A DNA stretch of 64,000 nt from Algibacter sp. GTDB lineage: Bacteria > Bacteroidota > Bacteroidia > Flavobacteriales > Flavobacteriaceae. Of the stretch, positions 1 to 64,000 are shown one piece after another. The notes below the pieces were generated by a model. That model was not told the origin of the DNA. It ran no database searches and was given only the letters and a program-made list of their open reading frames with translations. The stretch spans positions 2,447 through 66,446 of the forward strand of contig NZ_JAQWOO010000033.1 in the NCBI RefSeq assembly GCF_029245835.1. Reading direction: 5' to 3'. The position numbers and the translations under genes were made by a program. The number at the start of each line of letters is the position of its first letter. The first letter of the stretch is position 1.

Positions 1-1007
1 TCAAAGGGTTTCAACCCTTCATAAGCTTTAACATCATCTAATTTTTGTAACGTAAAATCGTTTTGTTTACAACTAGGTACTAAGCTCATTTCTGTAAGTC
101 GTTTGGCTAAATAGTCCTGTTCAAACTGTCCAGGAGTAGGAATAAAAAACGCTTTTTTGTTAAGTTTTGCTAAATCCATAATGGTGGTATAGCCCGATCT
201 AGATAAAACCAAAGCACTCTCATTTATAGTTTTTTCTAATAAGCTAGACGTCATAAAATTATAAATAGTAACCTTGCCAAAAACCTGTATGGTTTGCTCT
301 TTCTCAATAGTGCCTTTCACAAAAACAACATTTCCAGAGTAGTCTTTCAATTCCGAAAGTAATTTTTCTTCAAGTAGTGTGCGCTGTGGTTCAGGACCCG
401 AAAGTAAAACCATCAAGTCATTTTTAATTTTAGCATTAGATTTATTAAACCTACTCAGCGGACCAATATATTTTAAAGGTATATCAAAAGTTTTAACGTG
501 TCCTAATATACCACTCAAGTTTATATTACCTGGAGCATCAGGAATCCAACAAACATCAAACTTTTTTATAAATTTTTGATGCATTTTAGTGCTTAACCAA
601 GTCGTTTTGCCGCTCAAAACATGTAACTGATGCGTCATAAAAACGGAGGGCACTTTTTTACTCCTTACCCCTAATCTATTATCAGAAATTATTCCCGCAA
701 TATCGTTATGGTCTAAAATTCTTGAAATCATTTTTTTTTCAGCCTTAATTACTTTTAAAAGTTTAGGAGAATCCTTTAGAAGTTTCAATTTAAAAAGCTT
801 CCCATTTTTGGTATACGTAATGTTATACGAAGGCAATTCAATCGAAGAAAGGTTTGGAAATTCCTTCCGTAGTAAGGTCAAAGTACCGCCATCACTAGCA
901 ATAACCGGTACAAATCCTTCATCAATCAAAGCGTTAATTATCGGTATGCAACGCGTGGCGTGTCCAAGTCCCCAATTCAAAGGTGCCACTAAAATCCGTT
1001 TTTTCAT
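1..1007 (-). CDS. Glycosyltransferase, MurG-like GT-B family (N-terminus at 1007; C-terminus runs off the window)
   Basis: My own minus-strand translation from the ATG at 1007-1005 stays open to base 1: MKKRILVAPLNWGLGHATRCIPIINALIDEGFVPVIASDGG... The N-terminal G-rich GxGH loop is typical of MurG/UDP-glycosyltransferases. It is absent from the ORF track because it is open-ended. Confidence 0.6.
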   Translation of the reverse strand, partial: MKKRILVAPLNWGLGHATRCIPIINALIDEGFVPVIASDGGTLTLLRKEFPNLSSIELPSYNITYTKNGKLFKLKLLKDSPKLLKVIKAEKKMISRILDHNDIAGIISDNRLGVRSKKVPSVFMTHQLHVLSGKTTWLSTKMHQKFIKKFDVCWIPDAPGNINLSGILGHVKTFDIPLKYIGPLSRFNKSNAKIKNDLMVLLSGPEPQRTLLEEKLLSELKDYSGNVVFVKGTIEKEQTIQVFGKVTIYNFMTSSLLEKTINESALVLSRSGYTTIMDLAKLNKKAFFIPTPGQFEQDYLAKRLTEMSLVPSCKQNDFTLQKLDDVKAYEGLKPF

Positions 1008-1017
1008 TATAATAATT

Positions 1018-1118
1018 TGGGCGTGCCCCAAGGGTCGGGCTTTCGGCAGTCGCTTTTTTGTGTTGCATAGGTGCAACAACACAAAAAGAGCTTCAACAAT
1101 GCCTCAATCCCTCACGCA
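1018..1118 (+). repeat. GC-rich intergenic repeat, copy A
   Basis: TGGGCGTGCCCCAAGGGTCGGGCTTTCGG...internal hairpin (TTTTTGTGTTGC/GCAACAACACAAAAA)...CAATCCCTCACGC. It shares its 5' and 3' ends with copies at 19006-19112 and 35828-35966 (inverted). GC is far above the flanking DNA. Confidence 0.6.
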
Positions 1119-1369
1119 CTTTTTTGCTAAATTCAAAGATAAGCTATTAAGGTTATTGTGTATTTCCTTAATATTAAGAAAACGCTCCCGAAATTGTTCT
1201 TTGGGTTTCAGTTAAATTTGTCATTCCCACGAAATCGTAAGATTCATGAATTCATTATTATAAAATATCAACAATGAATAAAACGGGAATCTAAAATAGA
1301 GAATTTTGTAGCTATAAATTCTCTATTTTTACCAATTCAAAAGTAATCATAAGAAATAGTTAAGAAGTT

Positions 1370-2044
1370 TTGGGAAGTAAAAATAAACTTAGAAGATTTA
1401 AAGAAAACGAAACATTTTCAAATGTCGTTCAACCAACCAGAGACGAGTTGGTAAATTCAAATTTCAATTTAAAAGGTAATTGGAGAACAGAAGTTTTTAA
1501 AAATAATAATCCGTTAGTATTAGAATTAGGATGTGGTAAAGGCGAATATTCTGTTGCTTTAGCCAAAAAATATCCAAACAAAAATTTTGTAGGTGTCGAT
1601 ATTAAAGGCGCACGTTTTTGGAGAGGTGCTAAAACAGCCATTGAAGAAAATATTCCAAACGTAGCATTTCTTCGTACCCAAATCGAGTTAATCGATCATG
1701 CATTTGCAGAAAACGAAGTGGACGAAATCTGGATAACTTTCCCCGATCCGCAAATAAAATATAAGCGTACCAAACACCGCATGACTAACGCCACATTTTT
1801 AGAGCGTTATAAGCAAATCTTAAAGCCAGAAGGCATCATGAACTTAAAAACCGATAGCGAGTTTATGCACGGTTACACGCTTGGTTTATTACATGGTGCA
1901 GAACACGAAGTACTATATGCAAACCATAATGTATATAAGCAAGAAGGAAGTCCGGAAGAAGTAACAAGTATTCAAACTTTTTATGAGTCGCAATATTTAG
2001 AACAAAACAAACCAATTACTTATATTAGATTCAAAATAAAATAG
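1370..2044 (+). CDS. trmB: tRNA (guanine46-N7)-methyltransferase
   Basis: 224 aa. SAM motif LELGCGKGEY, and the overall TrmB pattern (NFVGVDIKGARFW...ITFPDPQ). Apparent TTG start. Confidence 0.85.
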   Translation: MGSKNKLRRFKENETFSNVVQPTRDELVNSNFNLKGNWRTEVFKNNNPLVLELGCGKGEYSVALAKKYPNKNFVGVDIKGARFWRGAKTAIEENIPNVAFLRTQIELIDHAFAENEVDEIWITFPDPQIKYKRTKHRMTNATFLERYKQILKPEGIMNLKTDSEFMHGYTLGLLHGAEHEVLYANHNVYKQEGSPEEVTSIQTFYESQYLEQNKPITYIRFKIK

Positions 2045-2046
2045 TA

Positions 2047-2676
2047 ATGAATATTACGTTTATCTTTTTTTTAGGATTATTTTTTGCTTTAATAGGCGTT
2101 ATTCCTCCTGGGTTACTAAATATGACGGTTGCAAAAATTAGCTTAAAAGAAGGTCACGTCAGGGGTATTATGTTTTCTTTAGGAGTTTGTGTCGTAGTTT
2201 TGGTTCAAACGTATTTGGCTGCAATTTTTGCTAGGTATTTAAGTATGCATCCAGAAGTTATCGGTATACTCAGAATTGTTGCCTTAGTAATCTTTATCTT
2301 AATTACAGTCTATTTTTTATTTATAGCTAAATCAGAGTTAAAACAACAAATAGACCCTAAAATAAAGAGTAAACATAGTCGGTTTTTTCAAGGTGTATTT
2401 TTATCAGCAATCAATGTGTTTCCAATTCCATACCAAGCTTATATGACTATTACTCTGGCGTCATTCGGTTGGATGACATTCGAAAAAACAAGTATTATGT
2501 CTTATGTTATTGGAGCTGGTACAGGAACATTTGTAACACTATATATGTATATTTTTTTCTTTGATAAAGTAAAAGGAAAATCATTCACTTCTCAAAAAAA
2601 CATGAACCGTATTATTGGTGGTATTACAGGTGTTATCTCCATTGTGACTTTAATTAACATTATCCAAGATTTCTAA
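2047..2676 (+). CDS. LysE/RhtB-type membrane translocator
   Basis: 209 aa with about 6 hydrophobic helices. The N-terminal GxIPPGLLN pattern is typical of the LysE family. Confidence 0.5.
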   Translation: MNITFIFFLGLFFALIGVIPPGLLNMTVAKISLKEGHVRGIMFSLGVCVVVLVQTYLAAIFARYLSMHPEVIGILRIVALVIFILITVYFLFIAKSELKQQIDPKIKSKHSRFFQGVFLSAINVFPIPYQAYMTITLASFGWMTFEKTSIMSYVIGAGTGTFVTLYMYIFFFDKVKGKSFTSQKNMNRIIGGITGVISIVTLINIIQDF

Positions 2677-3006
2677 ATGCAACCAAAAACGCTAAGTTTT
2701 TTTGATAAAGTTTACAAAGTTGCAAAACAAATCCCCTATGGGAGAGTCACAAGTTATGGGGCTATTGCAACCTATTTAGGTGCAGCAAGAAGCGCTAGAA
2801 TGGTAGGTTATGCTATGAATGGTTCTCATGGTAAAGATGTGCCAGCACATCGTGTTGTAAATAGAAAAGGATTGCTAACAGGAAAACATCATTTTGATGG
2901 CACAAATTTGATGCAGCAGTTACTGGAAAGTGAAGGTATTAAAGTCATTGAAAATCAAATTCAAGAATTAGACAAGGTGTATTGGGATCCTTCTAAGGAG
3001 CTGTAA
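2677..3006 (+). CDS. MGMT-family DNA-binding protein of the alkyltransferase-like (ATL) type, lacking the acceptor cysteine
   Basis: 109 aa. IPYGRVTSYGAIA helix-turn-helix region. The active-site motif reads PAHRVVN instead of PCHRV. Confidence 0.75.
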   Translation: MQPKTLSFFDKVYKVAKQIPYGRVTSYGAIATYLGAARSARMVGYAMNGSHGKDVPAHRVVNRKGLLTGKHHFDGTNLMQQLLESEGIKVIENQIQELDKVYWDPSKEL

Positions 3007-3206
3007 TTGTTATGTTCAATGTATTTCAGTTTCAAATTAAGGTTGTTTTATTATTTCTTAATTTTTGAATAAAACACAAATAATTCTAAATTCAAAAGCC
3101 ATAATCAAAAACCCAATAATTACATAGTTAAAACTTCTAACAACAAGCTTCTAATTTTAAGCTTTATTGCCTATCTTTGTTCTTAGAATGATTCTTAATA
3201 AAAGAA

Positions 3207-4343
3207 ATGAAGTTAGATAAAAAAGATATATTAAAAGCATTAGAAACCATAACAGTTCCTGGAGAAGGACAAAATATGGTCGAGAGCGGAGCGGTTAAAA
3301 ATATAATCACTTTTGGAGATGAGGTTATTGTAGATATTACCATACAAAACCCAAGTTTACAAGCAAAAAAGCGTACCGAGGTTGATATCCTTAAGACCAT
3401 TCATGAAAAGGTTTATAAAAAGGCAAAAATTACAGTTAATGTAAAGGTTGATGCACCAGCTACTCCTAAAGCAAATGTGATAAAAGGAAAGCCAATTCCG
3501 GGCATTCAAAATATAGTAGCGGTGGCCTCTGGTAAAGGTGGTGTTGGAAAATCTACCGTTACAGCAAATTTAGCGGTCACTTTAGCGAAAATGGGCTTTA
3601 AAGTGGGTGTTTTAGATGCCGATATTTACGGACCATCTATTCCTATTATGTTTGATGTTGCTAATGAGAAACCATTAGCAGTAAACATTCAAGGAAAATC
3701 TAAAATGAAACCTGTAGAGAACTACGGGATTAAAATATTATCAATTGGGTTTTTTACACAACCGGATCAGGCCGTAGTTTGGCGAGGGCCAATGGCGGCA
3801 AAAGCATTAAATCAAATGATTTTTGATGCCCATTGGGGTGAGTTAGACTTTCTGTTAATTGATTTGCCTCCAGGAACAGGCGATATTCATTTAAGCATCA
3901 TGCAATCGTTACCAATTACGGGTGCTGTTGTAGTTAGTACACCTCAAAATGTGGCGTTAGCTGATGCTAAAAAGGGTGTAGCCATGTTTAAGCAAGAAAG
4001 TATTAATGTGCCAGTATTAGGTATTATTGAAAATATGGCATATTTTACACCTGCAGAATTGCCAGACAATAAATATTTTATCTTCGGAAAAGAAGGCGCC
4101 AAAAATTTAGCTGAAGATTTAGAAGTGCCATTTTTAGGAGAATTACCATTGGTGCAAAGTATCAGAGAAGCTGGAGATGTTGGTCGTCCAGCAGCATTAC
4201 AAACGGCAACACCGCTTGAACAAGCATTTGAGGAAATAACTCGAAATGTGGTTCAGGAAGTTGTAAGACGAAATGACGATTTACCTCCAACCGAAGCCAT
4301 TAAAATTACAACTATGGCAGGTTGCGCGGCAGTTAAAAAATAA
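3207..4343 (+). CDS. apbC: Mrp/NBP35 (ApbC) Fe-S cluster carrier ATPase
   Basis: 378 aa. Deviant Walker A motif SGKGGVGKST, an N-terminal DUF59-like domain, and a C-terminal CxxC-like region. Confidence 0.85.
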   Translation: MKLDKKDILKALETITVPGEGQNMVESGAVKNIITFGDEVIVDITIQNPSLQAKKRTEVDILKTIHEKVYKKAKITVNVKVDAPATPKANVIKGKPIPGIQNIVAVASGKGGVGKSTVTANLAVTLAKMGFKVGVLDADIYGPSIPIMFDVANEKPLAVNIQGKSKMKPVENYGIKILSIGFFTQPDQAVVWRGPMAAKALNQMIFDAHWGELDFLLIDLPPGTGDIHLSIMQSLPITGAVVVSTPQNVALADAKKGVAMFKQESINVPVLGIIENMAYFTPAELPDNKYFIFGKEGAKNLAEDLEVPFLGELPLVQSIREAGDVGRPAALQTATPLEQAFEEITRNVVQEVVRRNDDLPPTEAIKITTMAGCAAVKK

Positions 4344-4395
4344 TAAATTCATTTCCCTTTTCTTTGGAGAGGGCTAGGGTGAGGAAAAATAGATT

Positions 4396-4638
4396 ATGAG
4401 CTCAGAAGAACTTAAATTAAATGTTGAAAAAGCTTTAGATGAAATTCGTCCATTTTTACAAAGTGATGGTGGTGATATTTCATTATTGTCTATTGAAAAT
4501 GACAACCTTGTAAAGGTGCAGCTTCAAGGCGCCTGTGTGGGTTGTAGTGTTAATCAAATGACATTGAAATCTGGTGTAGAAATGACTATAAAAAAGTATG
4601 CGCCACAAATAGAACAAGTTATTAATATTGATGCATAA
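4396..4638 (+). CDS. NifU-like Fe-S assembly domain protein
   Basis: 80 aa. IRPFLQSDGGDI...GACVGC motif of the NifU C-terminal domain. Confidence 0.8.
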   Translation: MSSEELKLNVEKALDEIRPFLQSDGGDISLLSIENDNLVKVQLQGACVGCSVNQMTLKSGVEMTIKKYAPQIEQVINIDA

Positions 4639-4770
4639 AATTTAAGTCCGCATTAATATTAATACCAAAATTTCTCTGGTAAATTCTAATTTGCCAATAA
4701 AAAAAATCATTCTACCTGCAATTAAGACATGTAGAATGATTTTTAAATTAAAGCATAACCTTCATGATAT

Positions 4771-7700
4771 TTACATACCTCTATGAAGTTCTAAGCGTTC
4801 CCATCTAGAATCAACTTCTTCTTGCGCTTGTTTAAGAAGTTTAGCTCCTAATTCGGCATCATCTTTAACAACTCTTGAGAATCGAGTTTCTGTATACATA
4901 AATTCCTCAAGTGGTGCAGAAGGCGCTTTAGAGTCTAATCTAAACTTCTTGCCTTTTGGTTTAGAAGGGTCGAATCTAAATAATGGCCAATAACCAGTTT
5001 CAACCGCTTTTTGTTGATGAATTGCTCCATCTTTTAAATTATAACCATGGTCACCACAATGTGAGTAAGCAATAATTAATGATGGTCCATCATAAGCTTC
5101 AGCTTCTTCAATAGCTTTAAGCGTTTGCATATCCTTCGCTCCAATTGCTATTTGAGCAACATATACGTTATCATAAGAAACAGCTTGTAAGGCTAAATTT
5201 TTCTTGCTAGTACGTTTACCAGATACAGCAAATTTAGCACTTGCGCCTAATGGGGTCGCTTTAGACATTTGTCCACCAGTATTGGAATATATCTCAGTAT
5301 CTAACACCATAATATTGATGTTTTCTCCAGACGCCAATACGTGGTCAACGCCACCATAACCTATGTCATAAGCCCAACCATCACCACCAAGAATCCAAAC
5401 AGACTTTTTACGTAGGTACTCTGTTAATTGCGATAATTTTTTGGCTTCGGGTTTATCAATTGTAGCTAACTTAGCTTTAAGGGTGTCAAGGTTTGCGAAG
5501 TTTTCTTCTTTTTCAGCTTCCGTTTTTTCCGGATTGTTTAAAATAGCATCAACTAATTCAGAACCAACTTCTGCTTCTAATCCTTTTAATAGGTTTTCAG
5601 AAATTTCCTGTTTTTTAGTTAACCCTAACTTCATTCCTAAACCATATTCAGCGTTGTCTTCAAATAATGAATTTGCCCAAGCTGGACCTCTACCAAACTT
5701 ATTAGTTTTATAAGGCGTTGTTGGTAAATTACCCCCATAAATAGAAGAACAACCAGTTGCGTTAGCTATTAAAATACTGTCTCCATATAATTGAGTTAGT
5801 AATTTAATATATGGTGTTTCACCACAACCAGAACATGCTCCAGAGAACTCAAACAATGGTTCAAGGAACTGAGATCCTTTTACATTAGTGATATTTAATT
5901 CTGTTCTATCATAATCAGGTAAATTGATGAAATAGTCCCAATTAGGATCTTCTGCGGCTTCAACTTTAAGTTTACTGTGCATATTAATCGCTTTAAAGTC
6001 TGGATCTTCCTTACTTACAGCAGGACAAACCTCAACACAAAGGTCGCAACCTGTACAATCTTGTGGAGATACTTGCAATACATACGATTCTTCTTCTTTG
6101 TTAAATGGTCTACCTATTGCTGGAACCGATTTTAATGTAGAAGGTGCGCCAACCAATTCTTCGTTAGAAACTACTTTAGCTCTAATGGCTGCGTGCGGAC
6201 AAATAACCACACACTTGTTACATTGTGTACAGATATCTTCTCCGTCCCAAACTGGAACTTTATCAGCAATACCACGTTTCTCGAATTGCGTTGTTCCTGT
6301 TGGGAACGTGCCATCTACCGTGAATGCGCTTACCGGAAGCTCATCTCCATTTCCAGCTAGTATTTTTCCTAAAACTTCTTTTACAAAGGGGTCTGCATCA
6401 CCTGTCATCATTGGTTTCAATTCTGTATCACTTGTAATTTGTTTTGGATAATCAACTTTTTGAAGGTTTTCTAAAGATTTATCCACCGCGTTGAAGTTCA
6501 TCTGAACAACAGCTTCTCCTTTTTTAGAATACGATTTTACAATAGCTTCTTTAATTTTCTGAATCGCTTCATCTTTTGGAAGTACTCCTGAAATAGCAAA
6601 GAAGCATGTTTGTAAAACGGTATTGGTACGTTTACCTAATTTTGCTTCTTGAGCTACTTTAGTGGCATCAATTACATAGAAATCCAATTCATTTTCAACA
6701 ATTTCTTCCTGCATTTTTTTAGGAAGAATGTCCCAAACAACATCTTTATCAAAAGGCGAGTTCAATAAGAAGGTTCCGCCTTTTTTGATGTTCTTTAAAA
6801 TGTCATATTTTTCAATAAAATTAAATTGATGACACGCAATAAAGTTTGCTTTATGAATTAAATAGGTTGAATATATTGGGTCTGGTCCAAAACGTAAATG
6901 TGACACGGTTTGAGCACCTGCTTTTTTAGAATCATAAACAAAATAACCCTGCACATAATTATCAGTTGTTTCGCCAATAATTTTAATGGAGTTTTTATTA
7001 GCACCAACGGTACCATCAGAACCTAAACCGTAGAACATGCAGTTAAAGGTGTTTTTAACAGTATGTAATCTGCTTCCAATATTTAGACTTTTAAAAGAAA
7101 CATCATCATTAATACCAACTGTAAAATGGTTTAAAGGTTGCGCTTTGTCTAACTCATCATAAACCGCTTTAACCATTGCTGGGTCAAACTCTTTAGAAGA
7201 TAAACCGTAGCGTCCACCAATAATTTTTGGCATCGCTCTTTCACTTTCTATAAAGGCTGTAACAACATCTTGATAAAGTGGCTCACCAATACTTCCAGGC
7301 TCCTTAGTTCTGTCTAAAACAGCAACTTTTTTAACTGTTTCTGGTAATGCATCTACAAAATGACTAATAGAGAATGGTCTGAATAAACGTACTATAATAG
7401 CACCAACTTTTTCCCCATTTTTAACCATGGTATCAACAGCTTCCATTACAGGGCCTTGGCCAGAACCCATAATTACCACTACTTTTTCGGCTTCAGGATG
7501 ACCCACATAATAGAATAAGCTATACTTTCTTCCTGTATGTTTGTAAAACTCATTCATAGTGTCTTCAACAATTCCAGGGACTTTATCATAATAAAGATTG
7601 GCAGCTTCTCTTGCTTGGAAGAATACATCTGGATTTTGAGATGTACCTCTAATTACAGGATTGTCTGGATCTAATGATCTTTTTTTATGAGCCATGATGT

Positions 7701-8301
7701 CGTCCTCTGGCATCATATCCTTAATAATATCATCAGTAATACCATCAATTTTAGAAATCTCGTGAGAGGTTCTAAAGCCATCAAAAATATTCATGAAAGG
7801 TATTCTTGATTTTAATGTTGCAACTTGAGAAATCAATGCCATATCTTGTGCTTCTTGTACAGAACCACTAAATAACATGGAGAAACCAGTTTGTCTTGCC
7901 GCCATAACATCAGAATGATCACCAAATATTGATAATGCATGTGTTGCAATAGTTCTTGCTGCTACATGAATTACTGATGGTAACAACTCTCCTGCCATTT
8001 TATACATGTTAGGAATCATTAACAACAAGCCTTGAGATGCTGTAAATGTAGTTGTTAAAGCACCTGCTTGTAACGAACCATGAACTGCCCCAGAAGCACC
8101 ACCTTCACTTTGCATTTCTACAATTCTTGGGACATTATCCCAAATGTTTTTTTGTCCTTTTGAGCTATAAACATCTACGTGTTCGCCCATTGGTGATGCT
8201 GGCGTAATTGGGTAAATGGCACAAACCTCATTGGTTTTATGTGCAACCCTTGCAACCGCCTCATTGGCATCACAAATTAGTTTTGGAAATTTTTTCTTCA
8301 T
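4771..8301 (-). CDS. nifJ: Pyruvate:ferredoxin (flavodoxin) oxidoreductase, single-chain PFOR
   Basis: 1176 aa. Two CxxCxxCxxxCP ferredoxin motifs (CTQCNKCVVICP, CTGCDLCVEVCP), a TPP-binding GGDGW region, and a typical NifJ N-terminus. Confidence 0.9.
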   Translation of the reverse strand: MKKKFPKLICDANEAVARVAHKTNEVCAIYPITPASPMGEHVDVYSSKGQKNIWDNVPRIVEMQSEGGASGAVHGSLQAGALTTTFTASQGLLLMIPNMYKMAGELLPSVIHVAARTIATHALSIFGDHSDVMAARQTGFSMLFSGSVQEAQDMALISQVATLKSRIPFMNIFDGFRTSHEISKIDGITDDIIKDMMPEDDIMAHKKRSLDPDNPVIRGTSQNPDVFFQAREAANLYYDKVPGIVEDTMNEFYKHTGRKYSLFYYVGHPEAEKVVVIMGSGQGPVMEAVDTMVKNGEKVGAIIVRLFRPFSISHFVDALPETVKKVAVLDRTKEPGSIGEPLYQDVVTAFIESERAMPKIIGGRYGLSSKEFDPAMVKAVYDELDKAQPLNHFTVGINDDVSFKSLNIGSRLHTVKNTFNCMFYGLGSDGTVGANKNSIKIIGETTDNYVQGYFVYDSKKAGAQTVSHLRFGPDPIYSTYLIHKANFIACHQFNFIEKYDILKNIKKGGTFLLNSPFDKDVVWDILPKKMQEEIVENELDFYVIDATKVAQEAKLGKRTNTVLQTCFFAISGVLPKDEAIQKIKEAIVKSYSKKGEAVVQMNFNAVDKSLENLQKVDYPKQITSDTELKPMMTGDADPFVKEVLGKILAGNGDELPVSAFTVDGTFPTGTTQFEKRGIADKVPVWDGEDICTQCNKCVVICPHAAIRAKVVSNEELVGAPSTLKSVPAIGRPFNKEEESYVLQVSPQDCTGCDLCVEVCPAVSKEDPDFKAINMHSKLKVEAAEDPNWDYFINLPDYDRTELNITNVKGSQFLEPLFEFSGACSGCGETPYIKLLTQLYGDSILIANATGCSSIYGGNLPTTPYKTNKFGRGPAWANSLFEDNAEYGLGMKLGLTKKQEISENLLKGLEAEVGSELVDAILNNPEKTEAEKEENFANLDTLKAKLATIDKPEAKKLSQLTEYLRKKSVWILGGDGWAYDIGYGGVDHVLASGENINIMVLDTEIYSNTGGQMSKATPLGASAKFAVSGKRTSKKNLALQAVSYDNVYVAQIAIGAKDMQTLKAIEEAEAYDGPSLIIAYSHCGDHGYNLKDGAIHQQKAVETGYWPLFRFDPSKPKGKKFRLDSKAPSAPLEEFMYTETRFSRVVKDDAELGAKLLKQAQEEVDSRWERLELHRGM

Positions 8302-8463
8302 AATAAAGCTATCTTATTAAATAAAATTCACAAAAAACTACGTAAGTACGCTTTTTGAAATTTCTAATTGTGTAGACCTTAACAAGATTCTTTTTTTGAC
8401 TAAAACCTAAAGGTCGTTCAAATAAATACCCAATAAAATTAAAGGAACTATAAAGTATAGACT

Positions 8464-8477
8464 ATGATAAATATCAT
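8464..8477. promoter_or_regulatory. FNR/CRP-family-like inverted repeat aTGATaaatATCAt upstream of PFOR
   Basis: The TGAT-N4-ATCA core lies at 8465-8476, about 170 bp upstream of the nifJ start. The extended sequence TATGATA..ATCATGT is shared with the box at 9030-9043. Confidence 0.35.
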
Positions 8478-8504
8478 GTAATTGGTTAGATTTTAAGTGT
8501 TTTG

Positions 8505-8539
8505 AAAAAAAAAGAGGACCCATATAATATGAGGTCCTC
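8505..8539 (-). terminator. Rho-independent terminator downstream of the ferredoxin gene
   Basis: GAGGACC (8514-8520) pairs with GGTCCTC (8533-8539). The A-run at 8505-8513 is a U-tract on the minus strand. Confidence 0.6.
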
Positions 8540-8620
8540 AATTTAATTGCTAAAAATTTCTTAGGTGTTGATAGCTAGAAATAAATACAAAAAAAATTTA
8601 TTTTAATTGTTTAATAAAAA

Positions 8621-8971
8621 TTATTCGGCATGTAGCCAAGCTTTTTTCTCTAATAAAGCTTCTTCACTTTCAACATGGTCTTCATCAGGCACACAACAAT
8701 CTACAGGACAAACTGAAGCACACTGTGGTTCATCATGAAATCCTTTACATTCGGTACATTTTTCAGGTACTATAAAATAGAACTCATCAGATATTGGTTC
8801 GTTCATTTCATCAGCGTCAGCTTCATCGCCATTTGGAAGCGTAATTGTTCCGCTTAAAGCAGTTTCGTCTGCATAAGCCCATTCTTGATCGGGCTCATAA
8901 ATTGCATTATTAGGACATTCTACAATACATGCGTCACAATTAATGCATTCATCTGTTATTATGATAGCCAT
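8621..8971 (-). CDS. 2x[4Fe-4S] ferredoxin
   Basis: 116 aa. [12 protein letters not shown] and CTECKGF...CASVCP cluster motifs. Confidence 0.85.
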
Positions 8972-9029
8972 ATTAATATGTTTTTATGATAGTATGGAGT
9001 AAAATTAAATTTTATTAGGCGTTTATAAT

Positions 9030-9043
9030 ATGATATAAATCAT
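9030..9043. promoter_or_regulatory. FNR/CRP-family-like inverted repeat aTGATataaATCAt in the divergent ferredoxin/korA intergenic region
   Basis: The TGAT-N4-ATCA core lies at 9031-9042. It is about 59 bp upstream of the ferredoxin ATG (8971) and about 83 bp upstream of the korA ATG (9125). Confidence 0.35.
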
Positions 9044-9124
9044 GTTAAATTTTAAATACAGAAGTTATATTTGATAAAGACAACTTCAATTTTTTTGATA
9101 CTAATTTTTTTATGCCTAAAAATT

Positions 9125-10981
9125 ATGATTGCTGAAAAAAACAAAATACAACCCGAAGTTCTAGAAGCTGTGGTTATAAGATTTGTTGGAGATTCTGGTG
9201 ATGGGATGCAGTTAACTGGAACGCAATTTTCTGATACTTCTGCAATGATTGGAAATGATGTGTCAACGTTTCCTAATTACCCTTCAGAAATTAGAGCACC
9301 TCAAGGAAGTTTATATGGTGTTTCTGGCTTTCAAGTTCATATCGGTAGTGTAGAGATTAGTACACCTGGCGATGATGTAGATTTATTGGTAGCTATGAAT
9401 CCTGCGGGTTTAAAAACGAATCTTTATGCGGTTAAGCCAGGGCATACCATTATAATAGATACCGATTCGTTTAGTAAAAAGAATTTAGAGAAAGCGAAAT
9501 ATGAAACAAATCCGCTCGAAGATGGAAGTCTTGATAATTATCGAGTCATTGAAGTCGCTATTTCATCGCTTACAAAAGAAGCTTTAAAGGATGTTGAGGG
9601 CTTAGATAATAAGACCATTACGAGAAGTAAAAATATGTTTGCTCTAGGAATAGTGTATTGGATGTATGACCGTTCTACAGACCATACGATAGACTTTTTT
9701 AATAAAAAATTTGCATCTAAACCACATCTTATAGAAGCGAATACTAAAGTGTTAAATACAGGTTTTTATTTTGCAGAAACATTAGAGCTAATTCCTAACT
9801 CATATACAATATCACCAGCAAGTATGCCTGCTGGTACGTATAGAATTATTAGTGGTAATACAGCTACAGCTTGGGGTTTTTTAGCAGCAGCTGAAAAATC
9901 GGGTATAGAATTATTTTTAGGGTCTTATCCTATAACACCAGCTACCGATATATTACATGAATTAGTTAAGCACAAACATTTTGGAGTAAAGGCTTTTCAG
10001 GCAGAAGATGAAATTGCTGGAATAACATCAGCTATTGGAGCATCATTTGCAGGAGATTTAGCAATCACAACCACATCTGGTCCAGGTTTGGCTTTAAAAA
10101 GTGAAGCTCTAGGATTAGCTATGATGGTGGAACTTCCATTGGTTGTAGTAAATGTTCAAAGAGGAGGTCCATCAACAGGGTTACCAACCAAAACAGAGCA
10201 GTCTGATTTATTGCAAGCCATGTATGGCAGAAATGGTGAAAGCCCAGTAATTGTAATGGCAGCAAGTACACCTTCAGATTGTTTTAAATATGCATACGAA
10301 GCTGCTAAACTGGCTTTAGAACATATGACTCCAGTTATATTGCTTACCGATGGATACATTGCTAATGGCTCTGAACCTTGGTTAATTAAATCGGTTGCTG
10401 AAATGCCAGAAATAAAAAATAATAGAATAAACGAAGTCAAAGAAAATTGGCATCCGTATGATAGAGATAAAGAAACCCTAGCTCGTGATTGGGCAGTTCC
10501 AGGTACTTTTGGATTGGAACATAGAATTGGAGGCTTGGAAAAAGATAAAATTACGGGAGACGTGTCTCATGTTCCAGAGAATCATGAATACATGACTAAA
10601 ATTAGGGCTGAAAAAATTAAACGTGTTGAAAATTACATCCCTGAATTAGAAACTGAATTTGCCAAAACTGGGGATTTACTTGTTGTTGGATGGGGAGGAA
10701 CATATGGTAGTTTACATTCTGCAGTAAAACAATTAAATGAAAAAGGCTATGACAAGATTGGATATGCACATTTTAATTATATAAACCCGTTGCCAAAAAA
10801 TACGGAAGCCATTTTGCGTCAATTTAAAAAAATTGTGGTGTGCGAGTTAAATAATGGTCAGTTTGCTAGTATTTTAAAAATGAATTTTAATAAGTATGAC
10901 TTTTTGCAATTCAATAAAATTCAAGGCTTACCATTTGGGAATACAGAACTTACAGAGAAATTTAAACATTTGCTAAGTTAA
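9125..10981 (+). CDS. korA: 2-oxoacid (2-oxoglutarate):ferredoxin oxidoreductase, alpha subunit
   Basis: The VIRFVGDSGDGMQLTG N-terminal motif is typical of KorA. I prefer the ATG at 9125 to the TTG at 9071 in the track, because the extra 18 aa are hydrophobic and unlike KorA. Confidence 0.85.
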   Translation: MIAEKNKIQPEVLEAVVIRFVGDSGDGMQLTGTQFSDTSAMIGNDVSTFPNYPSEIRAPQGSLYGVSGFQVHIGSVEISTPGDDVDLLVAMNPAGLKTNLYAVKPGHTIIIDTDSFSKKNLEKAKYETNPLEDGSLDNYRVIEVAISSLTKEALKDVEGLDNKTITRSKNMFALGIVYWMYDRSTDHTIDFFNKKFASKPHLIEANTKVLNTGFYFAETLELIPNSYTISPASMPAGTYRIISGNTATAWGFLAAAEKSGIELFLGSYPITPATDILHELVKHKHFGVKAFQAEDEIAGITSAIGASFAGDLAITTTSGPGLALKSEALGLAMMVELPLVVVNVQRGGPSTGLPTKTEQSDLLQAMYGRNGESPVIVMAASTPSDCFKYAYEAAKLALEHMTPVILLTDGYIANGSEPWLIKSVAEMPEIKNNRINEVKENWHPYDRDKETLARDWAVPGTFGLEHRIGGLEKDKITGDVSHVPENHEYMTKIRAEKIKRVENYIPELETEFAKTGDLLVVGWGGTYGSLHSAVKQLNEKGYDKIGYAHFNYINPLPKNTEAILRQFKKIVVCELNNGQFASILKMNFNKYDFLQFNKIQGLPFGNTELTEKFKHLLS

Positions 10982-10983
10982 TT

Positions 10984-11997
10984 ATGGAAACAACTGCTAA
11001 AAAAGAATATACGTTTAAAGATTTTGCAAGTAACCAAGAAGTAAGATGGTGCCCTGGTTGCGATGATTACGTTATTTTAAGATCCATGCAAAAAGCACTG
11101 CCAGAAATGGGTGTAAAAAAAGAAGATGTTGTCTTTATTTCAGGTATTGGTTGTTCTTCTCGTTTCCCTTATTATATGGATACTTATGGTATGCATGGTA
11201 TTCATGGTAGAGCTCCAGCAATTGCATCTGGTGTGAAGTTAGCAAACCCAGATTTAAGTGTTTGGGTAGTTACTGGTGATGGCGATTCAATGGCTATAGG
11301 AGGAAATCATTTTATTCATGTATTACGAAGAAATATCGACTTAAATATTTTGCTTTTTAATAACGAAATCTATGGTTTAACTAAAGGTCAGTTTTCGCCA
11401 ACCTCTTTAGTTAGACAAAAAACAAAGTCATCTCCATATGGTAATACACAACCGCCATTTCAACCAGGTGAATTAGCCATTGGAGCTCAAGCACGATTTT
11501 TTGCAAGAATAGGGGGGAATACTCCAAAAGAAATGACGCAAATGTTTATAGATGCCGAAACATTTAATGGGACCTCTTTAATTGAAATATTACAGAACTG
11601 TGTAATTTTTAATGATGGTTGTTTTACACAATATACAGATAAAAATGTTAGGGAAGATCAACAGTTATTTGTTGAAGATGGAGAACCCATGATTTTCGGA
11701 AAAAACAAGGATAAAGGATTGGTGTTAAATGGATTAAAATTAGAAGTTGTAACCATTGGAGAAAATGGCATTACAGAGCAAGATATTTTAGTGCACAATG
11801 CAGGTGAACAAGATCCAACTTTACATCAAATGTTAGTAAGATTAGAATATCCTTTAGTTACTGGAATTATAAGACGTTTTCAAGATGTTACTTTAGAAGA
11901 AAGAGAAGACGCTTTAACTAAAGAAGTGATGGCAAATTCAAAGTTTACAAAAACAGATGATCTCTTCTTCTCGGGTGAAACATATGAAGTAAAATAG
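10984..11997 (+). CDS. korB: 2-oxoacid:ferredoxin oxidoreductase, beta (TPP-binding) subunit
   Basis: 337 aa. WCPGCDDY and GDGDSMAIGGNH TPP motifs. It starts 3 bp after the korA stop. Confidence 0.85.
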   Translation: METTAKKEYTFKDFASNQEVRWCPGCDDYVILRSMQKALPEMGVKKEDVVFISGIGCSSRFPYYMDTYGMHGIHGRAPAIASGVKLANPDLSVWVVTGDGDSMAIGGNHFIHVLRRNIDLNILLFNNEIYGLTKGQFSPTSLVRQKTKSSPYGNTQPPFQPGELAIGAQARFFARIGGNTPKEMTQMFIDAETFNGTSLIEILQNCVIFNDGCFTQYTDKNVREDQQLFVEDGEPMIFGKNKDKGLVLNGLKLEVVTIGENGITEQDILVHNAGEQDPTLHQMLVRLEYPLVTGIIRRFQDVTLEEREDALTKEVMANSKFTKTDDLFFSGETYEVK

Positions 11998-12116
11998 TTT
12001 GATTTCAGTTGTTTTTATCGTGTTAATAATATTGAATAACTTCATGCTGAATTTGGTTATTTTAAATAAGAAATGGTGTTCTAAAACCTAGTTTTTATCG
12101 ACCTCAATAAAAAGAT

Positions 12117-12851
12117 ATGAAAAGCAATAGCCAATTTTTTGATGAACTTTCCGATGATTATGATTTGATGATTGATTTTGAGAGAGCACTAAAAAATAAA
12201 ATTTCCTTCATAAAAAACTTTCTTGCAATTAATTATAAAACAGCCCTTGATTTAGGTTGTGGCACTGGGGCAGATGCTATTGCCTTGTCAAAACTGGGAA
12301 TACAAGTTGATGCCGTTGACCACTCTAGAGGAATGTTGCAACAAGCCATGAAAAATGCAAAAAATTTTGATGCCGATATTAATTTTATTGAATCTGGATT
12401 AACAGCGTTCAATCCAAAAAACAAAGATTACGATTTTATCGTATCCTTGGGTAATACCATTGCTAATATTAATGTGTTAGAATTAAGGAAATTAATGTCA
12501 AAAATATCCGTTATGTTAAATAATGGCGGAAGTGCATTATTGCAAATTGTAAATTATGCTAAACTACCCGAAAGTGGCAACCATATACTTAATGTATTTG
12601 AAAATGATGAAGTATCCATAATCAGGAAATACAAAATGAATAAGAATGATTTAGATTTTACCATCGATAAAATTGATAAGAAAAGCCAACAGAAAAGTCA
12701 AATTATAACGAAATTATACCGGCATTCAGAAAGTGATTTCAATATAATGGCGAAAGAAATGGGTTTTAAAATTGAATTCTATGGGGATCTAAAGAAACAA
12801 CCTTTTAATCCTGATGAATCAACGAATCTTGTAGTTGTGTTAAAGAAATAA
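12117..12851 (+). CDS. Class I SAM-dependent methyltransferase
   Basis: 244 aa with motif I LDLGCGTGADAIAL. Confidence 0.7.
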   Translation: MKSNSQFFDELSDDYDLMIDFERALKNKISFIKNFLAINYKTALDLGCGTGADAIALSKLGIQVDAVDHSRGMLQQAMKNAKNFDADINFIESGLTAFNPKNKDYDFIVSLGNTIANINVLELRKLMSKISVMLNNGGSALLQIVNYAKLPESGNHILNVFENDEVSIIRKYKMNKNDLDFTIDKIDKKSQQKSQIITKLYRHSESDFNIMAKEMGFKIEFYGDLKKQPFNPDESTNLVVVLKK

Positions 12852-12891
12852 CACAGAATTTACATATAAATGGATTATTCCAATTACAACC

Positions 12892-13467
12892 CTAAACCAA
12901 CGCCGTAAACCCTAAAAAAGCTAGTGATAAAAGCCCTGCTACTAACAAGTTGATAGGAACACCTTTCATACCTTCTGGAATATTAGCAAGTTCTAGTTGT
13001 TCTCTTATACTTGCAAAAACAATTAAAGCTAAAGCGAATCCAATAGAGTTTGAAATTGCAAAAAACACAGCTTTTATTAAACTGCTATTTTCCAATCCTA
13101 ATGCTAATATTGCGACACCTAAAACAGCACAGTTGGTAGTAATTAAAGGAAGAAAAACACCTAACGCTTGATATAAGGGCGGACTTACCTTTTTCAGAAT
13201 AATTTCAACCATCTGCACTAACGCCGCAATTACCAAAATAAACGTGATGGTTCTTAAATAATTTAATCCAGCAGGAACTAAAATATATTCATGTAATAAA
13301 TAAGTCACTGTTGTGGCTATAGTCATCACAAATAATACGGCGCCAGACATGCCTATAGACGTCGATACTTTGTTAGAAACACCTAAAAATGGACATATCC
13401 CTAAAAACTGCGACAATACAATATTGTTTACAAAAACGGCTGCTATAAGTATTAAAATATATTCCAT
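12892..13467 (-). CDS. rnfA: Rnf electron-transport complex subunit A
   Basis: 191-aa polytopic membrane protein, last gene of the rseC-rnfBCDGEA run, with an RnfA/NqrE-like pattern. Confidence 0.8.
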   Translation of the reverse strand: MEYILILIAAVFVNNIVLSQFLGICPFLGVSNKVSTSIGMSGAVLFVMTIATTVTYLLHEYILVPAGLNYLRTITFILVIAALVQMVEIILKKVSPPLYQALGVFLPLITTNCAVLGVAILALGLENSSLIKAVFFAISNSIGFALALIVFASIREQLELANIPEGMKGVPINLLVAGLLSLAFLGFTALV

Positions 13468-13470
13468 GTG

Positions 13471-14073
13471 TTATTTTGTTTTAGATACTTTATTGAACAA
13501 AACGGATAGATAAGCCAAAGCAATAAAAGCGCCTGGTGGCAAGATGAAAAGTATTAAAGTGTTGGCATCTTCTGAAACGAAACGGAAATCAAATAGGCTA
13601 CCGCTTCCTAATATTTCACGCACTGCGCCTAAAGCCGTTAAAGCAATTGTAAATCCAATTCCCATACCTAAGGCATCAACTATAGATGATACTACATCAT
13701 TTTTTGACGCAAATGCCTCAGCACGACCTAATATCAAACAGTTTACTACTATTAATGGGATGAAAATTCCGAGTTGTTCAAATAAGAAAGGGATGTAGGC
13801 TTCTAAAACCATCTCAACAATAGTAACAAAAGAAGCAATAATGATAATAAATGCAGGAATCCTAACCTTACTTGGTATTTGAGATTTAATCAAGGATACC
13901 ACAATATTCGACATTAATAACACAAATAATGTTGCAACTCCCATTCCCAATCCGTTAAAAGCTGATGAGGTAACACCCAAAGTTGGACACATACCTAACA
14001 ACATCACAAAAACAGGATTGTCTTTTATAATCCCTTTTAAAAAGTTTTCCTTTTGAGTTAATTTCTCTGCCAT
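13471..14073 (-). CDS. rnfE: Rnf complex subunit E
   Basis: 200-aa membrane protein. NPVFVMLLGMCP motif typical of RnfE/NqrD. Confidence 0.8.
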   Translation of the reverse strand: MAEKLTQKENFLKGIIKDNPVFVMLLGMCPTLGVTSSAFNGLGMGVATLFVLLMSNIVVSLIKSQIPSKVRIPAFIIIIASFVTIVEMVLEAYIPFLFEQLGIFIPLIVVNCLILGRAEAFASKNDVVSSIVDALGMGIGFTIALTALGAVREILGSGSLFDFRFVSEDANTLILFILPPGAFIALAYLSVLFNKVSKTK

Positions 14074-14078
14074 AATAT

Positions 14079-14663
14079 CTAATTTTTAGATGGGTTAGTT
14101 TTTATAAACACATCGTAAGCCATTTGGGCAGCTTCACCAAAAGCACGAGTAGAAATAGTTGCTCCGGTTAAAGCATCAATGTCACCACCATCTTTTGTAG
14201 GTTTTAAATTGAATTTTGATGGTTTTTTACCTCTAAACTGTCTCATGAATTTTTCATCCTTCATTTTTGTTCCCAATCCTGGTGTTTCCTTTTGTTCAAG
14301 CACTACAATATTTTTGATACTTTTATCAGGATTAAATCCCACCATTATTTTTACCAAGCCACTATAACCTTTTTCGGAAGAACCAATAACTGCCGTTCCT
14401 ATAGGTTGGTCATCAAAAGTTCCCATATAAACTTCGATACTATCTTTGGTTTTATCAGATTTAAGCATTAAAACTTCTTCAACAGGATTGTTATTAAATT
14501 CTGGTAAAACTTGTTTTAAGGCGTTTATCTTTCGTTCTAATTTTGCTTTTGCTTTTGGACCCTCAGTGATATCATTTATAAAACCAAGAGACGCACCTGC
14601 AACAATTGTAATTACAAAAAGAGCCATAGTCATATTAAAAAAAGTAGATTCCTTTTTACTCAT
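14079..14663 (-). CDS. rnfG: Rnf complex subunit G (FMN-binding)
   Basis: 194 aa. N-terminal membrane anchor and the covalent-FMN motif D..TGATISTRA. Confidence 0.8.
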   Translation of the reverse strand: MSKKESTFFNMTMALFVITIVAGASLGFINDITEGPKAKAKLERKINALKQVLPEFNNNPVEEVLMLKSDKTKDSIEVYMGTFDDQPIGTAVIGSSEKGYSGLVKIMVGFNPDKSIKNIVVLEQKETPGLGTKMKDEKFMRQFRGKKPSKFNLKPTKDGGDIDALTGATISTRAFGEAAQMAYDVFIKTNPSKN

Positions 14664-14665
14664 AA

Positions 14666-15670
14666 TTACATGATTTTTGATTTTATTTTATTTCCAAATC
14701 GTCTTGGTTTAAAATACTTGTCTATAAGCGGTACAAAGGCATTCATAATTAAAATGGCGAATGATACGCCTTCAGGATAAGCGCCAAATAATCTTATGAC
14801 TACGGTTATGATTGCAATTCCTATGGCGAAAATCACCATGCCTTTTTTGGTCATTGGGCTAGTGACTAAATCGGTCGCCATATAAAAAGCTCCTAAAATA
14901 GCACCACCAGATAAAATATGAATTAATGGATTGGCGTACAGCTCTGGATTCACTAACCAGAAAACCCCAGTCATAACTGCCATGGTTACTAATATGGTGA
15001 CAGGAATGTGCCAAGTAATCACTTTCCTTACAATTAAAAATAAACCTCCAAGAAGTAACGCCAATGCAGACATTTCTCCAGCTGATCCACTAGTTATACC
15101 AAGCAATAATTCCATTACAGAAGGGATTTTTTCGCTAATGGTAGTCATGGTTTCTCCATACATTAAACCTTCTTTGATGATTCCCAAAGTAGTTTCGCCA
15201 GTAACGGCATCTAACGACAAATAATTTTCAACTGCAATAGGCCATGAGGTCATTTGTACAGGGAAACAAACCAATAAGAATACACGACCAACAAGCGCTG
15301 GATTAAAAATGTTATAACCCAAACCTCCAAAGGATAGTTTTGCGACTCCTATGGCAATAAAAGCACCAATAATAATCATCCAGATAGGTAAGTTAGATGG
15401 TAAATTGAATGCTAAAAGTATTCCTGTTATCAATGCTGAACCATCCGCAATTGCAATTTCTGTTTTTAAAAGATATTTTTGAATGAGATATTCAAATACA
15501 ATACAAGATATAACAGCAACTGATGTGAGTATTAAAGCGTTTATTCCGAAGACATAAATGGATACCAAAAAAGCTGGAATTAAGGCATAAAGCACATCAT
15601 ACATAACTCTTTTCGATGTTCTATCTGAATGCACATGTGGTGAGGCTGAAATAATAATTGGATCTGCCAT
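14666..15670 (-). CDS. rnfD: Rnf complex subunit D
   Basis: 334-aa polytopic protein. SPH N-terminal motif and a C-terminal YPEGVSFAILIMN motif (RnfD/NqrB). Confidence 0.8.
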   Translation of the reverse strand: MADPIIISASPHVHSDRTSKRVMYDVLYALIPAFLVSIYVFGINALILTSVAVISCIVFEYLIQKYLLKTEIAIADGSALITGILLAFNLPSNLPIWMIIIGAFIAIGVAKLSFGGLGYNIFNPALVGRVFLLVCFPVQMTSWPIAVENYLSLDAVTGETTLGIIKEGLMYGETMTTISEKIPSVMELLLGITSGSAGEMSALALLLGGLFLIVRKVITWHIPVTILVTMAVMTGVFWLVNPELYANPLIHILSGGAILGAFYMATDLVTSPMTKKGMVIFAIGIAIITVVIRLFGAYPEGVSFAILIMNAFVPLIDKYFKPRRFGNKIKSKIM

Positions 15671-15671
15671 A

Positions 15672-17000
15672 TTAGTTCTTTGCAGTGTTTAATTTTTTAA
15701 TAATACTTTTTCCAAATCTTATGTAGTCTAATAGAGGTCTGTGAGAAGGACAAACATAACTGCAAGAGCCACACTCAATACAAGTCATAATATCTTCAGA
15801 TGCAGCACGTTCGTATAGACCTTTTTCCGATAAATTCATTAACAAATGAGGTTCTAATCCCATTGGGCAAACAAATACACAGTGACCACAGCGAATACAG
15901 TTTTTAGGGTCTTGTCTGCTTGCTTCATCTTCAGATATAACTAAAATTCCAGAGGTGCCTTTAGTAACAGGAACGTCAGTATTTTTAATGGCTTTGCCCA
16001 TCATAGGCCCACCATTCACTATTTTTCGGGTGCCTTCTGGTAAGCCACCAACTTCGGCAACTAAATCCTTGATTGGTGTTCCTATTTTCACCCAAAAATT
16101 AGAGGCATTTTCAATTTTTTTCCCTGTAACGGTAACCACGCGCTCGATTAGTGGTTGATCGTATTGAACCGCTAGATAAATAGAGAAAATGGTTCCCACA
16201 TTGTGCACAATCACACCAACATCCATTGGTAGTCCGCCTTTAGGTACTTCGCGTTTTAGAATGGCTTTAATAAGTTGTTTTTCACTGCCTTGGGGATATT
16301 TAACTTGTAGTGCGGCAACTTTAATTCTTTTGTCAGATTGCCCCGCTCTTTTTAAAGCTTTAACCGCATCTTTTTTGTTGTTTTCAATGCCAATTACGGC
16401 TTCATTAATATGTAAGGCATGCATTAATATTTGAATCCCAACAATAATCTCATCTGCTCTTTCAAGCATTAATCTATGGTCGGCAGTTAAATAAGGTTCG
16501 CACTCTACACCATTAATAATCAAACAATCGACTTTGTTGTCATTTTTGAGATCTAGCTTAACATGCGACGGAAATGTAGCGCCTCCCAAACCTACAATAC
16601 CAGAATCTGTAATGTGTTTTAGAATATCCTTTTGCCCCATAGTAATTTCCTTTTTTAAAGGAAAATCCTGAACCTCAAAATTTGATTCGTTTTTAACATC
16701 AGTTCTTATAACGATGCATTGTTTTTTATAACCACTTGTATCAACAATCATATCAAGTTTTGTAACCGTTCCAGCAACAGGAGAATGTATATTAGATGAT
16801 ACAAACCCACCAGACTTGGCTATAACTTGTCCAATTTCAACTTTATCTTTTCTGTCAACAATAATTTCAGAAGGAATTCCAATATGTTGTGCTATAGGAA
16901 CATAGACAACCTTTGGGACGGGCATCCTTTTAATTGCTTTTGAAGACGTAATTTTGTTTTCTGCAGGATGAATCCCCCCTTTTGGAAATGTTTTAAGCAT
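15672..17000 (-). CDS. rnfC: Rnf complex subunit C
   Basis: 442 aa. Two 4Fe-4S motifs (CIRCGHCVFVCP, CIECGSCSYVCP) and a GLGGATFP nucleotide-binding region. Confidence 0.85.
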   Translation of the reverse strand: MLKTFPKGGIHPAENKITSSKAIKRMPVPKVVYVPIAQHIGIPSEIIVDRKDKVEIGQVIAKSGGFVSSNIHSPVAGTVTKLDMIVDTSGYKKQCIVIRTDVKNESNFEVQDFPLKKEITMGQKDILKHITDSGIVGLGGATFPSHVKLDLKNDNKVDCLIINGVECEPYLTADHRLMLERADEIIVGIQILMHALHINEAVIGIENNKKDAVKALKRAGQSDKRIKVAALQVKYPQGSEKQLIKAILKREVPKGGLPMDVGVIVHNVGTIFSIYLAVQYDQPLIERVVTVTGKKIENASNFWVKIGTPIKDLVAEVGGLPEGTRKIVNGGPMMGKAIKNTDVPVTKGTSGILVISEDEASRQDPKNCIRCGHCVFVCPMGLEPHLLMNLSEKGLYERAASEDIMTCIECGSCSYVCPSHRPLLDYIRFGKSIIKKLNTAKN

Positions 17001-17925
17001 CTGTTTTTGGTTTTTCTGATTCTACATTCGTGTTAGCTACAGTTACTTTTTTTATGGCTTGTTTTTCCACTTTCGGTTTGTCTTCTTTTGGTTTTTTTAC
17101 CTTTTTTGGAGGGAAGTTTGTTTCTATAATAGAATGTGTTGGGCAAACCTCTACACATTTTCTACAAAGGGTACATGCTATAGGATCGATATAGGCCAAA
17201 GTATCGGTCATAATCACAGCATCTTTAGGACAAATATCTTCACATTTTGAGCAACCTATACAAGCAACATCACAAGCCTTTTTAGCAATACCTGCTTTAT
17301 CTTGGTTTAAGCATCCAACAAATATTTTTAGGTCGCGTTTGTTACGTGGACGCATTTCAATAATATCTCTTGGGCAAGCTTTTACACAAGCGCCACAAGA
17401 CGTACATTTATCTGTGATAATTACGGGTAAACCTGTATTTTCATCCATGCACATAGCATCAAAATCGCACACCGCAACACAATCGCCATCTCCTAAACAA
17501 CCATATTGACAATCGGTTTCCCCGCCATAAACCATAGCAGAAATAGCGCAGGTTCTGGGGCCTTGATATAAGGTTGTTTTTGGTCTAACTTCACAAGCAC
17601 CTTGGCATAGTAAAACAGCAACAGTTGGGTCTTGTTCTGCAACTTCTTTTCCTAAAATGGCAGACACCTGCTTCATAACATCATTACCACCAACCGGACA
17701 GAATAACTCAGAGATATCCTCTGTGTTAACAAGCTTTTCAGCAAAGGCCTTACATCCTGGAGAACCACAGCCACCGCAATTGGCGGCAGGAAGTATGTCG
17801 TCTACTTCGCCAATTAGTGGGTCTTCATAAACGTAAAACTTTTTAGAAACTACATACAATACAATAGCCGCTATTATTCCTAAAGAGACTAATAAGAAAA
17901 CACTATATAAGACTGAATCTGACAT
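16993..17925 (-). CDS. rnfB: Rnf complex subunit B (poly-ferredoxin)
   Basis: 310 aa. N-terminal anchor, CGGCGSPGC motif, and several CxxCxxCxxxCP clusters. Confidence 0.8.
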   Translation of the reverse strand: MSDSVLYSVFLLVSLGIIAAIVLYVVSKKFYVYEDPLIGEVDDILPAANCGGCGSPGCKAFAEKLVNTEDISELFCPVGGNDVMKQVSAILGKEVAEQDPTVAVLLCQGACEVRPKTTLYQGPRTCAISAMVYGGETDCQYGCLGDGDCVAVCDFDAMCMDENTGLPVIITDKCTSCGACVKACPRDIIEMRPRNKRDLKIFVGCLNQDKAGIAKKACDVACIGCSKCEDICPKDAVIMTDTLAYIDPIACTLCRKCVEVCPTHSIIETNFPPKKVKKPKEDKPKVEKQAIKKVTVANTNVESEKPKTDA

Positions 17926-17931
17926 GCTTAA

Positions 17932-18360
17932 TTAAATTTTTAAAACGGACATATTAAAGGCGCTTTTAAGAGTGCTTTTAAAATAATAGAGCAATAGGTA
18001 ATAAGGCAATAAGATTAAAAGAGACAACGTTCCAGATAGCCATTCTTTTAAAAAACCAGATGTTATTATTAATGTAAAAAACATTAATATAAAAGGAAAA
18101 ATATAAGCCCAAAACACCGCTTTAAAACCTAAAGACCTTTTTAGAACCACATTTACCTGTTCGTTAATTTTAAACGAAGTATCAGAATTCATTATTTCAA
18201 CGTCTTTGGTTGTAGATTCTGAAATACCACAAGCGGCTTTTGCACGACAAGAGTCACAATGGATATTTTGTTCTAAAGAAACAATAACAGAGTTGCCGGT
18301 TATTTTAGATATAATACCGGAATGTGTAAATACATTGTTATTTGAAACTTCCGAACTCAT
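17932..18360 (-). CDS. rseC: RseC/MucC-family (SoxR-reducing system) membrane protein, first gene of the rnf operon
   Basis: 142 aa. N-terminal Cys pair (CDSCRAKAACG) followed by two TM helices, and its position directly upstream of rnfB. Confidence 0.6.
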   Translation of the reverse strand: MSSEVSNNNVFTHSGIISKITGNSVIVSLEQNIHCDSCRAKAACGISESTTKDVEIMNSDTSFKINEQVNVVLKRSLGFKAVFWAYIFPFILMFFTLIITSGFLKEWLSGTLSLLILLPYYLLLYYFKSTLKSAFNMSVLKI

Positions 18361-18417
18361 AAATGCCTTTTCTATAAATTCAATGCTGAAATTAGTACAT
18401 TTGCACGCGTATTTCTA

Positions 18418-18429
18418 TGATATATGTCA
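18418..18429. promoter_or_regulatory. Degenerate FNR-like box TGATatatGTCA upstream of the rnf operon
   Basis: It has one mismatch to TGAT-N4-ATCA. It sits 58 bp upstream of the rseC ATG, the same distance as the box in front of the ferredoxin gene. Confidence 0.25.
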
Positions 18430-18588
18430 GGTTTAAAAGGCACGATTATTGAAGTATCTATTATATTATATATAATAATAGTAGGGCAAGCCTTGTAAAT
18501 GCTATAAAACTAATTAACCTATTAAATTAGTAGGATTAGTAGGTTTTTAAAACGAATTTACTTATTTTTGCCCCTTAATTTTTTTTAA

Positions 18589-18918
18589 ATGTCAGATATT
18601 ACAATTAAAATAACAGATAGAGAAGGTATTGCACACACTTTAGCAGCACCAACAGATATGGCTATGAACTTAATGGAGGTAGTAAGGTCTTATGAGCTTG
18701 CACCTGAGGGCACCATAGGTGTTTGCGGTGGTATGGCTATGTGTGCTTCTTGCCAATGCTATGTTTTAAGTCAAACCGAATTGCCAGAAATGAGTGATGA
18801 TGAAGAAGCAATGCTATCTGAAGCTTTCGACGTAAAAGATAATAGCCGTTTAGGTTGCCAAATTCAAATTAATCCAGAAATGGAAGGGCTTGAGGTTCAG
18901 CTAGCACCAGAAAGTTAG
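18589..18918 (+). CDS. 2Fe-2S ferredoxin (adrenodoxin/putidaredoxin type)
   Basis: 109 aa. Cys ligands in GVCGGMAMCASCQC ... RLGCQ. Confidence 0.8.
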   Translation: MSDITIKITDREGIAHTLAAPTDMAMNLMEVVRSYELAPEGTIGVCGGMAMCASCQCYVLSQTELPEMSDDEEAMLSEAFDVKDNSRLGCQIQINPEMEGLEVQLAPES

Positions 18919-19005
18919 TGTTCCTGCCTTTCGGCTCTGCTCAATACAAACTTCGGCAGGATTCTTATAAATAAAATCTCAAAAAGTTAAATTTCTTTTC
19001 TTTGT

Positions 19006-19112
19006 GCGTTACACCTCCTAAGGTCGGTGTCGGGCTTTACGTTACAAGTCCTCGCTTCTGCGCTAAGGCGCAAAAGCTGTGGGCTATCCACTGCAATCCC
19101 TAACGCGGGTGT
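19006..19112 (+). repeat. GC-rich intergenic repeat, copy B
   Basis: ...AAGGTCGGTGTCGGGCTTTACG...hairpin TGCGCtaagGCGCA...CAATCCCTAACGC. It has the same termini and orientation as copy A. Confidence 0.6.
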
Positions 19113-19148
19113 ACTTGCTAAAAGCGTTTCTTTATATAAAGGGAGTAA

Positions 19149-19943
19149 TTACCACCAAACCAAAAACATTTTTTTCAATTGGCCACTTTTAAATTTCACC
19201 CAGCATAAAGCAGAAAATTTCTGCTCAAAATAATCCTTTGTTGTCGTTTTAAAAGCATTGAAGTTTAGCCAGTTTACATTCGTGTGAGGGACCAACAACC
19301 AATCTTTTTTACACGGCATGTAAAATTTACAATCTTCAAATTGATGCAGTTCCGTTTGGTTAATATAAAATCCAGTAATACATTCCGGATTCAAAGTTTT
19401 TAACGCAATAGTTTCAATAGAAAACGGAACAAATAGTTGTGCCTTAAAATACACTTGCTGAGAAATATCTTTTGGATTTAAACCCAGATTAGTTAAATAG
19501 GATTTACAAGTATCAGAGTAGAGGAGTGGTAGTTGTTTTTCTTTTAATTTAGTAAGCTTTTCTATTAAAGAATCTTTTCTATTCGGACCAATAAAATGTT
19601 CTATTTCAGTTGTCCCTACAGTGGCATCAAACAAATAAAATTTATAGATAATTTCTAGATGAATGGGTTTATTGTTCCTTAGTAATAAACAATCCAATTC
19701 CCCTAAAGTTCGTTTTCCTTCTTGAATTTGAATATTTTCAGCTATAGGAGTAATACCTCTTTGCTGAGCAATTTCAAATGCAACCAGCTGCTCTACATAC
19801 TTTCCTAGCCTTAGTTTTTCATCTAAAAACAACTCTATTTTATCTAATCTAGAGCTAATTTCAAATTGCTGAAGATTAAAAACAGTATTGTTTTTCCATA
19901 AACACGGCGTATTTAAAAAGCCTTCGTATCTTTTTTGAATCAT
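19149..19943 (-). CDS. DUF1853-like protein (possible PD-(D/E)XK fold)
   Basis: 264 aa. The GELDCLL...LEIIYKF pattern resembles a D...E.K nuclease core. The family call is from memory only. Confidence 0.45.
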   Translation of the reverse strand: MIQKRYEGFLNTPCLWKNNTVFNLQQFEISSRLDKIELFLDEKLRLGKYVEQLVAFEIAQQRGITPIAENIQIQEGKRTLGELDCLLLRNNKPIHLEIIYKFYLFDATVGTTEIEHFIGPNRKDSLIEKLTKLKEKQLPLLYSDTCKSYLTNLGLNPKDISQQVYFKAQLFVPFSIETIALKTLNPECITGFYINQTELHQFEDCKFYMPCKKDWLLVPHTNVNWLNFNAFKTTTKDYFEQKFSALCWVKFKSGQLKKMFLVWW

Positions 19944-19948
19944 TTAGG

Positions 19949-20851
19949 TTATTCAGTCTTATAATCTTTCAACTTCACAGGACCTTCTAATAAAACCCTA
20001 ACAATTTGAAGGGTACCATTATCCTTTGTTGCTATCTGCCATTTAATTAGAGAAATCTCTCCATTTTCAATCTCAATACCAGTAATACTCCTAGGATGTA
20101 CACAGCTACCATCATTAAAAAAAGCAATATCTCCTGGTTCAGGGAAACGCGGTCGGTGGGTATGCCCTGCAATAGTCATTACATTATTATTTTCGCTAAT
20201 CCATTTTTTAGTTCTGCGCTCCACTTTTATAAGTTCTTTGTAGTTTTTTGCCGGACTTGTAGGGTCTGCAATTCCCATAACGTTTAAGGGTTTCCAAAGC
20301 AAACGAACCATAAGTCGGCTCCATTTCCAAAACAAAAAATTCCACCAATCTGCCTGATGCCCGTGTGTTAAAAATAGCTCTTGCCCAGTCATGTAGTGTT
20401 TTAAAACAATGCCTTCTTGGTATTTTATATCGCCAAAAAGCTCAACTTCTTCACCAATTTTAGGGTCAAAATATGTTGATAAGTGCTTCTTTACATAATC
20501 TGGATTTCTGTAAACCATATCATGGTTTCCCCAAATCATGTGTAAACGATTGTCCTTATGAAAAAGCTTCATAAGCATATACACATTTTTATGAGCATTC
20601 AAAATAGATTCAAATGATAAGTTTTCCCATAACTCATCACCATCGCCTAATTCACAATATTGAAAGCCTTCATTGTAATAGTGTTTTAGTGCATGGAAGT
20701 ATATGTTTCGGTTGTTGGCAAAATCATCAGCAAAACTGTTATCGCCTCTATGGCAGTCACTAAATAAAATGAATTTGCTGTCATCATCAAATTCAATGAT
20801 TTTGGCATTTTTATAAGCGTTATCTAATCTTTTCTTGGATGAAACATTCAT
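19949..20851 (-). CDS. Calcineurin-like metallophosphoesterase
   Basis: 300 aa. Motifs DCHRG, GDGDE, GNHD, GHQ and GHTH. Its stop codon lies 5 bp from the start of the DUF1853 gene. Confidence 0.8.
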   Translation of the reverse strand: MNVSSKKRLDNAYKNAKIIEFDDDSKFILFSDCHRGDNSFADDFANNRNIYFHALKHYYNEGFQYCELGDGDELWENLSFESILNAHKNVYMLMKLFHKDNRLHMIWGNHDMVYRNPDYVKKHLSTYFDPKIGEEVELFGDIKYQEGIVLKHYMTGQELFLTHGHQADWWNFLFWKWSRLMVRLLWKPLNVMGIADPTSPAKNYKELIKVERRTKKWISENNNVMTIAGHTHRPRFPEPGDIAFFNDGSCVHPRSITGIEIENGEISLIKWQIATKDNGTLQIVRVLLEGPVKLKDYKTE

Positions 20852-20996
20852 AACTAAATTTGTAATATTAGGAAAATGATTTAATGAATGTTACATGTGA
20901 CTCTAGAAAAAAACAATATTAAACACATGAAAACATAAGTAAATGTAAACAAAAACCGTTTTAACTAGAAACGCTTTTTCAATTTTCAATAAAACC

Positions 20997-21758
20997 TTAA
21001 AGTTTTTCTAGAGCAACGGGTAATATGCGTTCCACAAATTTTGAATATGCTATAGCAGAAGGGTGCAATCCGTCTGAGGCAACAAGCTCAGGTTTGATTA
21101 ACCCTTCTCTAGTGATATCCGTTATATTAACATAACTAATGTTATTGTTTATGCAGTATGTTTTAGCAAAGTTATTGTACATGTCTAGCCTTGTTGAGGT
21201 ATTTGTATTGCCTCTGCCAAAAGGAGTAAACGCATAATCAGGTATTGAAACTATAATAACATGACTTTTATCTCCGTTCCCTTTTTCTATAGCTTTATTA
21301 ACTAATTGAGGGAACTCGGTTTCATAAACCGAAAAAGGCCTGTTTTGATATTCGTTATTCACACCTATTAAAAGTGTTACTAAATCATAATCACTAGTCG
21401 GATTATCTGTAGCTATAGCATTAATTAGCCTAGAGGTAGTCCATCCCGTTTGAGCAATAATTTTAAGTTGAATACTGGAAGCAGTTGTTACTTTTAGTAA
21501 TAAACTATCCTTTAGTTGTTCAGGGAATCGGCAGGTTTCACAAACGCTTTCCCCAATGGTATAACTATCCCCTAAAGAGAGGATTTTAATTGTATTTCCA
21601 TTTGAGGTTTCACTATCTGTTTCTTCTTCCTCATTTTGTTTGGTATCATCTAAAATTTCAATGTCTTCATTTTGAATATCAATTTCAGGGTTTTCTGAAC
21701 ACCCAAAAAAGAAAAGAACACTCAAACTAAAATATAGTGCGGTCCATTTCATTTTCAT
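20997..21758 (-). CDS. SGNH/GDSL hydrolase lipoprotein
   Basis: 253 aa. Lipobox FFGC, block I LGDSYT, and a C-terminal DGLHP block. Confidence 0.75.
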   Translation of the reverse strand: MKMKWTALYFSLSVLFFFGCSENPEIDIQNEDIEILDDTKQNEEEETDSETSNGNTIKILSLGDSYTIGESVCETCRFPEQLKDSLLLKVTTASSIQLKIIAQTGWTTSRLINAIATDNPTSDYDLVTLLIGVNNEYQNRPFSVYETEFPQLVNKAIEKGNGDKSHVIIVSIPDYAFTPFGRGNTNTSTRLDMYNNFAKTYCINNNISYVNITDITREGLIKPELVASDGLHPSAIAYSKFVERILPVALEKL

Positions 21759-21805
21759 TTTTTTTCTTTTAAAGATACAATTTTGAGCGTAAAAACTATA
21801 AAAAA

Positions 21806-21838
21806 CGAAAAAAGCTCCCGTAATAGGAGCTTTTTCTT
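21806..21838. terminator. Bidirectional rho-independent terminator
   Basis: AAAGCTCC (21811-21818) pairs with GGAGCTTT (21826-21833), flanked by an A-run and a T-run. It lies just downstream of the 1150-aa gene. Confidence 0.6.
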
Positions 21839-21854
21839 GTGTCTAATTAGTAAT

Positions 21855-24800
21855 CTATTTTTTAAACAATGGATCAACACCTATGGTGCCAACTAATCGT
21901 TTTAAATAATCTGGAGATTTAACATCGTTGTATAATTTTTTAGTCGTATCTAAACGTGCTTTTATATTCATATCGTCTACTAAAATATCATTGTACGGAT
22001 TTTTCATAAATGCTTCTAAATAGTCAATTTGAGAACAATAATATGTAATATCCTTTTGCTGTTTTAATGCTAATCGTTCTTGGTACCAATCGGAATTTAT
22101 TACATAGCTTCTTTCAAAATATTTCCGCAATTCTGGGTCGCTAATGTCTTTACCTTCATAATTTCCATAGGCCATAATATTCAATAGAATTTTTAATGGT
22201 GGAATAGCAGCTTCGATACTGCCATCTTCAAAATAGTTTACCGCTACTTTTTGCTGTGCTTCAACTATATTATTGATACCATCAACATAATCTTCTAAAT
22301 TTTGTAACTCGGGTTTTAGCATACGCTCATTAAATACAGCGGTAGGCTCATCAAACAATCTGTTTAAACACCATAACGAGAATGTTTTTGTTATTCTATA
22401 ACCTAAACGGCTGGCTAATACTTTCTCACCCTTATGTTCGAAATCTTCAAGTTTTTCTAGAGATCCGATTTCAATCAAATGTTTAGGGTCTCTATCTTTA
22501 GGTGCCATTCTAGCCCAAATCTCGGGAATTAATAAACTCACATCATGGTCTATTTTGTTTTCAGCACCTACATAGCCTGCAGCCGTACTAAATCCGTTAG
22601 ATTCTGTTAGTATATGTGATAATAAAGCGTTGTTTAAATCTGTTGTTGGAGTCAACATATTAAACGGAGCTTTTGTTAATGCGCCTTCTGATCCTGCACC
22701 TGTAGTGGATGGTGATTTCCCTGTTAAACTACAAATAAAGTCCATAAACAATTCAGGCGTTTCTTGATAATGGATTGGACTGTATACCGCTAATGGTCTA
22801 ATTCCAGCTTCTCTGTCTGCTGGGTTATTGCGTCTACCTGGTAAAACGGCATTTACAACATGAATTACTGGGTCGTCAAGTTTTATCTTTCTTTTTAAAC
22901 GCACTCCCATATCAGAAATATAAGTAGCTTCCGTTTCATTATAAACAATATTTGGTTCTAAATAACGCGGGTTTTTAGTTGGTAAACCATCTTCAATAAT
23001 TCTCGGGTGAGATGGCAGAACAAACTGGATGTCTTCATCATTACTATTTATTATCTCCTTTATAAAATCTTGAACAGGCTGTGTGTACTTGTCATAATTA
23101 ATAGTGTCTTCATAGATTTCAATGGCGTCTTTTTTGGATAACATTTCATAATTAGTCAAGAATCTACCGTCTGAAATAATATCTAATTCTGCGCCTTTAT
23201 CGTAACCTCTTACAATAGCTTCATCTGGTCTTTGGAATAAATGAGCTTCACAGTTTGTTAAAACTTTCACGCTTTGATTAGGATACTCTGCGTTTAAATC
23301 TTTGAAATTATTTCTAGGAAGTGTAATAGACGCCGTAATATCATCTTCAGTTTGGATTTTTTCACATGCAGAAAAATCTGAACGCAATTTATTTAACATC
23401 CAGTTGCCTTCTTGATTAAACCCAATTCTAACATAACTACCAACTACTGGGGTATTATTGTATATCAATGATGTGCCTTTAACGCCGTTTATGATCTCTA
23501 CAGACATCAAGTCTTTCCAATTAAGGTTAGCGCCATGTGCTTGTCTAAACATACGCTTAACGAATAATACTAACGAGCGTATGTGTACCGGAATATTTTC
23601 TAGCCATGCATTAAATTCATCCGAGTTTTCGTCTGAAGGTGTTAATAGTTTTACAACAGAACCTAATGTCCTTTTTTCACTAAGCAATGATCTTGATAAA
23701 GGCCTTTTAGTATCTTTATCTTTCCATCGGGTTGAGTAATTAAACTCAATAACCTCATCAGCTTTCTTAAAATCTTCTTCAATATTATGAATGTTAAATC
23801 TGCTATACGTAATAGCATTCTGCATAGATTTAGAAATCTCTGATTTGCCTCCTCCTGAAACCGTACAAGGTTTATGGCAAAATACACCTTCTGGATACGT
23901 TTCTATAATGCGCCATAAATTGATAGATTTATGTTTTTCTAACCTTAGTTTATTACCAGATGGATGCATGTAGGTTTTAAAAGGCGATAATTTTAATTTT
24001 TGTTCTTTGCCTTTGTAGTTCCATGTGATACTATTCGTATTCGTATTAAAATAAGACGATTCAGGAATATAAACGATATTAGGGTAAGTTTTATCTACAG
24101 CATAATTTTCAGGTTTAATTTCAATTCTGTCTGCCAATAAGGTTTTAACATTTTCAAAAGTATGATCTAGTCCGTAATATTCTTTATAATCGTTGCAGTT
24201 TACTGTATCACCCATAACACGCCTTGCATAAGCAATCGCACCACCAGCATGTTCTTCTTCAACTAAGCCAAAAAGGTTTGCTGAATAACTAATTTGAGTT
24301 TTTATTTCTTTTTTTGAATATCCATAATAGTTATCGGCAATTAATGTTACTACTACACCACTTTCGTCTCTACAAGTAATTTTAAAAGCGCCGCCGTCAT
24401 TATAAAGTTCGTTTTCACCCTTCCAGCACATACCGTCTTTTTTCTGACGATCAGTAGCGTCATCACAATGCGGTAAGCCTACATCTTTCTTTTTAAGTTT
24501 TAATAATTGTGGTGCAAGAATGATACAGCCTGTATGACCTGTCCAGTGTTCTGGGTCTAATGCCGCATCATTATGTGCTAAATTAGGGTTGCCAGCATTA
24601 CCAAAAATATTTTCAACAAAATCTAAATTACTTACCAAAGTACCAGGGGCAAAGAAGCGAACTTCTAACGATTTTTTTGAAATAACACCTTTCACTTCTG
24701 GGCATACTGTTGGTCTTAACAGCATTGAAACCATGGTTCTAGCTTTCTCTTCTTGATTAGAAGTAAACGGTAGCGTATTTAATTCATCCGAAGGATTAAA

Positions 24801-25307
24801 AGCGGCATTTAAAAAGTGTGCTAATACGACTCTTGGGACTTCTTTTTTATCTAAGGGTACAGGTAGTGGGCCTTCAACAATATGGAAAGTTCCTTTCGTT
24901 GTTCTTTTGTCGTGTAAAGGGTTGTTTAAGATCCCTTGTTTTAGTCTTTTAGAATTGACTAAATCACTTTCAAAGGAATTACCATCAGGTGGTAAACTAG
25001 CTTCTCTTGCTTGTCCCTTTTTAGATAATATTAACGTATTATTTGACAATTGATAAGATTTATCTACCGATACATCTTTTAAATATCTATCTATAAAATT
25101 TTGGATTCTTGTGTCTGCAGGGGATAGGTGGTTTGCTAAAAGTCTAGATTTTTCTCTAAGACTCATTATTAATGGTCGCGTTGTTTTTTCAAATTCAGGG
25201 TCGCAAAATGTTTCTTTGCTATCCACTTTGTCTTTAAAAATAGGTTGTCCAATTGCTGCTAATTGCAAATTGATAAATTGGATGATGTCTTTTCTTGATT
25301 CTACCAT
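21855..25307 (-). CDS. Large (1150 aa) cytoplasmic protein of unknown function; tentatively PPi-dependent PEP carboxykinase-like
   Basis: Long uninterrupted ORF with no TM segment or signal peptide. Its size matches the roughly 130-kDa PPi-PEPCK family. It carries a P-loop-like segment VSGGGKSE reminiscent of the PEPCK kinase-1a loop. The functional call is a hypothesis only. Confidence 0.35.
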   Translation of the reverse strand: MVESRKDIIQFINLQLAAIGQPIFKDKVDSKETFCDPEFEKTTRPLIMSLREKSRLLANHLSPADTRIQNFIDRYLKDVSVDKSYQLSNNTLILSKKGQAREASLPPDGNSFESDLVNSKRLKQGILNNPLHDKRTTKGTFHIVEGPLPVPLDKKEVPRVVLAHFLNAAFNPSDELNTLPFTSNQEEKARTMVSMLLRPTVCPEVKGVISKKSLEVRFFAPGTLVSNLDFVENIFGNAGNPNLAHNDAALDPEHWTGHTGCIILAPQLLKLKKKDVGLPHCDDATDRQKKDGMCWKGENELYNDGGAFKITCRDESGVVVTLIADNYYGYSKKEIKTQISYSANLFGLVEEEHAGGAIAYARRVMGDTVNCNDYKEYYGLDHTFENVKTLLADRIEIKPENYAVDKTYPNIVYIPESSYFNTNTNSITWNYKGKEQKLKLSPFKTYMHPSGNKLRLEKHKSINLWRIIETYPEGVFCHKPCTVSGGGKSEISKSMQNAITYSRFNIHNIEEDFKKADEVIEFNYSTRWKDKDTKRPLSRSLLSEKRTLGSVVKLLTPSDENSDEFNAWLENIPVHIRSLVLFVKRMFRQAHGANLNWKDLMSVEIINGVKGTSLIYNNTPVVGSYVRIGFNQEGNWMLNKLRSDFSACEKIQTEDDITASITLPRNNFKDLNAEYPNQSVKVLTNCEAHLFQRPDEAIVRGYDKGAELDIISDGRFLTNYEMLSKKDAIEIYEDTINYDKYTQPVQDFIKEIINSNDEDIQFVLPSHPRIIEDGLPTKNPRYLEPNIVYNETEATYISDMGVRLKRKIKLDDPVIHVVNAVLPGRRNNPADREAGIRPLAVYSPIHYQETPELFMDFICSLTGKSPSTTGAGSEGALTKAPFNMLTPTTDLNNALLSHILTESNGFSTAAGYVGAENKIDHDVSLLIPEIWARMAPKDRDPKHLIEIGSLEKLEDFEHKGEKVLASRLGYRITKTFSLWCLNRLFDEPTAVFNERMLKPELQNLEDYVDGINNIVEAQQKVAVNYFEDGSIEAAIPPLKILLNIMAYGNYEGKDISDPELRKYFERSYVINSDWYQERLALKQQKDITYYCSQIDYLEAFMKNPYNDILVDDMNIKARLDTTKKLYNDVKSPDYLKRLVGTIGVDPLFKK

Positions 25308-25453
25308 GTTTCTCTAACTTTTATTATTTGCTCGTTTACCTAATGAATATTTGATACAAAAATAGCAACAGGAATATTTAAAAAACCTGTCAAATGTCAT
25401 GTTGCCAATATTTTTTTACGATAACGATTGAGGAAAAGCGCTTTATTAAGTGG

Positions 25454-26632
25454 CTATTTAAAAGCATTCAAACCCGTTATGTCTAAGCCAGTAATAAGTA
25501 GATGGATGTCGTGTGTGCCTTCATAAGTAATGACACTTTCTAAGTTCATGGAATGCCTCATAATACTATATTCGCCACTAATACCCATACCACCTAGTAT
25601 TTGTCTAGCTTCTCGAGCAATATTAATGGCCATATCCACATTATTACGTTTTGCCATAGATATTTGTGCAGAAGTTGCAGTACCATTTTCGCGCATAACA
25701 CCCAGTCTCCAGGCTAGAAGTTGTGCTTTTGTGATTTCGGTAATCATTTCGGCGAGTTTTTTTTGTTGTAATTGAAATTGGCCAATGGGTTTTCCAAATT
25801 GCATCCGCTCTTTACTATAGCGTAATGCTGTATCATAACAATCCATAGCAGCGCCAATTGCTCCCCAAGCTATGCCATAACGCGCAGAATCTAAGCAGCC
25901 AAGTGGTGCACCTAAACCAGATTTGTTAGGTAGTAAATTTTCCTTTGGCACTTTAACATTGTCAAAAATAAGTTCGCCAGTAGCTGAAGCACGTAACGAC
26001 CATTTATTATGCGTTTCTGGTGTTGAAAATCCTTCCATACCACGTTCTACAATAAGGCCATGAATTCGTCCACTTTCATCTTTCGCCCAAACTACGGCAA
26101 CTTGACAAAAAGGAGCATTAGAAATCCACATTTTTGCACCATTTAAAAGATAATAGTCGCCCATATCTTTAAAATTTGTCGTCATTCCTCCAGGGTTACT
26201 GCCATGGTCAGGTTCTGTTAAACCAAAAGATCCCATCCATTCGCCACTTGCTAATTTAGGTAAATATTTTTTCCGTTGGGCTTCATTACCATATTTCCAG
26301 ATAGGATACATGACTAACGATGATTGTACCGAGGCTGTTGAACGAACGCCAGAATCGCCGCGTTCAATTTCTTGCATGATTAAGCCATAACTAATTTGGT
26401 CTAAACCTGCGCCACCATATTCCATAGGGATATAGGGGCCAAAAGCACCAATTTCAGCTAAACCGCCAATAATTTGTTTTGGAAATTCTGCCTTTTGAGC
26501 ATACTCCTCGATAATAGGTGAGACATCACGTTTTACCCAGTCCCTTGCTGCATCTCGAACTAATTTGTGCTCTTCGGTTAAAAGCTCATCAAGGTTATAA
26601 TAATCTGGTGCTTCAAATAAATCTGGTCGCAT
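25454..26632 (-). CDS. Acyl-CoA dehydrogenase (glutaryl-CoA dehydrogenase-like)
   Basis: 392 aa with the ACAD pattern throughout, including the C-terminal YEGTHDIH motif. Confidence 0.85.
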   Translation of the reverse strand: MRPDLFEAPDYYNLDELLTEEHKLVRDAARDWVKRDVSPIIEEYAQKAEFPKQIIGGLAEIGAFGPYIPMEYGGAGLDQISYGLIMQEIERGDSGVRSTASVQSSLVMYPIWKYGNEAQRKKYLPKLASGEWMGSFGLTEPDHGSNPGGMTTNFKDMGDYYLLNGAKMWISNAPFCQVAVVWAKDESGRIHGLIVERGMEGFSTPETHNKWSLRASATGELIFDNVKVPKENLLPNKSGLGAPLGCLDSARYGIAWGAIGAAMDCYDTALRYSKERMQFGKPIGQFQLQQKKLAEMITEITKAQLLAWRLGVMRENGTATSAQISMAKRNNVDMAINIAREARQILGGMGISGEYSIMRHSMNLESVITYEGTHDIHLLITGLDITGLNAFK

Positions 26633-26741
26633 AAAGACTGAATTTAATAGTAGTTTAAAGGATAATAATTAATAAAACGACGATTTTTTTATCAAATAAT
26701 CATTTTTATCCCTCAAATTTAAATAATCTTTATTGATTTAG

Positions 26742-27458
26742 TTACATTTTCAAATAGAAATCTTTCGTCAAATTAATGTAATCTTCGGTATATTGGTGTC
26801 TTTCTGTTTCAATAATTAAAGATTCAATGATTGTTTCACTTTCGTGGAAAGAGAATTCTAATAGGCTTCTTTTAATTTCTGAATTTGGATTGCCTTTTAT
26901 ATGTAAAAGTCTATTTGGGAAAATCTTGAATTTTGAAGCTAACTCCATAAATTTAATTTCTTCTTTATAAGGTATAATAACTGAAAATATTCCATCTTTA
27001 GAAAGTAATTTTGAGACACATTCAATGATATTTTTAAAAGGCATCGCGTCTTGAAAGCGTGCTAAATCACGTTCATTACTATTAGTTTTGTAATCTTCAG
27101 AATAAAAAGGGGGGTTGCAAATTATTAAATCATATTCATCTTCTATTTCTCTTGCAAATGCTTCCAAAGAGGCATGATAACAAAATAATCTATCACCCCA
27201 AGGTGATTGTTCAAAATTTTCAACACATTGTTCATAAGCATTATCATCAATTTCAATAGCATCAATAAGTTCTGCATAACTGCGTTGCGCAAGCATTAAA
27301 GAAAGAATGCCTGTGCCAGCACCAATATCTAGAACAGAAAAAGGTGTTTTTTCAATGGAAGTCCAAGCGCCTAACAAAACACCATCTGTGCCAATTTTCA
27401 TAGCACATTGGTCTTGGTTAATTGTAAATTCTTTGAACTTAAAAGGCTTTGCAGACAC
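26742..27458 (-). CDS. tRNA1(Val) (adenine37-N6)-methyltransferase-like N6-adenine MTase
   Basis: 238 aa. Motif I VLDIGAGTGILS and catalytic NPPF (IICNPPFY). Confidence 0.7.
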   Translation of the reverse strand: MSAKPFKFKEFTINQDQCAMKIGTDGVLLGAWTSIEKTPFSVLDIGAGTGILSLMLAQRSYAELIDAIEIDDNAYEQCVENFEQSPWGDRLFCYHASLEAFAREIEDEYDLIICNPPFYSEDYKTNSNERDLARFQDAMPFKNIIECVSKLLSKDGIFSVIIPYKEEIKFMELASKFKIFPNRLLHIKGNPNSEIKRSLLEFSFHESETIIESLIIETERHQYTEDYINLTKDFYLKM

Positions 27459-27460
27459 GG

Positions 27461-27991
27461 TTATTCTTCTAAATATAAATCAATCAAACCTTCAGGAGTT
27501 TCAACTAAAATAGTTTTATTAGCTCTATCTACTTTTACTATAAATTCATCATTCATAGGAATTAAAATTTCTATGCCGTTTCTATCAATTTCAAAAAGTG
27601 ATTGCGCAGTTGAATCATTTATCGCTTTAATAAAACCAACTTCACCAAAGTTTTTATCTTCAATTTTAAATCCTATAACTTCATGAAAGTAAAACTTATT
27701 ACCATCAAGTTTTGGTAACAAATCTAGAGGGAGATATAAGCCGCTTTTCATAATGGCATCCGCATCCGCTTCAACATCTACATCTTCAAATTTTATTCGA
27801 AGTAATTCAGATTTGTGTAATTGAGAACTTTCAATAAAAAAGGGCACAAGATTATTTCTTAATTCTAAAAATATAGCGTCGAGGTTTTCATAAAGCTCAG
27901 GTTGGTCTGTATCTAGTTTTGCTAAAACTTCACCCTTAAAACTATACTTCTTAACAATCTTACCTAAGTAAAAACAATCTTCTTTTTTCAT
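27461..27991 (-). CDS. rimM: 16S rRNA processing protein RimM
   Basis: MKKEDCFYLGKIVKKYSFKGEV... is a typical RimM N-terminus. I prefer the ATG at 27991 because the track start (28012) lies inside a strong hairpin. Confidence 0.8.
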   Translation of the reverse strand: MKKEDCFYLGKIVKKYSFKGEVLAKLDTDQPELYENLDAIFLELRNNLVPFFIESSQLHKSELLRIKFEDVDVEADADAIMKSGLYLPLDLLPKLDGNKFYFHEVIGFKIEDKNFGEVGFIKAINDSTAQSLFEIDRNGIEILIPMNDEFIVKVDRANKTILVETPEGLIDLYLEE

Positions 27992-28010
27992 GACAAATAT
28001 TTTGTTTGTC

Positions 28011-28102
28011 ATCCTGAACTTGTTTCAGGATCTCATTAACATAATGCGTTTATAAGATGCTGAAATAAATTCAGCATGATGCAAAAAGAAACCTTTTTGC
28101 AT
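28011..28102 (-). other. Three consecutive stem-loops between rpsP and rimM
   Basis: 28011-28031 ATCCTGAA/TTCAGGAT; 28057-28077 ATGCTGAA/TTCAGCAT; 28079-28102 ATGCAAAAAG/CTTTTTGCAT. The first two share CTGAA-N5-TTCAG. Confidence 0.5.
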
Positions 28103-28132
28103 AAAAAACTCCGATATTTCTATCGGAGTTTA
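28101..28132 (-). terminator. Rho-independent terminator/attenuator after rpsP
   Basis: The 10-bp stem AACTCCGATA/TATCGGAGTT (28107-28130) is followed on the minus strand by a T6 run. Confidence 0.6.
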
Positions 28133-28153
28133 AAAGTATAAAAAATTATTTTT

Positions 28154-28678
28154 TTATTCTTCTTCTTTTGAAGCTTCAGCCTCAGCAGCAGGAGCTTCTT
28201 CAGCAGCGGCTTCTTCAACTTCTTCAACAACAGGAGCTGCTGCAGCAATCCTTGCTTCGTTAACAGCTTTTTCAGCAGCTAAAGCATCAGCTTTCGCTTT
28301 AGCTTCATCTTTTGTTAAACCGTCAGCTTTTGCTTGAATTTTAGCTTCTTTTTCTTCTAACCAAGCAGAGAATTTAGCTTCTGCTTGCTCTTCAGTTAAA
28401 GCACCTTTTCTCACACCGCCTACAAGATGATTTTTTAATAAAGCACCTTTGTAAGACAATAATGTCTTAGCGGTATCAGTTGGTTGTGCACCATTCTGTA
28501 ACCATTGTACAGCACCATCAACGTTTAATTCAACAGTTGCTGGGTTTGTGTTTGGATTGTAAGCACCTAATTTTTCTAAGTATTTACCATCTCTTTTTGA
28601 ACGTGCATCAGCTGCTACGATCCAGTAATAAGGTTTTCCTTTTTTACCGTGTCTTTGTAATCTAATTTTTACTGGCAT
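28154..28678 (-). CDS. rpsP: 30S ribosomal protein S16 with Ala/Glu-rich C-terminal extension
   Basis: MPVKIRLQRHGKKGKPYYWIVAADARSKRDG... is the canonical S16 N-terminus. Confidence 0.95.
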   Translation of the reverse strand: MPVKIRLQRHGKKGKPYYWIVAADARSKRDGKYLEKLGAYNPNTNPATVELNVDGAVQWLQNGAQPTDTAKTLLSYKGALLKNHLVGGVRKGALTEEQAEAKFSAWLEEKEAKIQAKADGLTKDEAKAKADALAAEKAVNEARIAAAAPVVEEVEEAAAEEAPAAEAEASKEEE

Positions 28679-28774
28679 AATAATTAATTATTTGAGGTTC
28701 TCGACCTCTGTTATTAATAAGGGCGCAAAGATACTATAAATATTTAATTACTAGGAGTTTATTTTTGATGATTT

Positions 28775-29845
28775 TTAGAATAATAGACAAACAGGCTCTG
28801 GGGCTTTAACGTCATGTAAAAAGGTGAGTTTGCCAGAAGTTTTGTCGATGCTAAAAACAGCAATGTTTTGGCTTTTTTTATTGGCTACAAGAAGAAATTT
28901 CCCTGTTGGGTCTATTGTGAAGTTTCTTGGCCAGTCGCCATGAACAGATGTGTTTTGAATTCTTTCAATTTCTCCAGTTTTAGTGTTTCTATTAAATACT
29001 GCAATTGTATTTTCACCACGATTAGAGCCATATAAAAAACGTTCATCTTTTGACAAATGGATGTCTGCACATTTGTTATTTCCTGTGTAATTTTCATCTA
29101 AAGTAGAATCGAAATCAATTTGTTCGAAGCCAAAATCTGTTTTTTTAATTGAAGTTATTGAACCTCCATATTCGTTTATAATGTATATAAAGTTACCATC
29201 TTTGGATATGGCAAAGTGTCTTGGTCCTGGATTGCCTTTAATATTAATTATGGATTCTGACTCTATTTGATAGTTGTTGTCCAGGAGTTTATAATGATAA
29301 AATCTGTTTCTGCCTAAATCAGAAACAAATAAATCGTCTTTATGAAATTGAGATGAATGCGCTCGTGCTGGTTTTTCGCCTTCTTCATTATGGTTAAAAA
29401 TTTGAGATGCTTTTTCTAAACTTCCATTTTTATTAATTGAATAGATTGATATGGTGCCACCACCATAATTAGAAACAACAGCTTTATTGCCAGATTCATT
29501 TACAGCAACATGGCATGGTCCTTTTCCATTGCTACTTTCAGTATTTATAAATGCTAAAGTGCCATCTTCTTTTAGTTTGAATGCTGTTACAGCACTTGCC
29601 TCCCCTTCACCAACAGCGTATAGGTTTTTTTTATTAGGAGAGAATGTTATAAATGAAGGATTTTCCACTGCGACAGCTAATTGTTTGTTAGAAAGTTTGC
29701 CTGTTTCTGTATTAAAATCAAATCGATAAATACCTTCACTGTCTCCGTTGGTGTAAGTGCCAACATAAAGTGTTAGGTTTTGCTGCTTGCAAGAAGAGAA
29801 CGCAAATACAAATAAAAAACTTATGACGATAAATTTAAATTTCAT
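28775..29845 (-). CDS. Lactonase-family 7-bladed beta-propeller lipoprotein (6-phosphogluconolactonase-like)
   Basis: 356 aa. Lipobox FSSC, YVGTYT...GIY N-terminal motif, and repeated blade pattern. Confidence 0.65.
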   Translation of the reverse strand: MKFKFIVISFLFVFAFSSCKQQNLTLYVGTYTNGDSEGIYRFDFNTETGKLSNKQLAVAVENPSFITFSPNKKNLYAVGEGEASAVTAFKLKEDGTLAFINTESSNGKGPCHVAVNESGNKAVVSNYGGGTISIYSINKNGSLEKASQIFNHNEEGEKPARAHSSQFHKDDLFVSDLGRNRFYHYKLLDNNYQIESESIINIKGNPGPRHFAISKDGNFIYIINEYGGSITSIKKTDFGFEQIDFDSTLDENYTGNNKCADIHLSKDERFLYGSNRGENTIAVFNRNTKTGEIERIQNTSVHGDWPRNFTIDPTGKFLLVANKKSQNIAVFSIDKTSGKLTFLHDVKAPEPVCLLF

Positions 29846-30137
29846 AAAAAAAATTAGAATTAGGATTCAAAAATAAGCTTTTTATTTTACCTGAAAATGA
29901 TTAAAAATACCCATTATTAGGTATTTCAAGGGTTTTCTTAAAGTATTAGTTTTGCAATGCTATTAATTAATTCTTAGGGAGAATTAGAGAAGTGTTTCAG
30001 CTATAACAAGCAGGAGCACTTTTTTTTGTTTACAACTGTTTATAACTTGGTTTAAAAAAAGTATAAATTCTATGTATTTTTATAGGCTAGGTTTTCGTTT
30101 TCTAAATGATTTAACAACAAACATCTAAACTTCAAGA

Positions 30138-33100
30138 ATGTACTTAATTTTCGATACTGAAACTACCGGATTGCCAAAACGATGGGACGCACCAATAACT
30201 GATACGGATAATTGGCCAAGGTGTATTCAAATTGCATGGCAATTACATGATGATATGGGTAATTGTATTGAAAGTCAAGATTATTTGGTAAAACCAGAGG
30301 GTTTTAATATTCCTTATGATGCTGAAAAAATACACGGTATTTCTACGGAACTGGCTCAAGAACAAGGTGTTTCGTTAGCTGAAGTTTTAGAAAAATTTAA
30401 TGAGGCTTTAGGGAAAACGAAATTTGTTATTGGGCAAAATGTGAAGTTCGATTTGAATATTATGGGTGCCGAATTTGTGAGAGTTGCTCTTGAAAATCAA
30501 CTTCAAGAATTACCCGTTTTAGATACTTGTACCGAGCATACCGCCGGTTTATGTCAGATTCCTGGGGGGCGTTATGGTAAGTTTAAGTTACCAACGCTAA
30601 CAGAGTTACACGAATTTTTATTTAATGTGCCGTTTTCTGAAGCGCATAATGCAACTGCCGATGTTGAGGCCACCACACGTTGTTTTTTCGAATTGGTACG
30701 TTTGGGAGAATACACCAAAGAGCAGCTAGATGTTCAGCCAGATTATTTCGAGAACTTTAAAAAAGAAAATCCCAATACCATTCAACTTATTGGTTTAAAA
30801 CACATCAACCTTAAAAAGGAAAGTGCTAAAATCAGTGCGCGTCTTAAAAAAGCTCAAGAACCTGATATTTCATCTGAGGATATCAAGCAAAATATATCAG
30901 AATTATCCGATGTAGATTTTGTGCATTTGCATAATCATTCACAATTTTCAGTATTACAATCTACTATGGGTGTTGCTGATATTGTTTCGGCGGCAGCCAA
31001 ATATAATATGCCAGCAGTGGCGCTTACCGATCATGCGAATATGATGGGGGCGTTTCACTTTGTGAATGCTGTAAATAAACATAATAAAAGTGTTAAAGCT
31101 AAAATTGCTGAGGCTAAAGAAAAGGGAGAAACTACTGAGGCAAAACCGATAAAACCCATTGTAGGCTGTGAATTTTTTGTGTGTGAAGACCACGCAGATA
31201 AAAGCAGAAAAGATAATGGTTATCAAATCGTATTATTAGCTAAAAACAAAAACGGGTATCATAATCTAGCAAAATTATCCTCACACGCTTTTGTGGATGG
31301 GTTTTACTATCTGCCAAGAATTGATAAAAAATTGATTCAGGAATACAAAGAAGATTTGATTGTATTAACAGGGAATTTATATGGTGAAGTACCAAGTAAA
31401 GTCTTGAATGTTGGCGAAAATCAAGCAGAAGAAGCTTTGCTTTGGTGGAAAGCTGAATTTGGTGATGATTTGTATATGGAGCTCATGCGCCATAATCAAG
31501 AAGATGAAAACCGCGTAAATCCTACATTAATAAAATTAGCAAATAAACACCATATTAAGTTAGTTGCTACTAATAACACCTACTATCAAAATCAAGAAGA
31601 TGCTAATGCGCACGATATTTTATTGTGTGTAAAAGACGGCGAAAAGCAAGCGACGCCTATCGGAAGAGGGCGAGGATATCGTTACGGATTGCCAAATCAA
31701 GAGTATTATTTCAAGTCGCCTGACGAGATGAAGGAGCTCTTTAAAGATGTGCCTGAAGCGATTTCTAATGTACAAGAAGTGGTTGATAAGATTGAAGGCT
31801 TTCAATTAGCGCGTGATGTACTATTACCTGCTTTTGATATTCCTGAGGAGTTTAAACATGAAGATGATTTAACCGATGGTGGTAAGCGTGGAGAAAATGC
31901 CTATTTAAAACATTTGGTTTTTCAAGGTGCCAAAAAACGATACGGAGAAGAACTTTCAGAAGAAGTCCAAGAACGATTAGATTTTGAATTAAGTGTTATT
32001 GAAAATACAGGGTATCCTGGGTATTTTTTGATTGTTGAAGATTTTATTCGCGAAGCTAGAAAAATGGATGTTTCGGTAGGTCCAGGTCGTGGTTCTGCGG
32101 CGGGTTCTGTAGCGGCATATTGCCTTTGGATTACCAATATAGACCCCTTAAAATACGATTTGCTTTTTGAGCGTTTCTTAAATCCAGATCGTGTTAGTAT
32201 GCCCGATATTGATATTGATTTTGATGACGAAGGCCGAGGTCGCGTTATGCAATATGTTATTGATAAATATGGCAGTAGTCAAGTCGCACAGATTATTACT
32301 TATGGCACCATGGCTGCAAAATCGTCCATTCGAGATACCGCTCGTGTTTTAGATTTACCATTATTTGATGCCGATAGAATTGCGAAATTGATTCCGACCA
32401 TGTCTAAGCTTGGAAAGATTTTTGGTTTAGATGAAAAAGAATTAGGAAAGAAATTTAGGGCTGAAGATTTAGAAAAAGTCAATGAGCTTTTAAATATTGC
32501 TGATGGTAACGATTTGCAAGCTGAAACCGTAAATCTTGCTAGAACGCTGGAAGGTTCAGTTAGAAATACAGGAATTCATGCCTGTGGTGTTATTATAACA
32601 CCTGATGATATTACGAAGTTTGTTCCCGTAGCTTTAGCCAAAGATTCAGATTTGTATGTTACCCAGTTTGATAATTCGGTGGTGGAAGATGCTGGGTTGT
32701 TAAAAATGGATTTCTTAGGGTTAAAAACGCTGACTTTAATTAAAGATACTGTAAAAATAGTCAAAGCGAAGCATGATATTTTACTAGACCCTGAAACATT
32801 TCCGCTTGACGATGAAAAAACCTATGAGTTATTCCAAAGAGGGGAAACCGTTGGGGTTTTTCAATATGAATCTCCCGGAATGCAAAAACACCTTCGCGAT
32901 TTAAAACCTACGGTGTTTGAAGATTTAATTGCGATGAATGCTTTGTATCGTCCGGGTCCAATGGAATACATTCCAAGTTTCGTAAGAAGAAAACATGGCG
33001 ATGAAGATATTGAGTACGATTTACCAGCCATGGAAGAGTACTTAAAAGAAACTTACGGGATTACGGTATACCAAGAGCAAGTGATGTTATTGTCTCAAAG

Positions 33101-34526
33101 TTTAGCAGGATTTACCAAAGGTGAAGCCGATGTGTTGCGTAAGGCGATGGGTAAAAAGCAAATTGCGGTGCTTGATAAAATGAAACCGCAATTTATCGAG
33201 CAGGCTAGTGCCAACGGACATGATGCTAAAATTTTAGAGAAAGTTTGGAAAGATTGGGAAGCCTTTGCGAGTTATGCATTCAACAAATCACACTCCACAT
33301 GTTATGCTTGGATTGCTTACCAAACGGCATACCTTAAAGCGCATTATCCTGCGGAATATATGGCTGCAGTATTGTCTAATAACATGAACGATATTAAGCA
33401 GGTGACCTTCTTCATGGATGAATGTAAACGCATGAAACTTGATGTCCTTGGTCCAGATATAAACGAATCGTTTTATAAGTTTTCAGTAAATAAAGATTAT
33501 GCGGTGCGTTTTGGTATGGGTGCCATTAAAGGTGTCGGTCATGGTGCCGTAATGACGATTGTTGAGCATAGAAAAAAAGATGGGCCTTATAAATCGATTT
33601 TTGATTTTGCAAAGCGCATTGATTTGCGAGCTGCCAATAAAAAAGCCTTTGAGAATCTAGCGTTAGCTGGAGGTTTTGATGGTTTAGGCGATACACATAG
33701 AGCGCAATATTTTCATGATGACGGCGATGGGATTACCTTTTTAGAAAAAGCGATTAAGTATGCACATAAACATCAAGAAAACGAAAATTCTGCTCAGGTA
33801 AGTTTGTTTGGAGAAGCTAGTGATGTGCAAATAGCTGAACCCGAGGTGCCGCCATGTGAAGAGTGGGGCACCATGGAAAAGCTAAGTAAAGAGCGCGAAG
33901 TAGTTGGCGTTTATATTTCTGGGCATCCGTTGGATGATTTTAAAACAGAAATGAAAACCTTTTGTAATGCTACGGTTGGTATGTTTAATACTTTAGAACC
34001 TTACGTGAATCGTGAATTGGTATTTGGTGGTGTGGTTACCGATGTACAACATCGTGTAAGTAAACAAGGTAAAGGTTGGGCACTTTTTACGATTGAGGAT
34101 TATACAGATAGTTATGAATTTAGAATTTTTGGAGAAGAGTACTTAAAATTTAGGCACTTCTTACTCAAAAATAGTTTTGTGTTTGTAAAATCTTTTATTC
34201 GTGAAGGCTGGGTAAATAAAGACACAGGAAAGAAAAGCGATCCAAGGTTGCAGTTTAATAGTTTCCAATTACTGCATGATGTGATGGAGAATTATGCTAA
34301 AAAACTATCCATACAAGTTGATATTAAGGACTTAGACGAGCAAAAAATAACAGCTTTAAAAGAGTTGCTACATATGCATCCAGGAAATCAAGCTTTGAAT
34401 TTCTTGGTTTATGATATGAAAGAAAAGATGAAATTGAGCATGTCTAGTAGAAGGCAGAAGGTGAGAGTTAGTCAGGAACTTATTAGTGAATTAGAGGCAC
34501 AGGATGTTAAATTTAAGTTGAATTAA
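30138..34526 (+). CDS. dnaE: DNA polymerase III alpha subunit (DnaE) with N-terminal DEDDh 3'-5' exonuclease domain
   Basis: 1462 aa. Exo I FDTETTG, Exo II GQNVKFD and Exo III HNATADV lie in the first ~190 aa. They are followed by the PHP domain (HLHNHSQFS) and the polymerase core (GLLKMDFLGL, NKSHS). Confidence 0.9.
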   Translation: MYLIFDTETTGLPKRWDAPITDTDNWPRCIQIAWQLHDDMGNCIESQDYLVKPEGFNIPYDAEKIHGISTELAQEQGVSLAEVLEKFNEALGKTKFVIGQNVKFDLNIMGAEFVRVALENQLQELPVLDTCTEHTAGLCQIPGGRYGKFKLPTLTELHEFLFNVPFSEAHNATADVEATTRCFFELVRLGEYTKEQLDVQPDYFENFKKENPNTIQLIGLKHINLKKESAKISARLKKAQEPDISSEDIKQNISELSDVDFVHLHNHSQFSVLQSTMGVADIVSAAAKYNMPAVALTDHANMMGAFHFVNAVNKHNKSVKAKIAEAKEKGETTEAKPIKPIVGCEFFVCEDHADKSRKDNGYQIVLLAKNKNGYHNLAKLSSHAFVDGFYYLPRIDKKLIQEYKEDLIVLTGNLYGEVPSKVLNVGENQAEEALLWWKAEFGDDLYMELMRHNQEDENRVNPTLIKLANKHHIKLVATNNTYYQNQEDANAHDILLCVKDGEKQATPIGRGRGYRYGLPNQEYYFKSPDEMKELFKDVPEAISNVQEVVDKIEGFQLARDVLLPAFDIPEEFKHEDDLTDGGKRGENAYLKHLVFQGAKKRYGEELSEEVQERLDFELSVIENTGYPGYFLIVEDFIREARKMDVSVGPGRGSAAGSVAAYCLWITNIDPLKYDLLFERFLNPDRVSMPDIDIDFDDEGRGRVMQYVIDKYGSSQVAQIITYGTMAAKSSIRDTARVLDLPLFDADRIAKLIPTMSKLGKIFGLDEKELGKKFRAEDLEKVNELLNIADGNDLQAETVNLARTLEGSVRNTGIHACGVIITPDDITKFVPVALAKDSDLYVTQFDNSVVEDAGLLKMDFLGLKTLTLIKDTVKIVKAKHDILLDPETFPLDDEKTYELFQRGETVGVFQYESPGMQKHLRDLKPTVFEDLIAMNALYRPGPMEYIPSFVRRKHGDEDIEYDLPAMEEYLKETYGITVYQEQVMLLSQSLAGFTKGEADVLRKAMGKKQIAVLDKMKPQFIEQASANGHDAKILEKVWKDWEAFASYAFNKSHSTCYAWIAYQTAYLKAHYPAEYMAAVLSNNMNDIKQVTFFMDECKRMKLDVLGPDINESFYKFSVNKDYAVRFGMGAIKGVGHGAVMTIVEHRKKDGPYKSIFDFAKRIDLRAANKKAFENLALAGGFDGLGDTHRAQYFHDDGDGITFLEKAIKYAHKHQENENSAQVSLFGEASDVQIAEPEVPPCEEWGTMEKLSKEREVVGVYISGHPLDDFKTEMKTFCNATVGMFNTLEPYVNRELVFGGVVTDVQHRVSKQGKGWALFTIEDYTDSYEFRIFGEEYLKFRHFLLKNSFVFVKSFIREGWVNKDTGKKSDPRLQFNSFQLLHDVMENYAKKLSIQVDIKDLDEQKITALKELLHMHPGNQALNFLVYDMKEKMKLSMSSRRQKVRVSQELISELEAQDVKFKLN

Positions 34527-34536
34527 ATAGGGTATT

Positions 34537-35688
34537 ATGAATTTTCAATATAAAATCTCTTTATTTGTTTGTTTTATTCTTGTTGGTTTAACAAGTTGCA
34601 AAGCCAAAAAGCAAAATGGAAAAGTTGTTTCTAACGACATTATTTTTCAAAAGATTTTAGATTCTATATACCATCAAAATGAAGATTGTGTTGGTTTGAT
34701 GGCTCATATTGAAGCTCCAGATAAAGATATATCATGGAATGGTGCAGTAGGATTTTCAAACAAACAAACTAAATCCGTTTTAGAAAAAGATCAGCCTGTT
34801 TTAATCGCTAGTAATACGAAAACTTATGTTGCTGTTGCAATATTAAGACTTGTTGAACAAGATAAAATTGAATTAGATAGCAACATTGAAAATTATATTT
34901 CACCAAAGTCTAAACGTCTTTTGGAATCACATGGATATCAACTAAAGGATATTTCTGTTAAACATTTGCTTACGCATACCAGCGGGATATTTGATTATGC
35001 AGGATCAGGTGATTTTTTTGAGTTCATTAAAACCCAACCAAACTATAGATGGACACGCGATGAGCAAATTCAATTGGCCATGTCTTCTGGAAAACCACTA
35101 GGTGCTCCCGGAGATGTGTTTTCGTATTCTGATACAAATTATCTTTTGTCATCGGAAATCATTGAAACCTTAACTGGGCAGGATTTTTATACTGCCATAC
35201 GAGAGCTATTGAATTTTGAAGGTCTTAATTTAGACGCTACTTGGTTTTCAACATTAGAGGAGTATCCTAAAAACATAAAACCATTAGCGTATCAATATTC
35301 AACCGAAGAGGGTGTTCATAGTTATAGTCTAGATCATTCTTTTGATTTATTTGGTGGTGGAGGTTTGGCTGCAACAACCAAAGATTTGGCTATCTTTTTG
35401 TATAGTGTTTTTAATAATAAAGTTTTTGAAAAGCCAAATACTCTCGAACTCTTATTTACAGAAGTTGATACAAAACAGCCTAAAGAGTGGAGTTATTTTT
35501 TAGGGATATCACCTGTTGATTTTAATGACATAAAAGGCTTTGGGCATAATGGGTATTGGGGAACAGTCGTGAACCATTATCCAGAGCTAAATGCTACTAT
35601 TTCTGTTTTTGTACTCGAAAGGGATAAAAGGCATTTGCGGGTTAATGTAAGTAGAGCTTATTTAGAAGCACTAAAGCACTTGGAATAA
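34537..35688 (+). CDS. Serine hydrolase, beta-lactamase (class C/PBP4-like) family lipoprotein
   Basis: 383 aa. Lipobox LTSC, SxxK motif ASNTK, and YSDTNY. Confidence 0.7.
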   Translation: MNFQYKISLFVCFILVGLTSCKAKKQNGKVVSNDIIFQKILDSIYHQNEDCVGLMAHIEAPDKDISWNGAVGFSNKQTKSVLEKDQPVLIASNTKTYVAVAILRLVEQDKIELDSNIENYISPKSKRLLESHGYQLKDISVKHLLTHTSGIFDYAGSGDFFEFIKTQPNYRWTRDEQIQLAMSSGKPLGAPGDVFSYSDTNYLLSSEIIETLTGQDFYTAIRELLNFEGLNLDATWFSTLEEYPKNIKPLAYQYSTEEGVHSYSLDHSFDLFGGGGLAATTKDLAIFLYSVFNNKVFEKPNTLELLFTEVDTKQPKEWSYFLGISPVDFNDIKGFGHNGYWGTVVNHYPELNATISVFVLERDKRHLRVNVSRAYLEALKHLE

Positions 35689-35827
35689 AATTAATCTTTT
35701 TGCTTTCCATACTTGGACTATGGCTTTATTAAATGCGACTTTTTTTTTACATCTTCATTATTTTATTCGTTTGTTGATTAATATGCGACTTAATGGTTGC
35801 TAAATTGTGATTTTGTTTTGGAAACGA

Positions 35828-35966
35828 CTTTGCGCAAGGAATTGAACAGTTTGTTTGAGCTCCCCAACGCAGGAGGGAGCGAGTAGTGAAATTTTTATAT
35901 TCATGAGTTCAATAATATAAAATAAGAATCAACGAGTAAAGCCCGACCCTTTGGGATGCGCCCAAG
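35828..35966 (-). repeat. GC-rich intergenic repeat, copy C (inverted, with AT-rich internal insertion)
   Basis: The reverse complement reads TGGGCGCATCCCAAAGGGTCGGGCTTTACTCG...[~60 bp AT-rich]...GCTCCCtcctgcgttGGGAGC...CAATTCCTTGCGC. The termini match copies A and B. Confidence 0.5.
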
Positions 35967-36090
35967 TTGAAATAAACCCAAGCAATGCCATCATAGGTAA
36001 AACAAATTGGTGGTTTGTAAGCTTTCGCGTTTTTTTTGACTAATTTTGTGTTGTTAAAACGAATTAAGAACATATTAAAATATAAATATT

Positions 36091-36408
36091 ATGGCATTAG
36101 AGATAACAGATGCAACTTTTGAAGAAACGGTATTAAAAAGTGACAAACCTGTTTTGGTTGATTTTTGGGCAGCTTGGTGTGGACCATGTAGAATGGTAGG
36201 ACCTATTATAGAACAAATTAGCGAGGAATATGATGGTAAAGCTATTGTAGGAAAGGTTGATGTTGATGCTAACCAAGAGTTTGCTGCTAAATACGGCGTG
36301 CGTAACATACCTACGGTATTGGTGTTTCAGAACGGAGAAGTTGTTGGACGTCAAGTTGGTGTAGCTCCAAAAAATGCCTATACAGATGCTATTGATGGTC
36401 TTTTGTAA
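36091..36408 (+). CDS. trxA: Thioredoxin
   Basis: 105 aa with WAAWCGPCRM active site. Confidence 0.95.
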   Translation: MALEITDATFEETVLKSDKPVLVDFWAAWCGPCRMVGPIIEQISEEYDGKAIVGKVDVDANQEFAAKYGVRNIPTVLVFQNGEVVGRQVGVAPKNAYTDAIDGLL

Positions 36409-36431
36409 AAGATAAATAAAAAGAATATTGA

Positions 36432-36463
36432 AAAGGTTTGCCATAATGGTGAACCTTTTTTTA
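36432..36463 (+). terminator. Rho-independent terminator after trxA
   Basis: AAGGTT (36433-36438) pairs with AACCTT (36452-36457), followed by a T-run. Confidence 0.55.
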
Positions 36464-36610
36464 TTTTAGACAAAACGAAAATTGATAAATTTAAAAAGTA
36501 CATTTACGATATGTATTTTTTAAAGATTGTTAATGAGCATGAGAAACGGTTCTGGTTGTTATTAATTTAAAAATTAATAGCATTTAAACACACTAAAATT
36601 AAAACGAATT

Positions 36611-37156
36611 ATGAGTAAAGAGGTAAAAATTCAAGATGTTATTGATAGCAAATTAATAGAACAACGTAAAGTGTTTTTATGGGGGCAGGTAGATGATAAA
36701 TCGGCTAAACATGTTATTGATAGGTTGATGTATTTGGATGCATTGGAGACTAAGGACATCCATTTATATATAAACAGCCCGGGCGGTTATGTCACCTCTG
36801 GTTTTGCTATTTATGATGTTATGAAATCTTTAAAAAGCGATGTGTCTACGATTTGCACGGGTTTTGCTGCATCTATGGGTTCACTTATTTTGTCAGCTGG
36901 CACAAAAGGGAAACGTTATATTCAACCACATGCACGTGTCATGATTCATCAACCAAGTGGAGGTGCTAGAGGGCAAGCCAGTGATATTGAAATTACGGCT
37001 AAAGAGATTATTATTACTAAAGAGTTAAGTGCGCAAATACTAGCTGATAATTGTGGGCAAACCTTTGAAAAAGTCATGAAAGATTTTAACCGCGACCATT
37101 GGATGGGAGCTCAGGAATCTGTGGCCTATGGCATTGTAGATATAGTGGCCCAATAG
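36611..37156 (+). CDS. ClpP-family serine protease (short, stand-alone)
   Basis: 181 aa. INSPGG, the catalytic Ser in GFAASMGS, His in MIHQP, and Asp in NRDHWM. Confidence 0.75.
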   Translation: MSKEVKIQDVIDSKLIEQRKVFLWGQVDDKSAKHVIDRLMYLDALETKDIHLYINSPGGYVTSGFAIYDVMKSLKSDVSTICTGFAASMGSLILSAGTKGKRYIQPHARVMIHQPSGGARGQASDIEITAKEIIITKELSAQILADNCGQTFEKVMKDFNRDHWMGAQESVAYGIVDIVAQ

Positions 37157-37298
37157 CAAAGCTCCTTACCCCCAGAAGGGGGAATTCTCAATGTTGTTTT
37201 TAATTGGGGATTGAAATAATAGATAATAATTTTTTAAAATAAAGATCTGCCGCATGAGTTATTCCTTCCCCATGGGGAGGTTAGGTGGGGATTCTCTT

Positions 37299-38228
37299 AT
37301 GAATTTACGAAGCGAACTAAATAAAGCAGAAGGGTTTAAAAATCTTGAGCTACTTGCAAAACAAGTGGTTGAAGGTTTTATTGCTGGGATGCACAAAAGT
37401 CCGTTTCATGGGTTTTCGGCAGAATTTGCTGAACATAAAATATACAATCAAGGCGAGAGCACACGCCATATCGACTGGAAACTATTTGCTAAAACAGACA
37501 AGCTTTATACAAAGCGTTATGATGATGAAACAAACTTGCGTTGTCATATTATATTAGATAATAGTAGCTCTATGCACTACCCTAAATTGGATTCGTTTTC
37601 TATTGACAGGCTTAATAAGATAGGGTTTTCAGTATTGGCAGCAGCGGCTTTAATGCAAATTTTAAAAAAACAGCGTGATGCTGTAGGTTTGAGTATTTAT
37701 AGTGATAATTATGATTATTATGCGCCAGAGAAAGGTAGCGAGCGCCATCATCAAATGTTATTGAATCATTTAAGTGACGCTGTAATTTCGAAACCTCAAA
37801 ACAAACAAACTGAAACGTATAAATATTTACATGAGATTGCCGAAAAGATTCACAGACGTTCGATGATTTTCTTGTTTACAGATATGTTTCAAACTACAGA
37901 AGATGAGGTTAGGTTGTTTGAAGCTTTAAGGCATTTAAAATATAACAAACATGAGGTGGTTTTATTTCATGTATTTGATAAAGCAAAAGAGTTAAATTTT
38001 GATTTTGATAATAAACCAAAGCGATTTATTGATGTTGAAACTGGCGAGTACATCAACTTATACGCAGATTCTATTAAAGAGAGTTATAGTAAAACCGTTG
38101 ATGCATATTTTAAAGCCTTACGTTTAAAATGTGCACAATACAAAATAAAATATGTTGAGGCAGATATTAATAAAAATTTTAATAACATCCTCACTACCTA
38201 CATGATAGAGCGCCAAAAGTTTGCTTGA
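37299..38228 (+). CDS. DUF58 (vWA-like) protein
   Basis: The GMHKSPFHGFSAEFAEHKIYNQGESTRHIDWK motif is typical of DUF58. I prefer the ATG at 37299 because the track's N-terminal 15 aa overlap a CCCCATGGGG hairpin repeat. Confidence 0.7.
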   Translation: MNLRSELNKAEGFKNLELLAKQVVEGFIAGMHKSPFHGFSAEFAEHKIYNQGESTRHIDWKLFAKTDKLYTKRYDDETNLRCHIILDNSSSMHYPKLDSFSIDRLNKIGFSVLAAAALMQILKKQRDAVGLSIYSDNYDYYAPEKGSERHHQMLLNHLSDAVISKPQNKQTETYKYLHEIAEKIHRRSMIFLFTDMFQTTEDEVRLFEALRHLKYNKHEVVLFHVFDKAKELNFDFDNKPKRFIDVETGEYINLYADSIKESYSKTVDAYFKALRLKCAQYKIKYVEADINKNFNNILTTYMIERQKFA

Positions 38229-38282
38229 TGAAAATTTTATGTAAAAAAGAGAAAAAAGATTTGAGATATAAAAAAAGGCGTG

Positions 38283-38290
38283 TATATTTG
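38283..38290 (+). promoter_or_regulatory. Bacteroidetes-type -7 box TATATTTG for tRNA-Asp
   Basis: It matches TAnnTTTG exactly, 18 bp upstream of the mature tRNA 5' end. Confidence 0.45.
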
Positions 38291-38307
38291 CACCGCAATA
38301 ATGCAAC

Positions 38308-38381
38308 GGTCTGGTAGTTCAGTTGGTTAGAATGTCGCCCTGTCACGGCGAAGGTCGCGGGTTCGAGTCCCGTCCAGACCG
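38308..38381 (+). tRNA. tRNA-Asp (anticodon GTC)
   Basis: Manual cloverleaf. Acceptor GGTCTGG/CCAGACC, D arm GTTC/GAAT, anticodon stem TCGCC/GGCGA with loop CTGTCAC, and T arm GCGGG-TTCGAGT-CCCGT. There is no encoded CCA. Confidence 0.9.
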
Positions 38382-38408
38382 CTAAAAATTGCAAAAGAAA
38401 GCTCTGAG

Positions 38409-38562
38409 AAATTAGGGCTTTTTTTGGTAATTATAACGATGTTGTGTTGTCCTAGAGGTGTCTAGGATGTAGTTTGCCAAATTTATTTTGGTAATCCAAT
38501 GGAAAGCTTTCCTTTTTTCTGTGAAGAAAATTGGGATGCTTTTTTGTTTTAGGGAGGTTTGT
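38409..38562 (+). repeat. Left copy (DR-L) of the ~154-bp direct repeat bracketing the CRISPR-Cas island
   Basis: 38409-38503 is 95/95 identical to 46238-46332. The remaining ~60 bp are similar apart from two short variant patches. DR-L begins 27 bp after tRNA-Asp and supplies the 3' half of the tRNA terminator. Confidence 0.85.
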
Positions 38563-38582
38563 AAAACCTCTGATTCTTCAAA

Positions 38583-38676
38583 AATAAAAAAAAGTCCCAC
38601 CGAAGCAGGACTAAAGATTTTCATCTACGGCATATAGCCTTATTGTGATAAGATTAAAGATTAGAAATTTTAATCT
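38583..38676 (-). ncRNA. tracrRNA (predicted)
   Basis: Read on the minus strand:
- Anti-repeat UUUCUAAUCUUUAAUCUUAUCACAAU (38667-38642) pairs with repeat nt 1-26. All positions pair (three are G:U wobbles) except a central UU/UU mismatch.
- Nexus-like AAGGCUAUAUGCCGU (38641-38627) follows.
- Next comes an AGAU-GAAA-AUCU hairpin.
- An 8-bp UUCG-loop terminator (38612-38593) plus a U8 tract ends the RNA.
- The upstream -7 box TACATTTG lies at 38688-38681.
The 5' end is estimated. Confidence 0.75.
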
Positions 38677-38777
38677 GTTTCAAATGTAGTAAAAAGATTT
38701 CTTATTTACAATGATGGAAACCGTAAAGTTTTATTCTATTTATTTGTAGTTTTAGGACTATAAAATAAATACAGGTT

Positions 38778-41700
38778 ATGAGTAAAATATTAGGATTGGA
38801 TTTGGGGACCAATAGTATTGGCTGGGCGATAAGAGACAGTAATTTAGGTAATAAAAATCAAATATTACATTCTGGAGTATTAATATTTCCACAAGGTGTG
38901 GGCGAAGAAAAGGGTGTAGAATTCTCATTAGCATCAGAACGTACAAAACACAGGGCATCAAGAAAGTTATATAGAAGGCGCAAATGGCGAAAAATAGATA
39001 CGCTTAAAATTTTAATAGAAAATAATATGTGTCCGCTAACTATAAACGAGTTAAATGTTTGGGGAACATATAAAAAGGGCAAGGAAAATAAATATCCAAC
39101 CGAAGACGAAGAATTCAGGGAATGGTTAAAGTTAAACCCTTATGAATTAAGAAGAAAAGCTTCAGAAGGAACTGTGTCAAATAATGAATTAGGTAGAGCC
39201 TTGTATCATATTTGTGAAAGAAGAGGTTTTAAAAGCGGTAGAAAAGATGCCGATACAGGAAAGGATATGGAGGTTTATATTAAAGAAAAAGAAGAAAGAG
39301 GCGACCAAACTCTTGGAGCTTATTTAAATAGCCAATTAGAGGCTGGAATTGAAGTGAGAAAAACAAAATACCAAGCCGATGACCAAGAAGTTAATTCTTC
39401 TCGTATTAGTTATATAGAAGAATTTGATGTTATTGTTAAAAAACAAAACCTTGATAAGGACTTAACTGAAAAATTGTTTCATGCTATCTTTTTTCAAAGA
39501 CCCTTAAAATCCCAAAAAGGAACAATTGGTAAGTGTACTTTAGAACCAACCAAACCAAGATGTGCAGTAAGTCATCCATTGTATGAAGAGTTTAGAATGT
39601 ACCAATTTCTTAATTCAATCAAAATTAAGAATACGTTTGGCAATGATTCTCAGTTTCATTTTTTAACTGAATTCCCACATTATTTTGAAATCGTAAAACG
39701 ATTATTTTTCAGAAAAAGCAAACCCAATTTTAAGTTTGCTGATATTTCAAAAGCCATAAATAAAGAAGCAAAAAAAGGAAATGAACATTTTGAATGCAAT
39801 TATAAGGACAAATACCCAATAGTTGGCAGTCCAACGTTAAGCCAATTTATAAATCTATTAGCTGCCGAAGATTGGGAAGATTGTAAAACGAAAATTAAAA
39901 ACAGTTATAAATTATCAAACAATAAATTAACGGATGAACTCATTGACGAACTATGGCATACCTTGTTTTTTGCTGGCGATTTTGTAAATGATATCACATC
40001 AAAAAAAGTAAAAGATTTTATTCGAGAGCGTTACAATGTAACTGAGGAACAAATTGAAACCTATGAAGCTATAAACTTAAAACAAGGCTATGCATCATTA
40101 AGTAGAAAAGCAATTAAAAATATATTACCATTTTTGAAAGAGCATATTATTTACTCTCATGCTGTTTTTTTTAGTAACGTGGAAGCCATTGTTGGTAAAG
40201 ATGTCTGGAAATCAAATAACGAGTTTATTCAAAATACTATAATTGATATAATTACGTGTTATAAAGAAGATAATTTAATAGCTGATATCGTTAATGGTTT
40301 GGTAGGCGATTTTATTAAGGAGTATGACAATGCGCATTTAGATTATGTTTTAGATGAAACTGATAAAAAAAATGTAGAAGAAAAGATTATTTCCTTTTAC
40401 GGAACATCAAAATGGAATGCTTTAAGCGAAGCGAAAAAAGAAAAATTTCAAAAAGAAATTGAAACACTTTTTCAAAAACAATTACAAAAACGAAGAACAG
40501 GAGGTTATTATTTACCCAAAGCCAGATTAGACGAAAAAATTAAAGACTTTTTGATAAGTGAATATAAGGTAACAAAAGAACAGGCAGGTAAATTATACCA
40601 TCCTTCTGCTATTGATATTTATCAAGACAGTTTATCAGGCGAATTAGAAAGTCCGTTTACAACATCAGTTCGCAACCCAATGGCAATGCGTACTTTATAT
40701 CAATTAAGGAAGCTTGTAAATACACTTTTAGAAGAAGATAAAATTGATGCTGACACAAAAATAATTATAGAACTTGCAAGAGAACTAAACGATAAGAACA
40801 AACGTTTAGCGATAGAACGCTATCAAAGAGAGCGTGAAGCTGAAAATAAAAAATATAGAACCCTTTTAGAGCCACATGCAAAAAAAGCCAAAAGTAATGT
40901 TACAGATCTTGATATTGTAAAATATAGACTATGGATAGAGCAAAACGGAAAATGTTTATACACTAATGAAACTATTGGAATAGCCGATTTGTTTGGTTCT
41001 AATCCTAAATTTGATATTGAACATACTTTTCCAAGAAGTAAATCTTTTGATAATTCGTTGGCAAACAAAACATTGTCTGAAAAGAAATTCAATCAAATAA
41101 AAGGCAGTAAAATTCCACAAGAATTACCTGCAAACTATTTGCAAAATGCACTACATAATATTGCGCATTGGAAAGAAAACATAGAAGCTTTAAAAGAAAA
41201 GATTGATATTCAAAATTATTATTCGGCAAAAGCATCTACGGTCAATGATAAGAATAAGGCTATTCAATTAAGGCATTATTTAAGATTACAGTTGGATTAT
41301 TGGAGAGATAAACACAGACGTTTTACAGATGAGGAAATTCATTTTAGGTTCAAAAACAGTCAGTTGGTAGATACAGGTGTCATTACCAAATATGCTAAAT
41401 TATATCTACAAACTTTATTTAAAGATGTATTTCCTGCAAAAGGAACTATGGTTTCAGATGTTAGGAAATCTTGGGGCTTAAAAGAAAAAGACAGAAATTT
41501 ACATTATCATCATGCCATTGATGCTATAGTATTAACCTGCATGACTAAAGATATAAGGGAAAAACTTGCCGCATCATTCCTAGAAGCTGAAACATTACAT
41601 AAACGTGAAAAATTTTTAGTCGAAAAACCTTGGGATAATTTTACCGAAGATGTTCTGGACTTACAAGAAGATATTTTGGTTGTACATAAACATTCCGATA

Positions 41701-42887
41701 AACTTTTAGAACATACTAAACGAAAATTGAGAAAACGTGGTAAGATTCAGCCAAAAGTTGATTTTGCTAAAAATGAAGAAGGTAAATATATTCTTGATGA
41801 TAAAGGTAAAAAGATTATAAAAAAATATTATTATCAAAAGGATAAAAACGACAAATTAATTCCTCAAAAAGGAAAGAAACTCTCTCAAAAAGAATGTGTC
41901 AATAAAATAGAAGGAGTAGATTTTTTTAAACTTGAAATTAACGGAAGCTCAATTAATTATGAATTTGTAAAAAATAGAAATAAAGATATAGTCTATAAAA
42001 AAGAATTCTTGTTTGAGCAAGGTCAAGGCATACGTAATTCGTTGCATAAGGATACTTTTTATGGTGCCATTGAACGAGAAAACGAAAAAGAAGAAAAAGA
42101 AATATGGTTTGTTATTAGAAAACCTGTAGATAGTTCATTTTCTGAATCAGATGTTAAGAATATTGTTGACGAAGGCATAAAAGAACGTATTTATAAACAT
42201 GGGCTTAAAAATATTCGTACGGATGAAGGATTTATAGTGTTACCTGAAGAGGGTAATAAAAAACCAATGCTTATTAAACGTATTCGTCTTAAAACAAGGT
42301 TAAACAATTTACCAAAAATTAAAAAGCAAAGTCATACCTCTCAAAAAAGCAAAAAACCGCATAAGGAATATTACTATGCAACTTTAGAGAACATTTTTGC
42401 GATGGCAGTTTATGAAGCAGAGAATAGTAAAGGAAAAAAAATAATAGCACATCAAACCATATCAGCCTTTGATACTGCAAAACATAATCAAGGTAATCAA
42501 AATATGGAAGTGCCTGTAGAAGATAATATGATTAAAAATAAAGGAAAATCCCCCGAAATATTATTGCCATTAAGTTATGTGCTTAAAGTAAACCAAATGG
42601 TGTTGTTTTATGAAAAAAGCAGGGAGGAATTAAAACAATTGAATAAAAAAGAATTAAGCAATAGGCTTTATAAAATAACACAATTTGAAAGTGAAGGTAA
42701 TTATGCTAGAATCCAATTAAAGCATCATATTCAAGGAGGAGCTGATAAAGATTTAAAAAAAGAATCTTCGTTAGATTTTGAAAGACCAGCTCAAAAATTA
42801 AGAATAAGTTTAAGTAATTTTAAAGCAGCTAAAGAAAATGTGGATTTTAAAATGTCTGCCTCTGGAAAAATAGATTTTGCAAAATAA
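38778..42887 (+). CDS. cas9: Cas9, type II-C
   Basis: 1369 aa. RuvC-I LGLDLGTNSIGWA, Arg-rich bridge helix RKLYRRRKWRK, RuvC-II IIIELAREL, HNH DIEHTFPRS...NKTL...N, and RuvC-III HHAIDAIV. There is no csn2 or cas4 in the locus. Confidence 0.95.
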   Translation: MSKILGLDLGTNSIGWAIRDSNLGNKNQILHSGVLIFPQGVGEEKGVEFSLASERTKHRASRKLYRRRKWRKIDTLKILIENNMCPLTINELNVWGTYKKGKENKYPTEDEEFREWLKLNPYELRRKASEGTVSNNELGRALYHICERRGFKSGRKDADTGKDMEVYIKEKEERGDQTLGAYLNSQLEAGIEVRKTKYQADDQEVNSSRISYIEEFDVIVKKQNLDKDLTEKLFHAIFFQRPLKSQKGTIGKCTLEPTKPRCAVSHPLYEEFRMYQFLNSIKIKNTFGNDSQFHFLTEFPHYFEIVKRLFFRKSKPNFKFADISKAINKEAKKGNEHFECNYKDKYPIVGSPTLSQFINLLAAEDWEDCKTKIKNSYKLSNNKLTDELIDELWHTLFFAGDFVNDITSKKVKDFIRERYNVTEEQIETYEAINLKQGYASLSRKAIKNILPFLKEHIIYSHAVFFSNVEAIVGKDVWKSNNEFIQNTIIDIITCYKEDNLIADIVNGLVGDFIKEYDNAHLDYVLDETDKKNVEEKIISFYGTSKWNALSEAKKEKFQKEIETLFQKQLQKRRTGGYYLPKARLDEKIKDFLISEYKVTKEQAGKLYHPSAIDIYQDSLSGELESPFTTSVRNPMAMRTLYQLRKLVNTLLEEDKIDADTKIIIELARELNDKNKRLAIERYQREREAENKKYRTLLEPHAKKAKSNVTDLDIVKYRLWIEQNGKCLYTNETIGIADLFGSNPKFDIEHTFPRSKSFDNSLANKTLSEKKFNQIKGSKIPQELPANYLQNALHNIAHWKENIEALKEKIDIQNYYSAKASTVNDKNKAIQLRHYLRLQLDYWRDKHRRFTDEEIHFRFKNSQLVDTGVITKYAKLYLQTLFKDVFPAKGTMVSDVRKSWGLKEKDRNLHYHHAIDAIVLTCMTKDIREKLAASFLEAETLHKREKFLVEKPWDNFTEDVLDLQEDILVVHKHSDKLLEHTKRKLRKRGKIQPKVDFAKNEEGKYILDDKGKKIIKKYYYQKDKNDKLIPQKGKKLSQKECVNKIEGVDFFKLEINGSSINYEFVKNRNKDIVYKKEFLFEQGQGIRNSLHKDTFYGAIERENEKEEKEIWFVIRKPVDSSFSESDVKNIVDEGIKERIYKHGLKNIRTDEGFIVLPEEGNKKPMLIKRIRLKTRLNNLPKIKKQSHTSQKSKKPHKEYYYATLENIFAMAVYEAENSKGKKIIAHQTISAFDTAKHNQGNQNMEVPVEDNMIKNKGKSPEILLPLSYVLKVNQMVLFYEKSREELKQLNKKELSNRLYKITQFESEGNYARIQLKHHIQGGADKDLKKESSLDFERPAQKLRISLSNFKAAKENVDFKMSASGKIDFAK

Positions 42888-42927
42888 ATCATTTTGGTGT
42901 ATATTTACACCACTAAATTTAATTATT

Positions 42928-43173
42928 ATGGCAAGGCAAAGTATCACATTAGCCAAACAAAATGATGAATGGCTAAAGAATCAAGTAGCAGAGCAAGAAT
43001 TTTCTAGCAAAAGCGAGGCTGTTAACTATCTCATTAAACAAGCACGAAATCAAGAAAAATATTATGATTTTGTGAGAATGAAAATAGAAAAAGGAGAGAA
43101 TAGTGGCTTTGTAAAAAAGCAATCTAGAGAAGATATGTTAGTTGAGTTTAAACAAGATTTACCTAATGTATAG
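42928..43173 (+). CDS. parD: ParD-type (RHH/CopG) antitoxin
   Basis: 81 aa from the ATG at 42928: MARQSITLAKQNDEWLKNQV...SKSEAVNYLIKQARNQE, an RHH pattern like ParD1/3/4. The gene starts 40 bp after the cas9 stop. Confidence 0.7.
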   Translation: MARQSITLAKQNDEWLKNQVAEQEFSSKSEAVNYLIKQARNQEKYYDFVRMKIEKGENSGFVKKQSREDMLVEFKQDLPNV

Positions 43174-43450
43174 CTATCATTTAAGTAGCGAAGCAAAAGA
43201 AGATTTAAGGCGATTATATTATTATGGAGTTATAACGTTTGGAATTGTTCAAGCGGACAAATATTTTAATATGATACATGATTGTTTTGATCGAATTGAG
43301 TCAAATCCTTTTTTATTCCCATGCGCCGAACACATAAAGAGTGGTTTTCGGTATTGTGTTGCAGGAGCGGATACTATATACTATAAAATCAAAAAAAATA
43401 ATAGAATAGAAATTATAACGATTATTGGAAAACAAGATTTCCCAAAATAA
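43166..43450 (+). CDS. parE: ParE/RelE-family toxin
   Basis: 94 aa from the ATG at 43166, which overlaps the parD stop by 8 nt (ATGTATAG). The pattern YHLSSEAKEDLRRLYYYG...NPFLFPC...GFRYCVAGADTIYYKI...IEIITIIG is typical of ParE. Confidence 0.7.
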   Translation: MYSYHLSSEAKEDLRRLYYYGVITFGIVQADKYFNMIHDCFDRIESNPFLFPCAEHIKSGFRYCVAGADTIYYKIKKNNRIEIITIIGKQDFPK

Positions 43451-43484
43451 GTAGTTCTTTGGCATAAGACCTTTCTGTCTTAAA

Positions 43485-43499
43485 CAACCAAACCACAAC
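43485..43499 (+). repeat. Inverted partial CRISPR repeat in the leader
   Basis: CAACCAAACCACAAC is the reverse complement of GTTGTGGTTTGgTTg. It matches repeat nt 1-11 perfectly and 13/15 overall. It lies 38 bp upstream of repeat 1. Confidence 0.7.
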
Positions 43500-43537
43500 G
43501 AAAAATTGACCTTCTCAATTTTTTGCAACGATTTTTC

Positions 43538-44825
43538 GTTGTGGTTTGATTAAAGATTAGAAAACACGATATTGTTAAGAAGAAAAGACTTAACCGTAGC
43601 GGTGTTGTGGTTTGATTAAAGATTAGAAAACACGATATTTAACGGTAACGCCTTTCCCTGTTAATGACAGTTGTGGTTTGATTAAAGATTAGAAAACACG
43701 ATATTAAAAGAACGAAAGGCAGCACAATGGGAAACGTTGTGGTTTGATTAAAGATTAGAAAACACGATATTTAAAGACAATGAATTTGATTTAGCAATAG
43801 GTTGTGGTTTGATTAAAGATTAGAAAACACGATATTAAATTCGGCGTATATCTGTATTGTCTCGTCGTTGTGGTTTGATTAAAGATTAGAAAACACGATA
43901 TTAGACTAAAAGACAATCTATTAACAGCGGTTGTTGTGGTTTGATTAAAGATTAGAAAACACGATATTAATATTGTGCATAAATGAGCGTTGCTTTTAGT
44001 TGTGGTTTGATTAAAGATTAGAAAACACGATATTGAGCAACGTATTTTGATGGGATTAGTTTTGTTGTGGTTTGATTAAAGATTAGAAAACACGATATTT
44101 AGTATTAGGAAGCTCAACATCGAAAGTCAGTTGTGGTTTGATTAAAGATTAGAAAACACGATATTAAGCGAAAACGGAAAGATACATCCAACGCAGTTGT
44201 GGTTTGATTAAAGATTAGAAAACACGATATTTCTAGCACCTGCCAAATAACCACGCAAAAAGTTGTGGTTTGATTAAAGATTAGAAAACACGATATTATT
44301 TAAAAAATACTATCCTAATGGTTGTGAGTTGTGGTTTGATTAAAGATTAGAAAACACGATATTAGAGAAAGAAAACGAGTGTTTATATTGTGGGTTGTGG
44401 TTTGATTAAAGATTAGAAAACACGATATTTGTGTATAATTTATGTGCTTCTTCAAGGCTGTTGTGGTTTGATTAAAGATTAGAAAACACGATATTTGTTT
44501 CTATTTGCTTGGTTCGTGATCGGCTGTTGTGGTTTGATTAAAGATTAGAAAACACGATATTTTAATATTCTTCATAATTAACAAAAACTTTGTTGTGGTT
44601 TGATTAAAGATTAGAAAACACGATATTTGTACTAATTCAGCACCTTCTATTTTAACAGTTGTGGTTTGATTAAAGATTAGAAAACACGATATTACACGCC
44701 AAAAAGGTAATTGATAGTATTATGTTGTGGTTTGATTAAAGATTAGAAAACACGATATTAACAGATAATTCTACAAAATCATCACCGTGGTTGTGGTTTG
44801 ATTAAAGATTAGAAAACACGATATT
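43538..44825 (+). CRISPR. CRISPR array: 20 x 36-bp repeat GTTGTGGTTTGATTAAAGATTAGAAAACACGATATT, 19 spacers (17 x 30 nt, 2 x 29 nt)
   Basis: Counted by hand, and the total length checks (20x36 + 568 = 1288 bp). All 20 repeats are identical, including both terminal ones. I infer plus-strand transcription from the strand and structure of the tracrRNA. Confidence 0.97.
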
Positions 44826-44880
44826 AGTTGGCTTGTTACCTTCTAATAATCAAAAGTATAAAGAGAAATATCGTTTAAAA

Positions 44881-44927
44881 AAATGCTTCTTTTTTGCAGT
44901 GATAAGGCAAGATTGAGGCATTTTTTT
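44881..44927. terminator. Bidirectional terminator between the array and cas2
   Basis: AAATGCTTC...GAGGCATTT imperfect stem, with an A-run before it and a T7 run after it. It sits between the convergent array and cas2. Confidence 0.45.
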
Positions 44928-44929
44928 GT

Positions 44930-45259
44930 TTAAAACAATTCTAGTTGTGTTGGTTGCGGTTCTTTTGGCATTTCTGATTTTCCCCAAAAATTCATAATAT
45001 TTCCAAATTGTTTATCAGTAATTCTTAAAATACTTACTTTACCAAATGGTGGTAAGAGTTTTTTAATCCGTTTTTCATGGGCATCTGCACTTTCACTACT
45101 GGCACAATGCCGCATATAAACAGAGTATTGCATCATGGTAAAGCCATCTTTTAATAAATTTTTTCTAAAGCCAGAAGCATTTTTACGGTCTTTAGCAGTA
45201 TCAGTTGGTAAATCAAAAAAAACAAATAACCACATAATTCTATAGCCGTTTAGTTCCAT
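44930..45259 (-). CDS. cas2: Cas2
   Basis: 109 aa. The MWLFVFFDLPT...YSVYMR pattern is typical of type II Cas2. It overlaps the cas1 stop. Confidence 0.9.
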   Translation of the reverse strand: MELNGYRIMWLFVFFDLPTDTAKDRKNASGFRKNLLKDGFTMMQYSVYMRHCASSESADAHEKRIKKLLPPFGKVSILRITDKQFGNIMNFWGKSEMPKEPQPTQLELF

Positions 45260-46134
45260 AAGTTCGGATACTTAATTTTCTTTCTTTTTCCAGAATAGCA
45301 TTGCTGTAATGAACTTGCTGTTTTTTGAAGCGCAACCATTAAGGGGCTTTTTTCATCTTTAAAATATACCGTTCTAGTTAGGATAGATAGTATTTCAGAC
45401 TTTATTTCTGTTGTTAGTTCTTGCTCGTCATAATTTTGCATTATATGATGAACGATTTCATCAACAATAGGTCTAAAAGGTTCCATAATATCATCTGCAA
45501 GTGCAAACGCATTATATTTACTTTTATGGTGAATACCTAATGTATTGAGAAGTCCGCTACCTGATAAAGCTCTGGCAGTTGCAGCTCTTAAAATGGCATA
45601 TCCATAATTTAAAAAATTATTAGGGTAATTACCAAATCGCTCTCTTTTAAAATCTATTTCAAAAAAAGCTTTCCAATAAAAGTTAGCAGCAACAGCTTCC
45701 ATGTTTGAGGTGTCACCACTCAAAACTTTACTTGCTAGATAGTCAAACTTGTTTTTTGTTTGTGTTATTTGTTCTAGTAAGATCCCTTGATTTTTAACTT
45801 TTTCAATAACAGTTTGTTGCCATAATTGTTTTTTAAGAGGTAAGCTAGCATTAATCTGATGTTTAAATATTTCTTGTTGTATGTGATGACTGTTTAAGTT
45901 TAAAAACATACCGTTAGGAAGGTGCTTATTATCACAAATAATACAAGCACAATTATTATTTATTAGTTTATTTAGTGCAGGAATACTTATATATGTTTCG
46001 TTATGGTCTATAACTAAATAACCAATATCTTCAATAGGTATCGTTTTATTTCTGTTTTCTGATTTTATTACCAGTTGCTCATTGGTGGTTGTAATAGTAC
46101 ATTTATTTGTGAATAGAAGTGTTTTTTTTATCAT
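45250..46134 (-). CDS. cas1: Cas1 (type II)
   Basis: 294 aa. N-terminal beta domain, a C-terminal helical domain with NYGYAILR and ALADDIMEPFRP motifs, and adjacency to cas2. Confidence 0.9.
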   Translation of the reverse strand: MIKKTLLFTNKCTITTTNEQLVIKSENRNKTIPIEDIGYLVIDHNETYISIPALNKLINNNCACIICDNKHLPNGMFLNLNSHHIQQEIFKHQINASLPLKKQLWQQTVIEKVKNQGILLEQITQTKNKFDYLASKVLSGDTSNMEAVAANFYWKAFFEIDFKRERFGNYPNNFLNYGYAILRAATARALSGSGLLNTLGIHHKSKYNAFALADDIMEPFRPIVDEIVHHIMQNYDEQELTTEIKSEILSILTRTVYFKDEKSPLMVALQKTASSLQQCYSGKRKKIKYPNLWN

Positions 46135-46237
46135 GAATTAACAGGTGTTAGTAATTATTATAAACCTTGCTAATAAATAATTCAATAATTAGGGAGCAAT
46201 AAATATACTAAATTAGGTTTAGAGATAAGTTATTTTC

Positions 46238-46392
46238 AAATTAGGGCTTTTTTTGGTAATTATAACGATGTTGTGTTGTCCTAGAGGTGTCTAGGATGTA
46301 GTTTGCCAAATTTATTTTGGTAATCCAATGGATAAGGGTTCCTTTTTTCTTTATAGAAAATTGGGATGCTTTTTTGTTTTAGGGAGGTTTGT
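46238..46392 (+). repeat. Right copy (DR-R) of the direct repeat bracketing the CRISPR-Cas island
   Basis: See DR-L. DR-R lacks the upstream half of the tRNA-terminator stem that DR-L pairs with. Confidence 0.85.
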
Positions 46393-46519
46393 TTCTACCT
46401 GCTAACCAATTTTTAAATACTAATTGATAAAAAAGTGACATTAACAATTTCGGCTATTTAATAGTATATTTATAGAAATTTTAGATTTACAAAATTTTAT
46501 AACTAGCTAAAACTAACAC

Positions 46520-47836
46520 ATGAAGTATTTAATATATCAATCTCGTTATGTCATCTTTTCTCTTTCTTTTTTGTTGTTGTGTAGTTGTAATGCTCAGAGT
46601 AAAAAGAAATCCAATACTAATGTCACTAAATCCGAAATTCGTCTAACCGATGAAGGTTATCGTTTTTTTTTAAATGGTAATCCTTTTTACGTCAAAGGTG
46701 CTGGTGTTTCAGATATAAGTAGTCTTGAAACCCTGCATAAGCATGGGGCCAATGCCTTTAGAACTTGGAGTACTGATAATGGGAGAGAGAACCTAGACAA
46801 AGCTGATGAACTTGGTTTGAAGGTGATGATGGGTATTTGGGTAGGTTTAGAACGTCATGGATTCGATTATGATGATGAAAAAGCTGTACAGAGGCAATTA
46901 GAAAGTATTCGTGAACAAGTATTAGAACTAAAAGACCATCCTGCATTGATAATATGGGGAATAGGAAATGAAATGAACCACCATTCCAAAAACCCTAAAG
47001 TTTGGGATGCAGTGAATGAGATATCTGAAATGATTCATGAATTAGATCCGCATCATCTAACAACCACATCTTTAGCAGGAATAGATAAGAAGAATGTTGA
47101 TTTGATTAGCCATAGAGCATCTGATTTAGATTTCTTAAGTATTCAGTTATACGCAGCAATAGAAATACTTCCAGAGCTTATTACAAAATCTAATTATAAA
47201 GGGCCTTTATTGATTACTGAATGGGGAGCGACAGGTTATTGGGAAGTGGGTAAAACAGAATGGGGAGCACCATTGGAGAATAATAGCTCTGTAAAAGCAG
47301 ATTTTTATCGTAGTCGTTATGAAAAGTCTATTGTATCCCAATCACAACAAGTAATAGGTTCTTTCGTATTCCTTTGGGGGCAAAAGCAAGAACGGACACC
47401 CACTTGGTTTGGGATGTTTATGCCCGATGGAAATGAAACGGAATCGGTAGATGTTATGCATTATGTGTGGAATGGAGAATGGCCTGAAAACCGCACACCT
47501 AGGTTGATTGATTTTACCTTAGACGGAAAGCGGGCTGTGGACAATATTAAGTTGAAAGTAGGAAGTAGCTATTCTGCTCAAGTAAAAGCTTCTGATTATG
47601 ATGGAGATGAATTGATTTATCGTTGGGAAATAATGGAAGAAAGCCAATCAAACAAATCAGGAGGAGATGCAGAGTATATCCCTGATGTTATTAATGGCCT
47701 ATTTCCAGATAATACTGATAGCTCTACTTCGTTTTTAGCTCCTTCTCAACCAGGTGCTTATCGCTTATTTATATATGTAGAAGATGGTAATAGACATTCA
47801 GCACATGCCAACATCCCATTTTGGGTAGAGCACTAG
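46520..47836 (+). CDS. Clan GH-A (TIM-barrel, GH2/GH5-like) glycoside hydrolase lipoprotein with C-terminal Ig-like domain
   Basis: 438 aa. Lipobox LLCSC, acid/base motif GIGNEMN, and nucleophile motif LITEWGA. The exact family is not assignable by eye. Confidence 0.6.
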   Translation: MKYLIYQSRYVIFSLSFLLLCSCNAQSKKKSNTNVTKSEIRLTDEGYRFFLNGNPFYVKGAGVSDISSLETLHKHGANAFRTWSTDNGRENLDKADELGLKVMMGIWVGLERHGFDYDDEKAVQRQLESIREQVLELKDHPALIIWGIGNEMNHHSKNPKVWDAVNEISEMIHELDPHHLTTTSLAGIDKKNVDLISHRASDLDFLSIQLYAAIEILPELITKSNYKGPLLITEWGATGYWEVGKTEWGAPLENNSSVKADFYRSRYEKSIVSQSQQVIGSFVFLWGQKQERTPTWFGMFMPDGNETESVDVMHYVWNGEWPENRTPRLIDFTLDGKRAVDNIKLKVGSSYSAQVKASDYDGDELIYRWEIMEESQSNKSGGDAEYIPDVINGLFPDNTDSSTSFLAPSQPGAYRLFIYVEDGNRHSAHANIPFWVEH

Positions 47837-47986
47837 GTTTTTAGAATTTTATGTGATTTTTTTGCTTTTTTAAATGAAAGTAAGCCATATTACATGCAAT
47901 CTTTTTTTAGTCAAGAAGTTATAAGGATAGTTTAAAAGATGTTGAGTTGATTACGCCAAAAGCGTGATGTATTTGTACCAAAGTAA

Positions 47987-48052
47987 TTTGGTAATCCAAT
48001 GGATAAGGGTTTCTTTTTTCTTTATAGAAAATTGGGATGCTTTTTTGTTTTA
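47987..48052 (+). repeat. Partial (3' ~66 bp) copy of the DR / terminator module
   Basis: TTTGGTAATCCAATGGATAAGGGTTTCTTTTTTCTTTATAGAAAATTGGGATGCTTTTTTGTTTTA. It carries the DR-R variant patches. Confidence 0.75.
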
Positions 48053-48256
48053 CGTAAGGTTTACTTATTTGTTAAAGCTTTAAAAGTAGAAATAAAAATC
48101 ATTTTTAATTTTTACTGATTTTCATCATAAAATATTAAAAATTAACAGATTAAACGAAATTTATAGGTATTATAAATTATCAATTCGTTGTGTTTTAAAA
48201 GATGATAAAACATCTTTTTTGGCTACATTTAGGGCTTAATTTTAAAACATAATTTT

Positions 48257-49897
48257 ATGGAACACATATATAGTAAATGGCACCACCCCTATACGCCAGC
48301 TAAAAAGTATAAAAAGAAAGTAGCTTACTTTAGTATGGAGTTTGGTATAGACCAAACTTTTAATATTTACTCTGGAGGACTTGGTTTTCTCGCCGGATCA
48401 CACATGCGTTCGGGTTTAGAGTTAAAGCAGAATATGATTGGTATTGGTATGCTTTGGAAGTATGGTTATTACGATCAGGCAAGAAATGAAGACCAAACAT
48501 TAAAAACAGAATTTAATGAAAAGCATTTTGATTTTCTAGAAGATACTGGAATAGAAGTAGAAATAAAGCTGCATGATAATCCGCATGTAAAAGTTAGGGC
48601 TTATGTTTTAAAACCTGAAATCTTTGGAACTGTACCTATGTATTTTTTAAGTACAGATGTTGATGGTAATGACCATTTATCAAGAACTATTACAAATCAC
48701 TTATACGATAAAAATCCAGTAACAAGAGTTTCTCAAAGTATTGTTTTGGGTATTGCTGGAGCTAAAGTTGTAGAAGCATTAGGTGGTGCAGATACGTATC
48801 ATTTAAATGAAGGGCACGCATTACCCGCATTTTATTATTTAAGAGATAAGGGCGTAACCAAAGATCAAATGGTATTTACTACGCATACGCCCGAGAAAGC
48901 AGGAAATGAAGAACGAGATGCGCGTCATCTTAACAGATGTGGCTTTTTTGGGAGAACATTTTCTGAAGATGAGTTACATAGTGAAATGGTAAACGGAGGG
49001 ATGATTAATTATACTGTTTCTGCACTACGAATGGCTAGAAAGGCAAACGGCGTATCAAAACTTCATGCTATAGTTGCCAACGATATGTGGAAGGATTATG
49101 ATGGTATTTGCGACATTATTCCAATTACCAATGCCCAAAATCAAAAATTTTGGCAAGATGAAATAATCAAGACATCTTGGATGAAAAAGGATGCTGTTAT
49201 TTATAATCAAAGAAAATTACAGTTAAAAACCGAACTTTTTGAAGAGGTTTATAAACAAACAGGAAAGCAATTTGATCCTAATGTTTTAACTATTGTATGG
49301 GCAAGACGTTTTGCAGCTTATAAAAGAGCAGATTTATTATTGCGTGATTATGACCGTTTTAAAAGGTTAATTACTAACGATAAATATCCTGTGCAGATTA
49401 TTTGGGCAGGAAAACCGTATCCGTTTGATTATGGTGCTATAGATGTGTTTAATCATTTAGTACATCAATCTAAGCATGAGCCCAATCTTGCAGTGCTTAT
49501 TGGTTATGAAATAGATGTGTCTAAAAGGCTAAAATGTGGTTCTGATGTTTGGCTAAATACTCCGAGAATTACTCGCGAAGCTTCTGGAACAAGTGGTATG
49601 ACGGCTGCAATGAATGGCTCTGTAAATCTATCTACAGATGATGGTTGGATTCCAGAATTTAAAAAAGATGAACAAAATTGCTATGTAATTCCTGCTTTAG
49701 ATCATCATTTACCAACTTGGGATCAAGATAAAATAGATACAGATAATTTGTACCATATATTAGAAAACAAAGTTATTCCAACATATTATGAAAATCCTGA
49801 TAAATGGCAGGACATTGTGTTTAAAGCCATGGATGATGTGATTCCTGAGTTTACAACACAAAGAATGGCAGATGATTACTATAAGAAGTTGTTCTAA
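48257..49897 (+). CDS. Alpha-glucan phosphorylase (GT35)-like protein with substituted PLP-lysine motif
   Basis: 546 aa. AYFSMEFGI, IYSGGLGFLAG and FTTHTP are family hallmarks. However, EASGTSGMK reads EASGTSGMT (Thr codon ACG at 49601-49603), and GDHLKS reads GSHMRS. Confidence 0.7.
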   Translation: MEHIYSKWHHPYTPAKKYKKKVAYFSMEFGIDQTFNIYSGGLGFLAGSHMRSGLELKQNMIGIGMLWKYGYYDQARNEDQTLKTEFNEKHFDFLEDTGIEVEIKLHDNPHVKVRAYVLKPEIFGTVPMYFLSTDVDGNDHLSRTITNHLYDKNPVTRVSQSIVLGIAGAKVVEALGGADTYHLNEGHALPAFYYLRDKGVTKDQMVFTTHTPEKAGNEERDARHLNRCGFFGRTFSEDELHSEMVNGGMINYTVSALRMARKANGVSKLHAIVANDMWKDYDGICDIIPITNAQNQKFWQDEIIKTSWMKKDAVIYNQRKLQLKTELFEEVYKQTGKQFDPNVLTIVWARRFAAYKRADLLLRDYDRFKRLITNDKYPVQIIWAGKPYPFDYGAIDVFNHLVHQSKHEPNLAVLIGYEIDVSKRLKCGSDVWLNTPRITREASGTSGMTAAMNGSVNLSTDDGWIPEFKKDEQNCYVIPALDHHLPTWDQDKIDTDNLYHILENKVIPTYYENPDKWQDIVFKAMDDVIPEFTTQRMADDYYKKLF

Positions 49898-49923
49898 TTA
49901 AAAAACACATCAATTAAAGCATT

Positions 49924-49967
49924 CCTTTTTTTTATAAAGAAGATAGGGATGCTTTTTTGTTTTAGGG
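49924..49967 (+). repeat. Degenerate copy of the terminator module
   Basis: AAAGCATTCC...GGGATGCTTTTTTGTTTTAGGGA. The hairpin plus T-run lies directly after the phosphorylase-like gene. Confidence 0.55.
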
Positions 49968-50242
49968 AAAATTCGTCTTATGGTTTTGTGGATGTTTTTA
50001 GATTTTTCTTTTGGGATTAATAGGCAAAAATTCCATCAACTATTAAAAATATTATCTTGTTTTTAGGGACTTAAATTATTTGTGGCGTGTTATAAAAGCA
50101 TATAGAGTTTATATATTTAAATACGTAAGTGACCTTTCAGAAATAACGGTGTCTTATTATTGCTATTAATCAATAAAAGTTTTGCGAGGAAAAGCATACT
50201 TTTCTGAGAGAGAGTTACAAGACATTGTAGCTCTTTTTTTGT

Positions 50243-52750
50243 TTAAAACTCCTTTTTCCCAAACTCACTATCAATAAACTTCGCTTTACTTTTAGTTTTG
50301 TTAAATGAATAGGATAGGTTTAGCATCACCACATCCACTTCGTAAACATAGTTTGTTGTTGTAAAGAACTCTCCTGGTCTGGAGGTTGTAATGCGTTGCT
50401 CATTAGTGTCAAGTAATCCCATATCAATATTTTGCCATTGTAATGTAGCGACTAATTGATTGTTTAAGAAGCTCTTTTTGAAACTCAAATTAGGAGAATA
50501 GAATCTAGAATCTTCACCTTGTGCCGATTGTCTTTCTGATAAGTAATTTAAAGTAAATTGAAGCGTAGCCGTATCAGAGAAATTATAAGTACTATTCGCA
50601 TTTATAGAATATTGAGTAGCGTTATTATCAATTTTTTCGCCATTGTAAGCACCATCAATTTCGAAATTATAAATATTGAATCCTATAAAATTACTCCATT
50701 TATCTGTTGGTTTAATTTGAGCGCCTAATTCTAAACCAAGTGAACGTCCTGTTCCTATATTAGAATAAATACGGTCTAAAACCACATTGTCAAAACGAGC
50801 ATCGTCAGGATCAATTGGGGGACCGCTATAAATTTGATTGACGCGGTTTACTAAATTTTCTACATTTCTAAAATACGCTGTTGCAAAAAGGGAGTTGCCT
50901 TGGCTTATTTTTTTTGTGATGCCTATTTCTACTAAATCGATAAATTCTGGTAATAAGTTTTTATCGCCCTGCTCTAAAGTTTCAGAATGCTCCCGCTCTC
51001 TAAACGGATTCAGTTTAAAAGCAGATGGTCTATCCACACGTTTGCTGTAGGCCAGTTTTACATTCGTTTTATCATTAAGGCTATATTGAACAGATGCCGA
51101 TGGGAATAATTTTTCATAGTTATAATCTAAAGTCTCCTGGAAAGTACCTGCTTTGTCTGCTAAAATTAACTCTCTATCCAAAATTTCTAAACGTAAACCC
51201 GCTGCATATTCCCATTTGTCCTTTTTGCCACTTAATTGAACATATGTAGCATGAATATTTCTAATTAAATCAATATCACTTGAAAACAAATCGACTCTAG
51301 TAAATTCATCATTTAAATTGGTGCGTCTTCCGTAAAAGAAATCACCTCTATTATCTAAAGTTCTAAATTGGTAACCGGTTTCTAAAGTTCCGAATGCAAG
51401 TGGTTTCCATGTATAATCTAACTGTCCTCTAAACCCGTTTAACGGATTATCATTCGTATTGAATTCGTCTTGAATTAAACTATCGGTATTTGGGAAATTT
51501 AAGTTTCTATTGGTTGTTGGTCCACCAAGTAGGGTGTATTCATATAAAATGGAAGATGATAATCTCGATTTGTTAGTAAAAGTATGTGCATAATCAATAC
51601 TTCCTAATATAAAATCGCCATTTCGAATACGCAGGTTTTCATTAAAATAAGAGAGTTCAAAAATTTTGTTGTCTTCATCTCCAACAGGATAGGCTTCATT
51701 GTTATAAAGAATATCTGCTGTACGTGCTTTTTCTCGCTTTCCGGCGTAAAACCCTAGAGAAAATTCATCGTTAGGACTTGGTGTAAAATCAATAGTAAAC
51801 CGACCAGAATAATTTTCCTCATCAAAACTACGCTCACCATCAGATGGGAAATTGGTAAACACATTATCAACAATAGTCCATACATCACCCTCACGTCTTC
51901 CACTAATGTCTTTACGCTGGTAGTTGGCGCCAATAGAAATATTCCATTTATCTCTTCTTATGTTATATGTGCCATCAATACCGTAACGTTTTGTGTTTTC
52001 TTTATTATCATAATCTTCAATAGAAGGTAAGCCAGCACTCACATTTATTTGAGCAAAACTGCCGTTTATGCCACCTCTTTTGGTAATAATATTTAAAATT
52101 CCAGCTTTCCCCTCAGGATCATATTTAGCTGATGGTGCAGTAATCACTTCAACACGTTCAAGCGCATTTGCAGGAAGTTGGTTTAATAGTGTAGAGGCAT
52201 TTCCTTGAACCGGTTTGCCATCTAGCAAAACAACGAAACCGCTACTGCCACGAACACTAATTTCGCCTAAGCCATTTACACTAACCGATGGTAAATTTTT
52301 AATAACATCGGTAGCCGAACCACCTTGTGTGTTTTGAAACGCTTTGGTATTAAAAACCCGACGATCAATTTTGTTAATCACCGTAGCGCGTTCGCCTTTT
52401 ACCAAAACTTCAGCAAGCTCATTTTTTCCAATAATTAAAGAAATAGTACCTAGTGAAATAGATGTGTTTCTATTTGCTACTTCAACCGTATTTACCGTTT
52501 TAGTATCATAACCAATAAAAGAAGCTTCTAAATAATAACTTCCTTTCTTGATATCCTCAATAGCGAAATTTCCATCGGCATCTGTAATAACTCCAGCAAT
52601 CAATTCTTTGTTTAATTTAGAGTATAATGCCGCTGTTGCATATTCTAATGGTGCGTTAGTATCTCCGTCAATTATTTTACCAGTAATTTGGCTGTAAATT
52701 AATTGGTTTCCTAAAAAAAAAACTAGAAGTATTATGGTTAAATGTTTCAT
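50243..52750 (-). CDS. TonB-dependent receptor with N-terminal carboxypeptidase-regulatory-like domain
   Basis: 835 aa. Signal peptide, GKIIDGDTNAPLEYATA CarbopepD_reg pattern, plug region, and a C-terminal beta-barrel ending in an aromatic residue (F). Confidence 0.85.
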   Translation of the reverse strand: MKHLTIILLVFFLGNQLIYSQITGKIIDGDTNAPLEYATAALYSKLNKELIAGVITDADGNFAIEDIKKGSYYLEASFIGYDTKTVNTVEVANRNTSISLGTISLIIGKNELAEVLVKGERATVINKIDRRVFNTKAFQNTQGGSATDVIKNLPSVSVNGLGEISVRGSSGFVVLLDGKPVQGNASTLLNQLPANALERVEVITAPSAKYDPEGKAGILNIITKRGGINGSFAQINVSAGLPSIEDYDNKENTKRYGIDGTYNIRRDKWNISIGANYQRKDISGRREGDVWTIVDNVFTNFPSDGERSFDEENYSGRFTIDFTPSPNDEFSLGFYAGKREKARTADILYNNEAYPVGDEDNKIFELSYFNENLRIRNGDFILGSIDYAHTFTNKSRLSSSILYEYTLLGGPTTNRNLNFPNTDSLIQDEFNTNDNPLNGFRGQLDYTWKPLAFGTLETGYQFRTLDNRGDFFYGRRTNLNDEFTRVDLFSSDIDLIRNIHATYVQLSGKKDKWEYAAGLRLEILDRELILADKAGTFQETLDYNYEKLFPSASVQYSLNDKTNVKLAYSKRVDRPSAFKLNPFREREHSETLEQGDKNLLPEFIDLVEIGITKKISQGNSLFATAYFRNVENLVNRVNQIYSGPPIDPDDARFDNVVLDRIYSNIGTGRSLGLELGAQIKPTDKWSNFIGFNIYNFEIDGAYNGEKIDNNATQYSINANSTYNFSDTATLQFTLNYLSERQSAQGEDSRFYSPNLSFKKSFLNNQLVATLQWQNIDMGLLDTNEQRITTSRPGEFFTTTNYVYEVDVVMLNLSYSFNKTKSKAKFIDSEFGKKEF

Positions 52751-52957
52751 TCAAATAATAAGATTTGATAAGTTAAAAACTAATTGTGAAATTTTAAGCA
52801 AGCAAATGTATGTATAAATTGTATTAAACAATTATGTTGCAACAGACTAATTTGTTCTAATAAGGTTTACAATAAATAATTTGTAAGGTGTAAATAATTC
52901 ATAGATGCTAAGAGTAATTTTGTAAATTGCGTTGAATAAAATTCAGGATTTCAAAAC

Positions 52958-53959
52958 ATGGTTACTTTAAAACAATTAGCAAAGGAGTTGAGCGTTTCTA
53001 TATCAACAGTTTCTAAAGCCCTAAATAATAGTGAGGAAATAGGAGAGGACACCATAAGGCGTGTTAAAGAACTTGCTGAATTATATAATTACAGACCAAA
53101 TAAAGTAGCCTTAAGTTTAAAAAATAATAAAACTAAAACCATTGGAGTTCTAATTCCTAATATTCTAAATCGATTTTTAGCAAAAGTGCTTTTTGGTATT
53201 GAAAGAGAAGCTACTAAGCATGGTTATAATATAATAACCTGTATATCAAACGAATCGTTAGACAAGGAAAAAGAAAGTTTACAGTTGCTAGCTAATGGTA
53301 GTGTTGATGGTTTTATATTATCGGTTGCTCAAGAGTCTCAGATGAATAATGAGGTAGAGCATTTTAAAAGAACCATTAAACAAGGCTTGCCTATTGTTAT
53401 GTTTGATAGAGTTGCCCATGATGTTTTATGTGATAAAGTGATTGTTGATGATTTTGATGCGACTTATAATGCAACTAAAAAACTCATTGAAGAAGGAAGA
53501 AAGCACATTATTTTTATAAGTAATATTAATGATATAAGTGTTGGTAAATTAAGAGAGCGTGGTTACAATAAAGCCATGTTGGAAAGTGGAAGTCTTGAAC
53601 CATTTGTATTAAAAATAAAGAAGAAAGACGATCATGCAAAAAAGATAAAAAGCTTATTTAAAAAGCGAACAGCTATTGATGCTGTAATAGCCGCAGATAG
53701 TTCGTCAGGAATTATAGCTTTAAATACTGCGGTAAGTTCTGGTTTAAAAGTGCCAAAAGATATTTCGGTAATTGCATTCGCTAGTAAATCAGATTCGAAC
53801 CATACACTGCCAAAATTAACAACAATAAGGCAACATGCTAAAGTTATTGGAGCACATGCAGCGGAATTACTTATAAACAGAATTCAAAATCCTAATTCGG
53901 AAGATTTTAAAACAAAAATTATAAAGACTACTTTAATAAAAAACAAATCTACTTTGTAG
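52958..53959 (+). CDS. LacI-family transcriptional regulator
   Basis: 333 aa. N-terminal HTH TLKQLAKELSVSISTVSKALN and a periplasmic-binding-protein-like core. Confidence 0.85.
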   Translation: MVTLKQLAKELSVSISTVSKALNNSEEIGEDTIRRVKELAELYNYRPNKVALSLKNNKTKTIGVLIPNILNRFLAKVLFGIEREATKHGYNIITCISNESLDKEKESLQLLANGSVDGFILSVAQESQMNNEVEHFKRTIKQGLPIVMFDRVAHDVLCDKVIVDDFDATYNATKKLIEEGRKHIIFISNINDISVGKLRERGYNKAMLESGSLEPFVLKIKKKDDHAKKIKSLFKKRTAIDAVIAADSSSGIIALNTAVSSGLKVPKDISVIAFASKSDSNHTLPKLTTIRQHAKVIGAHAAELLINRIQNPNSEDFKTKIIKTTLIKNKSTL

Positions 53960-53991
53960 TTAAATACATACGGTTTTTTTCTTTTTTGCAC

Positions 53992-54042
53992 TTCGTCGAT
54001 GAAAAATGATGTATTTCGTCGAATATTTCTCTTTTCGTCGAA
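53992..54042. promoter_or_regulatory. Three copies of the 9-bp palindrome TTCGTCGAA/T
   Basis: The copies lie at 53992-54000 (TTCGTCGAT), 54015-54023 and 54034-54042 (TTCGTCGAA, a palindrome about the central T). Spacing is 23 and 19 bp. Confidence 0.35.
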
Positions 54043-54324
54043 AAAATTATATTTTATGTAGCCTTGTATTATACTTTAGTACTTCCTTAACCGAGCGACC
54101 CATTATTTCCCTAAGTTCAGTTAAGAAGAATTAATCCACATTTGACTTTTAAAGTCATATTCCCTCAAAAAAATTTTAGAGTCGCTCTACATATTACATG
54201 TATTCGGTTTTAAGTTAATTATCCATTTTTCCCTTAGCTACGATTTTGATTTCAAAATCTTGGTTCAAAATGCTATTCCAAAAGAATAGAGAAAAATATG
54301 TAAAACCTTAAAATCAAATTTAAT

Positions 54325-54480
54325 ATGAAAACCTTAAAAATTACTTTAATTACAGCATTGTTTTTTGCATCATTAACGTCTTGTACCAAACAAGATTTAA
54401 ACGAAGGTGATATCCAAAATGATTCAAATAATACGGTATCTAGAAATCTTCCTGTTACTGGAGGAGTCGTTCAAGATTAA
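54325..54480 (+). CDS. Small (51 aa) predicted lipoprotein
   Basis: It is below the ORF-track size cutoff. Sequence: MKTLKITLITALFFASLTSCTKQDLNEGDIQNDSNNTVSRNLPVTGGVVQD, with signal peptide plus lipobox LTSC. A near-perfect (17-bp) terminator hairpin follows. Confidence 0.5.
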   Translation: MKTLKITLITALFFASLTSCTKQDLNEGDIQNDSNNTVSRNLPVTGGVVQD

Positions 54481-54501
54481 GTTTATAGAAATTTTATATT
54501 T

Positions 54502-54538
54502 AAAAGACTCTTGGCAAATTTTGCCAAGAGTCTTTTTT
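54502..54538 (+). terminator. Rho-independent terminator
   Basis: AAAAGACTCTTGGCAAA/TTTGCCAAGAGTCTTTT, a near-perfect 17-bp stem followed by a T-run. Confidence 0.75.
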
Positions 54539-54597
54539 AATTTAAATAATTTAAAAATTATAAATACATTTGATAAATAGCAAATTTATCAGACCTA

Positions 54598-56439
54598 TTG
54601 AAATTTATATACCTTTATTCTATTATAATAGCCCTTGTATCTCAAGTAAATTCTCAGAATCAATCAAATGAGTACTTGCGTAAAATAGATTCAATACACA
54701 AGCATGTTTTGAATTCAAAAGTAACCGATTCAATAGCATTTGCTAAAATTCACTATTCACTTGCTGAATTACATAGGTATTCTCTTTCTGGCGATAGTGC
54801 CTATTATTACTATAAAAAAGCGGAGAAAGTTTACAAGCGATTAAACTACAAGTATGAAACTGCTATAACGCTTTATGGTATAGCCGTTATTCAAACTTAT
54901 GAAAAAGATTATACAGGCAGTGAGGTCACATCTATTGAAGCTATTTCTATTTTAGAAACACTTTATGATACTAATGATGTAAATAAATACAAGTCTTTCT
55001 TATATAATAATTTAGGGATTGTGTTTGATGAATTAAAAGAATACAATCAATCTATTAAATATTATAATTTATCACTTAATTTAAAAAGAAATTTAAAAGG
55101 GGATTTTAAAACAAGTATAGATAATTCTATAAATAATCTAGCTAGAGTTTACAGACGTTCTGGTGATTATAATTTGGCTATAAAATATTATGAACAGCTT
55201 TTAGAGGATCAGAATTTAATTATCGATCGGCCTGATTTTTATGCCTTAGTGTTAGATAATTACGCATATACGTTATACTTGTCCAAAGACTTTAGTCAAT
55301 TACCACAACTCTATTTTAAAGCTTTAAAAGTTACTGATAGTGTAAGTCCAAAGGGCTATAATTCTATTATTATAAATCAACATTTGGCTGAATACTTTAA
55401 TAGCATAAGTAATAAAGAATCAGCAAAGTATTATGCCTATAAAGCCAAAAGTATTTCAGAGTCATATCATAATGATGACCTGTTGAAATCTCTTCTTTTA
55501 CTTTCAGAAATTGAAGATGGAGATACTGCAACAAAACATCTTAGAGCGTATATAAAATTGAATGATAGTTTGCAAAAGGCAGAACGAACCATTAGAAATA
55601 AATTTGCAAGAATACGATTTGAAACCAAGCAAATTGAACTAGAAAACATTCAAATAACTAAAGAACGATTGTGGCTTTTAATAATATCTATTGTAGTTGT
55701 TTTAGCTTCATTACTCTTATATATTGTGATTTCTCAAAGAAATAAAAATAGAGAATTACAATTTATTCAAAAACAACAAGAAACTAATGAAGAGATTTAT
55801 AACCTCATGTTGTCACAAAATGAAAGTGTTGAAGAGGCTAGAAATCAAGAGAAAAAAAGAATTTCTGAGGAGCTACATGATGGGGTGCTAGGGCGTTTAT
55901 TCGGAGCGCGTTTAAGTCTAGATAGTTTAAATATGAGTAACAGTGCTGAGGCTATAAAAACTAGAGGTCAATACATAAATGGACTTAAAACTATTGAAGA
56001 GGATATTAGAAAAGTATCACATGAGTTAAATACTGATTTTGTTTCAGGTTCTGGTTTTATTGATATTATAAAAACCTTAGTTGAGACCCAATCCCAAGCA
56101 TATAATATAAGTCATAAACTAGAACAAGACGACGATATAAATTGGGATTCCGTATCTAATAAAAACAAAATCCATATATATAGAATTATTCAAGAAGTCC
56201 TCCATAATATACACAAACACGCTAATGCTACTAAGGTAAATATTAGTTTTAGACTGAAAAATAGTGTAATTTGCTTAAGCATTGAAGATGATGGTTCAGG
56301 CTTTGATGTAAATAAAGTAAAATCTGGTATTGGTTTAAAAAACATGAATTCTAGAATTAATGAAATTAACGGAACCATAAATATTACCTCAGAAAAAGAT
56401 GTAGGAACCAAAGTTAATATAGAGGCACCAATATCCTAA
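54598..56439 (+). CDS. TPR-repeat sensor histidine kinase (HisKA_3/NarX-type)
   Basis: 613 aa. Signal peptide, TPR-like repeats and one TM segment. H-box EEARNQEKKRISEELHDG and an HATPase_c domain (N, G1 and G2 boxes). Apparent TTG start. Confidence 0.8.
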   Translation: MKFIYLYSIIIALVSQVNSQNQSNEYLRKIDSIHKHVLNSKVTDSIAFAKIHYSLAELHRYSLSGDSAYYYYKKAEKVYKRLNYKYETAITLYGIAVIQTYEKDYTGSEVTSIEAISILETLYDTNDVNKYKSFLYNNLGIVFDELKEYNQSIKYYNLSLNLKRNLKGDFKTSIDNSINNLARVYRRSGDYNLAIKYYEQLLEDQNLIIDRPDFYALVLDNYAYTLYLSKDFSQLPQLYFKALKVTDSVSPKGYNSIIINQHLAEYFNSISNKESAKYYAYKAKSISESYHNDDLLKSLLLLSEIEDGDTATKHLRAYIKLNDSLQKAERTIRNKFARIRFETKQIELENIQITKERLWLLIISIVVVLASLLLYIVISQRNKNRELQFIQKQQETNEEIYNLMLSQNESVEEARNQEKKRISEELHDGVLGRLFGARLSLDSLNMSNSAEAIKTRGQYINGLKTIEEDIRKVSHELNTDFVSGSGFIDIIKTLVETQSQAYNISHKLEQDDDINWDSVSNKNKIHIYRIIQEVLHNIHKHANATKVNISFRLKNSVICLSIEDDGSGFDVNKVKSGIGLKNMNSRINEINGTINITSEKDVGTKVNIEAPIS

Positions 56440-56448
56440 CGACAAATT

Positions 56449-57123
56449 ATGACTGAAAATATAAAAATACTTATGATTGATGACCACCCAATGATTATTG
56501 AGGGTTATCAAAACACATTATTGTTTACTAAAAAAGACAATCAAGAATTAGAAATTGATATTGCCAATAATTGTGATGAGGCTGTGGTTTGTATGGACAA
56601 ATCCGTGCTTAATAAAAGACCGTATGATGTGTTGTTTGTTGATATCAGTCTACCGCCATCAACTGATGGCAAAATGAGTTCTGGAGAGGATTTAGCAGAA
56701 TATGCAAGAAAGATTTTACCTGATTCAAAAATCATTATTTTAACCATGTTTAATGAGTCATTTAGAATTCATAATATTATTAAAACAATAGACCCTGAAG
56801 GGTTTATGATTAAAAGTGATTTAACATCTAGTGAATTGGCAAGCGCATTTCAAGCAGTACTGAATAACCCGCCTTTTTATAGTGGTACAGTGAATAGCCA
56901 TATTAGGAAAACCATAATTAGTGATGTTGTAATAGATGATAAGAACAGAAAAATTCTTCACTTGTTATCTCAAGGAATCAAGACAAAAAATTTAGCGTCG
57001 CATTTAGATATCTCGTTAAGTGCTATTGAAAAGCGTAAAAAGCAGCTCAGAGATATATTTGAAGTACAAGACGGACAGGATGAAACCTTACTTAACCAAG
57101 CAAGAAAAAAAGGATTTGTGTAG
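56449..57123 (+). CDS. LuxR/NarL-family response regulator
   Basis: 224 aa. Receiver domain (MIDDHP, DVLFVDISLP) and a C-terminal LuxR HTH. Confidence 0.85.
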   Translation: MTENIKILMIDDHPMIIEGYQNTLLFTKKDNQELEIDIANNCDEAVVCMDKSVLNKRPYDVLFVDISLPPSTDGKMSSGEDLAEYARKILPDSKIIILTMFNESFRIHNIIKTIDPEGFMIKSDLTSSELASAFQAVLNNPPFYSGTVNSHIRKTIISDVVIDDKNRKILHLLSQGIKTKNLASHLDISLSAIEKRKKQLRDIFEVQDGQDETLLNQARKKGFV

Positions 57124-57142
57124 TTGAAATAATACAGATATG

Positions 57143-57181
57143 AAAAAAGGTGATTTTTATCAATAAAAATCACCTTTTTTC
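57143..57181. terminator. Bidirectional terminator after the response regulator
   Basis: AAAAAGGTGATTTTTAT/ATAAAAATCACCTTTTT perfect hairpin. Confidence 0.7.
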
Positions 57182-57454
57182 ATATTCTAAAAACGCTTGC
57201 TATACTTATAAACTACAATTAACCCGCAATATTGTTACGGGTTTCCCGCAGTTTGAAAATAATTGTTCTAAGTATATTTGTTTATCAACACTTCAAAATT
57301 AATTAATCCCTCAATTTTTTTTGTTGATAATAGCAATTTACAAAACCCTATGGATGTGAGAGACCCATAGGGTTTCTTCTTTTTAAATTGAAAAATAAGT
57401 CATCGATATTTTGATACGTATCCGTTAAAATTGTCATTGCCATGAAAATGGTAA

Positions 57455-57952
57455 TCAAAATAGAGCTTCTCTATAATCCCATAAAATACCAATGTAAAGA
57501 CCAAAATATATAACGGCGACTATAAATTTTATAAAAGTTGATGTTAAAAATCCAATAAAAGAACCGAAAGCAGCTTTAGTTGCTGTTCTTGTATCGCTTT
57601 TGTTTATAAGTTCTCCTATTAAAGCTCCAATAAACGGCCCGATAATAATGCCACCTGGTATTGGAGCAATCAGTCCTACTATAAGCCCAATAGTGGTTCC
57701 AATCATTCCGTATTTAGTGCCTCCAAAACGTTTTGTTCCTATGGCAGGAATAATATAATCAAGTAGCCAAATAAAAATAGCGATTGCAAAAGTTATAATT
57801 AAAAACGATTTGTCTATTGGTATAGCATCTGTAAAATGCAAAACTAAAAGCCCAATCCAGCTCGTAATTGGCCCGGGTAATATAGGTAAAAAGCTGCCTA
57901 TAACTCCGAAAAGCATAAAGAGTGCAGCAATAATAATTAAAATAATATCCAT
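57455..57952 (-). CDS. DUF456-family membrane protein
   Basis: 165 aa with 4 TM segments. The N-terminal GSFLPILPGP motif is typical of DUF456. Confidence 0.6.
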   Translation of the reverse strand: MDIILIIIAALFMLFGVIGSFLPILPGPITSWIGLLVLHFTDAIPIDKSFLIITFAIAIFIWLLDYIIPAIGTKRFGGTKYGMIGTTIGLIVGLIAPIPGGIIIGPFIGALIGELINKSDTRTATKAAFGSFIGFLTSTFIKFIVAVIYFGLYIGILWDYREALF

Positions 57953-58071
57953 GAAAATGTTTAAGTAATATAGTATTTAGACTAAAAATCATGCCAAATG
58001 TTACAAATAGATATTTTTTAAAGATTGTATTTTTGGAATAAAATTGTATTTTTCACTTTCAGTTGAAATCC

Positions 58072-58548
58072 ATGAGGAACCTTTTAGTTTTTATATTCAT
58101 TTTATCACTCACATCTTGCGAGTATTTTAATGTAAAAAAAACATCTTCTGAAGCTATTTTAAAAGAAGAATTACAAACCTTTAATTGGAATGATGTTGAT
58201 GAATATCCTAGTTTTTCTGAGTGTGATTCATCGCATACTAAAGGTGCTAGAACGCTTTGTTTTCAGGAAACGATAACAACTCATATTACCAATTATTTAC
58301 AGAAGGAGCGTTTTGTTGTTACACAAGATATTGATGATACTATTGTGCTCCAGTTTCAGGTTTCTAAATCGGGTAATTTGTTATTATTACAAGCAGAAAT
58401 AGATTCGCTTACCACTCAAGAAATACCAAATATTAAGCGGTTGCTTAATAATAGTTTGGATGCTTTACCTAAGATTTATCCCGCTATAAAACGCGGCCAA
58501 CAAGTAACTACGGAGTTTAAATTGCCTATTGTTATTCATGTAGATTAA
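58072..58548 (+). CDS. Hypothetical lipoprotein
   Basis: MRNLLVFIFILSLTSC signal peptide plus lipobox. I prefer the ATG at 58072 to the TTG at 58063. I recognised no family. Confidence 0.5.
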   Translation: MRNLLVFIFILSLTSCEYFNVKKTSSEAILKEELQTFNWNDVDEYPSFSECDSSHTKGARTLCFQETITTHITNYLQKERFVVTQDIDDTIVLQFQVSKSGNLLLLQAEIDSLTTQEIPNIKRLLNNSLDALPKIYPAIKRGQQVTTEFKLPIVIHVD

Positions 58549-58551
58549 ATT

Positions 58552-59286
58552 TTAAAAGCGAATAGCTAGCTTTCGCATTAATCGTAATATTTCCATGTAT
58601 AGCCAAACGATGGTTACGAGAAGCCCCCAAGTGGCGAGCCACTCTTTGTATTTAGGCGATTTGTTTTTGTGGCGTTCAATATAATCGAAGTCGAGAAGTA
58701 ATGATAACGAGGCGAAAATTGCGGCGACAATGTTGAATATTATGGCTGGCCATGAGATGCCCCAAATGAATACTTTTATGCCGAAGAACCCCAAAATCCA
58801 AGAGATTATATAGATAACAAAAATACTTGTGGCTGCGGTAATGATAACACTGCGTAGTTTTTTTGTAACCACAATAATTCGAGCTTGATACAGTAATAAC
58901 ATGACTGTGAAAGTGATTACCGTAACCCCGATGGCTTGATATGGTAAATTGGGGAATTGTGCATGTGCGTAAACCGTCATGGCGCCCAGAAAAAACCCTT
59001 TTGCAATAGCATAAAGCGGTACTAAAACATGCGCCCAATGTTGCCGAACCGAAATGATAATACTTATAACAATAGCGGCTAGCATACCACCTAAAGAATA
59101 CCATTTGATAGTAGCACCATTGGCGTGAAGTTTCCACATACCAATGGAGATGATAATTATGATGGCTATGGATAGCATGGATTTTATAAAAATACCTGTA
59201 ACCGTCATGGTTTTTTGAGAGGTATTTTTATCGCTAAAAAAGTAATTATTAAAGGCTGGGTTTGAGGTTTTTTTGAATAAGTCCAT
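58552..59286 (-). CDS. Bax inhibitor-1/YccA-family membrane protein
   Basis: 244 aa with 7 TM segments and a C-terminal LLLDFDYI...YMEILRLM pattern. Confidence 0.6.
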   Translation of the reverse strand: MDLFKKTSNPAFNNYFFSDKNTSQKTMTVTGIFIKSMLSIAIIIIISIGMWKLHANGATIKWYSLGGMLAAIVISIIISVRQHWAHVLVPLYAIAKGFFLGAMTVYAHAQFPNLPYQAIGVTVITFTVMLLLYQARIIVVTKKLRSVIITAATSIFVIYIISWILGFFGIKVFIWGISWPAIIFNIVAAIFASLSLLLDFDYIERHKNKSPKYKEWLATWGLLVTIVWLYMEILRLMRKLAIRF

Positions 59287-59347
59287 AAGCGATAAATCTA
59301 CTAAAATTATTTGAAAAGAACGTTTCTAAATATTCTTTGAGATTTTG

Positions 59348-60499
59348 TTACTTTTTAAAATCGCGCCCTTTCCATTTGTAACCATAAAAGCTTGAGATAC
59401 AGGCAATATAAACACTAAAAATCGGGTAGAAAAGAAATCCCAAAATATAACTTTTTAAAATCTCTTTTTGATTGAAAAAGGAAGCTGATTTATAGATTAA
59501 AAAGAAATCGATATTAAACTTTATGAATATAATATAAAAGAAAGTTTTAAAATTTATAACTCCAATAATAGAAAGAACTAATCCAATAAGGATTAAGGCA
59601 TTCATTAATAAAACAACCAAACCTGTAAGTTTACCAAGCCCATTGTTATAAGCGCTTGTCTTTGCTGCCCAACGGATACGTTGTGACATGAGGTTTCTCC
59701 ATGTTGGTTGCGGTTTAGTAGAGATAATGGCTTGCGCGCATTTTAAATATTGAAGCTGTTGTGGGTATTTTTTTGTAATCTTTTCAAGTAGAAAAATATC
59801 GTCTCCACTGGCTATGTTGTTATTGCCTTCAAAACCATTTACTTCTTTAAATATCCGTTTTTTATAGGCCAAATTTGCGCCGTTACACAAAAAGGGTTTT
59901 TTGAGTCCGAAACCACCAATAGTAGCCCCTTGTAAACTTAACAGATCTAGTATTTGAAATCGGTTTAAAAATGAACTAGTATTGCTGTAGGTTACGGGAG
60001 CTGCAATACAAACGGCATTACTTTTTTGAATGTACTCATCAAAACTATCTAGCCAAAATAGGGGTAATTGGCAATCTGCGTCGGTAGTTATTATCCAATC
60101 GTATTTAGAGATTTTTATGGCAGAGGTTATGGCGTCTTTCTTTGGAGAATTTGTTTTTCGTTCATTTGAAATAACTACTATCTCAGGTTTATCGAAGTCG
60201 AAACCTCCTTGTTTACTATCCAGAACTTTCTGAATAATTTCAACAGAATCATCAACAGAAGCATCATCAACCAAAATAATCTCAAAAAGATGTTTTGGGT
60301 AGTTTAAAGTTGCTATAGTATCTAATAAATCTGGTAAATTTTCAGCTTCATTTCTAAAAGGAATTACTACTGAAAATTTGGTTTTAGCAGGAATGTCTTT
60401 CAGTTTAAATATAGAAACCTTATCAAATCCGAAAATAAAACTTCCTACTAGTAGCAAGTAAATTATCGTTATTGTAAGGCTAATTAAAATCATATTCAA
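59348..60499 (-). CDS. Family 2 glycosyltransferase (membrane-anchored)
   Basis: 383 aa. The FSVVIPFRNE...ILVDDASVDDS...TDADC pattern is typical of GT2, with TM helices at the N- and C-termini. Confidence 0.8.
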   Translation of the reverse strand: MNMILISLTITIIYLLLVGSFIFGFDKVSIFKLKDIPAKTKFSVVIPFRNEAENLPDLLDTIATLNYPKHLFEIILVDDASVDDSVEIIQKVLDSKQGGFDFDKPEIVVISNERKTNSPKKDAITSAIKISKYDWIITTDADCQLPLFWLDSFDEYIQKSNAVCIAAPVTYSNTSSFLNRFQILDLLSLQGATIGGFGLKKPFLCNGANLAYKKRIFKEVNGFEGNNNIASGDDIFLLEKITKKYPQQLQYLKCAQAIISTKPQPTWRNLMSQRIRWAAKTSAYNNGLGKLTGLVVLLMNALILIGLVLSIIGVINFKTFFYIIFIKFNIDFFLIYKSASFFNQKEILKSYILGFLFYPIFSVYIACISSFYGYKWKGRDFKK

Positions 60500-61464
60500 T
60501 CTTGATTTTTTGGGAAGTTGAAATTGAGCACATAATAGCTTCCAAATACACTAGGAGTAACAAAATTAAGACCCCACATTAAAGTTATTATAGATAATAT
60601 GATAAGTTCGTTTACTCCAGCTAAAGAAAATAAATATACGGCGATACTGCCTTTTATAATCACATCAAAAATAAAAATAGATGGAATTATAGACGCTAAT
60701 AAATACATGGATGTAATTATTGACATAGCATTTAAGTAGCTTAGATTTATTTTGAAAATTTGCAACAAAACATAGAATTGAAAGGAAAAGATAGCATATC
60801 TTATGAATGAAAACAGAAACCCTAAGGCTATTTTGTTTTTCGGGTATACTACAATAAAATGTTTCATTTTTTCTAATGAAAAGCCTTTAATAGTAAACTT
60901 ACTTTTTGTTAATCCAAAGCCTAGTAAAACCATAACAAGTAATACAAGAACTAAAAACCGTGCTAGTTTGTAATAATTTATTTCAGGATCGTATTTTAAT
61001 ATATAAAAGCTAAGACCAATACCACCTAAAAGTGTTGTAACCCCCATTTGTAGAAAGTTACTAATTAAATTAACTAGCATTATATGTTTCCTGAAATGGG
61101 ATGTGTAATAAATGGCTTTGGCTCCGTATTCTCCAATTCTATTCGGCGTAAATAAGGAAGCGGTTAATGCGCCCAAACTTTGTTCTAAAGCATTTTTGAA
61201 TGTAATTTTTTTAATAGAAGCTACTAATGTTTTCCATTTTAAAACCTCGAAAAACCAATTAAAACAAGTTAAAACTAACAAGGTAAGTATGTTTTTAGTC
61301 GAAAAAACAGTGTTTGTTTCTAGAAAATTAATAAAATCAGAAAAGCTTAAAGCATCATTATTTACTAATTTTTGATAAATAAAATAAAAAGCACCAACTA
61401 CAATGCTTAATTTGATAAGCACAAAAAAGAATTGTTTAGTTTTGTATGGTAGCGGGTATATCAT
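60496..61464 (-). CDS. Flippase-like / lysylphosphatidylglycerol-synthase-TM-domain (UPF0104) membrane protein
   Basis: 322-aa polytopic protein. It overlaps the downstream GT2 gene by 4 bp, a pairing typical of this family. Confidence 0.5.
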   Translation of the reverse strand: MIYPLPYKTKQFFFVLIKLSIVVGAFYFIYQKLVNNDALSFSDFINFLETNTVFSTKNILTLLVLTCFNWFFEVLKWKTLVASIKKITFKNALEQSLGALTASLFTPNRIGEYGAKAIYYTSHFRKHIMLVNLISNFLQMGVTTLLGGIGLSFYILKYDPEINYYKLARFLVLVLLVMVLLGFGLTKSKFTIKGFSLEKMKHFIVVYPKNKIALGFLFSFIRYAIFSFQFYVLLQIFKINLSYLNAMSIITSMYLLASIIPSIFIFDVIIKGSIAVYLFSLAGVNELIILSIITLMWGLNFVTPSVFGSYYVLNFNFPKNQD

Positions 61465-61494
61465 TCGTATTGCAAATTAAATCAATATTATCAC

Positions 61495-62133
61495 ATGACC
61501 TTGAATTTTAAATTGAATACCCGTTTTTGGTTTGTATTAGCTTTCCTTTTTTATGGTTTTTCAAGTTTTTCTCAAAGTGATACAAGTACCATTAAAGCTC
61601 AATTTGCTTTGGGTGTTAATAGTCCATCATCAAATGGTTTTGTAGATGATTTTGAAGCGAATTCAATTAATTTCCCAAGTATAAATTTGGGTTTGCAGTA
61701 TATGTTTAGACCCCAAATAGGGGCCAAGTTAGACTTTGGTTATAATCGATTTTCAAACTTAGGTAACACACCAGAGTTTAAAGTGAATTATTCACGAATC
61801 AATGCCCAACTGGTCTATGATGCTTCAATAATTTCAAGTTTTTTAAATAAAACGGGAGTTTTTATCCATGGAGGCCCAGGATTATCCATGATAAAGCCTT
61901 TAGATGATTATGGTGAAAATAAAACGTCGTACTTAAATGCTATGGGTGGTGTTGAGGTTCATTATGGTATTTCAGATAGGTTATCAATCTACTTAGATAC
62001 CGCTTATATTTTTGGCTTTAGTAAAGATTTTAAACCCGTTTCTGATGGTTTTGGATCGTTTAACGGAGATTTATTAACTGTAACTTTTGGCGCATCTATT
62101 TCGCTAAGCGGTTGTTATTATTGTGGAGATTAA
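61495..62133 (+). CDS. Outer-membrane beta-barrel (porin-family) protein
   Basis: 212 aa. Signal peptide and alternating beta-strand pattern. Confidence 0.5.
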
Positions 62134-62684
62134 TGAAGGAAAGAATTATTTTAGGTATTGACCCAGGAACAACCATTATGGGTTTTGGGCTTATAAAAGT
62201 AGTTGGAAAAACAATGCAATTTGTTCAACTTAATGAGCTCGATTTAAAAAAATACAGCGATCATTATTTAAAACTAAAACTCATTTTTGAGCGTACCATT
62301 GAGTTGATTGACACGCACAATCCAGATGAAATTGCTATTGAAGCTCCTTTTTTTGGTAAAAATGTACAAAGCATGCTAAAGCTGGGAAGAGCACAAGGCG
62401 TAGCTATGGCTGCAGGTTTAAGTAGGGAAATCCCTATAACAGAATACCTGCCTAAAAAAATAAAAATGGCTATTACAGGAAACGGAAATGCTAGTAAGGA
62501 ACAGGTGGCAAAAATGCTTCAAAGCTTGTTAGGATTAAAAACTCTACCAAAAAATTTGGATGCTACTGACGGTTTAGCGGCTGCGGTTTGTCATTTTTAT
62601 AATTCTGGTAGAATTGAAGTTGGTAAAAGTTATTCTGGATGGGATGCTTTTGTAAAGCAGAATGAAGGTAGAGTTAAAAAGTAA
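62133..62684 (+). CDS. ruvC: Holliday junction resolvase RuvC
   Basis: [19 protein letters not shown]... I prefer the ATG at 62133 to the track start at 62112. Confidence 0.9.
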
Positions 62685-63817
62685 TGGCAGGCATCTACAT
62701 CCACATACCATTCTGCAAACAAGCTTGTTTTTATTGCAACTTTCATTTTTCTACAACGTTAAATAAAAAAGATGAACTAATTCAATGTTTAATAAAAGAG
62801 TTAGAATTGCGACAAAGTGAGCTTCAAAATGAAATAATAGAAACTATCTATTTTGGTGGTGGAACGCCTAGTTTATTGACTAAACATGAATTAGAGTTAT
62901 TAATTAATACGATTTATAAAAATTATAATGTTGCAGAAAATCCAGAAATCACTTTAGAAGCAAACCCCGATGATTTATCAAAAAAACAAATAAACAAATT
63001 AACAACTACACGAATAAACCGTTTAAGTATAGGTGTTCAATCGTTTTTTGAACGCGATTTGAAACTCATGAATCGCGCGCATAAATCTAAGGAAGCTCTA
63101 AAATGTTTGGAAGAGGCAACGAAACATTTTGATAATATTTCTATCGATTTAATATACGGAATTCCCGGATTAAGTAATGAAGAGTGGCTTGAAAATATTG
63201 AAACAGCGCTGTTATTTAATATACCTCACATATCGAGTTATGCTTTAACTGTAGAGCCAGAAACAGCTTTGGCATCTTTCATAAAAAAAGGTATTATAGA
63301 TAATGTCGATGATGATTTAGCCGAAGCGCAATTTAGTATACTAACAGAAAAGTTGGAACACTCAGGATTTGTAAATTATGAGCTTTCTAACTTTGGTAAG
63401 CCAAATTATTTTAGTGAAAACAATTCTGCCTATTGGCAAGGAAAACGCTATATGGGTATTGGTCCTTCAGCACATTCTTTTAATGGAGATCAACGCAGTT
63501 GGAATGTATATAACAACATCAAGTATATTAAATCCATAAAAGAAAATATGCTGCCTTTAGAAACTGAAACACTCACAGTTACCGATAAATTTAATGAGTA
63601 TGTTATGACGGGATTACGTACTATTTGGGGCGTGTCATTAAAAAAAGTAGAAGACGATTTTGGAAAGAGTTATAAAAAATACCTTTTACTACAAGCAGAG
63701 ATTTACATTAAGGAACATTTATTGTATATTGATGATGAGAAATTATTAACCACAAAAAAAGGAAAATTTTTAAGTGATGGAATCGCTTCAAACCTTTTTA
63801 AAATTAATTTAACTTGA
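62684..63817 (+). CDS. hemW: Radical SAM heme chaperone HemW (oxygen-independent coproporphyrinogen oxidase-like)
   Basis: 377 aa. IHIPFCKQACFYCNF radical-SAM CxxxCxxC motif and a HemN_C-like C-terminus. Confidence 0.85.
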   Translation: MAGIYIHIPFCKQACFYCNFHFSTTLNKKDELIQCLIKELELRQSELQNEIIETIYFGGGTPSLLTKHELELLINTIYKNYNVAENPEITLEANPDDLSKKQINKLTTTRINRLSIGVQSFFERDLKLMNRAHKSKEALKCLEEATKHFDNISIDLIYGIPGLSNEEWLENIETALLFNIPHISSYALTVEPETALASFIKKGIIDNVDDDLAEAQFSILTEKLEHSGFVNYELSNFGKPNYFSENNSAYWQGKRYMGIGPSAHSFNGDQRSWNVYNNIKYIKSIKENMLPLETETLTVTDKFNEYVMTGLRTIWGVSLKKVEDDFGKSYKKYLLLQAEIYIKEHLLYIDDEKLLTTKKGKFLSDGIASNLFKINLT

Positions 63818-64000
63818 TTGCAACAATACAATACAATTCTAGAAAACTTCAAATAGATTTTACAAAACCATTGGATATTTCAATGCCTTTAATTTCATCT
63901 GAAAAAAATGTTAATGCCTGGTATGTTGATGCTCCAAAAATTGAACCTGCACAAGATGGAGATTGGATAGCAGCGGTAAGTAAAGGCGCAAGTATCAATT
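63814..64000 (+). CDS. 5' part of an ORF running off the window (possibly a cyclase/arylformamidase-family protein)
   Basis: The frame is open from TTG 63814 to the window end: IATIQYNSRKLQIDFTKPLDISMPL...DGDWIAAVSKGASIN. The family guess is from memory only. Confidence 0.3.
   Translation, partial: MIATIQYNSRKLQIDFTKPLDISMPLISSEKNVNAWYVDAPKIEPAQDGDWIAAVSKGASIN

Follow-up and report, generated by a model that had tools for sequence, protein, structure and literature searches.

The window, by which the whole 64-kb stretch of DNA analysed here is meant, contains a CRISPR-Cas9 module placed directly after a tRNA gene. The anchor of this hotspot is tRNA-Asp(GTC) on the plus strand (38308-38382; ARAGORN, with an Rfam tRNA match of 70.6 bits). 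It is followed on the same strand by the hairpin AGCTCT-GAGAAATT-AGGGCT with a U7 run (38400-38426), and in the loop of this hairpin, 27 nt past the tRNA, a direct repeat begins. Its two plus-strand copies, here called E(L) (38409-38562) and E(R) (46238-46392), are 154 and 155 bp long and 96% identical over 155 columns. They agree without a mismatch in three blocks: 38409-38503 with 46238-46332 (95 bp), 38509-38520 with 46339-46350 (12 bp), and 38525-38562 with 46355-46392 (38 bp). A preliminary description of this DNA had reported such a repeat around the module, with an identical first 95 bp, and the alignment bears this out. A 44-nt core probe of the repeat finds only the two flanking copies in the 64 kb, with matches in 0 of 100 shuffles. 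The left copy supplies the 3' half of the post-tRNA hairpin, and the right copy carries this half without any partner, as had also been described. Upstream of E(R) there is neither a 5' half-hairpin nor a tRNA fragment, the alignment score being no better than that of shuffles.

The 7,675 bp between the copies (38563-46237) hold exactly tracrRNA, cas9, parDE, the CRISPR array, cas2 and cas1, in agreement with the earlier account; one further called gene, a minus-strand ORF of 70 aa (38412-38624) with no Pfam match, overlaps the repeat itself. The tracrRNA gene (38588-38672, minus strand, ends approximate) includes an anti-repeat (38641-38667), a nexus-like hairpin and an intrinsic terminator (38593-38612). 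The anti-repeat was detected as a plus-strand direct repeat of the CRISPR repeat, the fold and the terminator scan agree with it, and a tracrRNA occurs at the same place in three related loci (L142, L222 and L224). The cas9 gene (38778-42887, plus strand, 1369 aa) is type II-C-like, with Pfam matches to HNH_4, RuvC_III and Cas9_a, and a gap in blastn alignments indicates about 82 extra residues (~41750-42013) relative to the closest homologues. It is followed on the plus strand by a parD-like antitoxin gene (42928-43173, possible TTG start at 42877; Pfam ParD_antitoxin, at threshold) and a parE-like toxin gene (43166-43450, ORF start 43142 or 43166; Pfam ParE_toxin, E = 1.1e-8), and homologues of both occupy this position in over 10 related loci. 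The CRISPR array (43538-44825, plus strand) consists of 20 identical 36-nt repeats (GTTGTGGTTTGATTAAAGATTAGAAAACACGATATT) and 19 spacers, and spacer content varies among samples of the same population. The genes cas2 (44930-45259; Pfam CRISPR_Cas2) and cas1 (45250-46134; Pfam Cas_Cas1) are on the minus strand.

The repeat is a copy of a conserved RNA-like gene of about 110 nt with three hairpins, element E, which trails tRNA-Asp in Flavobacteriaceae. The predicted architecture comprises single-stranded GUUGUGUUG, a P1 hairpin, GUAGU, a P2 hairpin, a CCAAUGG box, a long interrupted terminator hairpin and a U-tract. E follows tRNA-Asp in more than 60 species of the family, and in at least 64 loci the tRNA lies 85-178 nt upstream of the conserved 19-mer of E, in the conserved synteny dnaE-trx-(clpP)-DUF58. 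Alignments show that the post-tRNA hairpin is kept in the tRNA-linked copies of other species. Covariation is strong and argues for a structured RNA: in 22 sequences pairing is preserved in 97.8% of cells, with compensatory changes at 14 of 31 pairs, a level reached by 0 of 500 shuffles. In 88 model matches the corresponding values are 96.6% and 22 of 31 pairs, and pairing drops to 45-66% when the partner is slid by 1-3 columns. Box and hairpins are present in 97 of 124 matches in the collection; the other 27 are simple terminators from other phyla, unrelated to E, in which the 19-mer tail also occurs. The 55-nt 3' module hardly varies from genus to genus. E has no match in Rfam and looks like an RNA family not described before, and it is presumably transcribed. 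What the preliminary description called a repeat family is a conserved structured RNA-like gene and more than a repeat.

E(L) fits the RNA model at 38441-38550 (109 bits) and folds accordingly, and its position is orthologous in at least 64 species. That the left copy is native is upheld by 64-69 sampled loci in which tRNA-Asp and the element share the synteny given above. E(R) matches the model at 46270-46380 (94 bits). Both additional copies mentioned earlier, near 47987 and 49924, were judged real. E3 (47941-48051, 96 bits) has a CACGCC-type P1, and its diverged homology reaches ~47909-48063. E4 (49871-49963, 42 bits) is the most degraded, its recognisable part being the terminator module alone (49916-49968). 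All four copies lie on the plus strand of one locus spanning 11.6 kb. Identity is 95% between E(L) and E(R), 87% between E(R) and E3, and about 65% between E4 and the others. E(R) is composite, with a 5' part as in the left copy and a 3' part as in E3, so that the suggested recombination among family members accounts for the patchy divergence. The 3' module of E(R), with its box GGATAAGGGTTCC and loop CTTTATAG, is of the distal variant, as is that of E3.

The plus-strand genes between these copies are read as cargo: a glycoside hydrolase with a GH2-type TIM barrel, in the slot after that of the Cas9 module, follows E(R) (46520-47836; Pfam), and a phosphorylase-like protein of 546 aa precedes E4 (48257-49897; Pfam Phosphorylase). 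The last gene specific to the lineage encodes a TonB-dependent receptor-like outer-membrane protein (50243-52750, minus strand; Pfam), and beyond it conserved synteny sets in again. On its right the hotspot is flanked by conserved genes for a LacI-family regulator, a TPR histidine kinase and a response regulator (52958-57123, plus strand). In Litoribaculum L113 the LacI gene comes immediately after E, in L063 and L105 it is close to E, and no domains are met more often downstream of tRNA-Asp-E than those of histidine kinases and response regulators.

The Cas9 module is independent of E. None of the 71 loci related through Cas1 adjoins E, and where the module occurs elsewhere it carries no copy of the element. 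Between the array and the stop codon of cas2, a terminator-like element (44827-44932, plus strand) gives a 27-bit match to the E model, a weak match that recurs there in eight other loci; it was rejected as a family member, being a part of the module with only a faint likeness to the E terminator. In two species the module (Cas9 84% identical, CRISPR repeat identical) lies between methylmalonyl-CoA mutase and ECF sigma-factor genes, with no E and no long flanking repeats.

The empty site that the preliminary description predicted is present in three TARA scaffolds (L211-L213) of a related organism. They contain DUF58, tRNA-Asp, one E, the same E-glycosidase spacer as in the window and the glycosidase, with 83% identity to the window for the glycosidase and 88% DNA identity for the DUF58 gene. 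The gap from DUF58 to the glycosidase is 461 bp, compared with the 462 bp expected after removal of the insert and one repeat. The suggested insertion of a CRISPR-Cas cassette at a tRNA-adjacent hotspot, or cassette exchange by recombination, is supported. No excision was seen, because every long-enough contig of the population carries the insert.

The earlier statement that no recombinase is present is true of the window. Pfam lists give no integrase or transposase between 27254 and 57836, no homologue of the integrase family of this site occurs in the whole window, and no arm-like GGTGT(C/A)C repeats follow its E copies. In relatives, however, a family of integrative elements with tyrosine integrases uses the tRNA-Asp/E locus as its chromosomal attachment site, and in at least 13 loci an integrase gene or a fragment of one is found 100-400 nt past E. 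Full-length genes follow E at 110-400 nt in L095/L215, L125, L038, L127, L216 and L219-221, two other genes separate them from E in L217/L218, and fragments occur in L092, L068, L079, L107 and L094, as well as near the E array of L226. Each of four integrases that were looked up led to DUF58-tRNA-Asp-E. The proteins have Arm-DNA-bind_5, SAM_5 and catalytic domains. Loci with integrases or their remnants have three GGTGT(C/A)C arm-like repeats after E, and these are absent from empty sites. Because the site serves integrases in relatives, a decayed island made by an integrase is no less likely than cassette exchange without a recombinase.

Arrays of E with cargo are not limited to the window. 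The E-cargo-E arrangement is found in nine other loci. In Aestuariivivens sediminis L226 there are four to five copies, of which one follows a tRNA fragment and two bracket a glycosidase; the copy downstream of this gene has the P1 type of E3 and retains the whole post-tRNA spacer. An element with both the integrase of the site and the Cas9 module was not found.

With about as much confidence for as against, the Cas9 module is read as filling the most recent slot in an island array that accreted serially at the tRNA-Asp/E integrase site and has since decayed. In relatives, integration leaves an island between direct repeats of the tRNA 3' end, spacer and E. Repeated tRNA-proximal integration, followed by decay of integrases and interiors, would produce same-strand E arrays with unrelated cargo. 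The window would then read tRNA-Asp, E(L), the Cas9 module from tracrRNA to cas1, E(R), glycosidase, E3, phosphorylase-like gene, E4, TonB receptor and the LacI/kinase/regulator flank, with the module in the newest slot next to the tRNA. The identity gradient, from E(L)-E(R) through E(R)-E3 to E4, fits a latest event at this end. The slot would have been created by such an integrase, and the module would have come as cargo or replaced earlier cargo. An integrase, the three arm-like repeats and a tRNA fragment are missing from the slot, either through loss or because they were never there in cis, and this integrase-less remnant could be deleted only if the two identical stretches of 95 bp recombined in the RecA manner. 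Several observations do not sit well with this account. Other decayed islands (L036, L079, L092, L085 and L107) keep the traces of an integrase element that this slot lacks, the left boundary of the repeat lies in a hairpin loop, and the grouping of the E 5' part by genome and of the 3' module by position is left unexplained. The 95 bases shared by E(L) and E(R) include the P1 and P2 hairpins, which vary between species, and such identity is unpredicted by one native copy and one from the element, unless gene conversion followed.

Capture through E without an integrase is the less likely reading, yet a rival to be taken seriously. A fragment with E and adjacent CRISPR-Cas genes from a donor like Confluentibacter lentus would have entered a tRNA-Asp-E-glycosidase genome, the 3' module serving as portable homology. 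E would be duplicated either by circularisation and a RecA-mediated single crossover within E (Campbell type) or by homology-facilitated illegitimate recombination. C. lentus L072 indeed has E directly before a related module (Cas1 83%, Cas2 91%) and no integrase. The near-invariance of the 3' module, the missing integrase traces, the arbitrary left boundary and cargo-free tandem duplications of E (L084, L076) also agree with capture. The E(L) 3' module is common in other genera, and E(R) retains the CTTTATAG inner loop of the empty-site E in L211, which is the pattern that a crossover within E, linking one native half to one incoming half, would leave. However, capture leaves unexplained why E(R) shares its distal-type box with the distal repeat of another species' integrase island, and why integrases and remnants recur at exactly this junction. 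It requires a circularised or one-sided illegitimate intermediate, none of which has been observed, and the identical P1 and P2 still call for gene conversion or a same-species donor. An improbable alternative reverses the order: CRISPR-Cas was resident after tRNA-Asp-E, with cas1 beside LacI, and a block from E(R) through glycosidase, E3, phosphorylase and E4 to the TonB receptor was inserted later, E(R) belonging to this sugar-gene block and the bracketing being a by-product. The metagenomic relative L142 (Cas9 93%, Cas1 88%, LacI 90%) suggests this, as its homology to the window ends at 46210, 28 bp before E(R), and restarts at 52844, with only ~270 unrelated bp and no E between; the E-spacer-glycosidase unit of L211 and the bracketed glycosidase of L226 also agree. 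Yet L211, the closest relative at DUF58, has tRNA-Asp, E and glycosidase contiguous, so that the simplest history is insertion of the CRISPR segment there. L142 is a distant genome (LacI region 76.5% DNA identity) with an unassembled left junction and a mosaic module (cas9 93%, ParD 63%, ParE 52%), which indicates module exchange instead of shared ancestry of the arrangement, and the identity gradient also speaks against the reversed order. The chance flanking of the module by a high-copy dispersed repeat or generic terminator, to which the four window copies and the 27 terminator matches might point, is extremely improbable. It is already contradicted by the confinement of copies to one strand of one locus, and to one 8-kb stretch in each complete chromosome scanned, by the linkage to tRNA-Asp, by a junction predicted within 1 bp and by the species-variable hairpins in the shared 95 bases.

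One intact island, that of Algibacter L216, is arranged as tRNA-Asp, E, integrase, two genes, and an 18-nt tRNA 3' fragment with spacer and E. In intact islands of relatives, the T-loop and 3' end of tRNA-Asp belong to the repeat, and the left boundary in L216 is in the T-loop, unlike that of the window 27 nt past the tRNA. The proximal and distal E variants of L216 match E(L) and E(R): the E(L) 3' module is 99% identical to that of the integrase-adjacent copy, and E(R) and E3 have the derived box of the distal copy (93%). Modules of this type, parDE included, are not new and in other species occupy other positions; parDE in a CRISPR-Cas9 module has been reported in F. columnare (PMC8092290). 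On the favoured reading, the Cas9 island is an ordinary kind of genomic island whose integrase has been lost.

The direct repeat of the window occupies 38409-38562 and 46238-46392, and its two copies agree in identical blocks of 95, 12 and 38 bp. The left copy starts 27 nt past the tRNA-Asp(GTC) gene (38308-38382), inside the loop of the post-tRNA hairpin, while the right copy lacks the other half of this hairpin and the distal repeat includes no tRNA 3' fragment. A 44-nt probe from the repeat core matches only these two sites in the window, and 0 of 100 shuffles match. The 7,675 bp between the copies contain a tracrRNA on the minus strand (anti-repeat 38641-38667, terminator 38593-38612), cas9 (38778-42887), a ParD/ParE pair (42877-43450), a CRISPR array with 20 identical 36-nt repeats (43538-44825) and, beyond the array on the minus strand, cas2 and cas1. 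The preliminary description of this locus had reported the repeat, the bracketed content and the two hairpin halves, and it was accurate in each detail checked.

Each repeat copy encloses a conserved three-hairpin RNA-like element, here called E. The window contains four copies, named from the tRNA outward E(L) (38441-38550), E(R) (46270-46380), E3 (47941-48051) and E4 (49871-49963, 3' part only). They all lie on the plus strand, span 11.6 kb and have no counterpart elsewhere in the window; E3 and E4 confirm the additional repeat-family members that had been proposed further to the right. No terminal inverted repeats were found on E in the window. A possible remnant of the tRNA 3' end and spacer upstream of E(R) is not significant, as 664 of 1000 shuffles score equally well. 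A 70-aa open reading frame (38412-38624, minus strand) lies wholly over E(L) and the spacer; it is called as a gene in public assemblies, has no Pfam match and is probably a spurious call.

The earlier observation that no recombinase or Tn7-like gene accompanies the module is borne out: none appears in the Pfam annotation lists for 27254-57836, which also contain no integrase, and the integrase family found at this site in relatives gives no tblastn match anywhere in the window. Contig JAQWHF010000003.1, from the metagenome-assembled genome GCA_029249515.1, is 100% identical to the window over at least 36520-57836. Neither empty sites nor excision junctions occur among 47 population contigs with identical flanking proteins, and every population contig that is long enough carries the insert. 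Short-read population contigs break inside tRNA-Asp/E or E(R) (ends of L005-L009, starts of L014-L019). These are assembly breaks at the repeat and no sign of an empty site, and the odd start of one such contig (L014, 1-51) is a fold-back assembly artefact of E.

The distribution of E was examined by scanning its most conserved 19-mer (GGGATGCTTTTTTGTTTTA) in one genome per species, which covered at least 120 stretches and gave at least 124 matches. Among the matches listed, 97 have the adjoining box CCAATGRRARGCTTTCC together with the upstream hairpins, and all of these belong to Flavobacteriaceae; the other 27 of the 124 listed are unrelated simple terminators. The E-bearing genera include Winogradskyella, Psychroserpens, Bizionia, Gelidibacter, Algibacter, Tamlana, Mariniflexile, Flavivirga, Formosa and Xanthomarina. 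The 19-mer begins 85-178 nt past tRNA-Asp(GTC), on the same strand, in at least 64 loci, and a DUF58 gene lies directly upstream in at least 69, within the conserved order dnaE-trx-(clpP)-DUF58-tRNA-Asp. Because of this linkage and synteny, E(L) is the orthologue of an old chromosomal feature, which agrees with the earlier view of the left copy as the native one.

Across dozens of Flavobacteriaceae genera (loci L020-L139, L211-L221 and L226), E measures ~95-145 nt and has three hairpins. In single-sequence folds, the order from 5' to 3' is a single-stranded GUUGUGUUG, hairpin P1, usually GUAGU, hairpin P2, CCAAUGG, a long interrupted terminator hairpin and U6GU4. Each member folds independently into this one architecture. 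The sequences of P1 and P2 vary among species with the pairing kept, and the long interrupted hairpin with U6GU4 at the 3' end of every member constitutes an intrinsic terminator. A simple terminator scan misses this hairpin because internal loops interrupt its stem. Similarly, a plain MAFFT alignment of 84 E copies analyzed with RNAalifold recovered the terminator alone, because the variable hairpins were misaligned, a problem solved by a curated 22-sequence seed and a covariance model. In the curated alignment, the fraction of paired cells is 97.8% and two-sided changes occur in 14 of 31 pairs, a result matched by none of 500 shuffles; sliding the partners by 1-3 columns lowers pairing to 41-64%. 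The covariance model R1 built from this alignment gives 88 matches in 100 loci, with 96.6% of cells paired and compensatory changes in 22 of 31 pairs (366 cells), figures that lean toward the structure because the 88-match alignment was fitted to the model. The independent single-sequence folds agree with the R1 structure.

Few small RNAs are known in Flavobacteriaceae. No Rfam 15 family lies over E, either at the gathering threshold in the whole window or at an E-value of at most 5 in 38200-50200, and a limited literature search found no published description of it. The same window contains an S16-Flavobacteria ribosomal-protein leader (RF03138, 58 bits; 28683-28718, minus strand) upstream of rpsP. 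A conserved small open reading frame in E (ATG GAA AGC ... TAG) was considered and rejected because many members have in-frame stops. By eye, no clear Bacteroidota-type promoter was recognized for E. E is put forward as a candidate new family of structured RNAs. The most suitable description is that of a candidate small RNA gene or of a structured tail on the tRNA-Asp transcript. Two side observations concern its sequence. In Aestuariivivens sediminis (L226), the copies at 2828-2942, 7669-7782 and 9521-9628 have an extra GC-rich hairpin (GCCTGCCCGCTGGCAGACAGGC) within the terminator before the U-tract. The single-stranded start of E in the window (GUUGUGUUG, 38441-38449) is also similar to the first bases of the CRISPR repeat (GUUGUGGUUUG, 43538-43548); this likeness is probably due to chance, because many genomes have E and no such CRISPR locus.

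The preliminary description had proposed that relatives should contain an empty site with one repeat copy, and such a site is present. The closest homologue of the window glycosidase on long contigs (P0002, 83% identical) is found in three TARA scaffolds (L211-L213), where DUF58, tRNA-Asp, a single E and the glycosidase follow one another and the spacer from E to the gene matches that of the window. The gap between DUF58 and the glycosidase is 461 bp, versus 462 bp predicted by removal of the insert and one repeat. An unoccupied site of another form is seen in Litoribaculum (L113), where the LacI regulator found at 52958 in the window directly follows E; in two other loci (L063 and L105) it lies 1.4 kb past E. 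Across species, the commonest downstream neighbours are a TPR histidine kinase and a response regulator, located at ~54.7-57.1 kb in the window. These neighbours were assessed from Pfam counts of the 25 commonest families in 117 open reading frames downstream of tRNA-Asp-E. Judging from the states of the site in relatives, the stretch from 38563 to ~52900 is lineage-specific DNA between E and a conserved right flank.

Integrases are absent from these 25 commonest families, and for this reason they were sought by tblastn. The probe was an open reading frame directly after E in Seonamhaeicola (L092), which encodes a truncated Arm-DNA-bind_5 domain. The search revealed full-length integrases of ~400 aa with Arm-DNA-bind_5, Phage_int_SAM_5 and Phage_integrase domains, belonging to a family of more than 100 clusters at 60-87% identity. 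Full-length genes are present at tRNA-Asp/E in L095/L215, L216, L217-L221, L038, L125 and L127, starting 110-400 nt past E on the same strand in L095, L125, L038 and L127; fragments occur in L092, L068, L079, L107 and L094 and near the E copies of L226. Four members of the family were looked up, and each one is located at this junction, just past DUF58, tRNA-Asp and E. Direct GGTGT(C/A)C repeats, three in number and located 20-80 nt past E and before the integrase start, recur in L216, L219, L217, L038, L125, L092, L079, L085 and L036; they are found neither at empty sites nor after any E copy of the window. Among the genes of these islands are phage- or satellite-like ones (HTH_3, AAA_24, DUF3871, VapE-like, GIY-YIG). 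An example is a small complete island in another Algibacter sp. (L216), which consists of tRNA-Asp, E (9798-9907), the integrase, two genes, and an 18-nt tRNA-Asp 3' fragment with spacer and a second E (13741-13851), so that its direct repeat extends from the tRNA T-loop to the end of E. A distal repeat with a tRNA 3' fragment is found in L216 and in one copy of L226, and not in the window. Likewise, the integrase gene lies inside the island beside one repeat in L215-L221, L038, L125 and L127, and is absent in the window. The tRNA-Asp/E locus is used by a specific integrase family, and integration duplicates the whole RNA-like gene.

Arrays in which E copies flank cargo also occur in L055, L092, L076, L079, L108, L099, L084, L036 and L094. 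The copies within one genome are far more alike than those of different species. The left boundary of the repeat varies among these loci (tRNA 3' end, +7, P1, P2), whereas the right boundary always falls just past E, and the cargo includes a TauE exporter, a sigma-70 factor, and FG-GAP, T9SS and DUF1214/1254 proteins. In A. sediminis (L226), a 17-kb stretch contains four to five E copies, one of them after a tRNA-Asp 3' fragment, together with a glycosidase homologue (76%) that has E on both sides and an integrase fragment nearby. The array of the window runs from tRNA-Asp through E(L), the CRISPR module, E(R), the glycosidase, E3, a phosphorylase-like gene, E4 and a TonB receptor to the conserved flank. 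Within this array, E(L) agrees at 99% in its 3' module with the integrase-adjacent E of L216, while E(R), E3 and the distal E of L216 resemble one another at 93% and have in common a derived box in which GGATAAGGGTTCC replaces GGAAAGCTTTCC. Consequently, the Cas9 segment is flanked by the same pair of E variants as the intact integrase island of L216. The 5' parts of E cluster by genome (100% in the window, 96% in L216, 82-85% between species) but the 3' modules cluster by position, and in two species the changeover lies at the CCAAUGG box. No simple model fits this pattern, which points to crossovers or gene conversion within E.

The module itself is of a recurrent type. Pfam annotation of 38778-42887 (HNH_4, RuvC_III, Cas9_a, Cas9_RuvC) shows that Cas9 has its HNH domain and split RuvC domain. 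Cas9, Cas1 and Cas2 are the only cas genes between the repeats, accompanied by ParD and ParE, with no csn2 or cas4. Because the anti-repeat matches the CRISPR repeat on the plus strand, with a terminator hairpin following, the minus-strand tracrRNA transcript is complementary to the crRNA repeat. The order cas9-parD-parE-array, followed by cas2 and cas1 on the minus strand, recurs in many of 71 loci with relatives of Cas1. The Pfam ParD_antitoxin and ParE_toxin pair has detected homologues at the same position, between cas9 and array, in more than 10 of these 71 loci. Loci with the pair include L140, L142, L145, L149, L165, L185, L197, L198, L200, L206, L210, L222 and L224 (on the opposite strand in L224). 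ParDE is conserved in II-C loci of this type across many Flavobacteriia. Where the same Cas9 module lies at an alternative chromosomal site (L222 8809-9785, L223 3761-4737), it has an Xre-like/RES toxin-antitoxin pair directly upstream of tracr/cas9 in addition to parDE, so that the locus is flanked by two addiction modules. The Cas9 of the window (1369 aa) has ~82 extra residues relative to its closest relatives (1286-1287 aa, 80-93% identical elsewhere), and the gene looks as if it had received a ~264-bp insertion in its C-terminal third, at ~41750-42013. A conserved terminator-like element (44827-44932), located in the interval from the last CRISPR repeat to the cas2 stop codon, matches the E model weakly (25-29 bits); it occupies the same position in L142, L157, L165, L166, L172, L182, L222 and L224, and the match arises from its hairpin and U-tract tail. 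Spacer content differs between metagenomic samples of one population (43772-44327 versus L001/L010; array ends of L012 and L013), which suggests that spacer turnover is ongoing.

No E was found beside the 71 Cas1-relative loci, where the weak terminator-like match inside the module was the only hit. In two species with a Cas9 84% identical to that of the window and an identical CRISPR repeat, the module lies between methylmalonyl-CoA mutase and ECF sigma-factor genes, with neither E nor a long flanking repeat. It follows that the module moves between chromosomal sites independently of E and that E belongs to the hotspot. In Confluentibacter lentus (L072, NZ_NIHE01000002.1, 408001-416000), a related module lies directly after E (Cas1 83%, Cas2 91%, Cas9 only 35%). 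In a metagenomic relative (L142; Cas9 93%, Cas1 88%, LacI 90% identical to the window), cas1 is followed by LacI, and homology to the window ends at 46210 and restarts at 52844. This gap indicates that the CRISPR and sugar-gene segments occupy the hotspot as separable units. Alignments in search of an E remnant to the right of cas1 scored no better than shuffles in either L142 or C. lentus.

The origin of the Cas9 slot can be considered in the light of these observations. Chances are about even that it represents a decayed integrase island within a serially accreted array. The flanking pair of E variants corresponds to that of L216, and the identity of copies drops away from the tRNA (95% for E(L)-E(R), 87% for E(R)-E3, 82% for E(L)-E3, ~65% for E4), as expected from serial insertion at the tRNA-proximal end. 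The opposite sequence of events, in which the sugar block would have been inserted after the CRISPR module was already resident, is unlikely. Against a decayed island stand the lack in the slot of an integrase homologue, of GGTGT(C/A)C repeats and of a tRNA fragment, as well as the start of the repeat in the hairpin loop instead of the T-loop. Under this explanation, the integrase, arm-like repeats and tRNA fragment would have been removed when the module replaced earlier island content. E could also have been duplicated with no integrase at all, either by a RecA-dependent single crossover through E or by homology-facilitated illegitimate recombination, a possible route that is considerably less probable than island decay. 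A crossover with a circularized fragment would account for it, the donor being a genome with the module already beside E, as in C. lentus.

A further proposal is that E-bounded segments, including the complete Cas9-ParDE-CRISPR module, are exchangeable cassettes. A segment would be excised as a circle with one E and reinserted at the E locus of another member of the Flavobacteriaceae. This could occur if the tRNA-Asp/E-specific integrases of co-resident elements acted in trans, or if RecA used the 55-nt 3' module of E, which is nearly invariant. E-glycosidase(-E) units are found in three species within different arrays, and proximal and distal E variants are common across species, both of which favour such exchange. 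However, the T-loop part of the tRNA is missing from the distal copy, and neither excision nor polymorphism is seen in the population. Both ends of the Cas9 segment are E copies of the type that flanks the L216 island, and mobilization in trans is doubtful because the T-loop, the probable place of crossover, is missing from the distal repeat. Exchange of cassettes is improbable, and a decayed integrase island remains the preferred origin.

The arrangement works like a tRNA-linked genomic island array with tandem accretion and decay. That CRISPR-Cas systems are island cargo beside tRNA genes is already known, as is the II-C/parDE module. The new points are that the flanking repeat constitutes an entire conserved RNA-like gene unmatched in Rfam 15, that a specific integrase family uses tRNA-Asp/E, and that arrays bounded by E recur in different genera. 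In this Flavobacteriaceae chromosome, the cargo of a tRNA-linked integration hotspot is a whole Cas9 system with ParDE embedded in it. Other species have the same module at an unrelated site, in keeping with what is known of CRISPR-Cas as island cargo that moves horizontally. E itself, a candidate small RNA, is widespread: it covaries strongly and is tightly linked to tRNA-Asp in dozens of marine Flavobacteriaceae genera. Together with the integrase, it provides an easily recognized marker for variable regions in these genomes, and tRNA-Asp/E may serve as a defined chromosomal insertion site for genetic tools. If segments were exchanged as cassettes, a small RNA gene would be the recombination site of an array shuttling defence and sugar-use genes between genera.

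Several known systems are available for comparison. In the type II-C locus of Flavobacterium columnare, parDE separates cas9 from the array (Hoikkala et al. 2021, PMC8092290; Ravantti et al. 2019, PMC6895309). This locus has the same gene set as the window (cas9, parD, parE, array, cas1, cas2) and a putative tracrRNA upstream of cas9. The window differs in having cas2-cas1 on the opposite strand beyond the array, in its genus and chromosomal context, in the E-bounded slot beside tRNA-Asp and in the ~82 extra amino acids of its Cas9. CRISPR-Cas carried on genomic islands or mobile elements is described, for example in Vibrio, by McDonald et al. (2019, PMC6360697). Both cases present a complete locus as horizontally acquired cargo, whereas the window has no mobility genes, is of type II-C and not of the common Vibrio types, and is flanked by RNA-like repeats.

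The integron, Tn7-like CRISPR-associated transposon and MITE/REP dispersed-repeat readings were tested and rejected. Like integron cassette arrays, the window has unrelated genes between same-strand structured repeats of ~100-150 nt with covarying stems. Unlike them, it has neither IntI nor attI, and E lacks the R/L cores (GTTRRRY/RYYYAAC) and instead has a U-tract terminator and long conserved sequence blocks. The slots between E copies also contain segments of several genes, which lie on either strand and have promoters of their own, and the cognate recombinase in E-bearing relatives is an arm-binding phage-type integrase. Tn7-like CRISPR-associated transposons differ in that the window has no tnsA/B/C or tniQ, its Cas9 keeps the HNH and RuvC domains, and its flanks are direct repeats of an RNA-like gene, not transposon ends. 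REP and MITE repeats differ from E, which is confined to one locus in 64 kb and, among the matches listed, to one stretch per complete chromosome. As for the element itself, 3'ETS-leuZ of E. coli is a tRNA-linked 3' external transcribed spacer RNA. Both are short RNA or RNA-like elements directly downstream of a tRNA, on the same strand and ending in an intrinsic terminator, whereas E has three covarying hairpins and its own preceding hairpin and U-run, and the two have no sequence relation.

The closest parallels are found among genomic islands. Integrases reportedly have sublocation preferences in tRNA and tmRNA genes (K. P. Williams, 2002). The window resembles tRNA-targeting islands with tyrosine integrases in its position beside a tRNA gene, its direct-repeat flanks, the empty site in relatives, and the tandem accretion and decay. 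The integrase beside the tRNA-proximal repeat and the distal repeat that begins in the tRNA T-loop, typical of such islands, are present in relatives (L216) and not in the window, which has no integrase, arm-like repeats or tRNA fragment. Unlike that of usual tRNA islands, the repeat is unusually long and includes a whole downstream structured RNA-like gene beyond the tRNA 3' end. Cis-mobilizable elements (CIMEs) and tandem accretion at one att site are described for ICESt1/ICESt3 of Streptococcus thermophilus. The window differs from these in taxon and integrase family, and no cognate integrase is known in its genome, of which the window was scanned. The Cas9 segment nevertheless resembles an integrase-less, CIME-like remnant, a label that reads 'remnant of' and not 'member of' because the segment has no integrase, arm repeats or crossover-bearing distal repeat. 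With CIMEs it has in common segments bounded by att-type repeats and free of recombination genes, their tandem placement at the site of integrase-bearing relatives, and an array with a gradient of repeat decay.

Follow-up and report, generated by a model that had tools for sequence, protein, structure and literature searches.

A ParD-ParE toxin-antitoxin cassette next to cas9 in an Algibacter type II-C CRISPR locus belongs to a lineage that recurs in this position

A ParD-ParE toxin-antitoxin pair separates cas9 from the CRISPR array in the type II-C locus of Algibacter sp., which was analysed in a stretch of 64,000 nucleotides (contig NZ_JAQWOO010000033.1; this whole stretch is called the window, and all coordinates are positions in it). 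Judged by its sequence, the pair is a real, self-contained cassette that should be functional and autonomous. It belongs to one ParDE lineage that appears to have settled in the slot between the cas9 stop codon and a conserved element upstream of the array, beside very different cas9 genes, and that apparently can outlast CRISPR-Cas. We conclude that parDE is probably selfish, an addiction cassette whose stabilising effect on the CRISPR island would be a by-product, and that the CRISPR system does not need it.

The locus consists of cas9 (38778-42887, + strand), which encodes a type II-C Cas9 of 1369 aa (TIGR01865, E 4e-127), the array (43538-44825, +) of 20 identical 36-nt repeats (GTTGTGGTTTGATTAAAGATTAGAAAACACGATATT), and, on the - strand, cas2 (44930-45259; Pfam PF09827, E 1e-19) and cas1 (45250-46134; Pfam PF01867, E 5e-26). 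A tracrRNA with an anti-repeat, an AAGGCTA nexus-like motif and a terminator hairpin with a T-run is predicted on the - strand at 38585-38672. No cas genes other than cas9, cas1 and cas2 are present and they converge on the array (cas9 -> array <- cas2-cas1), which together with the tracrRNA is the organisation of a type II-C locus. The tracrRNA anti-repeat pairs with repeat positions 1-26 and thus places the crRNA on the + strand, in support of the initial annotation, which had crRNA transcribed in the direction of cas9, parD and parE. The array was collapsed in assemblies of metagenomes, and metagenome contigs compared with it gave protospacer-like matches only.

Both toxin-antitoxin genes are on the same strand as cas9. 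parD (42928-43173, +) encodes a ribbon-helix-helix antitoxin of 81 aa and its ATG, at 42928, is 40 bp past the cas9 stop; parE (43166-43450, +) encodes a ParE/RelE-fold toxin of 94 aa and its stop is 87 bp (43451-43537) before repeat 1 at 43538. The two genes overlap by 8 nt (ATGTATAG, 43166-43173). All these sizes and distances were as initially annotated, to the base. The ParD and ParE assignment, originally made without database searches, was upheld by profile searches and agrees with the matches to solved structures. ParE scored 36.4 bits against Pfam ParE_toxin PF05016 (cut-off 23, E 8e-9), its residues 5-87 spanning profile positions 2-83 of 89; the closest solved structure was 3KXE_A (E 1.6e-8), and 8C24_A (E 3.4e-8) and 7R5A_A (E 7.8e-6) were also matched. 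ParD scored 21.8 bits against Pfam ParD_antitoxin PF03693, barely above the cut-off of 21, and matched NCBIfam TIGR02606 across 66 of 70 positions (E 4e-9), yet with 36.3 bits, below the cut-off of 46.2; its matches to ParD chains in the PDB were weak (E 0.006 to 0.09, the first being 7B22). On these scores it is a member of the ParD family that lies outside the TIGR02606 equivalog. The whole genome contains four genes of the ParE family.

The pair shares with Caulobacter crescentus ParDE1 (3KXE) and Vibrio ParDE2 (7R5A/7B22) the ParE fold, a ribbon-helix-helix ParD, the antitoxin-first gene order and similar protein sizes; it differs from them in that the relationship is distant, the promoter is of Bacteroidetes type, and the gyrase target and toxicity are presumed here. 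Antitoxin first, overlapping genes and a palindrome at the predicted promoter (a putative operator) are the features of a type II toxin-antitoxin operon. All 12 parDE pairs tested are intact as open reading frames, and the estimated dN/dS ratios (parD, about 0.09; parE, about 0.16; 12 pairs, dS saturated) indicate purifying selection on both genes. Of 12 clade members examined, 11 retain the 8-nt overlap, which implies translational coupling.

The region upstream of parD carries a predicted promoter and operator (42876-42911, +). A perfect 16-nt palindrome, GGTGTATATTTACACC, occupies positions 42896-42911 and contains a -7-like box, TATATTTA (42900-42907), one letter off the Bacteroidetes consensus TAnnTTTG; a -33 TTTG (42876-42879) is 20 nt upstream of this box. 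Throughout the clade described below the palindrome has the form TTGGTGTA(A/T)ATTTACACCA with a TA(A/T)ATTTA box, and its distance from the parD ATG is fixed in all 16 members, including the seven that have no cas9 nearby. Conservation is incomplete at the -33 TTG, which is missing from some loci. The palindrome most likely serves as the operator for ParD, overlapping a putative autorepressed promoter. It had passed unremarked in the initial annotation of the pair, as had the 21-bp inverted repeat at 43486-43551. When the window was scanned, no copy of the palindrome was found near cas9, the tracrRNA or cas1, and its sole other near-match precedes tRNA-Asp by about 18 nt and has TATATTTG as its box; this location ahead of a tRNA gene supports the reading of the TATATTTA box as a promoter element. 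A wider ParD regulon was considered and rejected, the near-match before tRNA-Asp having only the promoter-like box in common with the palindrome. The pair had been regarded as sitting inside a Cas9 operon; having its own conserved predicted operator and promoter, it is not simply part of that operon.

About 70 of 401 same-family genomes contain ParE relatives (45-55% identity), nearly always distant from cas9. A large protein collection provided about 50 more members of the clade itself (60-86% identity), and the genomic context was examined for 12; the total is 16 clade members. Trees of ParD+ParE place the pairs linked to cas9 in a clade of their own (support 100/100). Nine of the 16 members are placed directly after cas9 and before the conserved element and the array, and the other seven are solo; none of the 19 pairs sampled from the sister clade is linked to cas9. 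The linked pairs adjoin Cas9 proteins of 1126-1556 aa that are 20-81% identical, and their ParD proteins are 72-83% and their Cas2 proteins 83-93% identical.

A tree-based count of changes from linked to solo was abandoned, as branching within the clade is too poorly resolved; the direction and number of these changes consequently rest on relics. Three solo loci are informative. In L113, the 5' half of the array-upstream element, including its anti-repeat, directly follows parE (nhmmer E 2.7e-11), with no repeat, array or cas9. In L112, the start of the element is recognisable, by eye only. In L078 (Aequorivita capsosiphonis), parDE stands alone at the chromosomal site which in L079 holds a full locus: the two share a right flank with LplA-like and reprolysin-like genes (79% nucleotide identity), and their homology within the locus is confined to the segment from the palindrome to parE. 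These three loci point to a loss of CRISPR-Cas around a surviving cassette. The opposite path is seen in two loci, L042 and L043, which retain a C-terminal relic of parD without parE (E 2e-13, and E 7e-6 with a stop, respectively); there the toxin gene was lost first and the antitoxin gene then eroded. In L079, parDE is located between a degenerate element followed by a degenerate repeat and the true element followed by the array, so placed that it appears embedded in an old array tail.

The description of the locus as a repeat-flanked island was supported. tRNA-Asp (GTC; 38308-38382, +; ARAGORN, Rfam) forms the left border of a variable slot that holds the island, and direct repeats of about 154 bp flank it at 38409-38562 and 46238-46392 (both +; 94% identity between 38409-38518 and 46238-46347), with part of a third copy at 47966-48061. 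The island is missing from two same-genus genomes, in which other cargo follows tRNA-Asp, and one same-genus genome has two copies of the same repeat around a gene for a PKD/CHU_C protein. The tRNA gene, the flanking repeats and the other cargo in the same genus make the island reading reasonable, and the island could credibly be lost when the 154-bp repeats recombine, an event which a toxin-antitoxin pair would penalise.

ParE toxins of this family are gyrase poisons restrained by a labile ParD. In the mechanism that we favour, the cassette would be an autonomous type II module of the Caulobacter ParDE1 kind, transcribed from its own putative autorepressed promoter, with ParE presumably poisoning gyrase and the more labile ParD holding it in check. 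Any deletion of the cassette would leave the stable toxin behind, and such deletions could arise when the 154-bp repeats, or CRISPR repeats, recombine with each other; stabilisation of the island would follow from this selfish addiction. The initial annotation had proposed that the pair protects an acquired island against loss. Addiction as such is plausible and fits both the purifying selection and the survival of the cassette past the CRISPR genes; the idea of a guardian of the island is weakened by the relatives that kept parDE after losing cas9, the array and cas1-cas2.

CreTA (Li et al., 2021; PMC9458426), an RNA toxin-antitoxin system that is repressed by CRISPR and safeguards the cas genes, is likewise an addiction module inside a CRISPR-cas locus that could penalise its loss. 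In CreTA both partners are RNAs and the Cas effector itself represses the toxin, so that the cell is killed when cas genes are lost, whereas ParDE consists of two proteins, brings its own repressor and outlives cas9 in relatives.

The slot was surveyed in the 401 genomes, which were searched with Cas9. A homologue was found in 38, all of which were inspected, and was absent from both same-genus genomes; a Cas9 scan of genome contigs gave one relative only. Twenty-two loci have the cas9 -> array <- cas2-cas1 layout and a near-identical repeat, and about 10 further genomes have a cas9-like gene near ruvC without an array. Across the 22 loci, Cas9 falls into several size classes (1117-1556 aa), often with 20-45% identity, compared with 83-93% for Cas2 and 60-86% for Cas1. 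Intact parDE fills the gap between cas9 and the array in four loci (the window, G164, G017 and G235), the two parD relics described above are in L042 and L043, a DUF2281-PIN pair is present in L049, and five loci have a GIY-YIG gene with MITE-like arms; in the remaining 10 the slot is empty, with a gap of 20-175 bp. In addition, an Xre-RES pair lies upstream of cas9 in L054 and L076. The gap between cas9 and the array is a variable slot, and the suggested survey of related Cas9 loci for the same insert thus gave a divided answer: some carry it intact, others a relic, other genes or nothing.

Such variability raises the question of whether parDE is just a passive passenger in a permissive sink for small mobile genes, with no effect on the island or on CRISPR. 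The diversity of the slot (GIY-YIG genes with MITE-like arms, the DUF2281-PIN pair, parD relics, nothing) is what a sink would look like, and the placement of parDE in L079 looks like recombination into an array tail. Shmakov et al. (2023; doi 10.1101/2023.03.03.530964) described hotspots of gene shuffling within CRISPR-cas loci that carry toxin-antitoxin genes as cargo. Like the present slot, these are variable in content, with toxin-antitoxin pairs or different small genes inserted in some relatives and no insert in others; their cases are upstream of cas10d, beside mini-arrays with spacers that match cargo promoters, whereas the present locus is type II-C and no such complementarity was found in it. 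A passenger without effect is nevertheless unlikely: both genes are under purifying selection, the palindrome is conserved, and the clade is enriched at the slot (9/16 compared with 0/19 in the sister clade).

One lineage kept in one precise slot despite deep Cas9 divergence could, against addiction, indicate a function tied to the array. In one such scheme, ParDE would be an immune partner of Cas9, providing a dormancy or abortive-infection back-up triggered by infection or by anti-CRISPR disturbance. The persistence of the lineage beside the array is compatible with this, three toxin-antitoxin families (ParDE, DUF2281-PIN and Xre-RES) gather in these loci, and a general link between toxin-antitoxin systems and defence has been put forward (Koonin and Zhang, 2017, as cited in PMC8092290). 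A toxin-antitoxin pair directly beside an array is known from Clostridioides difficile (Maikova et al., 2018, as cited in PMC8092290), but there type I modules with RNA antitoxins adjoin type I-B arrays in another phylum. Partnership in immunity is distinctly unlikely, as seven of the 16 clade members have no cas9 nearby, most loci of this repeat family have no toxin-antitoxin genes at all, no sequence link was found between CRISPR RNAs and the parDE promoter, and there is no second operator copy in the locus.

Any transcriptional link between parDE and the array depends on the polarity of the latter. In the same type of locus in Flavobacterium columnare, the acquisition leader is at the repeat-base-36 end, and transcription starts within the array and heads to the leader end (PMC8092290; PMC5524643). 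The array flank on the cas2 side (44826-44929) probably contains the acquisition leader, together with a hairpin shared with cas2 (AAAAAATGCTTC...GAGGCATTTTTTT), and was conserved in all 19 loci compared. Degenerate repeats are found at the cas9 side in L037, L039, L040 and L054, and the repeat on the cas2 side is always perfect. [quoted passage not shown] The term 'CRISPR leader' initially given to the parE side was a mislabel.

The interval between parE and repeat 1 is occupied by a conserved array-upstream element of about 85 nt (43454-43537, +). In loci with and without parDE it consists, in this order, of GTTCWTTGACAT, a small hairpin, CTTAAAC, an anti-repeat, an inner hairpin and a junction; since it is common to both kinds of loci, it is a component of the array rather than of the toxin-antitoxin cassette. 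In the window, its parts on the + strand are the GTTCTTTGGCAT motif (43454-43465), the 5-bp hairpin AAGAC/GTCTT (43466-43470 / 43477-43481), already seen in the initial annotation, the anti-repeat arm (43486-43506) and an AT-rich hairpin (43500-43524). The anti-repeat arm forms, with 43531-43551, a 21-bp inverted repeat that is 95% complementary, the second arm of which comprises the 7 nt ahead of repeat 1 and the first 14 nt of repeat 1. RNA of this inverted repeat would fold at -32.7 kcal/mol (z -4.6), and the consensus stem between anti-repeat and repeat 1 across loci has 19 pairs, four of them with compensatory double changes. In every parDE-linked locus, the parE stop is 2-12 nt ahead of the element or within its first motif. 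CreTA-like control of parDE was considered and rejected: the 38-nt spacer-like segment from the anti-repeat to repeat 1 has no target at the parD and cas9 promoters, no match with two or fewer mismatches in the seed being found near either.

As initially reported, the 87 bp between parE and repeat 1 contain no TAnnTTTG promoter, nor any TAnnTTT[GA] box. A promoter inside the element was also considered but was unconvincing, as the spacing between TTGACA and TAAACA is variable (13-17 nt) and a TAnnTTTG box is lacking. The sole hairpin in the way of transcription between parE and repeat 1 is weak (-8.4 kcal/mol) and overlaps repeat 1. A contrast in terminators, present after solo cassettes and absent after linked ones, was first seen by eye and was not confirmed by a uniform scan, which found a clear terminator at L110 alone and the shared weak hairpin at repeat 1 in linked loci. 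With this hairpin as the sole barrier, transcription from the predicted parDE promoter could plausibly extend into the array. In the mechanism favoured here, transcripts from the parDE promoter would probably continue into the array and add to crRNA synthesis, without being required for it.

In a stronger version, pre-crRNA would come mainly, or under certain conditions, from the parDE promoter, derepressed when stress degrades ParD. The close approach of parE to the element in all linked loci, the weak hairpin as sole obstacle, the lack of a TAnnTTT[GA] box after parE, and a repeat that, as read from its sequence, holds at best a partial Bacteroidetes-type promoter, are in line with it. Loci devoid of parDE, however, have the same upstream element and arrays of 11-55 repeats, and in some of them the cas9 stop is just 20 bp from the first repeat; read-through from parDE is thus not required for an array, and parDE is most likely dispensable for the CRISPR system. 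In addition, transcription starts inside the array have been reported for II-C arrays, including that of F. columnare (PMC8092290). A driving role of the parDE promoter is accordingly quite improbable, and the initial proposal that pre-crRNA synthesis depends on read-through from cas9 and parDE is unlikely as it was stated. It is no less doubtful that the pair is a dedicated accessory of Flavobacteriaceae II-C arrays, both sensor/regulator and addiction module, in which the autorepressed promoter would make transcription of the array inducible by stress: once an infection depletes the labile ParD, transcripts would pass through the conserved element, and its covarying stem with repeat 1 would gate processing of the first crRNAs.

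The arrangement had been thought unusual. It has been published for the type II-C locus (C1) of F. columnare B185, where parDE lies between cas9 and the array (PMC6895309, 2019; PMC8092290, 2021; layout also given in PMC5524643), and nine such loci were found here. The B185 locus shares with the present one the convergent cas9 -> array <- cas2-cas1 order, 36-nt repeats beginning with GTTGT and transcription toward a leader on the cas2 side; the likeness of the two parDE pairs is one of position and annotation alone, and the host here is a marine member of the Flavobacteriaceae. The F. columnare papers mention parDE in passing (PMC6895309 calls it 'interesting'), without a survey, a promoter or operator, or a test. 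We found no functional study of parDE in this slot in the literature, and a 2025 review of the coupling between toxin-antitoxin and CRISPR systems is silent on the F. columnare pair. The parDE-in-II-C layout itself is therefore already published; what is added is the comparative pattern of one lineage, in one slot, beside many Cas9 proteins.

In conclusion, a ParDE lineage has stayed in one precise slot through the exchange of cas9 or its divergence past 40% identity, and the toxin-antitoxin genes are sometimes the sole remnant of the locus. For annotators, these loci also carry a caution: the array flank next to cas9 should not be labelled as the acquisition leader. Carriers that can be cultured include Gelidibacter salicanalis, Flavobacterium sp. 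LHD-80 and F. columnare. They offer a natural system in which to ask whether protein toxin-antitoxin modules stabilise CRISPR-Cas islands and, likewise, whether a toxin-antitoxin promoter feeds the array.

The stretch that comprises the element upstream of the array and the start of repeat 1 (window 43454-43551) is conserved across relatives. The element itself, of about 85 nt, is kept ahead of repeat 1 in the window and in 13 related loci (L036, L038, L041-L043, L048, L050, L051, L053, L076, L077, L079 and L111). Its anti-repeat arm (43486-43506) pairs with 7-8 flanking nt and the initial 11-14 nt of repeat 1, and the flanking pairs of this stem covary, with at least four sequence versions. 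A leader-repeat stem has been described in the type II-A system of S. pyogenes, to which the upstream element of the window is similar. On the other side of the array, a conserved stretch is present between the last repeat and cas2 (window 44862-44929) and at the equivalent place in all related loci. In it lie AAATATCGT, which is the end of the repeat in inverse form, and a second motif, ...GTGATAAGGCAAGATTGAGGCATTTTTTT, which loosely resembles a tracrRNA tail and also serves as a two-way terminator hairpin.

In the related locus L079, a degenerate second copy of the upstream element, together with a degenerate repeat, was observed 5' of parD (5560-5680); parDE is therefore bracketed by element-plus-repeat units, and looks as if it had recombined into the tail of the array. 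L079 also carries, in addition to parDE, a gene of about 109 aa of the GIY-YIG type (5124-5456). This gene recurs in the slot between cas9 and the array (also in L048, L050, L051, L053, L055 and L005), and has MITE-like inverted arms (…GGAATGACAAAA) on both sides. Immediately 5' of cas9, two loci carry a pair formed by an Xre-like antitoxin and a RES-domain toxin (L054, 5812-6778; L076, 1109-2085), which occupies the expected position of the tracrRNA; the cas9 gene of L054 is in two pieces.

A cas9-like gene (1122-1148 aa) was also found in about 10 Flavobacteriaceae genomes (L096, L098, L099, L101-L105, L108 and L109), where the vicinity lacks an array, cas1 and cas2. The gene lies near ruvC in every case, in one and the same setting that also includes a small membrane protein and a lipoprotein-like ORF.

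Six window spacers (within 44035-44724) were matched, with 0-2 mismatches, by metagenome contigs (runs X1 and X5). These contigs are 5-7 kb long, have a high depth and come from the same marine metagenomes; two of them each matched two spacers. They are likely to be current targets, phage or plasmid, of the window array.

In a genome of the same genus (L092, G063:C1, 4600-9300), two copies of the island repeat of about 154 bp surround, in the tRNA-Asp slot, a different cargo gene, which encodes a PKD/CHU_C secreted protein; the repeat could thus serve more generally as a junction at which cargo is exchanged. Within the CRISPR loci, a near-identical 36-nt repeat and very similar Cas1 and Cas2 are associated with Cas9 proteins that are 1117-1556 aa long and only 20-45% identical (L036-L056, L094, L095, L100 and L106). 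Because such divergent Cas9 proteins accompany a near-constant repeat and Cas1/Cas2, these comparisons suggest that the cas9 module, with its tracrRNA, is swapped between loci in which the array and the adaptation module stay constant.
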